NCBI GenBank assembly: GCA_003230545.1
Contig: QIFB01000010.1
Span: forward strand, 1 to 42,001
DNA: 42,001 bases
From: Gammaproteobacteria bacterium
Lineage (GTDB): Bacteria; Pseudomonadota; Gammaproteobacteria; UBA9214
Direction of reading: 5' to 3'
A program made the translations under genes and the position numbers. Positions 1 through 42,001 of this stretch are shown piece after piece; the stretch's first letter is position 1, and each line of letters starts with the position of its first letter. A model generated the notes under the pieces. That model was not told where the DNA came from and made no database searches. It worked only from the letters and a program-made list of their open reading frames with translations.

Positions 1-187
1 AACAGGTGGTACACACGAAGTGGGCGTCGTCACCAACGCCATTGTCACCCTGGGTACCGTCATCCCGGTCGAAATACTCGAGACTGGTATCGAGATGGCC
101 AATGACCGCGACATCGGCCTGTGCCGCCATCGAGATCCCCCCGGTCAGGATCATGCCAAGCAGTACCGGTGTCTTTTTACTATTCAT
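1..187 (-). CDS. Porin paralog, N-terminal part (runs off window start)
   Basis: Manual translation from ATG 187: MNSKKTPVLLGMILTGGISMAAQADVAVIGHLDTSLEYFDRDDG...HFVCTTC. It has a signal peptide ending AQA and GHLD/FVCTTC motifs matching the adjacent porin. Not in the ORF track. Confidence 0.85.
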   Translation of the reverse strand, partial: MNSKKTPVLLGMILTGGISMAAQADVAVIGHLDTSLEYFDRDDGTQGDNGVGDDAHFVCTTC

Positions 188-300
188 GCGACTACCCGTA
201 AGTACCGTTGCTCAGAAGTAACGGTTTTAGATTTCTAATTCCTGTTCCCAGTGAGTAGGTTACACATTCATCGGCCTATGTGCAACATTAATATACAAAA

Positions 301-320
301 ATGTTGCGTAAATGCAACAT
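301..320. promoter_or_regulatory. Palindrome ATGTTGC-N6-GCAACAT upstream of porin 1
   Basis: Perfect 7-bp arms about 115 nt upstream of the start codon. The same core recurs at 1636-1653. Confidence 0.6.
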
Positions 321-348
321 CTTGCCATCACTGTTCTCAGCCGGGCCC

Positions 349-381
349 AAAAAGGAAACGGGGCCGACTGGCCCCGTTTCC
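349..381 (-). terminator. Intrinsic terminator of porin 2
   Basis: GGAAACGGGGCC/GGCCCCGTTTCC stem followed by a T-run on the minus strand. Confidence 0.85.
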
Positions 382-403
382 CGGCTCTGATCCAGACAAC
401 CGA

Positions 404-1504
404 TCAGAACTTGTGCTTTATACCCGCCGTCCAGGCCGTGTTGTCGCCACCACCGGTACCGGTGCCGCCTTCAATATCTTTACAGACCGCCACATCCATA
501 CCGTTTGCGTAGATGTTGTTCATGTTCGCATCACAGTCAGCCGCGCTGTAACCGGCGTAGACCTTGGTGCGCTTGCTCATTTTGTGGATGCCGACGATCG
601 ACCAGGTGGTGTATTCCTCGTCACTAAAACCCCCGCCCCTGAAGTCGGCTTCACCCTCACCGTAGGCCGCATAGATCATGTTGTTACCCATGGTGTAAGT
701 ACCGCCAAGGTGCCAGACCGTCAGGCCGTCGGCAGCCGCAAAGGTAGAATCATCTTCGGAATCTTCAAACTGACCGAAGACCGAGAAGTTGTTCAGGACG
801 TACTTGCCGCCGATCTTCCAGGCGCTAATGTCGCCCTGGCCTGCAGTATCACCGCCATCGTTGGTCATGTAGTCACCGAAGACCAGGATGCCGCCGTTCT
901 CGTAGCTGACGCCCAGGCCGTACGGGTTGTCGTCTTCCGTGGTGTCCGCAGAATCCAGCGTAAAGAACCCACCAACCTTGATGCCATTCCAGCTCGGGCT
1001 GTCATAACGCGCAGTGTTGTCGGCACGGCCCTGCAGCTCTTCGCCGGCGCCGAGGTGGAAGTTGGACTGCAAACTACGACTACGTGCCTGGACCACGGTG
1101 CGGTAGATCGGGTCGATCGCGGCACCATGGGACTTGTACTGCGTGGAGATGGTACCCACGCGGACCTGGCCCCATTGGCTGCCCTTCAGACCCAGCCATT
1201 GGTCACGATCGATCATGGAACCGCTGAATCCACCGCCGTTACGATTGTTTATGTCAAATTGGAAGTCGAGTTTGAAAATGGCTGTCAGGCCGTTACCCAG
1301 GTCCTCGCTGCCATAGAAGCCGACGGCACAAGTGGTACACACGAAGTTGGTGTCGCCGTCATCGCTACCTTTCTTACCGTCAATATCGTATGCGAGAATG
1401 GCTTCGTCGAGATGGCCCTTGATCTGGACGTCCGCCTGGGCAAGGCCCATGCCGCCGAGCAGGATCGTGGCGATCGTTGCTGGTAAAAGTTTTTTCACGT
1501 TCAT
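404..1504 (-). CDS. Gram-negative porin (Porin_4-like)
   Basis: Signal peptide, GSEDLGNGL.AIFKL, WLGLKG..WGQVRVG and RADNTARYDSP motifs, and C-terminal GIKHKF beta-signal. Confidence 0.92.
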   Translation of the reverse strand: MNVKKLLPATIATILLGGMGLAQADVQIKGHLDEAILAYDIDGKKGSDDGDTNFVCTTCAVGFYGSEDLGNGLTAIFKLDFQFDINNRNGGGFSGSMIDRDQWLGLKGSQWGQVRVGTISTQYKSHGAAIDPIYRTVVQARSRSLQSNFHLGAGEELQGRADNTARYDSPSWNGIKVGGFFTLDSADTTEDDNPYGLGVSYENGGILVFGDYMTNDGGDTAGQGDISAWKIGGKYVLNNFSVFGQFEDSEDDSTFAAADGLTVWHLGGTYTMGNNMIYAAYGEGEADFRGGGFSDEEYTTWSIVGIHKMSKRTKVYAGYSAADCDANMNNIYANGMDVAVCKDIEGGTGTGGGDNTAWTAGIKHKF

Positions 1505-1635
1505 GATTTTCCCCTTAACACAGTTAATAAAAAAGTTGACTGCTAAAAGCTGCTGTCATTGCACGCGAGCACTTTACAACAACAAAATGTATTTATGCAA
1601 CAACTTTTTTCAAAAAAACTACATTTTCAGTTTTT

Positions 1636-1653
1636 TGTTGCATTCAGGCAACA
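1636..1653. promoter_or_regulatory. Palindrome TGTTGC-N6-GCAACA upstream of porin 2
   Basis: Same core as 302-319, in an AT-rich region about 130 nt upstream of the start codon. Confidence 0.6.
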
Positions 1654-1749
1654 TTACCCGGTCCCCCGGCCCCTGCGTGATCGCCTTCATTTATATTTTC
1701 TACTTATATTTTATATAGTTAGCGTCCATCCATAAACCAGCGAAAATTT

Positions 1750-1786
1750 GTAGCCCGGATATGCAGCAGGCGGGATTCATTCCGCC
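1750..1786. repeat. Degenerate REP remnants
   Basis: GTAGCCCGGAT matches REPs at 7317/36187/37531, and GGCGGGATTCATTCCGCC resembles 6190-6207. Confidence 0.5.
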
Positions 1787-1847
1787 GCCATACGTTACTC
1801 CATAATATGACTACCGGCCGGCAGGGGTTCTCATCCTGGTCCGCCAT

Positions 1848-1873
1848 AACAAAACCCGCCTGGTGGCGGGCTT
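1848..1873 (-). terminator. Terminator after rplM-rpsI-tRNA-Gln
   Basis: CCCGCC/GGCGGG stem followed by TTTTGTT on the minus strand. Confidence 0.75.
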
Positions 1874-1879
1874 CATTAA

Positions 1880-1953
1880 TGGCTGGCGGACTAGGATTCG
1901 AACCTAGATTAGAGGAGTCAGAGTCCTCTGTCCTGCCGTTAGACGATCCGCCA
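1880..1953 (-). tRNA. tRNA-Gln (anticodon CTG)
   Basis: Minus strand reads TGGCGGATCGTCTAACGGCAGGACAGAGGACTCTGACTCCTCTAATCTAGGTTCGAATCCTAGTCCGCCAGCCA: cloverleaf, GTTCGAAT T-loop and encoded CCA. Confidence 0.96.
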
Positions 1954-1962
1954 ACAGGTGGG

Positions 1963-2352
1963 TTAACGCTTGGAGAACTGCGGTGCGCGGCGGGCCTTGT
2001 GCAGACCAATTTTCTTGCGCTCGACCTGGCGGGCGTCGCGGGTGACAAAACCGGCGCGCCGCAGGGATGAGCGCAGCTCGCCGTCATACTCCATGAGTGC
2101 ACGGGTAATCCCGTGCCGGATGGCGCCGGCCTGGCCACTGCTGCCGCCGCCTTTTACCGTGATGGAAATATCAAAACTGTCCGCCATGTTGGCGGTCTGC
2201 AGCGGTTGACGCACAATCATGCGCGCGGTTTCACGGCCAAAATACTGGTCCAGCGGCCGCTTGTTGACGGTGATGCTGCCCTTGCCCTTGCGCAGGAAAA
2301 CGCGTGCTGTTGAAGTCTTGCGGCGTCCGGTACTGTAGTAGATATCACTCAT
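1963..2352 (-). CDS. rpsI: 30S ribosomal protein S9
   Basis: [19 protein letters not shown] and C-terminal [11 protein letters not shown]. Confidence 0.99.
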
Positions 2353-2381
2353 ATTCGAGGGTTCCTGTGAATCCTGTGTGC

Positions 2382-2810
2382 CTAGAGTTCCAGTGGCCTG
2401 GGTTGCTGGGCGGCGTGGCGGTGGTCCGGTCCCGCGTAGACCTTGAGCTTGCGATACATGGCACGACCCAGCGGGTTTTTCGGCAACATGCCCTTGACGG
2501 CCAGCTCAATGACCCGTCCCGGCTTTCTTTCCTGCAGCTTTTCGAAACTGATCGATTTCAGGTTGCCCACATAGCCGGTGTGGTGGTGATACATCTTGTC
2601 GGTCACCTTGTTCCCCGTCACCCGCACCTTGTTGGCATTGATAACAATGATATAGTCGCCGGTATCCACATGCGGCGTATATTCCGGCTTGTGCTTCCCG
2701 CGCAGACGGCGTGCCACTTCCGAGGCCAGCCGCCCCAGGGTCTTGTCGGCTGCGTCAACGACGAACCAGCCATGGTTCACCTCGTGCGGTTTTGCGGAAA
2801 ATGTCCCCAT
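2382..2810 (-). CDS. rplM: 50S ribosomal protein L13
   Basis: [24 protein letters not shown] and [10 protein letters not shown]. Confidence 0.99.
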
Positions 2811-2849
2811 CAGAGTCGCTCCGATACTGCCCAGAATACAAGAGCGGGG

Positions 2850-2878
2850 ATGTTACATAAGCGGCTGGAAACTTACAA
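2850..2878 (-). promoter_or_regulatory. Putative sigma70 promoter of rplM
   Basis: TTGTAA-17 nt-TAACAT on the minus strand. Confidence 0.6.
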
Positions 2879-2898
2879 GACTCGGCCTTATTGCGGGC

Positions 2899-3002
2899 AA
2901 AAAAAAGCGCGGTTCGTAAACCGCGCTTGATAAAACCTCCTTGGGGGGAGGTGGAGGAGCACTGACTGGCTAATGAAGATAGGGGGGCAAGCCAATCAGC
3001 GT
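2899..3002 (-). ncRNA. Candidate sRNA with C-rich loops and own terminator
   Basis: 12-bp stem with a CCCCCC loop, a CCUCC/GGAGG stem with a C-rich loop, and a terminator with UACG loop and U8 tail. Upstream promoter TTGACT-17-GAGAAT (3037-3009). Confidence 0.7.
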
Positions 3003-3145
3003 GTTAGCATTCTCTAATATACTGGCGGAGAAGTCAAGCGTCGAAATGATTTACTTTGCAGTTAGCGGCGGAAAATACGTATCTATCTGTTTTTAAATGT
3101 ATTGTAAAAACTTAGTAGGAATAACTTACAGAATTGCGACCGTGT

Positions 3146-3454
3146 CTAGATCCGCAGACGCTCCACGATGCGCCCGTTGACCAGGTGTTCCTCGATGATT
3201 TCATCGACATCTGACTGATCAATATAGGTATACCAGACCCCTTCCGGGTACACGACCAGCACCGGGCCCTCCTGGCAACGATCGAGACAGCCGGCCGTAT
3301 TGATACGCACCCCGTCGCGCCCGGCGATCCCGAGCTGCTTGCTGCGCAGCTTGGCGTAAGCGCGCATGCCCTGCGCATCGAAGCGCTGGCAGCAGTCACT
3401 GCCATCGGTGCGCAGGTTGGTGCAGAAAAATACATGGTAGCGGTAACAGGCCAT
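3146..3454 (-). CDS. Thioredoxin-like [2Fe-2S] ferredoxin
   Basis: HVFFCTN.R....CC and RIN.AGCLDRC.EGP.LVVYPEGVWY. Start taken at ATG 3454. Confidence 0.92.
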   Translation of the reverse strand: MACYRYHVFFCTNLRTDGSDCCQRFDAQGMRAYAKLRSKQLGIAGRDGVRINTAGCLDRCQEGPVLVVYPEGVWYTYIDQSDVDEIIEEHLVNGRIVERLRI

Positions 3455-3532
3455 GCACGCACCATACAAGATGGTCGTCCGGCATGACAGCAGGCCCGGG
3501 ACGCGCTGTCATGAACATGCTATGTTGAATAC

Positions 3533-4177
3533 ATGCCCTCCAGGAACCGGAATTTTACCGATCACTGCATCGAGCAGCTCGACCAGGCGGTGCGCACCGT
3601 ATTTGGCGAACCCTCCGGATCAGACCGGTCCAACCCCGCAGAACCGCTGCAGGACGACGAGTTCACCGCTACCGGCCAGGCGGATAGCAGCTGCCTGATG
3701 CGCGTTAATCATGCGGGCGAGGTGTGCGCACAGGCGCTCTACCAGGGACAGGCGCTGACCGCCCGGAACCGTGCCGTCCGGGACCGGATGCAACAGGCCG
3801 CTGACGAGGAAAACGATCACCTGTCCTGGTGCCGGCAACGCATCGGGGAACTCGGCGGCCACACCAGCCTGTTGAACCCGGTCTGGTATACCGGCTCATT
3901 CCTGCTGGGTGCGGCAACCGGACTGCTCGGCGACAAGTGGAGTCTCGGATTCCTGGCAGAAACCGAGCAGCAGGTCGTCAAACACCTGGAAGGTCACCTG
4001 CAACGCCTGCCGGATAACGATAACAAGTCCCGGGCAATCCTCGAGCAGATGAAGACCGATGAGGCAAAACACCGGGAAACCGCCATCAACAGCGGCGGCA
4101 CCGAGCTGCCGGAACCGGCCAGGAAGGCCATGGCGCTGATGTCCCGCGTCATGACCACGATGGCCTACCGAATCTGA
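3533..4177 (+). CDS. coq7: Demethoxyubiquinone hydroxylase (Coq7, di-iron)
   Basis: LMRVNHAGEVCAQALYQGQ, EENDHL, ETEQQVVKHL and DEAKH di-iron motifs. Confidence 0.96.
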   Translation: MPSRNRNFTDHCIEQLDQAVRTVFGEPSGSDRSNPAEPLQDDEFTATGQADSSCLMRVNHAGEVCAQALYQGQALTARNRAVRDRMQQAADEENDHLSWCRQRIGELGGHTSLLNPVWYTGSFLLGAATGLLGDKWSLGFLAETEQQVVKHLEGHLQRLPDNDNKSRAILEQMKTDEAKHRETAINSGGTELPEPARKAMALMSRVMTTMAYRI

Positions 4178-4590
4178 GCCGGCACGACCTCGAAATCATG
4201 GGTGATGTCAGCGGCCTTGCCCAGCATGATCGAGGCGGAGCAGTACTTCTCGGCCGACAGGCGCACGGCCCGCTCAACCTGCTTTGCTGACAGGCCATCG
4301 CCACTGACGATGAAGTGCACATGGATGCGGGTAAACACTTTCGGCACCGTGTCGGCGCGCTCGGCATCGATCTCCACCACGCAATCGGTCACCGGCTGGC
4401 GCGCCTTGCCGAGTATCAGCATGACATCAAATGCCGTGCAGCCACCCATGCCAATCAGCAGCATCTCCATGGGGCGAATTCCCGTGTCCCGGCCGCCGCT
4501 GTCGCGCGGACCGTCCATGACCACGCTGTGGCCACTACCTGACTCGCCAACAAACGCGGCCCCTTCCAGCCACTTGATTCGTGCCTTCAT
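4165..4590 (-). CDS. OsmC family protein (YhfA-like)
   Basis: RPMEMLL.GMGGCTAFDV and SAEKYCSAS; divergent from crp, the usual position of yhfA. Confidence 0.93.
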   Translation of the reverse strand: MKARIKWLEGAAFVGESGSGHSVVMDGPRDSGGRDTGIRPMEMLLIGMGGCTAFDVMLILGKARQPVTDCVVEIDAERADTVPKVFTRIHVHFIVSGDGLSAKQVERAVRLSAEKYCSASIMLGKAADITHDFEVVPAQIR

Positions 4591-4612
4591 GCATCCCCCG
4601 GAATCCAAGGAC

Positions 4613-4628
4613 TGTGAAGCCTATCACA
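4613..4628. promoter_or_regulatory. CRP-binding site
   Basis: Exact TGTGA-AGCCTA-TCACA in the osmC/crp divergent intergenic region. Confidence 0.85.
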
Positions 4629-4714
4629 GTTCCCTGCGGGTCCAGACCGGGGTCTCAAGATCGCCGCCGCTGCGCCGATAGCAGCGTATGCTAGGACTTC
4701 CACAGGCCATTGAT

Positions 4715-5353
4715 ATGAACACCTCCAGGATCCCGGATGTTGCAAATCCCTGCGTCCAGCGGTTCCTGGAACATTGCCATCGACGCAAGTACCCTGGCAA
4801 AAGTGTCATCATCTATGCCGGCGATCAGCCGGACGTGCTCTATTACATTATCAACGGTTCGGTCAGTGTCCTGATCGAGGACGAAGACGGCCACGAAATC
4901 GTGCTGGCGTATATCAATGCCGGCGGGTTCTTCGGGGAGATGGGATTGTTCGGTGAACAGCCCAACCGCAGTGCCTGGGTGCGGACCCGCGGTGAGTGCG
5001 AAGTCGCGGAGATCAGCTATTCACGGTTTCGCGCACTCAGCAAGGAAGACCCGGATATCCTGCTGGAACTGACTGCCCAGCTGGCTACCCGGTTGCGCAA
5101 GACCAGCCGCAAGGTAAGCAACCTGGCGTTCCTGGATGTCACCGGGCGCATTGCGCACACCCTGCTGGAACTCTGCAAGGAACCGGATGCCATGACGCAC
5201 CCGGACGGCATGCAGATCAAGATTACCCGCCAGGAAATCGGCCGCATCGTCGGCTGCTCCCGGGAAATGGCCGGGCGCGTTCTGAAGGCGCTTACCGAAC
5301 AGGGCCACATCCTGGCCAAGGGCAAGACCATCGTGGTATTCGGGGCTAGGTAA
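4715..5353 (+). CDS. crp: cAMP receptor protein (Crp/Vfr/Clp family)
   Basis: [47 protein letters not shown]. Start 4715 (4688 possible). Confidence 0.96.
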
Positions 5354-6143
5354 ACAATTCCCGGAGTTTTTCGCCCGGCTCGGGCGCTTTCATAAAGGCC
5401 TCACCCACCAGAAAGGCATTAACACCACGCGAGCGCATCAGCGACACATCGTCCACGGTGTGAATACCACTCTCGGTCACCACCAGGCGCTCATCCGGAA
5501 TCAGGTCCAGGAATCCCAGCGTCACGTCAAGACGGGTCTCAAATGAGCGCAGGTCACGGTTGTTGATCCCGATCAACGGGGCATCGGTCCGCAGGGCACG
5601 GTCCAGTTCCTCGCGATCATGCACTTCCATCAGCACATCCATGCCCAGGTTCCCCGCCAGCTGCATCAACTCCAGCAGCATGGCATCTCCCAGTGCCGCC
5701 ACGATCAGCAGGATGCAGTCTGCACCGATGGCCCGTGCCTCGTACACCTGGTACGGGTCGATGATGAAGTCCTTGCGCAACACCGGCAGTGCGCAGGCGG
5801 CACGCGCCTGCACCAGGCAGGCCTCACTACCCTTGAAGAAATCGGCATCGGTGAGCACCGACAGGCAGGTCGCACCACCGCGCTCGTAGCTGGCGGCAAT
5901 CTGTGCCGGATCGAAATCCTCGCGCAGGATGCCACGGCTGGGCGAGGCCTTCTTCACTTCCGCAATGACGGACGGACGGCCGGCCGCGGTGGTGCTGCGC
6001 ATGGCCGCGAGAAAACCGCGTACCGGATCCGCCTCACCTGCGCGTTCAGCCAGTTCCTTCAGGCTGCACTGGCGATTGCGCTCGTCGACCTCCTCGGCCT
6101 TGCGTGCCAGGATTTTTTTCAGGATGTCCGGTGTATCAGTCAT
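5346..6143 (-). CDS. trpC: Indole-3-glycerol phosphate synthase
   Basis: [28 protein letters not shown] and ESGI. Confidence 0.98.
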
Positions 6144-6189
6144 GCTGGTTAACTCGATTATGAAACCTGTGATTTACAGTAGTTTGTCT

Positions 6190-6246
6190 GGCGGAATAAA
6201 TTCCGCCCTACAGCACCACTTTTTGCAGGGCCGAATTAATTCGGCC
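6190..6246. repeat. REP pair (GTAGGGCGGAATTTATTCCGCC family)
   Basis: GGCGGAATAAATTCCGCCCTAC ... GCAGGGCCGAATTAATTCGGCC; a homologous pair lies at 36688-36743. Confidence 0.75.
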
Positions 6247-6280
6247 TGGTACATACCGGGCCACTACCATTTCAATCCAT

Positions 6281-7297
6281 TCAAACCGTATTGGACACCT
6301 CGATGAGAGCAGCTAGCGTTTGCCCGGCCTTGCCATTCTCCAGCGCCTCTGCTGCCAGCTGCACACCGTCATTCAGTGAATCCGCAATACCCGCTGCGTA
6401 AATGGCTGCACCGGCATTCAACGCGACGATATCCCGTGCCGGCCCGGGCGTGTTGTCAAACACGCCGCGAATCATGGCCAGGCTTTGTTCCGCATCTGCT
6501 ACGACCAGTGCAGACAATTCAGCACGCTGCAGCCCGAAGTCCTCGGGCGCTATCTGGCAGGTCGAGATCTCGCCATTCTTTAATTCCGCAACCTGCGTCG
6601 ACGACCCGATACTGATTTCGTCCAGCCCGTCATCTGCATGCACCACCAGCACATGCTCGCTGCCCAGCTGCTTCAGCACCTGTGCCAGCGGCTCCACCCA
6701 CTGCTTGCTGAACACCCCGAGGATCTGGTTGGGGGCGCCGGCCGGGTTGGTCAGCGGGCCAAGCAGGTTGAATACGGTGCGCACCCCCATTTCCTTGCGC
6801 GGGCCAATGGCGTGTTTCATGGCACTGTGATGCCTGGGCGCGAACAGGAAGCCGACGCCGACCTGCTCGATACACGTGGCCACCTGGCCGGGGTCCAGGT
6901 CCAGCCGCACCCCGGCGGCTTCCAGCACATCGGCACTGCCGGAACTGCTCGACACGGAGCGGTTACCGTGTTTTGCCACCTTGCCACCCGCGGCGGCAGT
7001 AACAATGGCGCTGGCCGTCGAGATATTGAAGGTGCTGGCCCCGTCACCGCCGGTACCACAGGTGTCCACCAGGTGCGGACCGGCCACCTCGACGTGTGTG
7101 GCCAGCTCACGCATCACCTGCGCGGCACTGGCAATCTCGTCCACGGTCTCGCCCTTCATGCGCAGCCCGACGAGGAACCCGCCGACCTGCGCCGGCGTGG
7201 CCTGCCCGGTCATGATCAGCCGCATGACGGCCTCCATGTCGGCGGCCGCAAGATCGCGGCCTTCGGTGACAGCACGAATGGCAGCTTGCATGTCCAT
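6281..7297 (-). CDS. trpD: Anthranilate phosphoribosyltransferase
   Basis: [23 protein letters not shown] and GLDEIS. Confidence 0.98.
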
Positions 7298-7316
7298 TTA
7301 ACAGTTCCTCATCAAG

Positions 7317-7348
7317 GTAGCCCGGATGCAGCGTAGCGAAATCCGGGG
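7317..7348 (+). repeat. GTAG-type REP (GTAGCCCGGAT family)
   Basis: GTAGCCCGGATGCAGCGTAGCGAAATCCGGGG imperfect palindrome; other copies at 12322, 36187 and 37531. Confidence 0.8.
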
Positions 7349-7351
7349 CAT

Positions 7352-7930
7352 CTATTGCTCCAGAAAATTGCGCAGCAAGTCATGCCCGCAACCGGTGAGA
7401 ATGGACTCCGGGTGAAACTGGACCCCCTCCACCGCCAGCCCCCGGTGGCGCACACCCATGATCTCGTCGCGGTTGCCCGCTGTATCTTCGGTCCATGCGG
7501 TCACTTCCAGGCACTCCGGCAACGAGTCGGATTCGATGACCAGCGAGTGATAACGGGTCGCCTCGAACGGCTGCGGCAGTCCCCGGAATATCCCGGTGTC
7601 GGCATGCCGGATCATGGAGGTCTTGCCGTGCATAATGGCACGCGCATGCCCGATGCGCCCGCCGAAAGCCTGGCCGATACTCTGGTGCCCCAGGCAGACG
7701 CCGAGGATCGGCACTACCCCGGCAAACTGCCGGATCACATCCACCGACACGCCGGCCTCGTTCGGGGTACACGGTCCCGGTGAGATCACAATCTTTTCCG
7801 GCCCGAGCGCAGTGATTTCCTCCACGGTAATACGGTCGTTGCGATACACCTGCACCTCGGCCCCCAGTTCCCCGAGGTACTGCACCAGGTTGTAGGTAAA
7901 TGAATCGTAATTGTCGATCATCAGCAACAT
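7352..7930 (-). CDS. trpG: Anthranilate synthase component II (glutamine amidotransferase)
   Basis: [25 protein letters not shown] and QFHPESI; located between trpE and trpD. Confidence 0.95.
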
Positions 7931-7961
7931 GGTTCATTCATCCTGTTGATTATTATACATA

Positions 7962-9968
7962 TTATAATAACCCGCGCACTTTTTCCAGAGCATCGAACAG
8001 GGGAGCCATTTGTGACTCGTAGCGTTTCCATACGCCAATGACTTTTTCCGGTGGGGGCAATAAATCAGCTAACCGCTGATCGTTCCCGTTGGTAACAATG
8101 GCGCTTTTGTCAGACGGTAGTTTGCAAAAGCCCAGCACATCGTTCATCACTTTTTTCGGCTCGTGGACCAGCTCTTCAAACTGTACAATGTGCACATGAT
8201 CGGGCATTAACCTTGCCCAGTAGTCAAGCAGGTCTTCCTGCAACCGGTAATAGCTCGACAAGGTATCGAATTTGAGACTGTAATTGTTCCCGTTATCAAA
8301 ATTCTTTTTATATATTTCAGTGCAGGTGTCTTTCCCTTCCCTTCGACAGATAAGAATTTTCGACTCCGGCAGGCATAACCTGATCATGCCCAGATAGTCT
8401 GTGTTGGCCGGGTGAGTATTGGTTACCAGGGAAACCACCTGATAACTGCGCAGAAGACGATCCGCATAATCTTTACCGATCGCCGAAAATGGAGGTTCCG
8501 CAACAGCCTGCATGCATTCAGGGAATAAAGCTCCAGACAGTTTGCCCAGTTCGGCGTTTGCCGCAAGAATAAAATCGGATGATTCGCCTCCTGTAATGAT
8601 CTCTGGATGGATGCCAAGGACTGATTCAAGCAATGATTTACCGCTACGAGACATGCCGGTGATGAAAACAGGCGAGCAATCCCTGGAGCCTGCTAGTTCA
8701 TGCTGTCTCATGCAGCCTTCCGTAAATACAGATTTGATGGTTTCTATTTGCTTTTCACGGGCCTCTATATCGTAAGGATTCCTTTTTGACTTCAGGTCAT
8801 TTCCTTCCCTGAAGTATTCAAAGGCCTTCCTGTAGTCGCCATTATCATCACTGGATTTTCCAAGTGCATTCAGCAGGGAGGCCTTGTCGAGATCCCTCAG
8901 GCCATTGCGATCGAGTAATGCCTCAATCCTTCCCAGATCACTGGCGTGTTCGGCAGGTTCAGTGATGCGCAGATATCGGCAATTGGCCTGTATATATCCC
9001 GGATCCAGCTGTAATGCCTTTTTGAACGCTGTTACGGCATCGGCCTTGTGGTTGCCCGATTCCAGGGCCAGCCCCAGGTTGCAATGGATCTTCGGGTTCT
9101 GTGGATCGAGGGCAACAGAATCACGCAGCACTTTAATTGACTCTTCCTGCCTGTTCTGTTTTCTCAGAATTTTCCCAAGGACCAGATAAGAATCCTGCTC
9201 GTCAGGTTTGATTTTAATTGCCGTATCGATGGACTTCCTGGCTTCGATTAACTGTCCTTCCCGACAAAATATTTCTGCAATACTCGCATGCAGCGCAGCA
9301 TTGTCCGGCATCAGGGACAGCGCCTTGTCTAACAGTATGATGGCTTCCCCGGGTCCATGCAGGCGATACAGGGCATTGGCAAGTTCCAGACAGGCGTCAG
9401 TAAAGCGGGGATTTTTTTCAAGGGTTTCCTGCAGGAGCGGTATTGCCTTTTCGTACTCCTCCTGCTTGCAGAGGGCAGATCCGAGATTTGTTGTTATCTC
9501 GGGAGCATCAGGCATTTTCCTGCGAGCTGTTTCAAAGTATTTCACCGCATCATCCAGCCGGTGAAGCTTCATCATGACATTGCCCATGGTGTTATTGGCC
9601 AATGCGTGTTCAGGGTCTGCCTTGAGCGCCTGCTGCAGGATGGCCGACGCTTCCTTGTAGTTTTCCTGGAGATACAACACATTGCCAATGTTGCTCAGCA
9701 ACACCGGGTTACCGGGGGACTGCTGTAGCGCCCTGCGATAGGATTGCTCTGCTGCCTTCCATTTCTTCCTGGATGCGAGCACATTCCCGAGCCGGTTATG
9801 GGCCTCGGCAAGATCCGGCTGTACGGAAAGGCACTTGCGGTATTTTTTTTCTGCCAGACCCAGGTTACCCTGCTTCTCCGATTCCAGGCCCTGTTGGTAT
9901 ATGTGCAGGGCTTTCTGCCGGGCAGATGATCTTGCAGTGACAGTTGATCGGGCATTATGTTTATTCAT
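7962..9968 (-). CDS. TPR repeat-containing sulfotransferase-like protein
   Basis: Multiple TPR motifs (e.g. AEAHNRLGNVL, NLGLALE) followed by PVFITGMSRSGKSLLESVL, a PAPS-loop-like motif. Visibly lower GC than its neighbours. Confidence 0.85.
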   Translation of the reverse strand: MNKHNARSTVTARSSARQKALHIYQQGLESEKQGNLGLAEKKYRKCLSVQPDLAEAHNRLGNVLASRKKWKAAEQSYRRALQQSPGNPVLLSNIGNVLYLQENYKEASAILQQALKADPEHALANNTMGNVMMKLHRLDDAVKYFETARRKMPDAPEITTNLGSALCKQEEYEKAIPLLQETLEKNPRFTDACLELANALYRLHGPGEAIILLDKALSLMPDNAALHASIAEIFCREGQLIEARKSIDTAIKIKPDEQDSYLVLGKILRKQNRQEESIKVLRDSVALDPQNPKIHCNLGLALESGNHKADAVTAFKKALQLDPGYIQANCRYLRITEPAEHASDLGRIEALLDRNGLRDLDKASLLNALGKSSDDNGDYRKAFEYFREGNDLKSKRNPYDIEAREKQIETIKSVFTEGCMRQHELAGSRDCSPVFITGMSRSGKSLLESVLGIHPEIITGGESSDFILAANAELGKLSGALFPECMQAVAEPPFSAIGKDYADRLLRSYQVVSLVTNTHPANTDYLGMIRLCLPESKILICRREGKDTCTEIYKKNFDNGNNYSLKFDTLSSYYRLQEDLLDYWARLMPDHVHIVQFEELVHEPKKVMNDVLGFCKLPSDKSAIVTNGNDQRLADLLPPPEKVIGVWKRYESQMAPLFDALEKVRGLL

Positions 9969-9993
9969 GATTTCTGATTGCGTGGCATGGTAC

Positions 9994-11478
9994 TCAGCCT
10001 TTTCCTTTCAGGCCGGCACAGGCCATGGTGACGGCACGAAAGATCGCGCGACCCTTGTTCATGGTCTCGTCCCATTCATTGCGCGGTACCGAGTCGGCCA
10101 CGATCCCGGCACCGGCCTGGATGTGCAGGGTCCCGTCCTTGATGACCGCGGTGCGGATGGCAATCGCGGTGTCCATGTTTCCGGACCATGACAGGTAGCC
10201 GACCGCACCGGCATACACCCCCCGCCTGACCGGCTCGAGTTCATCGATGATCTCCATGGCGCGGATCTTCGGGGCGCCGCTGACGGTACCGGCCGGAAAC
10301 GTGGCCCGCAGCACATCGATGGCACTCATGCCGGGACGAATGTTCCCGGTGACATTGGAGACGATGTGCATGACGTGCGAGTAACGCTCGATCACCATCT
10401 TTTCCGTCAGGGTCACACTGCCGATTTCACACACCCGGCCGGCGTCATTGCGTCCCAGATCGATCAGCATCAGGTGCTCGGCCAGCTCCTTCGGGTCGGC
10501 CAGCAAGTCCTGCTCCAGCCGCTGGTCTTCTGCTTCATCCTGACCGCGCGGCCGGGTACCGGCAATCGGCCGCACCGTAACGATGTCGTCCTCCAGATGT
10601 ACCAGGATCTCGGGCGAAGACCCGACCACATGAAAGTCACCGAGATCAAGATAGTACATATAGGGTGATGGATTGAGGCTGCGCAGGGCGCGGTACAGGT
10701 CCAGTGGCGGTGCCGTAAACGGGATCGACATGCGCTGCGACAGCACCACCTGCATGCAGTCGCCCTCGACGATATAGTCCTTGATACGCTCGACCGCTGA
10801 CTCGAACCCCTCGCGGCTCATGCCGGAGACAAAATCGGCCTCCTCGACCACTTTCCCGGGTGCAGGGTCACCAGCCACCGGGGTGGCGTGGTGCAGCTGT
10901 TCGGTCAATTCGTCGAGGCGTGCCTGGCCGTGCGCGTAAGCGCCGTCTTCCGTCGGGTCGACGTGTACGATGAGTTGCAGGGTGCCGGCGAGATTGTCGA
11001 ACACCACCAGCTCGTCCGAGACCATGAGCAGAATGTCCGGGCAACCGATCGTATCCGGCTTGTCAAAGGCCGCCAGCCGGGGCTCAATATAGCGCACGGT
11101 GTCATAGCCGAAGTAGCCGACCAGCCCGCCGTTAAAGCGTGGCAAGCCGGGCAGTTCCGGCGCCCGGTACCGCGCCTGGAACGCCTCCAGCCAGCCGAGC
11201 GGATCATCCGTGGTCGCCGACTCGATGACCGCGCCGTCACGCAGCACGGTGATCTCCGACCCGCTGATCCGCAACACGGTCGAGCACGGCAGCCCGATGA
11301 TGGAGTAGCGGCCCCACTTTTCGCCGCCGTACACCGACTCCAGCAAATAGGAATACGGGCCGCTGGCAAGCTTGAGCCAGGTACTCAGCGGGGTTTCGAG
11401 GTCCGCGAGGACCTCGCGGGTTACCGGAATCCGGTTGTAGCCTTTCCCGGCGAGGGAAGTAAATTGTTCAGGTGTCAT
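9994..11478 (-). CDS. trpE: Anthranilate synthase component I
   Basis: [37 protein letters not shown] and GTVSGAPK. Start at MTPEQF. Confidence 0.97.
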
Positions 11479-11609
11479 TGCACTCACCTTTGAGCAGGGT
11501 AATCGGTGTATCACAGTGTTTCAGGCAGCAGACAGCCCCGGGCCATCGACTGCGCGTAAACTGTGGTACCCGAAAATGCTCTCCAGTGAATTGCATCATT
11601 CCGGTTCTT

Positions 11610-12308
11610 TCAGGCGGCCTGTTCCAGCAGCGGCAGAAGTTCGGCCATGGTATCAATAACCGCATCCGGACGGGCATCACGAATATCCTCGCCGTGATTA
11701 TAGCCGTAACTCATGCACACGATCTGAAACCCGGCAGCCCGCGCTGCTGTCACATCGCTCACCGAGTCACCGATCATCAGCGCGGCTTCCGGCGCCACCC
11801 CGAAATGTTCTGCTGCATGCAACAGGGGCCCGGGGTCCGGTTTTTTGACCGGCAGGGTATCGCCGCTGATGATGATGGAAAAATAATCGGCCACACCGAG
11901 GTCGGCCAGCAACGGCTCGGTAAACTGCGCCGCCTTGTTGGTCACGCAGCCGAGCGGATAGCCACTCGCCCTGAGCCGGTCCAGCGCCTCGCTGACACCG
12001 GGATACAGGCTCGAGCGCTGCGAGGTGTTATCGGCATACAAATCGAGAAAGATCGGGTAGGCGCGTTCGAAATCGGCCGTAGCCGGCATGCCGTCGAGTT
12101 CGCTGCTCAGTGCACGCTCCACCAGCCGCTGTACACCGTTGCCGACCCAGTTACGCACTGCCGCCTCTCCCTGTGCGGGACGGCCAAGCTGTTGCAGCAT
12201 CGCGTCCACGCACCAGGCCAGGTCCGGCACACTGTCGACCAGCGTACCGTCCACATCGATGAGGATCATTTCAGGTTTGTGTAAATTCATCATGCGGTTT
12301 GTTGCCAT
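11610..12308 (-). CDS. gph: Phosphoglycolate phosphatase
   Basis: HAD motifs DVDGTLVDS, VTNK, KKPDP and MIGDS; rpe-gph-trpE synteny. Confidence 0.95.
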   Translation of the reverse strand: MATNRMMNLHKPEMILIDVDGTLVDSVPDLAWCVDAMLQQLGRPAQGEAAVRNWVGNGVQRLVERALSSELDGMPATADFERAYPIFLDLYADNTSQRSSLYPGVSEALDRLRASGYPLGCVTNKAAQFTEPLLADLGVADYFSIIISGDTLPVKKPDPGPLLHAAEHFGVAPEAALMIGDSVSDVTAARAAGFQIVCMSYGYNHGEDIRDARPDAVIDTMAELLPLLEQAA

Positions 12309-12321
12309 GGTATTGCGTCTC

Positions 12322-12352
12322 TCCGGATTTCGCTCTGCTTCATCCGGGCTAC
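12322..12352 (-). repeat. GTAG-type REP (GTAGCCCGGAT family)
   Basis: Reverse complement GTAGCCCGGATGAAGCAGAGCGAAATCCGGA, between rpe and gph. Confidence 0.8.
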
Positions 12353-12355
12353 ATT

Positions 12356-13030
12356 CTACGCAGTGGCCCTGGCGATCTCGTCGCGCATGGCGGAGATGGT
12401 TGCCTGGTAGTCATCCGCACCGAAAATGGCCGAGCCGGCGACAAAGGTGTCGGCGCCGGCCGCCGCGATCTCACCGATATTGTCGACCTTCACGCCGCCA
12501 TCGATTTCCAGGCGGATATCGCGGCCGCTTGCGTCGATGATCTTGCGGGCCTCGCGCAGCTTGACCAGCGCTTCCGGGATGAAACTCTGGCCGCCGAAAC
12601 CGGGGTTGACGGACATCAGCAGGATCATATCCACCTCGTCGATGACATACTTCAGGTAATCCAGCGGAGTGGCCGGGTTGAATACCAGCCCGGATTTACA
12701 GCCACTGTCTCGCACCAGCTGCAGGGAGCGATGGATGTGCTCGCTGCCTTCCGGGTGAAAGGTAATGTACGTTGCGCCGGCCCCGGCAAAATCCGGAATG
12801 ATCCGGTCCACTGGCTTGACCATCAGGTGGACATCAATGTCCGCGGTCACCCCGTGATTGCGTAATGCCTCGCAGATCAGCGGGCCGATGGTCAGGTTTG
12901 GTACATAGTGGTTGTCCATGACATCAAAATGCACAATATCTGCGCCGGCAGCCAGGACAGTGGTGACCTCCTCTCCAAGGCGGGCAAAATCCGCGGACAG
13001 TATCGAAGGTGCAATCTTGTAATCGGCCAT
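12356..13030 (-). CDS. rpe: Ribulose-phosphate 3-epimerase
   Basis: [34 protein letters not shown] and IDGG. Confidence 0.98.
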
Positions 13031-13129
13031 GTGGTTGTCCTCACTCGGAAATTCAATTGGATTGGTGCGTAAAGAAACCTGCACTTTACCCTAACAGGCC
13101 GGGATTTTCAGCTTTCTGCCACTCCCTAC

Positions 13130-13145
13130 CGGCACCATGGGTGCT
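13130..13145 (+). promoter_or_regulatory. Possible sigma54 promoter
   Basis: CGGCACCATGGGTGCT has GG-N10-GC spacing upstream of the 13289 ORF. Confidence 0.35.
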
Positions 13146-13288
13146 ATACAGCAAGCGGCTAATGCAGCTTGCCAATGACGGCAACAGGTCTTATAACATC
13201 GGTAAGGGAAATGGAAAGGGAGTGCCTGCTACCGGCTGGCGTATTGCCAGACTGTCGGATAAAAAAACTGCAACGGGGTCATTTCACC

Positions 13289-13576
13289 ATGGCAAACAGT
13301 TTCCAACCGCGTGTCGGTGACTGGTACCAGAATATCAGCGGCGACAACTTTGAAATCGTAGCCTTTGACGCCGACGAGGCATCCGTTGAAATACAGTATT
13401 TTGACGGGGCCATCGAGGAAATCGAGTCGGATTCCTGGCATGAAATGGAAATCCAGCCGATCGAACCCCCGGAAGACTGGTCCGGGTCACTGGACATCGT
13501 GCGTGAAGATTACGGCGTCGATCTCGAATTGACGGCACCCAACGACCACATCAACCCACTCGACGAACTCGAATAA
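13289..13576 (+). CDS. Small acidic conserved protein (DUF6763-like)
   Basis: P.VGDWY, FEIVA.D, VEIQYFDG.IEE and EPPEDW.G. Family assignment is from memory. Confidence 0.75.
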   Translation: MANSFQPRVGDWYQNISGDNFEIVAFDADEASVEIQYFDGAIEEIESDSWHEMEIQPIEPPEDWSGSLDIVREDYGVDLELTAPNDHINPLDELE

Positions 13577-13731
13577 GCCGCCTGCCTCCCGGCACCGGCA
13601 GCACCCATAACCACCTGATTTGCCACAGGGATCCCGTACGCCCGCAGAATATTTCAATGCGGCAGCCCGGCTGCCGATACCCTGATTGATTCCCGGACAC
13701 CGCGGGACAGCGCAGCGACAGGAGACAACCC

Positions 13732-13929
13732 ATGACCATCGTTTACGATATGGCAGCAGGCAGTATCCGGTCCGACGCACAGGATGAGGGTCGGAACGAA
13801 ACCCCGCAGGACCAGCGCCCGGAACTTATCCCGGACACTCCCGCACCTGCGCTCCGGGAATATGAGGCGAGCGAACCATCAGCGACGAACAACATTCACC
13901 TGGTACGCGAGCTGCTGAAACAGGGCTGA
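13732..13929 (+). CDS. Small hypothetical protein (65 aa)
   Basis: AGGAG RBS; fills the gap before the convergent ABC permease. Confidence 0.55.
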   Translation: MTIVYDMAAGSIRSDAQDEGRNETPQDQRPELIPDTPAPALREYEASEPSATNNIHLVRELLKQG

Positions 13930-13935
13930 CGGACC

Positions 13936-14730
13936 CTATTCACCGATATGCAATAACAGCCCCCGCTGCCGGGCGCTGGTGAACGCCTTCAGGAACGCGC
14001 CGGTCCCGACCACGAGATACAGCACGTTCAGTGCAGCCGCCCGCAGCATCAGGTCTGCCCGGAATACCTGCTCGAACATGACGGCACGCATGCCTTCGAA
14101 CACGTGACTCGACGGCAGCGCCCAGGCCACGGTCTGCAGCCATTCCGGCAGCACGGCAACCGGATAGTAAATGCCACTCACCGGTGCAATGGCAAAAATC
14201 GCCACCCAGGCGAGACTCTCCGCGCCCAGCCCGTAACGCAGTACCAGGCCTGCTACCAGCAGGCCGATGGCCCAGCCCATCACCAGCAGGTTGAAGAAAA
14301 ACCCCAGCAGCGGCAGTCCCAGCCCGAAGATGGAAAAGTCAAACAGCGGAATGGCCAGCAGCGCCGCCCCGCCGACGCCGATCAGCGTGCGCACCATGCT
14401 GATCAGCAGCAGCGCACCGACCAGCTCTACCGCACGCAACGGACTGGCGAACAGGTGGCCAAGGTTGCGTGAGTACATCTCCTCGAAAAAGGCGAGCGAA
14501 ACACCAAGCTGGCCCCGAAACAACACGTCCCAGAGCATGACCGCGGCCAGCAGCACTCCCGGAGCCTGCGCCAGCCAGGTACTGCTGGTCAGGAAAAACT
14601 CGGTAATGAAACCCCACAGGACCAGTTGCACGGCCGGCCAGTAGACCAGTTCGAGAATGCGTGGCCAGGAACGCCGCACCAGGTAGGTATAACGCAGCAC
14701 CATGGCATTGATACGCCGCAGTGATTTCAT
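13936..14730 (-). CDS. ABC-2 type transporter permease
   Basis: About six hydrophobic segments and SGIYYPV..LP.WLQ..A..LP; overlaps the ATPase gene by 4 nt. Confidence 0.92.
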   Translation of the reverse strand: MKSLRRINAMVLRYTYLVRRSWPRILELVYWPAVQLVLWGFITEFFLTSSTWLAQAPGVLLAAVMLWDVLFRGQLGVSLAFFEEMYSRNLGHLFASPLRAVELVGALLLISMVRTLIGVGGAALLAIPLFDFSIFGLGLPLLGFFFNLLVMGWAIGLLVAGLVLRYGLGAESLAWVAIFAIAPVSGIYYPVAVLPEWLQTVAWALPSSHVFEGMRAVMFEQVFRADLMLRAAALNVLYLVVGTGAFLKAFTSARQRGLLLHIGE

Positions 14731-15485
14731 GATGCCGACCTGCCGCTGTGCAACCGTTCCGTGTCCCGCGCCACATCGATAAACACCTCTTCCAGGGTAT
14801 CCCGCCCGTACTTTTGCAGGAGTTTCGCGGGTGAGTCGCGATCCACCACCACGCCCTGGCGCAGCATGATGACATCGTCACACAGGCGTTCCACTTCCAG
14901 CATATTGTGCGACGCCATCAGCAGGGTCGCGCCAGCCTCATTCCGGTAGTCATTCAGGTGGCCGCGGATGATGTCTGCCGTATCCGGATCCAGGGATGCC
15001 GTGGGTTCGTCCAGCAGCAGTACCTCCGGGTGATTCAGCAGGGACTTGGCCAGGGCAACCCGGGTGCGCTGACCGGCCGACAGGGTACCGTAGGGGCGAT
15101 TCAGAAAGCAGTCAATGTCGAACTGAGCGGCAAGTACCTTGATCCGCTTGCCGGCTGCACGCACCCCGTAGAGACGGGCATACACGATCAGGTTCTCGCG
15201 CACCGTGAGCCGCTGCGGCAAGTCCACATAGGGGGAAGACAGGTTGACGCGCTCGAGCACCCGGTAACGGTGCCGCAGCATATCGGTCCCCAGCAAGGCA
15301 ATCCGCCCGGCGGTCGGTAACAGCAGGCCAAGCAGCATGGACAGCAGGGTTGTCTTGCCGGCGCCATTGCCACCCAGCAGCGCACACACCGAACCACGCT
15401 CGACGCTGAAGGAAACATCATTTACCGCGAGCACGTCATCATAACGTTTGGTGACGTTATGCAGCTCGATAACGGTGTCAGGCAT
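14727..15485 (-). CDS. ABC transporter ATP-binding protein
   Basis: Walker A GGNGAGKT, signature LSAGQ, Walker B LLLDEPT and H-loop. Confidence 0.96.
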   Translation of the reverse strand: MPDTVIELHNVTKRYDDVLAVNDVSFSVERGSVCALLGGNGAGKTTLLSMLLGLLLPTAGRIALLGTDMLRHRYRVLERVNLSSPYVDLPQRLTVRENLIVYARLYGVRAAGKRIKVLAAQFDIDCFLNRPYGTLSAGQRTRVALAKSLLNHPEVLLLDEPTASLDPDTADIIRGHLNDYRNEAGATLLMASHNMLEVERLCDDVIMLRQGVVVDRDSPAKLLQKYGRDTLEEVFIDVARDTERLHSGRSAS

Positions 15486-15597
15486 AGAACGGGATTTCCG
15501 GTCAGGGTTTGTTATTCATTTGCAAGATACGCGCCGGACGGATTATGCCAGATCGTGTACATGGCAGGCAGCACGCAATGCAGTAAATGATCTGTTC

Positions 15598-16470
15598 TCA
15601 TGATTGCACAAGTCCCGTAACCCCGTCCCGGGTGCACTTCCGCCCCGCAAGCGTACAGGCCTGCTCGAGGATTGCGGACGTATCCAGTCCGGCGAGGCTG
15701 CCGTTGATGATGGCCGCATTGAAGGTATCGCCCGCACCGAGGGTATCGATGACCTTGCCCGGTGCAACGCCCGGATGCCGGAATACCCGGCCCCGGTAGT
15801 CGATCGCAACTGCACCGTCCGCACCCCGGGTACAGCAGGCGAGTGCTGCCGGGTGATCCGCATGGATGGCCTGTAACAACCACTCCGGTTGTTCATAACC
15901 GCGCTGACGCGCATAGTCCCCTGAAAACAGCAGCACATCGGCAAGACCGAACAGGTCCTCGATACCATCCCGCGCCTTTTCCACTTCCAGTGAACGCGGG
16001 ATGGCGGGATGGTGTTCCCGTGAGCGCTGCAGCATAACCTGCAAGGCCGCAATGTTCCGGCCCTCGAAATGCAGCCAGTCGAACGGCTGTAAATCCAGCG
16101 CTGCAAAATCTGTCGTTGATAGCTCGGGGAGGTCGCGATAATGCACAATCGTGCGCGATCCGGTGGCTGCACTCAACAGGACGGACGAGACCGGCGTGCT
16201 GCCGCTGTCGCAGGTCCGGCATGGCGCAATATCAATACCGTTGTCCAGGAGGTCGGCGCTGACCTGCCGGCCAGCGCTATCGTCGGCCAGCACCCCGGCA
16301 AAGCTGCAGGCATGGCCGAGTCCGGCAAGCACCACCAGCAGGTTCGCGGTGTTTCCACCGCGGCGGTATTTTTGGTTGCTGCAACGGATTTCCGCGTTCT
16401 CGTGCGGATACGCACCCACCTGATAAATGATATCCAGTGTGGCATTGCCGATGCCAAGGATGTGCGCCAT
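15598..16470 (-). CDS. PfkB family carbohydrate kinase, ketohexokinase-like
   Basis: RGGN.AN, GSRTIV, WLHFEGRN and DTLGAGDTFNAA. Confidence 0.9.
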   Translation of the reverse strand: MAHILGIGNATLDIIYQVGAYPHENAEIRCSNQKYRRGGNTANLLVVLAGLGHACSFAGVLADDSAGRQVSADLLDNGIDIAPCRTCDSGSTPVSSVLLSAATGSRTIVHYRDLPELSTTDFAALDLQPFDWLHFEGRNIAALQVMLQRSREHHPAIPRSLEVEKARDGIEDLFGLADVLLFSGDYARQRGYEQPEWLLQAIHADHPAALACCTRGADGAVAIDYRGRVFRHPGVAPGKVIDTLGAGDTFNAAIINGSLAGLDTSAILEQACTLAGRKCTRDGVTGLVQS

Positions 16471-16518
16471 GCCCGCAGACTACGGGGCAGGAAGGCAATG
16501 TCAACCGGCAGACCGGCG

Positions 16519-19500
16519 TCAGTCGGTACGCACCACCCGAAAGCCGAGATTATCCAGGCGGGTGTCGTGGTCATACTGGCCACGCCTGGTACTGCGTATG
16601 CTGTCGATCGGGCTGGTATAGGCACCACCACGGATCACGCGCTGGGTGCAGCGGCGCGCCTTCCGGGCACTGCCGTCCGTTGCCGCAGCCTGGTAGTTGG
16701 CGTGGTAACAGTCCTCGACCCATTCCTGTGCGTTGCCGGCAGTGTCGTGCAGCCCGAAACCGTTGGGGCTGAAGCTGCCGACCGTGGTAGTGCGCTTGCC
16801 GTCCCACTGGTTACCGCAGTCAAAGCAGTTGGCCGGGACTTCGGCTACCTCCTCATCCCACCAGTAGGGCTGTGTCGTACCGCCGCGTGCGGCAAACTCC
16901 CATTGTGCTTCGGTTGGCAGCCGGTAGTCATGGCTGGTTTGTTTCGACAGCCAGGTTGCATAGGCCGTTGCATCTTTCCAGGATACGTTGATGACCGGCT
17001 GATCCTGGCGTCCCCAACCTTCATCGTAGGGCAGCCGGCGGCCGGTTGCGCGAGCGAACCGGTCATACTCGGCAAAGGTGACTTCGGTTTTACTGATCGA
17101 GAAGCCTTGCAGGTCAACCTGGTGCTGTGGCCGTTCGTCGAAATTCATGGAATTCGGCGCACTGCCCATAATAAACGCGGCATCCGGCAGTTCCACCATC
17201 GACGGACCGTTGCCACCACCCTTCAGCGCATCCCGGTATGCACGCACCGGTGCAACAGGCGGCAATGCGACCGGTTCGGGCGGTGCACTGTCGTCAACCC
17301 GGGCCTGGTCCTGACCGGGGCTGGCGACTGTGACCGGTTTTGCGGCCGGCTTGCCGGCTGTGACTGGCGGTCGGGATACTGCTGGCGGAGTGCCGGTAGC
17401 CGGCGCCGGTGCAGCCTCTCCGTCCGTGTCAGTCACAACCCCGGGTTCGTCAGTAGCCAGACTCAACGGGTTCCCGGGCTGCAGCAGCAACCAGGCTACC
17501 AGCGTAGCGATGGCAACCACGCCGAGGCCGATGACCTTGCCCAGCCAGCCATGGCTGTCCTTACCGGTTACTTCAATCCCCGGGCGGACCTCCGGGACCG
17601 GCGCCGGATCAGTTGCGGTAAACGTGGCAGCGGTGGCCGGTGGCGCCGGCTTATCTGCCGGGGGTTCTTCATCCAGTGACGGAATTTCCAGCGGCGCAGC
17701 CACAGCGCCATCCTGACCGTGTCCGGCACGCAGCGTCTCCATCTGCTGCAGTGCCTTGTCGCGCTGCGCCTCGGCCTCGGTGCGCAGGCGTACTGCAATT
17801 TCGATATTCCTGCGGAACTCTTTCAGCTCGGCGCGCAATTTTTCCGGGTCTTCCAGCTGGCCTTCCTCATCCGTGTTCATCAGGCCACGCGCCACCTCAA
17901 CCTCGACCCGCAGTGTATTCAGCTGCTCACGCGTAGCCTGCTGTTCATCCAGTGCGGTATCGCGCTCCCCGGTCAGCAGCTTCAACTGGGTCTCCAGCTG
18001 CTCAATGGCCGTGTCAGCTTCTGATTTCTGCTCCCGAATCAGTTCCAGGTCTGTCAGGCTGCGCTCCCGCTCCTGCCGGACCGCCTCCGCGGTCTCTGCG
18101 TGCGCCTTGTTCAGGTCATTCTGCAATGCCGTCAGCTGTTCCTCTGCCGGGTCGTTACCGGCCAGTTCCTGTTCCTGCAGCTGCTTCAGACGCGAACGTT
18201 CTTCTTCGCGGACATCATCCCGGGCACGTTCGAGCGCGCCTTCCCGGGATGAAAGTACCTCCTCATGCTTGCTGGCAATGGCAGCGAGCTGTTCCTTCAG
18301 CTGTTTCTGGCGCGCTGCAAGCTCGGCCCGCTCCTGTGCCCGGTCACGCCGCTCGGCCTGCAGCTCTTCCCGGAAATGCCCGGCGCCGGTACGCGCATCA
18401 TCCCGTGCCGCCTGCAGATCATTGGTCGACTGCTCCAGCTTCTTGCGCAACCGCTCGAGCTGGCCCTGTAGCTCCTTTTCTAACTCATTCTTCCGGTTCA
18501 GATCCTCATAGGCCTTGCTCAGTGCATCCTGGTTATCGAGGTCATGTGTTCTTGAACGCTCTTCCGCAGCCTGCAACTCCTTCCCGAATTCACTGCGCTC
18601 TTTTTCCAGCCCGGAAACCTGCTGTTGCAGTTCCTGCTTTTCTCCGTTCTCCTGATCGATTACCTGTTGTAACGACTCGATTATTCCGGCCTGTTCACCG
18701 GACTGCCGCTGCAGCTCCCCGGAATTCTTTTGTGCGGCTTCAAGCTGCTCACCAAGCAACCCGACCTCATCGTCTGCAGCACCCGTTAACGCGGCAATAC
18801 GCTCATTCAGCTTGCCCAGTTCCTGTCCCTGCGCAGTGTTCTGCTGCTGTGACTCATCGAGTTGCTTCCTGAAACTGTCACACTCGGCTGTCGCTGTCTG
18901 CAACTGTTCCGCGCGCACCGAGTTTTCCTGCTTGAGCTCCAGGTAACGCAGCTCCTGCTGCTCCAGTTTCTCGTTGTTTTTCCTGGTGTGGGTTTGCTGC
19001 TGCTTTTCGAATTTTGCCTTGTCCTTATCAGCCTGATCCCGCAATTTCTGCGTCTGCGTTTCAAGTTTCTCAAGCTGCTTCTGCCGGTCCTGAATCTCTT
19101 TCTGCAGTGTTTTCTGCCCACTGCTTGACTCATCCTGCAGCCGTTCCAGCGCGGTTTCCGATGCCTGCGCGGCTGCACCTGCATTTTCGAGTGCTTCCTG
19201 AAGTTTCTGCTGCTGCACCTCAAGCTGGCGGTTTTCGGCGCACAGTGTTTCCTGCTGCTGCCCGGCTTCCTGCAAACTGGCACTGAGAGTTTCGTGCCCG
19301 GAAGATGTCGAGTTCAGTTGTTGTTGCAGCGCCTCGACCTTCCTGTCAGCATCGGCAAGCCGGTCAGACACGGCCGTATTTTCCCGGTGTGACAGCTCCA
19401 GCTCACCACGCAGGGTATCCATCTCACTGTTATGCTGCTTTATGCCGGAGGCTGCCTGTCCGGCAACCGTCTCCTGCTCTTCCCGGGCAGCCGCGATACC

Positions 19501-21306
19501 GGTTTCCAGTCCGGTAATCTGCCCTCTGGCCTGTTGCAGTTCCTGCTGCAGCCCTTCCACTACCTTGTTATGGTCGGTCGCCGAGTCATCCGCACGCTTG
19601 ACTGCCAGTTGTTGCTCAGTGTGCGCCGAGTTAATCGAAGCCTCGAGCATCCCGGCCTGCTGCCGCGACTGCTCCAGCTCGGTTCGCAACTGATCCGCAA
19701 GCTGCTGCTGTCCCGCATACTGCCCCTGCAGTTGTGCGCGTTCCTCGCTGGCCTCGCTGGATTCGGTCTGCAGCCTCGACAGCATGTCACCGGACTCCGT
19801 GAGCTGTTTCTCCAGCTGCGTTACCCGCTCCGTGTATTCATCCTGCAGGGCAGCGTATTGCTCGCGGACCAGCCGGGTCTCGTCTGCGCCGGACTGTTGT
19901 GTATGTTGCAGGCCGGCGAGCTGGTCCTGTGCCTCGCGCAGTGCATTCTCCAGCCGCTCGACATCCGCCTGGCTGTCTACCAGGCCACGTACGGTGTTCT
20001 CATGGTCACTGGCTGCCTGCCGGAGCCCGGTGTTTTCCCGACGCAAGGCCGTGATTTCCTCGAGCTGTTCCGCAGCCGGGTTTATTTCCTGCACAGCATT
20101 AGCGGCCACCGCTGCGGCAGGCGCTGCGGCCGGGCTGGCTGTGGCTTCCGGCTCATCCGCAGCCAGGTCACTACTATCCGCACCTGGCTGGCCGAATTCG
20201 ACCGAGACCACGGCCCCGCCCTCGCTGGCCACCGGTGGTGTATCCCTTGTCTGTTCAGCCGCCGGACTCAGACCATTCATCCCGCCATCGAGCACATATA
20301 CCTCATATCCCTTGTGGCTGAGGATAAAGGCAGCCGAGGAACTGCGGCGCCCGGTATCACAGCAAATAATGTATTTCACGTTAAAAACCAGTTCGGGGAG
20401 CTCACCGCGCAGGTCTGACAGGGGAATATTGACGCTGTCTTCAAAGGCACCGGCCTCGTACTCGCCTGGCGAGCGCACGTCGATCCAGACTGCACCGTCA
20501 TCGACCATTGCGGATGCCGTCTCAAAATCGAGGTTACTGATCAGGTGTTTCTGCAACAGCTCGACAAAGTCCTTTTTGGCGAGGCGCATCAGCACACCGT
20601 CTGTCAGCATGGTCACCGTGGCATTGCGCCGGGCATCCGAGACCAGCGCCTCTTCACCGAAACAGTCGCCATCCGACAGCTCGGCCAGCTTCAGGATTTC
20701 GCCGTCAGGGGCGTCCTTGCGGGTGACCGCACACTGGCCCTGGTGGATGGTATAGAAATAGTCTCCCTCGTCCCCCTGGTTGATTACCGCCTTGCCGGCA
20801 CGTACGGGGACGGATTCCATCTTCATCAGCAGACGCTGGATAATGGCCGGCGGAATCTTGATGAAGACCTCCGACTGGAGAATCCGCGTCATCCAGTCCT
20901 CGTTGCCGTCAGCCCGGATTTCAGTTGCCTCGGTGGACGTTGTCTGGTCCCAGGTCAGGAACACGTCCAGCAACCCGGAATCGATCCGTGCGATCACGAC
21001 CTTGGTTACGGCACGGGCCGTCAGGGGTCGCGGTTGCTGGTTTGCAATCGGGTAACGGCTGACGTCGGTACCGGCTTCCACTTCACTGGTAACCTTGCGG
21101 TGGCCATCAATCAGGTTGATTTTTCCGTCCAGCAGGTAAAATGACTCGTTATTGCGGTCACCCTTGCGGAACAGGTAGCGTCCCTTGCGGACCTCCTCGA
21201 TGACGATTTTCCTGGCGACCTCCGCAAAACGGCTCTCCGACAACGCATTCAGCGGAACCAGGTCCTGGAGGTATTTTTTATTATCCGGTTTTGTCGCTGC
21301 GCCCAT
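16519..21306 (-). CDS. Multidomain membrane protein: 2x cNMP-binding, rhodanese, coiled coil, TM helix, FGE/SUMF1-fold domain
   Basis: FGEEALV...RNATV (cNMP); IDVRS..EY and CCDTGRRS (rhodanese); long Q/E/L heptad region; VIGLGVVAIATLVAWLLL (TM); RLPTEAQWEFAARGG, PNGFGLHD.AGN..EW and GFRVV (FGE fold). Confidence 0.9.
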   Translation of the reverse strand: MGAATKPDNKKYLQDLVPLNALSESRFAEVARKIVIEEVRKGRYLFRKGDRNNESFYLLDGKINLIDGHRKVTSEVEAGTDVSRYPIANQQPRPLTARAVTKVVIARIDSGLLDVFLTWDQTTSTEATEIRADGNEDWMTRILQSEVFIKIPPAIIQRLLMKMESVPVRAGKAVINQGDEGDYFYTIHQGQCAVTRKDAPDGEILKLAELSDGDCFGEEALVSDARRNATVTMLTDGVLMRLAKKDFVELLQKHLISNLDFETASAMVDDGAVWIDVRSPGEYEAGAFEDSVNIPLSDLRGELPELVFNVKYIICCDTGRRSSSAAFILSHKGYEVYVLDGGMNGLSPAAEQTRDTPPVASEGGAVVSVEFGQPGADSSDLAADEPEATASPAAAPAAAVAANAVQEINPAAEQLEEITALRRENTGLRQAASDHENTVRGLVDSQADVERLENALREAQDQLAGLQHTQQSGADETRLVREQYAALQDEYTERVTQLEKQLTESGDMLSRLQTESSEASEERAQLQGQYAGQQQLADQLRTELEQSRQQAGMLEASINSAHTEQQLAVKRADDSATDHNKVVEGLQQELQQARGQITGLETGIAAAREEQETVAGQAASGIKQHNSEMDTLRGELELSHRENTAVSDRLADADRKVEALQQQLNSTSSGHETLSASLQEAGQQQETLCAENRQLEVQQQKLQEALENAGAAAQASETALERLQDESSSGQKTLQKEIQDRQKQLEKLETQTQKLRDQADKDKAKFEKQQQTHTRKNNEKLEQQELRYLELKQENSVRAEQLQTATAECDSFRKQLDESQQQNTAQGQELGKLNERIAALTGAADDEVGLLGEQLEAAQKNSGELQRQSGEQAGIIESLQQVIDQENGEKQELQQQVSGLEKERSEFGKELQAAEERSRTHDLDNQDALSKAYEDLNRKNELEKELQGQLERLRKKLEQSTNDLQAARDDARTGAGHFREELQAERRDRAQERAELAARQKQLKEQLAAIASKHEEVLSSREGALERARDDVREEERSRLKQLQEQELAGNDPAEEQLTALQNDLNKAHAETAEAVRQERERSLTDLELIREQKSEADTAIEQLETQLKLLTGERDTALDEQQATREQLNTLRVEVEVARGLMNTDEEGQLEDPEKLRAELKEFRRNIEIAVRLRTEAEAQRDKALQQMETLRAGHGQDGAVAAPLEIPSLDEEPPADKPAPPATAATFTATDPAPVPEVRPGIEVTGKDSHGWLGKVIGLGVVAIATLVAWLLLQPGNPLSLATDEPGVVTDTDGEAAPAPATGTPPAVSRPPVTAGKPAAKPVTVASPGQDQARVDDSAPPEPVALPPVAPVRAYRDALKGGGNGPSMVELPDAAFIMGSAPNSMNFDERPQHQVDLQGFSISKTEVTFAEYDRFARATGRRLPYDEGWGRQDQPVINVSWKDATAYATWLSKQTSHDYRLPTEAQWEFAARGGTTQPYWWDEEVAEVPANCFDCGNQWDGKRTTTVGSFSPNGFGLHDTAGNAQEWVEDCYHANYQAAATDGSARKARRCTQRVIRGGAYTSPIDSIRSTRRGQYDHDTRLDNLGFRVVRTD

Positions 21307-21938
21307 GTGGTGGTATCTCTCCGATTATCGACCAATCAGGCGGTCATGCATGACCGCCCCATTGCGACCTGCTGCCGCACCCACCATATCGGCTGAAAAT
21401 GCTTTAAATTTAGTACCGTACAAGCGCTCCAAGCAGACCGTGGAGAATGCCCGGAACACCTCCGGTGTGGCTGGCAGGCAACAGGACTGCCGGGCCCTGC
21501 ATGGCTGTGCCGGGCCACCCGGGCTTTCCCGGATACATGCTTATTTCACTATATTATTCAGATAGTTGTGTAATTTTCAGGCCATAGCCAAGCGGCCCGC
21601 CGGATGCAGGGGGGGGGTTGCTGCTGTGCGGCGTTCTCGAATGCCGGTCATCCGGCCATGCCGGGGGCGGGAGGCGTGGATGCAGGGATTGAATGCATGC
21701 GTCCACCGGTAACTCCGGGCCGATCGACTGTCCGCGCCAGTGCAGACACATCGACACGCATTCCGGGACTCCCGTATCGATGTTGTGACCGCTGACGACC
21801 GCCCCTCAGTGGAAACAGCAGGTATAGGAAACACTGCTATACAAGGCATTTCCTGCATTCAAAAACACTTTCACATTTTATTTATTGTGCTATCTTACGC
21901 GGGCAGTTTTAACAACCACTCTAGAGGAGCGATATCGA

Positions 21939-22310
21939 ATGGCTGTGAGAAAGAAAGCAAAGAAGAGAGCTACCAAGAAGGCGCCTGCGAAGCGGGTACC
22001 AACCGTCAAGACGGCAATGACCAAGTCTGCCATGATGGGTGTCATTGCCGACGATACCGGCCTGACCAAGAAAGAGGTTTCAACGGTATTTGATTCTCTT
22101 GCAACTGTTATTAACGGCCACATCAAGAAAGGCGGTGCTGGCACCTGCACCATCCCGGGACTGATGAAGATCAAGACCGTGCGCAAGCCCGCAACCCGTG
22201 CCCGCAAGGGTATCAACCCGTTCACCGGTGAAGAGATGATGTTCAAGGCCAAGCCGGCCCGTAACGTGGTAAAGGTTCTGGCCCTCAAGAATCTGAAAGA
22301 GATGGCCTGA
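21939..22310 (+). CDS. HU family DNA-binding protein with Lys/Ala-rich N-terminal extension
   Basis: GAGGAG RBS, MTKS...IA..TGL.KK.V and ARKGINPFTGEEM.FKAKPA. Confidence 0.92.
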   Translation: MAVRKKAKKRATKKAPAKRVPTVKTAMTKSAMMGVIADDTGLTKKEVSTVFDSLATVINGHIKKGGAGTCTIPGLMKIKTVRKPATRARKGINPFTGEEMMFKAKPARNVVKVLALKNLKEMA

Positions 22311-22321
22311 TTCCTGAACGC

Positions 22322-22349
22322 AAACGGGGCCACAGCGGTGGCCCCGTTT
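22322..22349. terminator. Bidirectional terminator
   Basis: AAACGGGGCCAC/GTGGCCCCGTTT hairpin between convergent genes. Confidence 0.8.
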
Positions 22350-22377
22350 ATACCTGCCTCACACGCGCCGCCTGACG

Positions 22378-22851
22378 TTACCCGTCTTCAGCCGGCCCTT
22401 CCCCGACCACCTGCAGCTTCACCCGGATAAAATCACGGTGCGGCACGTGCAACAGGTCCGCAATCCTTCTCACCAGGTGCTCTTCGTGCGCATCGATCAC
22501 CCCGTCGGCGCAGGTAACCTTCCAGAGCATTCGCATTACCTGCTTCTTGTCTGACGCACTGCATTCGTCATTGATCAGCCGGGTCAGGGGATACAGCGAG
22601 GTGGCGTGTTCGGCCTCGTGCTCGGCCGCCTTGATAATCTCATGCGTTATGTCGGGCGCCAGGGAAAAATGCTCCTCAATGACCCGCCTGACAACCCGGC
22701 GCTCCGCCTCGCTCACCCCGGAATCCGCACGCGCCACTTCCATCAGCAGGGTGGCTGCCGCGAACTGCAAGGCATACTCGTCATTTCCCTCGACAGCCTG
22801 GCCTGCAGCACCCAGATGCTTATCAAGAAATGCCTGAATGGTACCCAGCAT
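22378..22851 (-). CDS. TerB-like family protein
   Basis: A.LLMEVARAD, LW.V..ADG.ID.HEEHLVRRIADLL.V.H.DFI. Start at MLGTIQ. Confidence 0.85.
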   Translation of the reverse strand: MLGTIQAFLDKHLGAAGQAVEGNDEYALQFAAATLLMEVARADSGVSEAERRVVRRVIEEHFSLAPDITHEIIKAAEHEAEHATSLYPLTRLINDECSASDKKQVMRMLWKVTCADGVIDAHEEHLVRRIADLLHVPHRDFIRVKLQVVGEGPAEDG

Positions 22852-22966
22852 TATTATTTCATCCTGTTTGAAAACGCGTCGGGCCTGATGGTCGAATAAA
22901 TTCGGCCCTGCAACACTATCTGAATTCATCGGTAGGGTCGAATTCATTCGACCATCGGTATTGCGG

Positions 22967-23278
22967 CTAGTTGATCGTCCTGTCAGTCCGGTAGACACCT
23001 TCCCGGAAGTCCTCGAAAAATTCATTCACCAGCGGGTGGTTCACCGGTTCATTGGAATCATCCTGCACCATGTTTCTTTCTGCCACGTAGGTTTCCTTGC
23101 TACCGTCATGAACCAGCACGTGATACCAGGGCTCGTTTCTCGGGGGCCGGCTGCTGGCGACATTCTCGTACCACTCATCAGTACCCTGGAATTCCGGATC
23201 GACATCGACGATTACACCGCGGTAATCAAACAGCCTGTGCTGGATGCATTGACCGATCGAAAATTTCGCCTGTTTCAT
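22967..23278 (-). CDS. hspQ: Heat shock protein HspQ (YccV-like)
   Basis: AKFSIGQ...HRLF.YRGVIVDVDPEF, PWYHVLV and TYVAE.N. Confidence 0.92.
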   Translation of the reverse strand: MKQAKFSIGQCIQHRLFDYRGVIVDVDPEFQGTDEWYENVASSRPPRNEPWYHVLVHDGSKETYVAERNMVQDDSNEPVNHPLVNEFFEDFREGVYRTDRTIN

Positions 23279-23565
23279 CAGCCTGTTCCTGCAAGTCAGG
23301 TGCGTCCGGGCCCGATTGCCGGAGTACCTGTACAGTTTTGACCGGTATGGATCTATCCAGTTCGCTGATACTGCATGGATTGATTTTATCGTCCAGTCAA
23401 CCGGTTTCCCATGGATACACAGCATATTACCAGACACAAGGTCATCACCATGCAGTATTCCCTGACCAACAGTCAGGGGTACGGTCACCGCGGGCCGTGC
23501 GGACATTGACCAGGGAGCCGCTGATGAATCCGTCATCGGCGAATACCGGAATGACGGAAACGGAC

Positions 23566-24312
23566 TCACTGCCGGTAGATAAACTGTTTCCCCCGGAACG
23601 ATAGCTGCAAACCTTCCGGTGTAATCTTCTCCAGCTGCGCCCCACTCGCCAGGCGGTCGCCTTCACGATATTTCTTCAGGTCCACCAGGATAAAACGCCG
23701 CTGCGGGTCCGTATCATAAACATGCACATCAATCCGCGGTACTGTAAACCCGCTGCGAAATTCGAGTGACAGCTCATCCCAGTATGGCAATCCACTGGCC
23801 GGCTTTGCCGGGGGTGGCGTGGCTGCCTGCGCGGCGGGCGCCGGAGATTCAGGCACCGGCGCCGCATCCAGGGGCTGCTCCGCCCTGGTAACGGTTCCAC
23901 CCGTCTTCGGGGTCACCAGTGGAGTCACCCTGGCTGCCGGCGGTACATAGGGCCGTGCCGGGGATCTTGGGGCAGGTGGCCTGGTGGTCACCGCAGGCCG
24001 GGGAGGAATCGCGGGCCGAACGGGGACCGTGGGCCGGGCCGGTATCGCGGTCGTGACAATCGGCGGCGCTGTCTCTACTGCCGGTGCCGGCGCAACGGCT
24101 GCGTGTTCGGGCCCGCCACCGGCATCCTCCTTATACAGTACGTAAGCGGCCACCAGTATGCCGATAACAACCAGCAAGGCCGCCAGAATCCAGATCCAGC
24201 GGGAATTGCCACGGGCCGGCCGGACTTGCTCATGCACGGAGTCGAGATCCGGGACCTTGCCGACCACGCGTTCCTGGTCGGCCTTCTTCAATGCTTCGAG
24301 TATATAGGACAT
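23566..24312 (-). CDS. exeB: GspB/ExeB family protein
   Basis: MSYILEALKKA..ER, a single TM, Pro-rich linker and HVY......RFI C-terminal domain; follows exeA. Confidence 0.88.
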   Translation of the reverse strand: MSYILEALKKADQERVVGKVPDLDSVHEQVRPARGNSRWIWILAALLVVIGILVAAYVLYKEDAGGGPEHAAVAPAPAVETAPPIVTTAIPARPTVPVRPAIPPRPAVTTRPPAPRSPARPYVPPAARVTPLVTPKTGGTVTRAEQPLDAAPVPESPAPAAQAATPPPAKPASGLPYWDELSLEFRSGFTVPRIDVHVYDTDPQRRFILVDLKKYREGDRLASGAQLEKITPEGLQLSFRGKQFIYRQ

Positions 24313-24323
24313 ACCCTGCCTGC

Positions 24324-26117
24324 TCAGGATGGCCCGGTGACCAGTCGCGGGATTCCGGGCACTGCCGCACGCGTATTCAGCTGGATAATCGTATGACGCC
24401 CGACGATGCCGTCCGTTACCAGTCCATTGTCGCGCTGAAATGCCAGTACCTGTTGAAACAGCGGGTAATCAAAATCCAGCGGATCTGCGGACGGCAGATC
24501 GACGCCCTGCGCAAGTTCGATCTGGCGGCGCAACCAGCCGACGTCCGGGCCCTTGCCGCCAAGTTCCATGTACAAGGTCCCGCCCGGCGGCGCCTGCAAC
24601 ATCAGCACAAAACCGCCGTCCCAGAATCCGGTGATCTCCGCGACCGGGACGCGGTGCACATCAGCGCCGATGCGCAGCAGGGCCATGTCCTGCTCCAGTT
24701 GCTCAAGCACTACCGGAGCACGCTGACCGTCCGCGTTGACCAGTTTCAGTATCACCGGGCGATCCACATATTTCAGCGACGTCCAGTCGCCCGCCCCGAT
24801 CAGGCAGCGCAATCCCTGTTGAACGGCAAAATTACAAAAGTCCGGTTTGACTTCAGGCGGCAACACCATCGACCAGCGTGCGAACAGATCGGTCCAGGAG
24901 CGCCGGTACCAGGAACTGTCCGCGTCCTGCAACCGCTCTGCCAGCGAGGTCTCGACCACCATGGCCGGTTCCGGCACCACTTCGGGTTCCGGGATCACTT
25001 CAGGTTCGGCCAGCACTTCGGGTTCCGGCGGCACCGCAGGTTCCGGCAGCACGGCTGCTACTGCGGCAACCGGTGGCTCCGGCTCGGGTATTTCCTGTAT
25101 CTCCGGTTCCTGCTGCACAACCGGCTCCGGCACCGGATCGACCGGTATATCCACGGCAGCGGCCGGTGCAGGCCGTTCACCAAACAGTGCTGCCTGTATT
25201 TCCGGATGCTGCCAGGGCTGGTAATAGACAGCGGCGGCCGCCAGCCCGGCAATGGCCAGGCCCCAGGCCAGCCGCGGGGACCTGCGGCTGCGCGTGGCCT
25301 CCTCACCCTGTCGTTCAAGTACTTCCCTGGACGCCCGCCTGACAATATCAGGGTCGATATGTGACTTGCCTTCCACGTACGCCCCCAGCATGGCACGGTC
25401 GCATAGCACGTTGATGAGGCGTGGAATACCGCCGGACAAGCGCTGGATCAGGTCGATGGCTCCCTTGTTGAAAATAGCGTGTGAGGTGCCACAGACCTGC
25501 AGGCGGTGCTGTATATAGGCGCCAGCATCATCCCGGTCAATCGGCTCCAGGTGATAGCGTGCCGTGACCCGCTGCGCCAGCTGGCGCATGTGGTCCTGTG
25601 CCAGCAGGGTGCGCAGCTCGGGCTGCCCGATCAGAATGATCTGCAGCAGTTTTTGCGTGGCGGTTTCCAGGTTGGTCAGCAGGCGGACCTGCTCAAGCAC
25701 TTCCGCACTCAGGTTCTGTGCCTCATCAATAATCAGCACCGTGCGGCGGCCCTGTGCATAGGTATCCAGCAAGTGCCGGTTGAGCACGTCGGTCAGTGTC
25801 TTGATGCTGGCTGTATCCGCCGGGTAATCAACACCCAGCTCGTCACACATGGTCGCGATGAGCTCCCCGGCCGTCACCATCGGGTTGAACACCACCGCGA
25901 TGTCCACGTTGGCAGGGACCTGTTCCATCAGGCAGCGACAGATGGTGGTCTTGCCGGTACCGACTTCGCCCGTCAGCTGGACAAAGCCGCCGCCCTCGCC
26001 CAGGCCATACAGCAGGTGCGCCAGCGCCTCGCGGTGGCAGGCGCTCATGTAGAGAAACCGTGGGTCCGGTGTTATCGAGAACGGCCGCTCGGAAAGATTG
26101 AAATGGTTCAGGTACAT
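24324..26117 (-). CDS. exeA: ExeA/GspA AAA ATPase with peptidoglycan-binding domain
   Basis: PFSITPDPRFLY, GEVGTGKT, IIDEAQNL, GIPRLIN.LCDR, a TM and FQ...GL..DGIVG..T. Confidence 0.93.
   Translation of the reverse strand: MYLNHFNLSERPFSITPDPRFLYMSACHREALAHLLYGLGEGGGFVQLTGEVGTGKTTICRCLMEQVPANVDIAVVFNPMVTAGELIATMCDELGVDYPADTASIKTLTDVLNRHLLDTYAQGRRTVLIIDEAQNLSAEVLEQVRLLTNLETATQKLLQIILIGQPELRTLLAQDHMRQLAQRVTARYHLEPIDRDDAGAYIQHRLQVCGTSHAIFNKGAIDLIQRLSGGIPRLINVLCDRAMLGAYVEGKSHIDPDIVRRASREVLERQGEEATRSRRSPRLAWGLAIAGLAAAAVYYQPWQHPEIQAALFGERPAPAAAVDIPVDPVPEPVVQQEPEIQEIPEPEPPVAAVAAVLPEPAVPPEPEVLAEPEVIPEPEVVPEPAMVVETSLAERLQDADSSWYRRSWTDLFARWSMVLPPEVKPDFCNFAVQQGLRCLIGAGDWTSLKYVDRPVILKLVNADGQRAPVVLEQLEQDMALLRIGADVHRVPVAEITGFWDGGFVLMLQAPPGGTLYMELGGKGPDVGWLRRQIELAQGVDLPSADPLDFDYPLFQQVLAFQRDNGLVTDGIVGRHTIIQLNTRAAVPGIPRLVTGPS
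24967..25050. repeat. Degenerate 18-bp coding tandem repeat (PEPEVx) in exeA linker
   Basis: About 4.5 units resembling GGTTCCGGCACCACTTCG. Confidence 0.75.
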
Positions 26118-26249
26118 AGTGTCATCGCATGCCGGATCCCGTAATCACCGGCGGGGTAGCCTTTGTATCACTTGAGACCCTATACTTCAAAGCCTTGTCA
26201 GGCAGTTCACCAAATAATCGTTGTTCATACCACCATCCCAGTCGAAATC

Positions 26250-26441
26250 CCCCGAATCAGGCTGTTTCTGCTGCTGGTGGTGCAGCTGCCACTGCCCGGC
26301 CCGGCCCGGCCGCGGATCTGGAGCGACTTCGCCCCGCTCTCCGCCCAGCAGACCATACCCGGTGCCGATCACTACCATGATGATTACGAGGATGCACTGA
26401 CCACCGTGGTTATCGACTGGCTGGATACGCCGGCTCGCTGA
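26250..26441 (+). pseudogene. Probable remnant of an alpha/beta-hydrolase-fold gene
   Basis: QQTIPGADHYHDDYEDALTTVVIDWL resembles a hydrolase C-terminus (GADH His loop plus final helix); the rest of the domain is missing. Confidence 0.4.
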
Positions 26442-26580
26442 AAAGCGTGCAATACCCTTACCGTAATGCCCTCCAGCTGCTATATATGTAGGAACGCATT
26501 TCCCCGTGCCCTCGCCGGGACGCATTCCCCCGCGGGGCGCGGGTCCTGCCCGACAAGGCATCAGGCACAGGGTTCTATCC

Positions 26581-26763
26581 ATGAAGAATTCACTTGCAGA
26601 ACCCCAGCAACCGGCAAAAGCAAAACCGCAAAAGAGCCTGAGCATGCATGACGGCACTGCCGTGTGGTGCGATTGCTGCTCGTGCGAGATGGAGCCCTAC
26701 TGGGCCGCGGTCGCGGAAGAAATGGGAATTGACGTCTATAACGACTACGAGGACGGCGAATAA
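26581..26763 (+). CDS. Small Cys-cluster hypothetical protein (60 aa)
   Basis: WCDCCSCEMEPYW motif and acidic tail; upstream TTACCG-17-TATATA (26458-26486). Confidence 0.45.
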   Translation: MKNSLAEPQQPAKAKPQKSLSMHDGTAVWCDCCSCEMEPYWAAVAEEMGIDVYNDYEDGE

Positions 26764-27656
26764 CCAAAGTCCGGCCGCATGGTTTCCGTTACCAGCGCAT
26801 CAATCTGCGCCAGCTGCGTGTCGTCAAAGTAGTCGCGGTAGCCACCCACCTTGGCGCGCCGGACCTTGTAGGTATTCGGATCGCCCTTCTTGCCCGGCAC
26901 CAGACGTGCGCCACTGGCGCGGAACGCGTTCTTTTCCTCGAGCTTCTTCATGTTTTCGTAGGCGGCAAATTCCACGGCATCATGGATCTCGGCAGTGGTT
27001 CCGGGGGTATCCATAAAACCGAACAGCCGCTCCAGCGCCGTTACCGGGTCGCGGCGCATATCCTCGTAGCGCAGCACCAGACTGGCCTCGACTTTTGGCA
27101 GTTCCTGTGCCCAGATGTTGAAGAAGCGGATTATGCACGGCAGGCCGGCATCCTCGTTCATGATGAAGTCGAACAGGGGAATGTCGCTGTTATGTGGCGG
27201 GTACCAGTTGAGCTCCTTCTTGCGGCGTTTCATCCGGTACTTCCACTGGAAGAACTGGGAGACTGCCACGTCGCGCGGATCGCGGACCAGCATAATGACC
27301 TTTTTACCGTAGAACTCGGCCTTGTCATCCCAGTTGCCGGTGTAGTTGCGGAGATAATTACTGTGAGTAAAAAACACGCGCGGTACCGCGGGATTGATGC
27401 GATGATAGTTGTCAAAACCCAGCATGTATTTTTCCGGAATGCCTAATTTCTGCTGGTAGTAGCGCGACATCATCACCCGCAGCCAGGTTCGTCCGCTCTT
27501 GCCCCACGACATCAGTACGTAGTCCGTTTGCTGCAGCTTGCGGTTTTCCTCGCGGCCGCGCAGCCAGCGGTCGACCCTGATGCGCCGCTGTCTCGGCAGA
27601 ACGAGACACGGCAGCAGGATCAACTCCCGCGTAATGGCAGGCCAGACATCGTGCAT
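26745..27656 (-). CDS. Sulfotransferase domain protein (ST1)
   Basis: SWGKSGRTWL (5'-PSB loop), RDPRDVAVS (3'-PB), LRYEDM and KVRRAKVGGY. Confidence 0.9.
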   Translation of the reverse strand: MHDVWPAITRELILLPCLVLPRQRRIRVDRWLRGREENRKLQQTDYVLMSWGKSGRTWLRVMMSRYYQQKLGIPEKYMLGFDNYHRINPAVPRVFFTHSNYLRNYTGNWDDKAEFYGKKVIMLVRDPRDVAVSQFFQWKYRMKRRKKELNWYPPHNSDIPLFDFIMNEDAGLPCIIRFFNIWAQELPKVEASLVLRYEDMRRDPVTALERLFGFMDTPGTTAEIHDAVEFAAYENMKKLEEKNAFRASGARLVPGKKGDPNTYKVRRAKVGGYRDYFDDTQLAQIDALVTETMRPDFGYSPSS

Positions 27657-27882
27657 ATGGTGGTTACGGTTTTCCTGGTCAATTTGCCCGACAGGGCGGC
27701 GTAGTGTAAACCAAACACCGGGGGTTTTTCCCGATAGCCGGGCCCGCGAACCAGCGGGTTCGGAGTGTAATTGACCAGCGGGTAAGCTGCTGATTCCTGG
27801 ATGCCCGGCGCATCTGCTACACTCGGCCTGGAAAGCACAGTTAATTCAGATACCTGAATTCAACCCCAGGTATGATCCAGCC

Positions 27883-28512
27883 ATGACATACGTCGATCTA
27901 ACCGCCATCGAAGCCACCCCTCTGACAGCGGATCCGTATGATTATATGGTGGTGCCGGACTGTATCAGCGCAACCGGACTGGTAGCGGCCAACCGTGATT
28001 ACCCTGATATCGACACCCCGGGGAACAAGGATCTGGAAGAACTGCAGTACGGCCCGGGCTTCCAGGGCCTGATCGATGAACTCGAGAGCCCCGAATTACG
28101 GCAGGCCATCAGCGACAAGTTCAACGTCGACCTCGATGATGCCTGGACCACAATCACGGTACGCAAATTCTGTGAGCCCAGCGATGGCAACATCCATACC
28201 GACCACTGGAGCAAGGTGATCACGGTGCTGGTCTACTTCAATACCGACTGGGACAACAATACCGGGCAATTACGCCTGCTGCGCTCACCCGATGATATCG
28301 AGGACTACGCGGCCGAGGTCCCGCCGGCCGGCGGGACCCTGCTGGCCTTCCGGCGCACCGACATCTCGTGGCATGGCCACAAGCGCTTCGTCGGCGAACG
28401 CCGCATGTTGCAGCTGAATTTCGTGAAAACCGGGCGCACCGCCCGTTATACCCAGCAATTTGCCCGGTTCTCGACGCGCATGATGAAACGCGTCGCCAGA
28501 CTCGTTCAATAA
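27883..28512 (+). CDS. 2OG-Fe(II) oxygenase
   Basis: HTD...SWHGH facial triad and RRMLQLN 2-oxoglutarate-binding Arg. Confidence 0.88.
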   Translation: MTYVDLTAIEATPLTADPYDYMVVPDCISATGLVAANRDYPDIDTPGNKDLEELQYGPGFQGLIDELESPELRQAISDKFNVDLDDAWTTITVRKFCEPSDGNIHTDHWSKVITVLVYFNTDWDNNTGQLRLLRSPDDIEDYAAEVPPAGGTLLAFRRTDISWHGHKRFVGERRMLQLNFVKTGRTARYTQQFARFSTRMMKRVARLVQ

Positions 28513-28560
28513 GATACCGGGGCCGTGACGCCCCGCCATCCGAAACCCAGGACACAGACC

Positions 28561-29499
28561 ATGCTCCAGGTAGTACACGCCGGCAGACAGCTGTTTCGCT
28601 CGATATGGAAAAAGCTCTCGCGCCGATTGTTGCGCGCGGCTCTGCTGTTCGCGTCCGAAGACCGTAAAACGGCGGCGGAACGCTGGCTTCGGGGGCGTGA
28701 ACAGAACCGGAAACTGCAGCAGTCAGATATCGTCATCGTTTCCTTCGGCAAGAGCGGGCGCACCTGGCTGCGGGTCATGCTGTCGCGCCTCTACCAGGTC
28801 AAGCATGGCCTGTCGCAACGCTACCTGATGGGGTTCGACAATTTTCACTACATGAACCGCGCCATCCCGAAGGTATTTTATACCCACGACAACTACATCA
28901 AGGACTACACCGGCAACGCGGACTCCAAGGTAGATTTCTATGACCGCAAGGTGGTACTGCTGGCGCGCGACCCGCGCGATGTCGCGGTGTCCCAGTACTT
29001 CCAGTGGCAGTACCGCATGAAGCCCAACAAGAAAATTCTCAACAAGTACCCCGGTGAAGGTAAAGAGGTTCCGATCTACGACTTCGTCATGGACAAGGAT
29101 GCCGGACTGCCCAAGGTGATCGAATTCATGAACCTGTGGACTCGTGAAAGCCCGCGCCTGAAAGGCTTTTTCCTGCTGCGTTACGAGGACCTGCGCACAG
29201 CGCCGGAAGCCACGCTGGAAAGGCTGCTGGAATTCATGGGGACGCCGGGAACACCGGAGGAAATCCACGATGCGGTTGAGTTCTCGTCCTATGAGAACAT
29301 GAAAATAATGGAGCAGAAAAAGACCTTCTGGCTCAGCGGTGGACGCATGGTGCCGAAGGACCGCGACAATCCGAATACCTACAAGGTCCGGCGCGCCAAA
29401 GTCGGTGGCTACCGCGACTACTTCGACGAGGCACAGGTCGCGCAAATCGAGACGCTGGTCAATGACACCCTGTCACCAGAGTTTGGTTACAACACATAA
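28561..29499 (+). CDS. Sulfotransferase domain protein (ST2), close paralog of ST1
   Basis: SFGKSGRTWL, RDPRDVAVS, LRYEDL and KVRRAKVGGYRDYF. Alternative start GTG 28525. Confidence 0.9.
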   Translation: MLQVVHAGRQLFRSIWKKLSRRLLRAALLFASEDRKTAAERWLRGREQNRKLQQSDIVIVSFGKSGRTWLRVMLSRLYQVKHGLSQRYLMGFDNFHYMNRAIPKVFYTHDNYIKDYTGNADSKVDFYDRKVVLLARDPRDVAVSQYFQWQYRMKPNKKILNKYPGEGKEVPIYDFVMDKDAGLPKVIEFMNLWTRESPRLKGFFLLRYEDLRTAPEATLERLLEFMGTPGTPEEIHDAVEFSSYENMKIMEQKKTFWLSGGRMVPKDRDNPNTYKVRRAKVGGYRDYFDEAQVAQIETLVNDTLSPEFGYNT

Positions 29500-29632
29500 A
29501 CGGGGTCAGGTAAGGTGCAATAGCGAAGCGTATTGCACCGCAGATATTGACCATACGGCGCAATGCATTTCATTTATTGCGCCCTACTCAACTACCCGAG
29601 AAAGAGGAAAATCTGCTCTGACCCGTCCTTTT
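29498..29632. repeat. REPIN-like element nested in GGGGTCAG/CTGACCC inverted repeat
   Basis: GTAAGGTGCAATAGCGAAGCGTATTGCACC and GGCGCAAT...ATTGCGCCCTAC (29510-29587), flanked by ACGGGGTCAG and CTCTGACCCGT. Confidence 0.65.
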
Positions 29633-29645
29633 AAAGGACTTCATC

Positions 29646-30872
29646 ATGTCATATTCAAAATTCGATCCAGGAATTGCAGCAACACTCGTAATCACGCTGC
29701 TCCTGTACGCGTGTGATGGCGGATCTTCTGGCGGAGGAAAGAATCGCCCAGCGCAACCTCCTCCCGGCAACCCGACCATCGCCCTCGCGTCTGTATTCCC
29801 GGGCGTATCATTCATTGGCCTGCTTGGGTTATTGCAGGCACCGGGAGATTCCAGCCGCTGGTTCGCCGTCGAGCAACGTGGAATGGTGTGGGTATTCGAT
29901 AATGACCCGAACGTTGCGACAGCCACACTCTTTATAGACATCACTGCACGTGTGGATTCCGGGTCGAACGAGGCAGGCCTGCTGGGAATGGCCTTTCATC
30001 CCGACTGGGGAACAAACGGCAACTTTGAAGTATTCCTCTCGTATACACGCACCGGCGCACCACTTGAATCGTATGTCTCGCGTTTCTACAGCCTGGATAA
30101 TGGCGCCACGCTCGATAACAGTGTGGAAGATGTGATCATGACTGTGCTGCAGCCATCCGGTAATCACAACGGTGGCAATATCGAATTTGGTCCCGACGGC
30201 TATTTGTATGGTGGCTGGGGAGACGGTGGCGGGGCTGGCGACCCGCAGGACAATGCTCAAAACACATGGAACCTTCTCGGTTCGTTTACCCGTGTGGATG
30301 TTGACGGTGGCACACCGTATGCCATTCCGGCCAATAACCCGTTTGCAGCAAATGGAGTCTGCACGCAAGGTGTCGGCGGCGCGCCCTGCCCCGAGATTCT
30401 TGCCTGGGGATTACGCAATCCGTGGCGCTGGAGTTTTGACAACTCGACGGGTGATCTTTGGGCCGGTGATGTGGGCCAGGGAGCAATCGAAGAGGTTGAT
30501 GTAATCGAACCTGGCAATAACTACGGCTGGCGCTGTCGTGAAGGATCAACCGTATTCGATAACTCTGGTAACTGCCCGGCGGGGCTGATCGACCCGATAA
30601 CGGAATACGATCATGGTGTTGGCCGGTCAATTACTGGCGGTTACGTTTATCGGGGTTCGGCTATTCCGGATCTGCGCGGTTTCTACGTTTTCGGCGATTT
30701 CATCTCGGGCAGAATCTGGTCACTGCCGGCAACCAGCGGCACCGGAAGTGCGGCAGATGAGTTACTGGACACAAGCTTGTTAATATCCTCATTTGCGGTA
30801 GACAATGACAATGAACTCTACGTACTCGATTTCGCGGCCGGCAATATTTACAAGATCATTGGCGCGCCATAA
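29646..30872 (+). CDS. PQQ-dependent sugar dehydrogenase family (GSDH/YliI-like) lipoprotein
   Basis: Lipobox-like LLYAC, EAGLLGMAFHPD, NHNGG.I.FGPDGYLY, GLRNPWR.SFD and GDVGQ...EE. Confidence 0.88.
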   Translation: MSYSKFDPGIAATLVITLLLYACDGGSSGGGKNRPAQPPPGNPTIALASVFPGVSFIGLLGLLQAPGDSSRWFAVEQRGMVWVFDNDPNVATATLFIDITARVDSGSNEAGLLGMAFHPDWGTNGNFEVFLSYTRTGAPLESYVSRFYSLDNGATLDNSVEDVIMTVLQPSGNHNGGNIEFGPDGYLYGGWGDGGGAGDPQDNAQNTWNLLGSFTRVDVDGGTPYAIPANNPFAANGVCTQGVGGAPCPEILAWGLRNPWRWSFDNSTGDLWAGDVGQGAIEEVDVIEPGNNYGWRCREGSTVFDNSGNCPAGLIDPITEYDHGVGRSITGGYVYRGSAIPDLRGFYVFGDFISGRIWSLPATSGTGSAADELLDTSLLISSFAVDNDNELYVLDFAAGNIYKIIGAP

Positions 30873-30893
30873 AATGTGTTCTGACACCGATGT

Positions 30894-31796
30894 TCAGGCC
30901 GCCTGCTTCGAGATGCGCCCGATGACCTCGAATGCATCGTGGCGCACGTGGTTCTTCGCCATTTCATCACGCACCAGGTCCTCGCCAAACACGCCCTTCT
31001 CAAGACACTCGGCGACCAGCTGGAAAAAGAACCGTTCCTGGTTCGGGTCCGGGTTCTGTTTGTACTTGCCGGTGAATTTATAGTCCCCGAACAGCGCGCG
31101 GCGGGCGCGGCGAATCCAGTGACGCGGCGGAAACAGACGGAAGGTATCGGCCGGACGGTAATCTACCGGCAAGCCGGTTTTCCACGGCTGGGTCTTGCGC
31201 TTTGTGGTATGCAGCATCTTCGTCTGCGACGTCAGGTGGTCGAAGTCATTCCATTCGGGCTCGAAGAAGCCGATGCTGCCGGGATCCTCGTACTTGAGAC
31301 AGACCCATTTCATGTAGTCACGCTGGAACTCGAACATCGCGTCAAACTGCTCCTCGACCTTCCAGTGTGTGAGTTTTGCATTTTCAAGCAGCATCACGCT
31401 GGTGGCCAGGCAACCGCGCTTGCCCTTGTTGCCGGACTTGGGGCGGCACATGATGGCCTTGCCCTGCATGTCACGTGACAGCAGGTCCCAGATATCGGCA
31501 ATGGCAAACACGTCCGGATCGATGACCACGGAACGGCCTTTGTAGTCCATCAATTGGGGTGGCAAGAACCGCGTCGGCGTGAAGGATTGCAGGTCATCGC
31601 GCACCCATTCACGCTTGTCACCGTCGCGAAGATAATAATCACCCTCGCGCGCCTTCAGGAACGGAAAGTCATCATAGGGCATGATGCGGATATCAAAACG
31701 GTCGTTGTGCTGCGAGTTACGCCGCAAGGCATATTCGGCCACCAGCGCACCCAGCCACTGCTTGTCATTGGCCTGGATAAATACACAATGGTCCAT
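30894..31796 (-). CDS. Hypothetical protein, GT-A/GT8-like glycosyltransferase candidate
   Basis: SFTPTRF, VIDPDVF (DxD), TSVMLL, EWNDFD and LHTT...QPWK. Start at MDHCVF. Confidence 0.65.
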   Translation of the reverse strand: MDHCVFIQANDKQWLGALVAEYALRRNSQHNDRFDIRIMPYDDFPFLKAREGDYYLRDGDKREWVRDDLQSFTPTRFLPPQLMDYKGRSVVIDPDVFAIADIWDLLSRDMQGKAIMCRPKSGNKGKRGCLATSVMLLENAKLTHWKVEEQFDAMFEFQRDYMKWVCLKYEDPGSIGFFEPEWNDFDHLTSQTKMLHTTKRKTQPWKTGLPVDYRPADTFRLFPPRHWIRRARRALFGDYKFTGKYKQNPDPNQERFFFQLVAECLEKGVFGEDLVRDEMAKNHVRHDAFEVIGRISKQAA

Positions 31797-32008
31797 AGGA
31801 AACCCCTGGTAACCCCTGGTAAGCAGTGGCCCGGGCTGTCGTCGGGCCGGCAATTTCGATGAGGGAAAAATTATATCATGACAAACGCCGCCGCTTTTAT
31901 TGATCCGGCGCACACGTCACCGCCAGGTTTTGGGATTTGACCCGGGATGCCGCACAATAGGCGCATGCTCGGATATTTCCAACGACCCGGCCGGCTGACA
32001 CCCTGACC

Positions 32009-32942
32009 ATGGCCAGACTGTTCCTCGGCAGTTCCCTGAAGAAGCTCACAGACCGTGCTCCGGCGGTGCGCCAGCTGCTGTGGGCCATTGAGGCCCTGCT
32101 GATCGCCATCCCGCTGGGCCTCGCCTGGCTGCTGCCACCGGGCATGGCCTCCAGTGCCGGCGCACGGCTGTTCCGCCTGATCGGCCCGCACCTCGACAAG
32201 ACCCGTAAATTCCGGCGCAACCTGACGCTCGCCTTCCCGCAACGGTCAGCCGCTGAAATCGAGGCCCTGATCCGGGACAACTGGGGCAATGTCGGGGCAA
32301 CGCTGGCGGAGTTTCCCCACCTCCCCGCGATCGCCCATGGCACGGCTCGAGATCGTCAATCACTGCAGCAGCGAGGTGTTCCGCAAGGATGGAAAATCCG
32401 CCATCTTCGTCGCTGCCCACCTGTCCAACTGGGAGGTCCCGGCCGTCGTCGTGGTGCAGCTTGGCATCCCCGTCAGTGGCATCTACACCCCGCTGCAAAA
32501 CCCGTGGCTGAACCGGATGTTGCTCAAGGCGCGTGCTGCCATCGGTTGCGGACTGATACCGCGCGAGGGTGGCCTCCGGATCCTGATACAGGAACTCGGC
32601 AAGGGCCGCTCGATTGGCCTGCTGGTGGATCAGCGCGTCGATGCCGGGGAACCGGTGCCGTTTTTCGGGCACGACATGCTGACCTCGACCACCCCGGCAA
32701 CGCTGGCGCTGCGCTATGACTATGACCTGATCCCGATACGGGTGGAACGCACCGCCCCGGCGCGTTTCCGGGTCACCCTCTACCCACCGGTCACGGTGCC
32801 GGAGAGGGCCACGGACAAACACCAGCGGTCCGTACAAATGACATATGAAATCAACAAGTTATTTGAAGAATGGATCAGGGCGCAGCCACATGAATGGTTG
32901 TGCACCAAGCGCCGCTGGGCCAAAGACGCCACCCCCGGCTGA
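32009..32942 (+). pseudogene. LpxL/HtrB-family (lipid A late) acyltransferase, frameshifted near 32340
   Basis: N-half in the 32009 frame (RNL.LAFP, WGNVG.TLAEF); C-half in the 32289 frame (AHLSNWE, LLVDQ, VPFFG, P.EWL.TKRRW). Confidence 0.85.
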
Positions 32943-33013
32943 TTCTCCGCGGCACTGTCCGTCGCAGCTCTTTATAATGCAGCGCTCTTCTTGCCGAACG
33001 CGATACCGCTACC

Positions 33014-34036
33014 ATGCAGGCCACTCTGAAAAACCGGATTCCGAATTCGACGGATAAACCGCTGCCACGCTGTATCGCCGAGATCGAGGGCATCGGCTAC
33101 CAGGACAGCGACCTGCCGGAGGCGCCGGTGGATTTCCCGGCCGGCTATTTTATTGTGGGCGCACCACGCTGCGGCACTACGGCCGTCAGCAAGGCGCTGT
33201 CACGCAATCCGCGCATCAGCTTTTCCAAACCCAAGGAGCCGCACTTCTTTCTCGAGCCCCGGCCCGGCTTGAGTCCGGATGAACTGCACCGGCAATACCT
33301 GTCACGCTACCACCGGGAACTCAACCCGGAGCACCAGGCATACGGTGACGGCTCGGTTTCCTACCTCTACGAGCCGGAGGCCATTCGGCGGGTGTTGCAA
33401 TTCGACCCGCGCGCGCAATTTATCGTGCTGGTGCGGAACCCGGTAGAGATGATGCGCTCGTATCACAGCCGCATGCTGTTTCAGCTGGACGAGGATGAAG
33501 TGGACTTTGCCCGCGCCTGGGAGCTGCAGGAAAGCCGCGCCGCCGGTCACAACCTGCCGCGGCGCTGCCGCGAGCCGATGCTGCTGCAGTACGCGTTCCT
33601 CGGCCAGCTCGGCATGCACCTCGAGCGCCTGTTCGAGGTGGCCGGCCGCGAACGCTGCCACGTCATCGTCCACGACGACTTCCGCGATGACCCGCGCGCG
33701 GTCTACCTGCGTGCACTGGAATTCATGGGAGTGGATGACGACGGCCAGGTCAAGTTCAAGCGTACCCGCGCCACCAGCAGCTTCAAATCGCCCTGGCTGC
33801 AGCAGTTCGTGATGAACCCGCCACCATGGACATTCCGGCTGATCGCAATCAGTAATTCCCGCATGTTGAAGCGGCTCAAGGGGGTGCGCAAGCGCATCAA
33901 GACCTGGAATTCCAGTGATGCCAAACCACGCCAGATATTCACCGATGAGGTGCGCGCCATGTTGCGGGATTATTTTGCGGACGATGTCGAGAAGCTGTCC
34001 GGATTACTGGCACGTGACCTGGGCGATTGGAAATGA
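33014..34036 (+). CDS. Sulfotransferase (ST3), separate subfamily
   Basis: FIVGAPRCGTT, KEPHFF, GDGSVSYL and RNPVE..RSY. Confidence 0.9.
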   Translation: MQATLKNRIPNSTDKPLPRCIAEIEGIGYQDSDLPEAPVDFPAGYFIVGAPRCGTTAVSKALSRNPRISFSKPKEPHFFLEPRPGLSPDELHRQYLSRYHRELNPEHQAYGDGSVSYLYEPEAIRRVLQFDPRAQFIVLVRNPVEMMRSYHSRMLFQLDEDEVDFARAWELQESRAAGHNLPRRCREPMLLQYAFLGQLGMHLERLFEVAGRERCHVIVHDDFRDDPRAVYLRALEFMGVDDDGQVKFKRTRATSSFKSPWLQQFVMNPPPWTFRLIAISNSRMLKRLKGVRKRIKTWNSSDAKPRQIFTDEVRAMLRDYFADDVEKLSGLLARDLGDWK

Positions 34037-34095
34037 GGTTATGACTCAATCCAGTAATGAGTCACAATTTATGGTAATACGCACATCGAGAGCCG

Positions 34096-35058
34096 ATGAT
34101 GCCGGTACGTGACAGTGTAAAAAAAATAGCCATCCTGGTGCCCACGGCACTGTTGCCGCGGCCGTGGCGGGTTGCCGCGCGCCGGAAGCTGCTGTCGAAC
34201 CTCGAGCTGGCCATCGCCAACCGTGCCGGCCTGCTGATCATCGGTCACCCCAAGAGTGGCAATACCTGGCTCAAGGTGATGCTGGCACGGCTCTACCAGG
34301 TACGCCACGGGCTGGAGGCCTCCGCCCTGATCGGATCCGATGAACTCGCGCTGCGCAACCCGGCAATCCCCAGGCTCGCTGCCACCAACGCCTGGTACAG
34401 CTATGAGGGTAGTGTCGGCAAGGTACTGGCATCGGGTGCAGCCGATGCTCCGTTGCGCCACAAGCCGGTCTTGCTGCTGGCACGCAATCCCATCGACATT
34501 GCCGTGTCGTGGTTTTTCCAGTTCACCAAACGCCAGTCGGCTCACAAACAGGAGTTGATCAACGACTTCATCGATCACCCGATCGACCGCCACACGGTCA
34601 CCCTGTGGGACTTCGTGCGTTACAGTGATATCGGGCTGCCGTTTCTGATCAACTACCTGAACACCTGGGAGCACAACCTCCGGCAGCTCGATCACTCCCT
34701 GCTGTTACGTTATGAAGACCTGCGCGCGGATCCGGCGGCAACCCTGAAGCAGGTGACCCGCCTGATGGGCGAGGACTTCAGCGCTGCGGAAATTACCGAA
34801 GCCGTCGAGTTCGGCTCCTTTGACAACCTGCGCAAGCTGGAGACCAGCGGTTTCTTCCGGCGTGGCGGCATGCGCCTGCACAACGCGAAGGACCCGAACA
34901 CCTTCAAGACCCGACGCGGCAAGGTCGGCGGCTACCCGGACTATTTCGAACCGGATCAGGTCAGGGAACTCGAGGATCTGATGATGCAACACCTGACACC
35001 GACCTTCGGCTATCAGCCATCAGATGATCGCGGGCAGGACGTCCAGCCGTCCCCATGA
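34096..35058 (+). CDS. Sulfotransferase domain protein (ST4)
   Basis: HPKSGNTWL, RNPIDIAVS, LRYEDL and KTRRGKVGGY. Confidence 0.9.
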   Translation: MMPVRDSVKKIAILVPTALLPRPWRVAARRKLLSNLELAIANRAGLLIIGHPKSGNTWLKVMLARLYQVRHGLEASALIGSDELALRNPAIPRLAATNAWYSYEGSVGKVLASGAADAPLRHKPVLLLARNPIDIAVSWFFQFTKRQSAHKQELINDFIDHPIDRHTVTLWDFVRYSDIGLPFLINYLNTWEHNLRQLDHSLLLRYEDLRADPAATLKQVTRLMGEDFSAAEITEAVEFGSFDNLRKLETSGFFRRGGMRLHNAKDPNTFKTRRGKVGGYPDYFEPDQVRELEDLMMQHLTPTFGYQPSDDRGQDVQPSP

Positions 35059-36230
35059 ACACCGCTGACAACCAGTCTGCCCCCCGGACGTGGGTGGTGC
35101 TGGGTGACAAGCAGGGTGACAACGCCCAGGTCGAGGCGATCGTGCAGGCCCTGCCATGGCCCTGTGAACAGCGCCATATCCAGGTACTCGACAAGTTCGT
35201 TTTCGGCAAACCGAAAGTCGGCCCCACGCTGTATCACATCGACCGGGAACGCTCGGACCCGCTTGAACCCCCGTGGCCTGACCTCATCCTAACCATCGGG
35301 CGGCGCCCGGCCAACGTGGCGCTGTGGATCCGTGAACAGTCCGGCGGGCACACCAGAATTATCATTGTCGGCAAACCGTCCAGCATGCCGGACGACTACG
35401 ACCTGGTGATCTACAGTGCCGAGAACCAGTTTCCGCCACGCGCCAACCTGCAGGGCATTTCCCTGCCGCTGATGCGTATCGATGCGACCGCAGTGGAAGC
35501 GGCCGCACGCGAGTGGGCATCACGCCTTGCGGACCTGCCCCGGCCCCTGACCGCCTTCCTGGTCGGTGGACCGACCGGCCCGTTCATCTTTAACGACGCG
35601 GCCATCCGCCGCCTGCGGCAGACCATTGACCGGATCCTCGATGAAACCGGCGGCAGTATCTACATCACCACCAGCCGGCGCACGCCACCGGCAGTCGTTG
35701 ACGCCTTGCAAAACCGCTTGCCTGACGGTGCACGGCTGTTTGCCTGGCGCGCGGATGCGCGCGATAACCCGTATCGCGGCCTGCTCGGACTCGCCGACGG
35801 TTTCGTCGTCACCGGCGACAGTATTTCCATGATGGTGGAAGTGATCCGCCTGCGGAAACCGCTGGCGATCTTCCCGTTACCGGTTGGCAAGGTGGGCGCC
35901 GTTGACCAGCTGCGCCGCAGCTTCACGCGCCGGCTGTTCGCGCCGGCCAGCGGTGCAACACTGGACCGGCTGCGTACCGGCCTGTGCAAGCTGCTGTATG
36001 CCATGCGCATCGTGACCCATACACGGGATTTTACCGCCTTCAACGAAAGCCTGGTGCGGGGCGGGCTGGCCGGTTACGCGAGTGACCCGTTGCAACCGCC
36101 GAGCGGGGAGGTACCGGATGACCTGGCACTGGCCGTGCAGCGGATCATTGCCGTGGTGGACGGCAAACCGCAGGTTGGTGCCGAGCGTAGCCCGGATGAA
36201 GGCCGCAAGGCCGTAAGCCGGGAAACATGA
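35055..36230 (+). CDS. ELM1/GtrOC1 family putative glycosyltransferase
   Basis: WVVLGDK.GDN.Q, PPWPDL, LVGG, TTSRRTP, NPY.GLL and VVTGDSISM; ATGA overlap with ST4. Confidence 0.85.
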   Translation: MNTADNQSAPRTWVVLGDKQGDNAQVEAIVQALPWPCEQRHIQVLDKFVFGKPKVGPTLYHIDRERSDPLEPPWPDLILTIGRRPANVALWIREQSGGHTRIIIVGKPSSMPDDYDLVIYSAENQFPPRANLQGISLPLMRIDATAVEAAAREWASRLADLPRPLTAFLVGGPTGPFIFNDAAIRRLRQTIDRILDETGGSIYITTSRRTPPAVVDALQNRLPDGARLFAWRADARDNPYRGLLGLADGFVVTGDSISMMVEVIRLRKPLAIFPLPVGKVGAVDQLRRSFTRRLFAPASGATLDRLRTGLCKLLYAMRIVTHTRDFTAFNESLVRGGLAGYASDPLQPPSGEVPDDLALAVQRIIAVVDGKPQVGAERSPDEGRKAVSRET

Positions 36231-36271
36231 TTCGGAAAGTCCCGGATTCCGCTGCGCTTCATCCGGGCTAC
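36187..36271. repeat. REPIN (two inverted GTAGCCCGGAT REPs)
   Basis: GTAGCCCGGATGAAGG...CTTCATCCGGGCTAC; homologous to 37531-37626 in opposite orientation. Confidence 0.85.
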
Positions 36272-36304
36272 AGCACTATGAGGTATACAGAGGTATTCCG
36301 GAAA

Positions 36305-36529
36305 TCAGTAGTCCCGCGCCGCACTCTGCTGTTCGGCGACGGGTGAATGCAATACCAGGTCCATCCCCCTCCAGTCACCGGTGTCGATATAGTCGCGCGT
36401 ACCGCGGATGTCCTCCAGCACGATACGCCGGCATTTACCCGAGATAAACAGGATGGCCCGGACCTGGATTAACTGGCCGGAGACATTGCTGTACCAATAG
36501 CCCGGCATAGGCTGTTGTTGCATAAACAT
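36305..36529 (-). CDS. Small hypothetical protein, possible distant paralog of 13289-13576
   Basis: Strong GGAGG RBS; shares QP..G.WY.N.SG and W..M.L with the 13289 protein. Confidence 0.65.
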   Translation of the reverse strand: MFMQQQPMPGYWYSNVSGQLIQVRAILFISGKCRRIVLEDIRGTRDYIDTGDWRGMDLVLHSPVAEQQSAARDY

Positions 36530-36687
36530 ACTACCTCCTCCGCCGGGACCGGTTCCCGCGGCGTGCTGTTATTGTTATGACGTCTGCTCTGACCTGTCGA
36601 TCGATGCGCCCTCATATAGTGTTATAACCGAAAAACCGGTAGTAAATCAATGGTACCAGGGGACAGGTAGTCGTCCGGCCGGTTACC

Positions 36688-36743
36688 GGCGGAATTTATC
36701 CGCCCTACAACAACATTTTTTGTAAGGCCAAATTTATTCGGCC
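36688..36743. repeat. REP pair (GTAGGGCGGAATTTATTCCGCC family)
   Basis: GGCGGAATTTATCCGCCCTAC ... GTAAGGCCAAATTTATTCGGCC; homologous to 6190-6246. Confidence 0.75.
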
Positions 36744-36757
36744 AGACAGACTTGATC

Positions 36758-37471
36758 TCACCCGCATTTGGACTCTCCGCAATTCAGACAGGTCAGGCAG
36801 CCGTCCATCACAATGGCCGCCTTGGTCTGGCATTTACCGCACAGCCGGGCCCCTTCAGGGAAATCACTGGCAGCTTCGGTGTCCGCCGTATTCACGGCCG
36901 ATTCATACTGGGCGCGCTTTTCCGCCACCAGTTTTTTCTGGTGTTCGTCGAGCCCGTCATCTTTCAGCAGGCCGATCATGCGCATGTGGCATTCAATGGC
37001 GTCACCGATTTCCGCCACCAGTGACGGCATATACTTGCCGCCCTTCTTGAAATAACCGCCGCGTGGGTCGAACACCGAACGCAGTTCCTCGACCAGGAAA
37101 GTGACATCCCCGCCCTTCCGGAACACGGCCGAGATAATCCGGGTCAATGCCACGATCCACTGGAAGTGGTCCATATTCTTGGAGTTGATAAAGATCTCGA
37201 AGGGACGGCGCAGTTCGTTCTCGGTACCGGCATTGAGAATAATGTCGTTGATGGTGACATACAGGGCATGCTCGGAGAGTGGTGTCTTTACCTTGTAGGT
37301 CGAGCCGATCAGCATCTCCGGGCGCTTCAGCTTTTCATGCAGCTGCACCACGTTGTCCTGTGCAGCCGGTGTGGCCTGTACCTCGTTGGCGGCGGCTGCC
37401 TGCGTGTCTTCCTGCGGTTCGTCCCGACGGACGCTGTAGTCCACGATTTTCTTTTCAATCTTGAAAGTCAT
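36758..37471 (-). CDS. nrdJb: Class II ribonucleotide reductase small subunit NrdJb
   Basis: RPE.L.GSTYK.KTP, HALYVTIND, RPFEIFINSKNM and C-terminal CGKC/CLNCGESKCG. Confidence 0.92.
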   Translation of the reverse strand: MTFKIEKKIVDYSVRRDEPQEDTQAAAANEVQATPAAQDNVVQLHEKLKRPEMLIGSTYKVKTPLSEHALYVTINDIILNAGTENELRRPFEIFINSKNMDHFQWIVALTRIISAVFRKGGDVTFLVEELRSVFDPRGGYFKKGGKYMPSLVAEIGDAIECHMRMIGLLKDDGLDEHQKKLVAEKRAQYESAVNTADTEAASDFPEGARLCGKCQTKAAIVMDGCLTCLNCGESKCG

Positions 37472-37504
37472 GTTGAACTCCTGCAAATACCTTTATCAGA
37501 AAAC

Positions 37505-37529
37505 TGTCATTGCGAGCGCAGCGAAGCAA
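37505..37529 (+). repeat. Truncated TGTCATTGCGAG-type REP
   Basis: TGTCATTGCGAGCGCAGCGAAGCAA abuts the REPIN at 37531. Confidence 0.55.
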
Positions 37530-37530
37530 C

Positions 37531-37626
37531 GTAGCCCGGATGAAGCGCAGCGCAATCCGGGAAGATCGCATCTTGTCTGAAACAAGTTCCCCGGATTCCG
37601 GTCCTGCGGACCTTCATCCGGGCTAC
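37531..37626. repeat. REPIN (two inverted GTAGCCCGGAT REPs)
   Basis: GTAGCCCGGATGAAG...CTTCATCCGGGCTAC between nrdJa and nrdJb. Confidence 0.85.
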
Positions 37627-37640
37627 GTGTTTTCTTCATC

Positions 37641-39794
37641 TCAGAATTTTCCGTAATAGCCTTCTTTGAGGGCATCATAAAGATTGGCGGCGGTATGCGT
37701 CTCGCCGTCATACTCCACCTCCTCGTTACCCTGCAGACTGACAACCGAACCGTCATCCAGCGTGAACTCGTAGGTCGTGTTCTCCAGGTCTTTCTCTTTC
37801 ACCAGCACGCCCTGGAAGGCCTCCGGGTTGAAGCGGAACGTGGTGCAACCCTTGAGACCCTGCTCGTAGGCGTACATGTAAATGTCCTTGAAGTCCTCGA
37901 AGGGATAGTCCGTCGGCACGTTGGCCGTCTTCGAAATCGAGGAGTCTACCCATTCCTGGGCAGCCGCCTGGATATCAACATGCTGCTTCGGCGTGACGTT
38001 ATCAGCCGCGATAAAATAGTCCGGCAGTGCATCATCCTCGCCTTCCATGCTGGTACTCGCCTGCGGGTTGATCAGTTCCCGGTAGGCCAGCAGTTCAAAC
38101 GAATAGACCTCCACCTTTTCCTTGGTCTTCCTGCCCTCGCGAATCACGTTGCGGAAGTAGTGATGTGCAAAACTCGGCTCGATGCCGTTGCTCGCATTGT
38201 TGGCCAGCGACAGCGAAATGGTCCCGGTCGGTGCAATCGAGCTGTGATGAGTGAAGCGCGCCCCGGTTGCCGCCAGCTCGCTGACGAGATCGGGCGCCAC
38301 CTCCGCAACCTGTTGCATGTAATGGCTGTACTTCGCATGCAGTACCTTGCCCTTGATGCTGTCGCCCGGCAGGTAGCCGTCACGGCGCATTTCGGGCCGC
38401 TTGCGCAGCATCTCCTCGGTGACCTCGAAGTCCTCCTCCATGACCGGAGCCGATCCTTTCTCGCGGGCGAGGTCCAGTGCCACCTGCCAGCCGGTCAGGG
38501 CCAGCTCGCGGCTGACACGCTCGGTAAATTTCACCGAGGCTTCTTCGCCGTATTTCATGCGCAACATGGTGACCGTGGAACCCAGTCCCAGGAAACCCAT
38601 CCCGTGACGGCGCTTGCGGGTAATCTCGTCGCGCTGTCCTTCCAGCGGCAGCCCGTTGATCTCGACCACGTTGTCGAGCATGCGGGTAAAGATGGCAACC
38701 ACCTTGCGAAATTCCTCCCAGTCAAATTCGGTCTGGTCGGTAAATGCGTTGCGTACGAACTTGGTCAGGTTGACCGAACCCAGCAGGCAGGAGCCGTAGG
38801 GCGGCAGCGGCTGTTCTCCGCAGGGGTTGGTCGCACGGACATTCTCGCAAAACCAGTTATTGTTCATCTCGTTGACCTTGTCGATGAGGATGAACCCCGG
38901 TTCGGCAAAATCATAGGTCGAACTCATAATCACGTCCCAGAGACGCCGCGCCGGGATGGTCTTGTAGATGCGGCAGGCAACCAGGCCGGCATTGTTGGTG
39001 ATGTAGTCGCCCTTGCTTGGCCATTCACGCCAGATCACCTTGCTTGAATCATTCAGGTCAGTCCCGTCGTCGAGTTCCTTGCGATTGATGGGAAACGCCA
39101 GCTGCCAGCCGGTATCCTGCTTGACCGCATTGATGAATTCCGTGGTGATCAACAGCGACAGGTTGAACTGGCGCAGGCGGCCGTCTTCACGCTTGGCGCG
39201 GATGAAATCCACCACGTCCGGATGGCCGACATCAAACGTCGCCATCTGGGCACCACGCCGCCCGCCGGCCGAGGACACCGTGAAACACATCTTGTCGTAG
39301 ATATCCATGAAGGACAGCGGACCGGAAGTATAGGCGCCGGCGCCGGAGACATACGCGCCTTTCGGGCGCAGCGTGGAAAATTCATAACCGATGCCGCACC
39401 CGGCCTTCAGCGTCAGCCCGGCTTCGTGCACCTTTTCGAGGATATCATTCATGGAATCATGCACGATGCCGGACACCGTGCAGTTGATGGTCGACGTGGC
39501 CGGTTTGTGTTCCTGCGCACCGGCATTGGAAGTAATGCGCCCGGCCGGGATGGCACCGTGCCGCAATGCCCACAGGAATTCCTGGTACCAGGTATCGCGC
39601 AGGGTATCGGTTTCCTCGACGTCGGCCAGTGCCCGCGCCACCCGCTGGTAGGTGCCATCAATAGACGGGTCGATCGGGGTCCCGTCCCTGGCCTTCAGGC
39701 AGTACTTCTTTTCCCAGATATCGAGTGAGGCCGGCTGCAGGCTGATGTCAGCCGCGCTCGCGGGTACGGTTTCAAGGTGTACAGTGGTTGTCAT
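37641..39794 (-). CDS. nrdJa: Adenosylcobalamin-dependent (class II) ribonucleotide reductase NrdJa
   Basis: PAGRI.SNAG, INC, GGRRGAQM, TNPCGEQ, CLLGS.NL, IAPTGTIS, DSSISKT.N and GLKGCT.FR. Confidence 0.96.
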   Translation of the reverse strand: MTTTVHLETVPASAADISLQPASLDIWEKKYCLKARDGTPIDPSIDGTYQRVARALADVEETDTLRDTWYQEFLWALRHGAIPAGRITSNAGAQEHKPATSTINCTVSGIVHDSMNDILEKVHEAGLTLKAGCGIGYEFSTLRPKGAYVSGAGAYTSGPLSFMDIYDKMCFTVSSAGGRRGAQMATFDVGHPDVVDFIRAKREDGRLRQFNLSLLITTEFINAVKQDTGWQLAFPINRKELDDGTDLNDSSKVIWREWPSKGDYITNNAGLVACRIYKTIPARRLWDVIMSSTYDFAEPGFILIDKVNEMNNNWFCENVRATNPCGEQPLPPYGSCLLGSVNLTKFVRNAFTDQTEFDWEEFRKVVAIFTRMLDNVVEINGLPLEGQRDEITRKRRHGMGFLGLGSTVTMLRMKYGEEASVKFTERVSRELALTGWQVALDLAREKGSAPVMEEDFEVTEEMLRKRPEMRRDGYLPGDSIKGKVLHAKYSHYMQQVAEVAPDLVSELAATGARFTHHSSIAPTGTISLSLANNASNGIEPSFAHHYFRNVIREGRKTKEKVEVYSFELLAYRELINPQASTSMEGEDDALPDYFIAADNVTPKQHVDIQAAAQEWVDSSISKTANVPTDYPFEDFKDIYMYAYEQGLKGCTTFRFNPEAFQGVLVKEKDLENTTYEFTLDDGSVVSLQGNEEVEYDGETHTAANLYDALKEGYYGKF

Positions 39795-39896
39795 GCGTCT
39801 CGCTCCCCTCCTCGATCATGCAAGTTATTGTTTATATAGTGTTTTGTCAGGTATTTGCGGGGTCTGGCGGTATTCCCGTGACCGACCTGACAAAAA

Positions 39897-39912
39897 ACAC
39901 AAGATATTGGGT
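39897..39912. promoter_or_regulatory. NrdR box
   Basis: ACACAAGATATTGGGT fits acaCwAtATaTwGtgt, just downstream of the predicted nrdJ promoter. Confidence 0.8.
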
Positions 39913-39923
39913 GCAGAACTTGA

Positions 39924-39952
39924 AGACTATGACCGCCTTCGGGGGCTGTCAA
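39924..39952 (-). promoter_or_regulatory. Putative sigma70 promoter of nrdJ
   Basis: TTGACA-17 nt-TAGTCT. Confidence 0.7.
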
Positions 39953-40055
39953 GTTTCATTGATATGGGTATAAATATCCTTTCTCATCAAAAGGATAACA
40001 ATAGAAAACATTTGTCAATACGGTTATTTGGACGACTTCACCCTATAACAGTTCA

Positions 40056-40071
40056 ACCCTATATATTGTGT
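40056..40071. promoter_or_regulatory. NrdR box (distal)
   Basis: ACCCTATATATTGTGT, near-consensus. Confidence 0.75.
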
Positions 40072-40073
40072 TT

Positions 40074-40811
40074 CTAATATAGCCCGTCGGGCGATGGCCC
40101 GTGCGTGTGATGCGCACCGTGCTGTCGATGATCCTCCGGCAGTGTGGCCAGGGTATAGACACCGAACAGCAGCACCGTAATGCCGGCGAGGGCGCGAACT
40201 ATACGACCCTGCAGCCGGCGTGCCAATGTACTGAACGCCACGCCCATGGCGAGCATCAGCGGCAGGGTCCCCAGCCCGAAAGCAAGCATGGTGAATGCGC
40301 CATCCAGCGGACTGCCACTGGCCAGTGCCAGCGTCAGTACCGCGTAGACCATGCCACAGGGCAACCAGCCCCAGAGCATGCCCAGCACCAGGGCCTGGCC
40401 ACTGTGGCGTATCGGGATAAAGCGGCGACCGAAGGGTTCAATGCGCTTCCAGGCGTGTGCGCCGGCCTGCTCCAGCCAGCGCAGCGCCGGCCACCACCCG
40501 GCCAGGTAGATGCCCAGCAGCAGCATGAAAATACCGCTGAAGACCCGGGCGACGGGAAACCCGGTCAACGGGTCCAGCGCACTGACCTGCTGACCGAGTA
40601 GCCCCAGCAACACACCGGCAATGGTATAACTGGCGATGCGGCCCGTGTTATAGGCCAGTAGCGCCACCAGGAAGCGTCCGCGGGATGCCCGGACCCTGGC
40701 ATCGAGACTGCCGGTGAGTGCCGCGACAATGCCACCGCACATGCCAATGCAGTGCACACCGCCGAGCAGTCCGACGAGGAACGCGGCCGGCAGGGTCAGC
40801 GCGACTTCCAT
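40074..40811 (-). CDS. DsbD_2 / TauE-SafE-like membrane protein (cbb3 oxidase maturation associated)
   Basis: GGVHCIGMCGGI, YN.GRI.SY, LWGWLPCGMVY, MLAFGLGTLP and a His-rich tail. Confidence 0.9.
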   Translation of the reverse strand: MEVALTLPAAFLVGLLGGVHCIGMCGGIVAALTGSLDARVRASRGRFLVALLAYNTGRIASYTIAGVLLGLLGQQVSALDPLTGFPVARVFSGIFMLLLGIYLAGWWPALRWLEQAGAHAWKRIEPFGRRFIPIRHSGQALVLGMLWGWLPCGMVYAVLTLALASGSPLDGAFTMLAFGLGTLPLMLAMGVAFSTLARRLQGRIVRALAGITVLLFGVYTLATLPEDHRQHGAHHTHGPSPDGLY

Positions 40812-40812
40812 G

Positions 40813-41325
40813 TTACTGGTTGATGCGGGCCAGTGGCCGCAGTACGGCCGGTGATTCCAGCGGCACCCGGATGCGCCCGAACAGGCGCCAGTCATCGGCT
40901 TCCAGCTGCAGGTACCAGTCACCGTGCCGCAGTTCATCGAAATGCCCGCTGTAGCGGTCATCCCCGGTTCTGGTGAACCGGACCTGCTGGTCGTGTCCCT
41001 GGGCTGTCGGATGCAGGAAGGTCAGCATCAGTGCCTCCGGCAAGTCCGCGTCACGTGATTTCAGCTGCACGACAACCCGGTCATTGACGGCATCGAGTGC
41101 AATGCGCGCCTCAAGCCCGCGTTCTGCAGCCGCCCGATCACGCGCCAGCACCCGGTTGATGGTCTTGCCATACCGGTAGTAATCATCCACCACCAGCCCG
41201 TCACTGGTGGTTACCGCCAGGTAGATGGTCACAATGCCGCCAATGACGGCAGCCGCTGGAAAGGCGATCATCAGCCACACCCAGGGATGGCGGTACCAGG
41301 GTTGTTGGCCGGTGTCGGGGTTCAT
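40813..41325 (-). CDS. ccoH: FixH/CcoH family protein
   Basis: PWYRHPWVWLMI, DGLVVDDYY..GK.IN and HPT...HD; follows ccoG. Confidence 0.9.
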   Translation of the reverse strand: MNPDTGQQPWYRHPWVWLMIAFPAAAVIGGIVTIYLAVTTSDGLVVDDYYRYGKTINRVLARDRAAAERGLEARIALDAVNDRVVVQLKSRDADLPEALMLTFLHPTAQGHDQQVRFTRTGDDRYSGHFDELRHGDWYLQLEADDWRLFGRIRVPLESPAVLRPLARINQ

Positions 41326-42001
41326 CAGTTCGGACCGAGGAAACGTGCTTCCTGCTGCACCTGCAGTGCACTGTCATCCGTCGCTTCAAGGCTGAAGATC
41401 ACGGTGCTGCTGCGTGCCTCGAGGTCGGACTCATCGGCACGCAGGCGCGCCGGGAATTCCATGACATCACCGGCAGGCACGCGGATTGTTGCTGCATCCA
41501 TGTGCAGCTCGACTCCCGGTATACCCTGTACACCGAGCTTATAGGTATGTGCGCTGTCATCCATGTTGAGAATCTTCAGAATATAGACGTTCTCGATCAA
41601 CCCTTCATCGGTTTCCCGGTACAGGCTGTTACGGTCCCGGATGATATCGAGTCCAAGCGCCGTACGCGTGAGTACAGACCAGGCAAAAAGCGACACGGCC
41701 GTCAGCAGGATAATGGCGTAGATCACCACCCGCGTGCGCAAAATATGCGTCGGCTTGCCCTCCATGGCATGTTCCGTGGTGTACTTGATCAGGCCTTTTT
41801 CATAACCCATCTTGTCCATGACATCATCACAGGCATCAATACAGGCCGAGCAGGCGATACATTCATATTGCAGGCCATTGCGGATATCGATGCCCATCGG
41901 GCACACCTGTACGCACATGGTGCAGTCGATACAGTCACCCAGTCCGAGTACCGCCACGTCCGCACTGCGCTTGCGCGAGCCGCGCGGTTCGCCGCGTGCC
42001 G
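41325..42001 (-). CDS. ccoG: cbb3 cytochrome oxidase accessory protein CcoG/FixG, C-terminal part (partial)
   Basis: GDCIDCTMCVQVCPMGIDIRNGLQYECIACSACIDACD and IENVY.LKI.N. Confidence 0.95.
   Translation of the reverse strand, partial: ARGEPRGSRKRSADVAVLGLGDCIDCTMCVQVCPMGIDIRNGLQYECIACSACIDACDDVMDKMGYEKGLIKYTTEHAMEGKPTHILRTRVVIYAIILLTAVSLFAWSVLTRTALGLDIIRDRNSLYRETDEGLIENVYILKILNMDDSAHTYKLGVQGIPGVELHMDAATIRVPAGDVMEFPARLRADESDLEARSSTVIFSLEATDDSALQVQQEARFLGPN

Follow-up and report, generated by a model that had tools for sequence, protein, structure and literature searches.

Gene content and layout of the locus

The window (the whole stretch of 42,001 nucleotides that was analysed) was found to contain, within positions 26745-36230, all eight genes named in a preliminary description of this DNA, namely four PAPS-type sulfotransferases (ST1 to ST4), a 2OG-Fe(II) oxygenase, a GT8-like glycosyltransferase, an LpxL-family acyltransferase and an ELM1-family protein. 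The four sulfotransferases were intact-looking, scored above the Pfam cut-offs and kept the PAPS-loop motifs. The genome as a whole was found to contain ten PF00685 matches in 1.92 Mb, or about 0.05 expected per 9.5 kb, so that four clustered genes are far beyond chance. The coordinates bore out the proposed operon layout of the LpxL-family, ST3, ST4 and ELM1 genes, with gaps of 71 and 59 nt followed by an overlap of 4 nt. A hydropathy scan found no signal peptide or membrane span in any of the eight enzymes, which is consistent with cytoplasmic donors. Among the window ORFs scanned, no PAPS-synthesis gene was found, as described earlier, and no LPS export, ligase or Kdo-synthesis genes were found either. 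The island was flanked by GspA/GspB-like genes and ribonucleotide reductase.

A ninth gene, absent from the earlier list, was found at 29646-30872 on the plus strand and encodes a PQQ-type glucose/sorbosone dehydrogenase lipoprotein (PF07995, 116.6 bits), the N-terminus of which is hydrophobic and closes in a lipobox-like LYAC. It had no tblastn match in 8 syntenic loci, 5 further loci or the 78 loci described below, and is an apparent lineage-specific insertion outside the conserved module, found only in this genome.

Sulfotransferases

ST1 (26745-27656, minus strand, 303 aa; PF00685, 74.4 bits) is cytosolic SULT-like and was found to contain GKSGRTW and RDPRDVAVS, which we take to be PAPS-type sulfotransferase motifs; its orthologues, with 74-75% identity, occupy the same position in three genomes of another genus (g3). 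The ST1 paralogue ST2 (28525-29499, plus strand, 324 aa; PF00685, 91.7 bits) starts 12 nt past the oxygenase gene. Among solved structures it is closest to hydroxysteroid and bile-salt sulfotransferases (E 4e-12), with flavonol and phenol sulfotransferases also among its best relatives. ST4 (34096-35058, plus strand, 320 aa; PF00685, 78.4 bits), the conserved partner of ELM1, contained a PKSGNTW motif. ST3 (33014-34036, plus strand, 340 aa; PF13469, 43.1 bits; PF00685, 34.1 bits) contained a PRCGTT motif; the solved structure most like it is 3rnl (E 1.2e-22), and heparan sulfate N-sulfotransferase comes next (E 1.7e-4). The two subfamilies that had been distinguished are real: ST1, ST2 and ST4 matched one another at about 36-57% identity in tblastn whereas ST3 matched none of them and has other nearest relatives of known structure. 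The nearest solved structures of ST1, ST2 and ST4 are small-molecule sulfotransferases, which counts against an LPS substrate.

Acyltransferase

The LpxL-family acyltransferase paralogue (32009-32942, plus strand; PF03279) was found with its frame broken at about 32342 in the window assembly; one half matches PF03279 from position 8 to 106 (39 bits) and the other, in a second frame, from 117 to 294 (119.7 bits). The gene has an 11-nt gap relative to genomes G001 and G002, where one ORF of 314 aa stays whole. Contigs from all four public runs contained 11 extra nt behind 32338-32342 and an open frame, which makes the break either a fault of the assembly or a rare variant. The protein shares with the late acyltransferases LpxL, LpxM and LpxP (PF03279; PRK06553, TIGR02207) the full-length PF03279 match, here in two frames, and an HLSNWE motif, presumably the catalytic H-x4-D/E dyad. 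However, it scored below every NCBIfam equivalog cut-off, the best model being PRK06553 (57.7 and 125.3 bits against a cut-off of 273). The complete genome G002 contains three paralogues, this one among them, and the best-scoring LpxL paralogue (237.6 bits) lies elsewhere, adjoining WaaA and GT9 genes. By these scores and gene positions the island acyltransferase is classed as an extra paralogue and not as the canonical LpxL. The best-scoring LpxL, WaaA and two GT9 genes together form a canonical inner-core locus of the genus, apart from the island, so that the basic core can do without the island, a point against the LPS reading.

Oxygenase and GT8-like glycosyltransferase

The 2OG-Fe(II) oxygenase (27883-28512, plus strand, 209 aa; PF13640, 33.9 bits) is prolyl-4-hydroxylase-like and contained H105-T-D107; its best solved relative is 9blq, a 'putative hydroxylase' (E 3.3e-12). 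No Pfam match to a Kdo-hydroxylase or LpxO family was found at E<=0.01. The sequence places the enzyme with the prolyl-hydroxylase type, outside the known Kdo and lipid A hydroxylase families, which counts against an LPS function.

The GT8-like GT-A glycosyltransferase (GT) of 300 aa was assigned to 30894-31796 on the minus strand, and not to the ORF at 30894-31913 on that strand, because its homologues have 300 aa and start at M40. The earlier GT8-like call was retained on fold and on a GlyE profile match (E 3e-4), and found no backing in Pfam, where nothing matched the protein and PF01501 was unmatched at E<=0.01; the family is without a Pfam model, and searches gave 5923 homologues and 813 representative clusters. 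The AF2 model had a pLDDT of 92.0, and the top Foldseek matches were GlyE, XXYLT1, LARGE1, LgtC and glycogenin, all of GT8 (E 8e-9 to 2e-7). The protein has in common with GT8 enzymes (the LOS galactosyltransferase LgtC, 1g9r; GlyE, 5gvv) the GT-A fold, a DxD motif (D93-P-D95, D95 being invariant) and a C-terminal H...QPW, but its TM-scores to them are 0.4-0.5 with 11-17% identity and it forms its own 813-cluster family.

ELM1-family protein and its probable Kdo link

The ELM1-family glycosyltransferase (35055-36230, plus strand, 391 aa; PF06258, 179.9 bits) is KdoT-like. Its AF2 model (pLDDT 92.7) was found to have a GT-B fold with structural matches to EarP, MurG and LpxB, and an SRRT motif at 207-210, in which S207, R209 and T210 were invariant in 47 sequences. 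KdoT of Acinetobacter baumannii (A1S_2903) is reported as an ELM1-like CMP-Kdo:Kdo2-lipid IVA KdoIII transferase with GnaT as its partner (PMC12856342, PMC10936431), for the function of which SRRT is stated to matter (PMC12856342), and Acinetobacter outer-core loci are reported to encode five ELM1-family proteins (PMC10327509). KdoT and the window protein are alike, by family, fold and motif, in the ELM1 label, the GT-B fold, SRRT, the lack of a membrane span and a core-gene setting. The window gene differs in that its operon also encodes sulfotransferases and an LpxL paralogue, whereas the available text of the KdoT paper contains no mention of sulfation (PMC12856342). The link to LPS thus became stronger than first noted, as an ELM1-like protein is described as a proven Kdo transferase (PMC12856342), its SRRT is present here, and ELM1 paralogues of related genomes adjoin LptF/G and WaaL-like genes.

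The genomes examined contained 3-5 ELM1 paralogues each, in at least two deep clades. The window ELM1 belongs to a subclade of 13 rows (support 93/93); of the 12 others, 11 had a sulfotransferase within 300 bp and 7 had an LpxL-like gene no more than 1.5 kb away. In the other main clade, 16 of 29 rows had LptF/G or WaaL-like genes no more than 6 kb away. An ST4-type gene (60-70% identity) was found between an LpxL-like gene and ELM1 on one strand in 13 loci. These 13 triads, an adjacency conserved over genera and classes, the sulfotransferases so close to ELM1 in its subclade and the 4-nt ST4-ELM1 overlap all argue against the sulfotransferases being unrelated small-molecule or detoxifying enzymes that lie beside envelope genes and share no product with them. 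That explanation would suit the steroid-, flavonol- and phenol-type relatives of ST2 and the abundance of PF00685 genes in this bacterial family, even in genomes lacking GT and ELM1 (11 matches in G007, 9 in G014), and is considered very improbable.

Conservation across genomes

Neighbourhood conservation, proposed earlier as a check, was confirmed: besides relatives, several other gammaproteobacterial families and a few alphaproteobacterial MAGs have the set. One carrier, Thiohalobacter thiocyanaticus Hrh1 (locus L040), is in culture. The order ST1, 2OG, ST2, GT, LpxL, ST3, ST4, ELM1 was kept in all three g3 loci of sufficient length; G005 holds the same gene set rearranged, and short contigs carry partial versions (eight loci examined). 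Of the loci around GT relatives, 56 span 10 kb or more; these contained sulfotransferases (40), ELM1 (39) and 2OG (36) genes, followed by LpxL-like (18), LptF/G (16) and WaaL-like (9) genes. Across 78 such loci, whose counts overstate independence because they are drawn from the best 80 of 570 matches and include kin, the direct neighbours were GT and sulfotransferase 44 times, GT and ELM1 26 times, and GT and 2OG 25 times. The ST3 type is lineage-restricted, with one of the 96 sulfotransferase genes in these 78 loci. Wzy_C O-antigen ligase, LptF/G and MsbA-like ABC exporter genes were found by Pfam to adjoin GT, ELM1 and sulfotransferase genes in six loci.

The single acylate-glycosylate-hydroxylate-sulfate line first suggested was not upheld. 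Its parts occur separately: GT and 2OG pairs lay amid unrelated housekeeping genes in all four loci examined, the G003 locus is without the acyltransferase, and G008 (85% complete) contained GT and ELM1 with no PF00685 match. The island is modular and not a fixed assembly line. It could even be a composite whose modules are independent and serve different acceptors, in which the LpxL-like enzyme, ST4 and ELM1 act on the lipid A-core and the GT8-like enzyme, the oxygenase and the ST1/ST2 type act on something else, such as a protein that is hydroxylated and then glycosylated and sulfated. Such a composite agrees with the 25 direct GT-2OG neighbourhoods, the four GT-2OG pairs (all without ELM1, sulfotransferase or LPS genes), the three GT and two 2OG genes on another contig (C129) of this genome, the prolyl-hydroxylase type of the PF13640 oxygenase family, and the protein-modifying GlyE, XXYLT1 and glycogenin among the GT8-fold matches. 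In eukaryotic Skp1, proline hydroxylation is followed by glycosylation that proceeds partly via a GT8-like enzyme. Yet 11 of the 31 related genomes had strong GT matches and exactly these had strong ELM1 matches, GT adjoins ELM1 and sulfotransferase genes as often as counted above, and no recurrent candidate acceptor protein was found adjoining in the loci scanned. The composite is judged unlikely.

PAPS supply

A check for cysDNC genes had also been proposed earlier. G002, G004 and G014 each encode an ATP-sulfurylase fused to an APS kinase (about 590 aa), which makes PAPS supply in the genus plausible; the genome studied here, which is 85% complete, gave no APS kinase match.

Proposed product and pathway

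The best reading of the island, with a probability of about 0.5, is that it encodes an accessory pathway by which the LPS core or lipid A would be sulfated. The observed basis consists of families, folds, motifs, gene intactness, conserved clustering, paralogous clusters in LPS loci and a PAPS synthase in the genus; we infer which acceptor and donor sugars are used, in what order the steps run and that the sulfate lands on LPS. Decoration would take place on the lipid A-inner core part of LPS, at the cytoplasmic face of the inner membrane. Using a CMP-activated donor, the ELM1-family GT-B enzyme would attach a Kdo-like ulosonic acid to Kdo-lipid A as the acceptor, a hexose-type sugar may be added by the GT8-like GT-A enzyme, and the extra LpxL paralogue may place a secondary acyl chain on the LPS variant. 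The four sulfotransferases would transfer sulfate from PAPS to core-sugar hydroxyls, with ST4 putatively serving alongside ELM1, and enzymes of the ST1/ST2 type alongside the GT8-like enzyme and the oxygenase; the oxygenase may hydroxylate a sugar or an acyl chain. The earlier suggestion that sulfate might stand in for phosphate in the envelope is treated as speculative.

Rhizobial LPS sulfation is represented by Sinorhizobium meliloti LpsS, a PAPS-dependent sulfotransferase that acts on LPS, to which the island was likened by description only. LpsS is a single enzyme whereas the island contains four sulfotransferases of two subfamilies, and to our knowledge LpsS is not clustered with ELM1, GT8-like or LpxL-like genes.

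The product might instead lie off lipid A, as a separate glycolipid that is acylated and bears several sulfates or as a capsule-like glycan that contains Kdo, with the LpxL-family enzyme acylating a sugar as does PatA of the same Pfam family. PF03279 spans phosphatidylinositol mannoside acyltransferase (PRK07920 scores 72.5 bits here), the acyltransferase is the third paralogue in the genus, the island lies apart from the canonical core locus, and highly sulfated acylated oligosaccharides with genetic origin unknown are reported from marine samples (PMC4052302). One of these, the marine sponge 'sulfated LPS' axinelloside A, is acylated, has 12 sugars and 19 sulfates (PMC4052302) and is the kind of product the island could make; it serves as a lead only, as it has no Kdo or lipid A in the description given by that review and has no genetic or taxonomic link with the island. 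Against such a product, no recurrent polymerase, flippase or dedicated exporter was found, the recurrent transport and ligation genes being LptF/G, WaaL-like and MsbA-like; the model that the acyltransferase fits best is that of a lipid A lauroyl transferase; and the sole ELM1-family enzyme characterised in the literature found is described as acting on Kdo2-lipid IVA. We regard it as rather improbable.

No report of a sulfated LPS core in these taxa was found in the literature searched. A sulfated LPS is expected because the conserved island pairs four sulfotransferases with enzymes of the kind that build the LPS core, and the carriers, which are marine sulfur-oxidising bacteria, probably make a form of sulfated LPS so far undescribed.

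Gene content and layout of the island

The source genome (1.92 Mb in 220 contigs, ~85% complete, with the window as its contig C2) was found to have named homologues pointing to the vicinity of Thiohalobacter and Thiogranum, two sulfur-oxidising genera of the Gammaproteobacteria. The ORF and Pfam scan of window 26745-36230 revealed nine genes. The sulfotransferase ST1 (26745-27656, minus strand) was followed by a 2OG-Fe(II) oxygenase (27883-28512, plus), the sulfotransferase ST2 (28525-29499, plus), a PQQ glucose/sorbosone dehydrogenase (29646-30872, plus) and a Pfam-less GT8-like protein of 300 aa (30894-31796, minus), whose start was placed by homologues. The remaining genes, all on the plus strand, were an LpxL-family acyltransferase (32009-32942), ST3 (33014-34036), ST4 (34096-35058) and an ELM1-family protein (35055-36230). 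The preliminary description had named eight of the nine and had overlooked the dehydrogenase; the operon that it had proposed for acyltransferase, ST3, ST4 and ELM1 was upheld, with spacers of 71 and 59 nt followed by a 4-nt overlap. The PF00685 matches in the whole source genome numbered 10, a total that gives an expectation of ~0.05, so four sulfotransferases per 9.5 kb were far beyond chance.

The dehydrogenase was found to be inserted between the convergent ST2 and GT8-like genes and was unique to the source genome among the loci compared. In the hydropathy scan it alone of the island proteins contained a membrane span or signal peptide, of lipoprotein-like type. As a lipoprotein absent from the related loci examined, it was ruled out both as the "GT-like" protein and as a member of the pathway.

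The scan for promoters and terminators was uninformative (7 promoter-like sites versus 4.0 +/- 2.0 in shuffled sequence; 15 terminator-like sites versus 9.0 +/- 3.1), and the sole feature found by the Rfam and tRNA scans was a tRNA-Gln at 1880-1953. A palindromic REP-like element was present directly after the ELM1 stop, at 36241-36272. Its summed contig depth was 353-2659 against ~5-135 alongside in four of four public runs, with many loose ends at 36239-36273, which marks it as a highly repeated element.

Sulfotransferases and PAPS supply

All four sulfotransferases scored above the curated Pfam cut-offs (22 bits for PF00685 and 27 bits for PF13469), with PF00685 scores of 74.4 bits for ST1, 91.7 bits for ST2 and 78.4 bits for ST4, and a PF13469 score of 43.1 bits for ST3. 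The translations contained the PAPS-loop motifs GKSGRTW (ST1 and ST2), PKSGNTW (ST4) and PRCGTT (ST3) and the 3′-phosphate motifs RDPRDVAVS, RNPIDIAVS and RNPVEMMRS; we take P/G-K/R-x-G-x-T to be the 5′-phosphosulfate-binding loop and R-x-P-x-D/E-x-x-x-S to be the 3′-phosphate motif. By profile and motif, ST1-ST4 are classed as PAPS-type sulfotransferases. Their assignment to two subfamilies was confirmed, with ST1, ST2 and ST4 as mutual paralogues and ST3 on a separate branch. The closest solved structures were cytosolic hydroxysteroid and phenol sulfotransferases for ST1, ST2 and ST4, and 3rnl and a heparan sulfate N-sulfotransferase for ST3.

No APS kinase was found in the source genome, where the matches were at P-loop level (19-21 bits), and this absence is weak evidence because the genome is only 85% complete. 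A fused ATP-sulfurylase/APS kinase of ~590 aa was present in the related genomes G002, G004 and G014 and a separate APS kinase in G010, and CysD (TIGR02039) was found in none of the five genomes searched.

Elsewhere in the window, a 668-aa protein (7962-9968, minus strand) was found to combine numerous TPR repeats with a sulfotransferase domain at its C-terminus (PF13469, 89.1 bits). Its gene lies within a tryptophan operon, with trpE (9994-11514) on one side and trpG/trpD/trpC (5346-7930) on the other. Sulfotransferase-bearing frames of 500-900 aa were common in the related genomes. A 1595-aa protein (16519-21306, minus strand) joined a pair of cyclic-nucleotide-binding domains to a rhodanese domain and, at the C-terminus, an FGE-sulfatase (formylglycine-generating enzyme-like) domain; ~1000 of its residues were without a Pfam match.

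LpxL-family acyltransferase

The PF03279 match of the acyltransferase was full-length and was spread across two frames in the window. An 11-nt gap was found in the alignment with the related genomes G001 and G002, in which the gene is a whole ORF of 314 aa. The contigs of four of four public runs, each from a different study and one of them the probable source sample, likewise carried 11 bases that are missing at ~32342, and they lacked the 10 bases present at 31801-31810 in the spacer between the GT8-like gene and the acyltransferase gene; the two local assembly differences are ~540 bp apart. Because all four runs carry the extra 11 bases, the frameshift is put down to faulty assembly or to a rare variant, and we treat the gene as an intact one. 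The idea of a pseudogene was rejected on the strength of these extra bases. In NCBIfam, the acyltransferase stood below every equivalog cut-off, with PRK06553 as its best match (57.7 + 125.3 bits, cut-off 273). It is one of three paralogues, and a better-scoring one was found elsewhere in the genus.

GT8-like protein and oxygenase

The GT8-like protein matched no Pfam family at E≤0.01, PF01501 included, and PF01501 was carried by only ~10% of the members in its nearest Atlas clusters. Beyond known family labels, the Atlas searches added nothing. The AF2 model (pLDDT 92.0) showed a GT-A fold with GlyE, XXYLT1, LARGE1, LgtC and glycogenin as top Foldseek matches, and a profile match to GlyE was obtained at E 3e-4. 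In the DxD motif, D95 was invariant and D93 was retained in at least 90% of sequences. The earlier GT8-like call thus stands at the level of fold, by model, structure matches and DxD motif, and fails for Pfam membership; the protein is "GT8-like" by fold only, because its structural matches are GT8 enzymes and PF01501 is absent. The family comprised 5923 detected homologues, or, by a separate count, 813 representative clusters. Within the gene, at 31352-31535, summed contig depth rose 5- to 20-fold in four of four runs, a pattern consistent with conservation of this segment across numerous paralogues or organisms.

The oxygenase returned PF13640 only in Pfam at E≤0.01 and is of prolyl-hydroxylase type. 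It had no match in Pfam or NCBIfam to the families of the known Kdo 3-hydroxylase KdoO or the lipid A hydroxylase LpxO, each of which has its own Pfam family. Its best NCBIfam match was a weak YhhC-type one (28.7 bits, cut-off 150).

ELM1 protein and its probable link to lipopolysaccharide

The ELM1 protein scored 179.9 bits for PF06258 (cut-off 27 bits), and its AF2 model (pLDDT 92.7) was found to contain a GT-B fold of two Rossmann-like halves, with the GT-B enzymes EarP, MurG and LpxB among its Foldseek matches. An SRRT motif was present at residues 207-210, and S207, R209 and T210 were invariant in the 47-sequence alignment. PMC10936431 and PMC12856342 show that KdoT (A1S_2903 of Acinetobacter baumannii, an ELM1-like Kdo transferase) moves a third Kdo from CMP-Kdo onto Kdo2-lipid IVA and contains a conserved C-terminal SRRT motif in which the second arginine matters for function; PMC10327509 describes five ELM1-family proteins encoded by Acinetobacter outer-core loci. 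The window protein resembles KdoT in family, GT-B fold and SRRT motif, and may be a KdoT-like transferase. Its donor and acceptor may differ from those of KdoT because several deep ELM1 clades occur in these genomes.

The ELM1 tree of 47 sequences (that of the window, two from contig C77 of the source genome and 44 out of 53 ORFs of full length, nine being omitted for size and redundancy and by no other criterion) was found to contain two deep clades. The window protein fell in a subclade of 13 rows, in which 11 of the 12 others had a sulfotransferase no more than 300 bp away and seven of the 12 an LpxL-like gene no more than 1.5 kb away. In the other deep clade, LptF/G or WaaL-like genes were present within 6 kb in 16 of 29 rows. 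Six related loci contained, by Pfam, an O-antigen ligase (Wzy_C), LptF/G and MsbA-like exporters beside GT, ELM1 and sulfotransferase genes, together with DAGK-type kinases, methyltransferases and a carbamoyltransferase. The tblastn counts for MsbA-like proteins were set aside, since the ATPase domain cross-matches any ABC transporter. With these neighbours of lipopolysaccharide type, we consider it unlikely that the product is a sulfated glycolipid, or a glycan with Kdo, that is separate from lipid A-core.

Conservation among relatives and wider spread

Co-occurrence in other genomes had been proposed as a test of the pathway, and the gene set of the island was found to recur in close and distant relatives. 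ELM1 orthologues of 65-88% identity were present in nine related genomes, from which eight loci were fetched. Three genomes of another, related genus (g3) contained the whole island in order with identical flanks and without the dehydrogenase: DsbD, RNR, TSCPD, ELM1, ST4, ST3, LpxL, GT, ST2, oxygenase, ST1, GspA and GspB. The complete set was rearranged in G005, and shorter contigs showed portions. The G003 locus contained GT, ST3, ST4 and ELM1 with no space for the acyltransferase, and the island site of the complete genome G002 contained GT, LpxL, ST3, ST4 and ELM1 only. Strong GT and strong ELM1 matches coincided in 11 of 31 related genomes, and several genomes without GT or ELM1 held many sulfotransferases.

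In G002, which belongs to the same genus as the source genome, RNR and TSCPD adjoin a second cluster (L017, C1:792000-811999) of two ELM1 genes, GT, oxygenase and two sulfotransferases. This cluster borders on genes for the carboxysome and RuBisCO, together with one SxtJ-like and one carbamoyltransferase gene. As RNR and TSCPD stand beside a different cluster there, the islands have been reshuffled within the genus. The source genome itself was found to contain a second island on contig C77 (L016, 10570-19929, extending to the contig end) with two ELM1 genes, a GT4, a Sulfotransfer_4 gene, four further sulfotransferases and a GT8-like gene split across two frames (13114-13731 and 13733-13981). 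On its contig C129 (1-4469), three GT8-like and two oxygenase genes fill 4.5 kb without a sulfotransferase or ELM1 gene.

With one genome per species, 570 GT relatives were confirmed, and the best 80 of these, forming 78 loci, were kept; they are the closest relatives, kin included, and are not independent samples. The taxa named among these best 80 of 570 included Thiogranum, Thiohalobacter, Sedimenticola, Porticoccaceae, Halieaceae, Competibacteraceae and three alphaproteobacterial MAGs. In those 56 of the loci that span 10 kb or more, tblastn detected a sulfotransferase in 40, ELM1 in 39, an oxygenase in 36, LpxL-like genes in 18, LptF/G in 16 and WaaL-like genes in nine, and at least one of sulfotransferase, ELM1 and oxygenase was present in 55. 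The triad of LpxL-like, ST4-type and ELM1 genes on a single strand was present at 13 loci among the best 80 of 570. Mere co-location of the island genes, set beside this recurrence, is regarded as very improbable.

The three alphaproteobacterial MAG loci (L048, L049 and L074; two labelled Roseovarius and one HGW-Alphaproteobacteria-1) were found to contain a GT 72-74% identical to that of the window and the gene order of L040, the locus of the gammaproteobacterium Thiohalobacter thiocyanaticus, and in the tree their ELM1 was sister to that of L040. The L040 locus, from strain Hrh1, comprises ELM1, an ST4-type gene, GT, a sulfotransferase, a WaaL-like gene and a second sulfotransferase. The likeness suggests cluster transfer between classes, or mis-binning.

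Interpretation and significance

The preliminary description had pictured an assembly line of acylation, glycosylation, hydroxylation and sulfation, and several results count against a single such line for LPS. The window flanks of the island were without LPS genes in the Pfam scan of ORFs, genome G008 contained GT and ELM1 with zero PF00685 matches, GT and oxygenase pairs occurred alone, and in G002 a canonical inner-core locus, where the best-scoring LpxL accompanies WaaA and two GT9 genes, was found away from the island. The low-scoring, paralogous acyltransferase of the island, its prolyl-hydroxylase-type oxygenase and the many sulfotransferases of genomes that lack GT or ELM1 count in the same direction. 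Given separable parts and a separate core locus, the island is best seen as modular, with a conserved LpxL-like/ST4/ELM1 operon (here with ST3), the GT8-like gene, and a unit of ST1 and oxygenase-ST2 as its modules. A composite island, in which GT, oxygenase and the ST1/ST2 unit serve a different acceptor, would agree with the GT and oxygenase pairs standing alone among unrelated genes in four of the four such loci examined and on contig C129; we consider such a composite rather improbable. The reading that we prefer, with a probability of roughly one half, is that the island would encode an accessory pathway at the cytoplasmic face, through which lipid A-inner core would gain two sugars (one Kdo-like, the other a hexose), an acyl chain and several sulfate esters.

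The charge of textbook LPS comes from phosphate and carboxylate groups, and it governs outer-membrane stability, cation binding, sensitivity to phage and antimicrobial peptides, and immune recognition. LPS sulfation is known from rhizobia. In the open-access papers and preprints covered, no description of a cluster of this composition, or of a sulfated LPS core for these taxa, was found. More speculatively, and with low expectation, the lipid A-core of Thiohalobacter/Thiogranum-type sulfur oxidisers and of other marine Gammaproteobacteria with such islands might take its negative charge largely from several sulfate esters on extra Kdo-like and hexose residues. It would then be a polysulfated endotoxin, made by a toolkit of KdoT-like, GT8-like and sulfotransferase enzymes, in which sulfate partly replaces core phosphates; multiplied in the genome (each with 3-5 ELM1 matches, as many as eight GT8-like ones and as many as 14 to sulfotransferases), the toolkit might lead to hypersulfated glycolipids of axinelloside type.

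From the conserved and widespread island, with its Kdo-transferase-like protein, LpxL paralogue and several sulfotransferases, we predict that the core is sulfated in sulfur oxidisers that abound in marine and sediment habitats, a prediction that is directly testable because a related cluster is present in a relative available in culture, Thiohalobacter thiocyanaticus Hrh1. If true, it would provide a first functional context for the Pfam-less GT8-like family with its 813 representative clusters, for the many bacterial ELM1 paralogues and for the large sulfotransferase numbers of these genomes, for which there is as yet no explanation.
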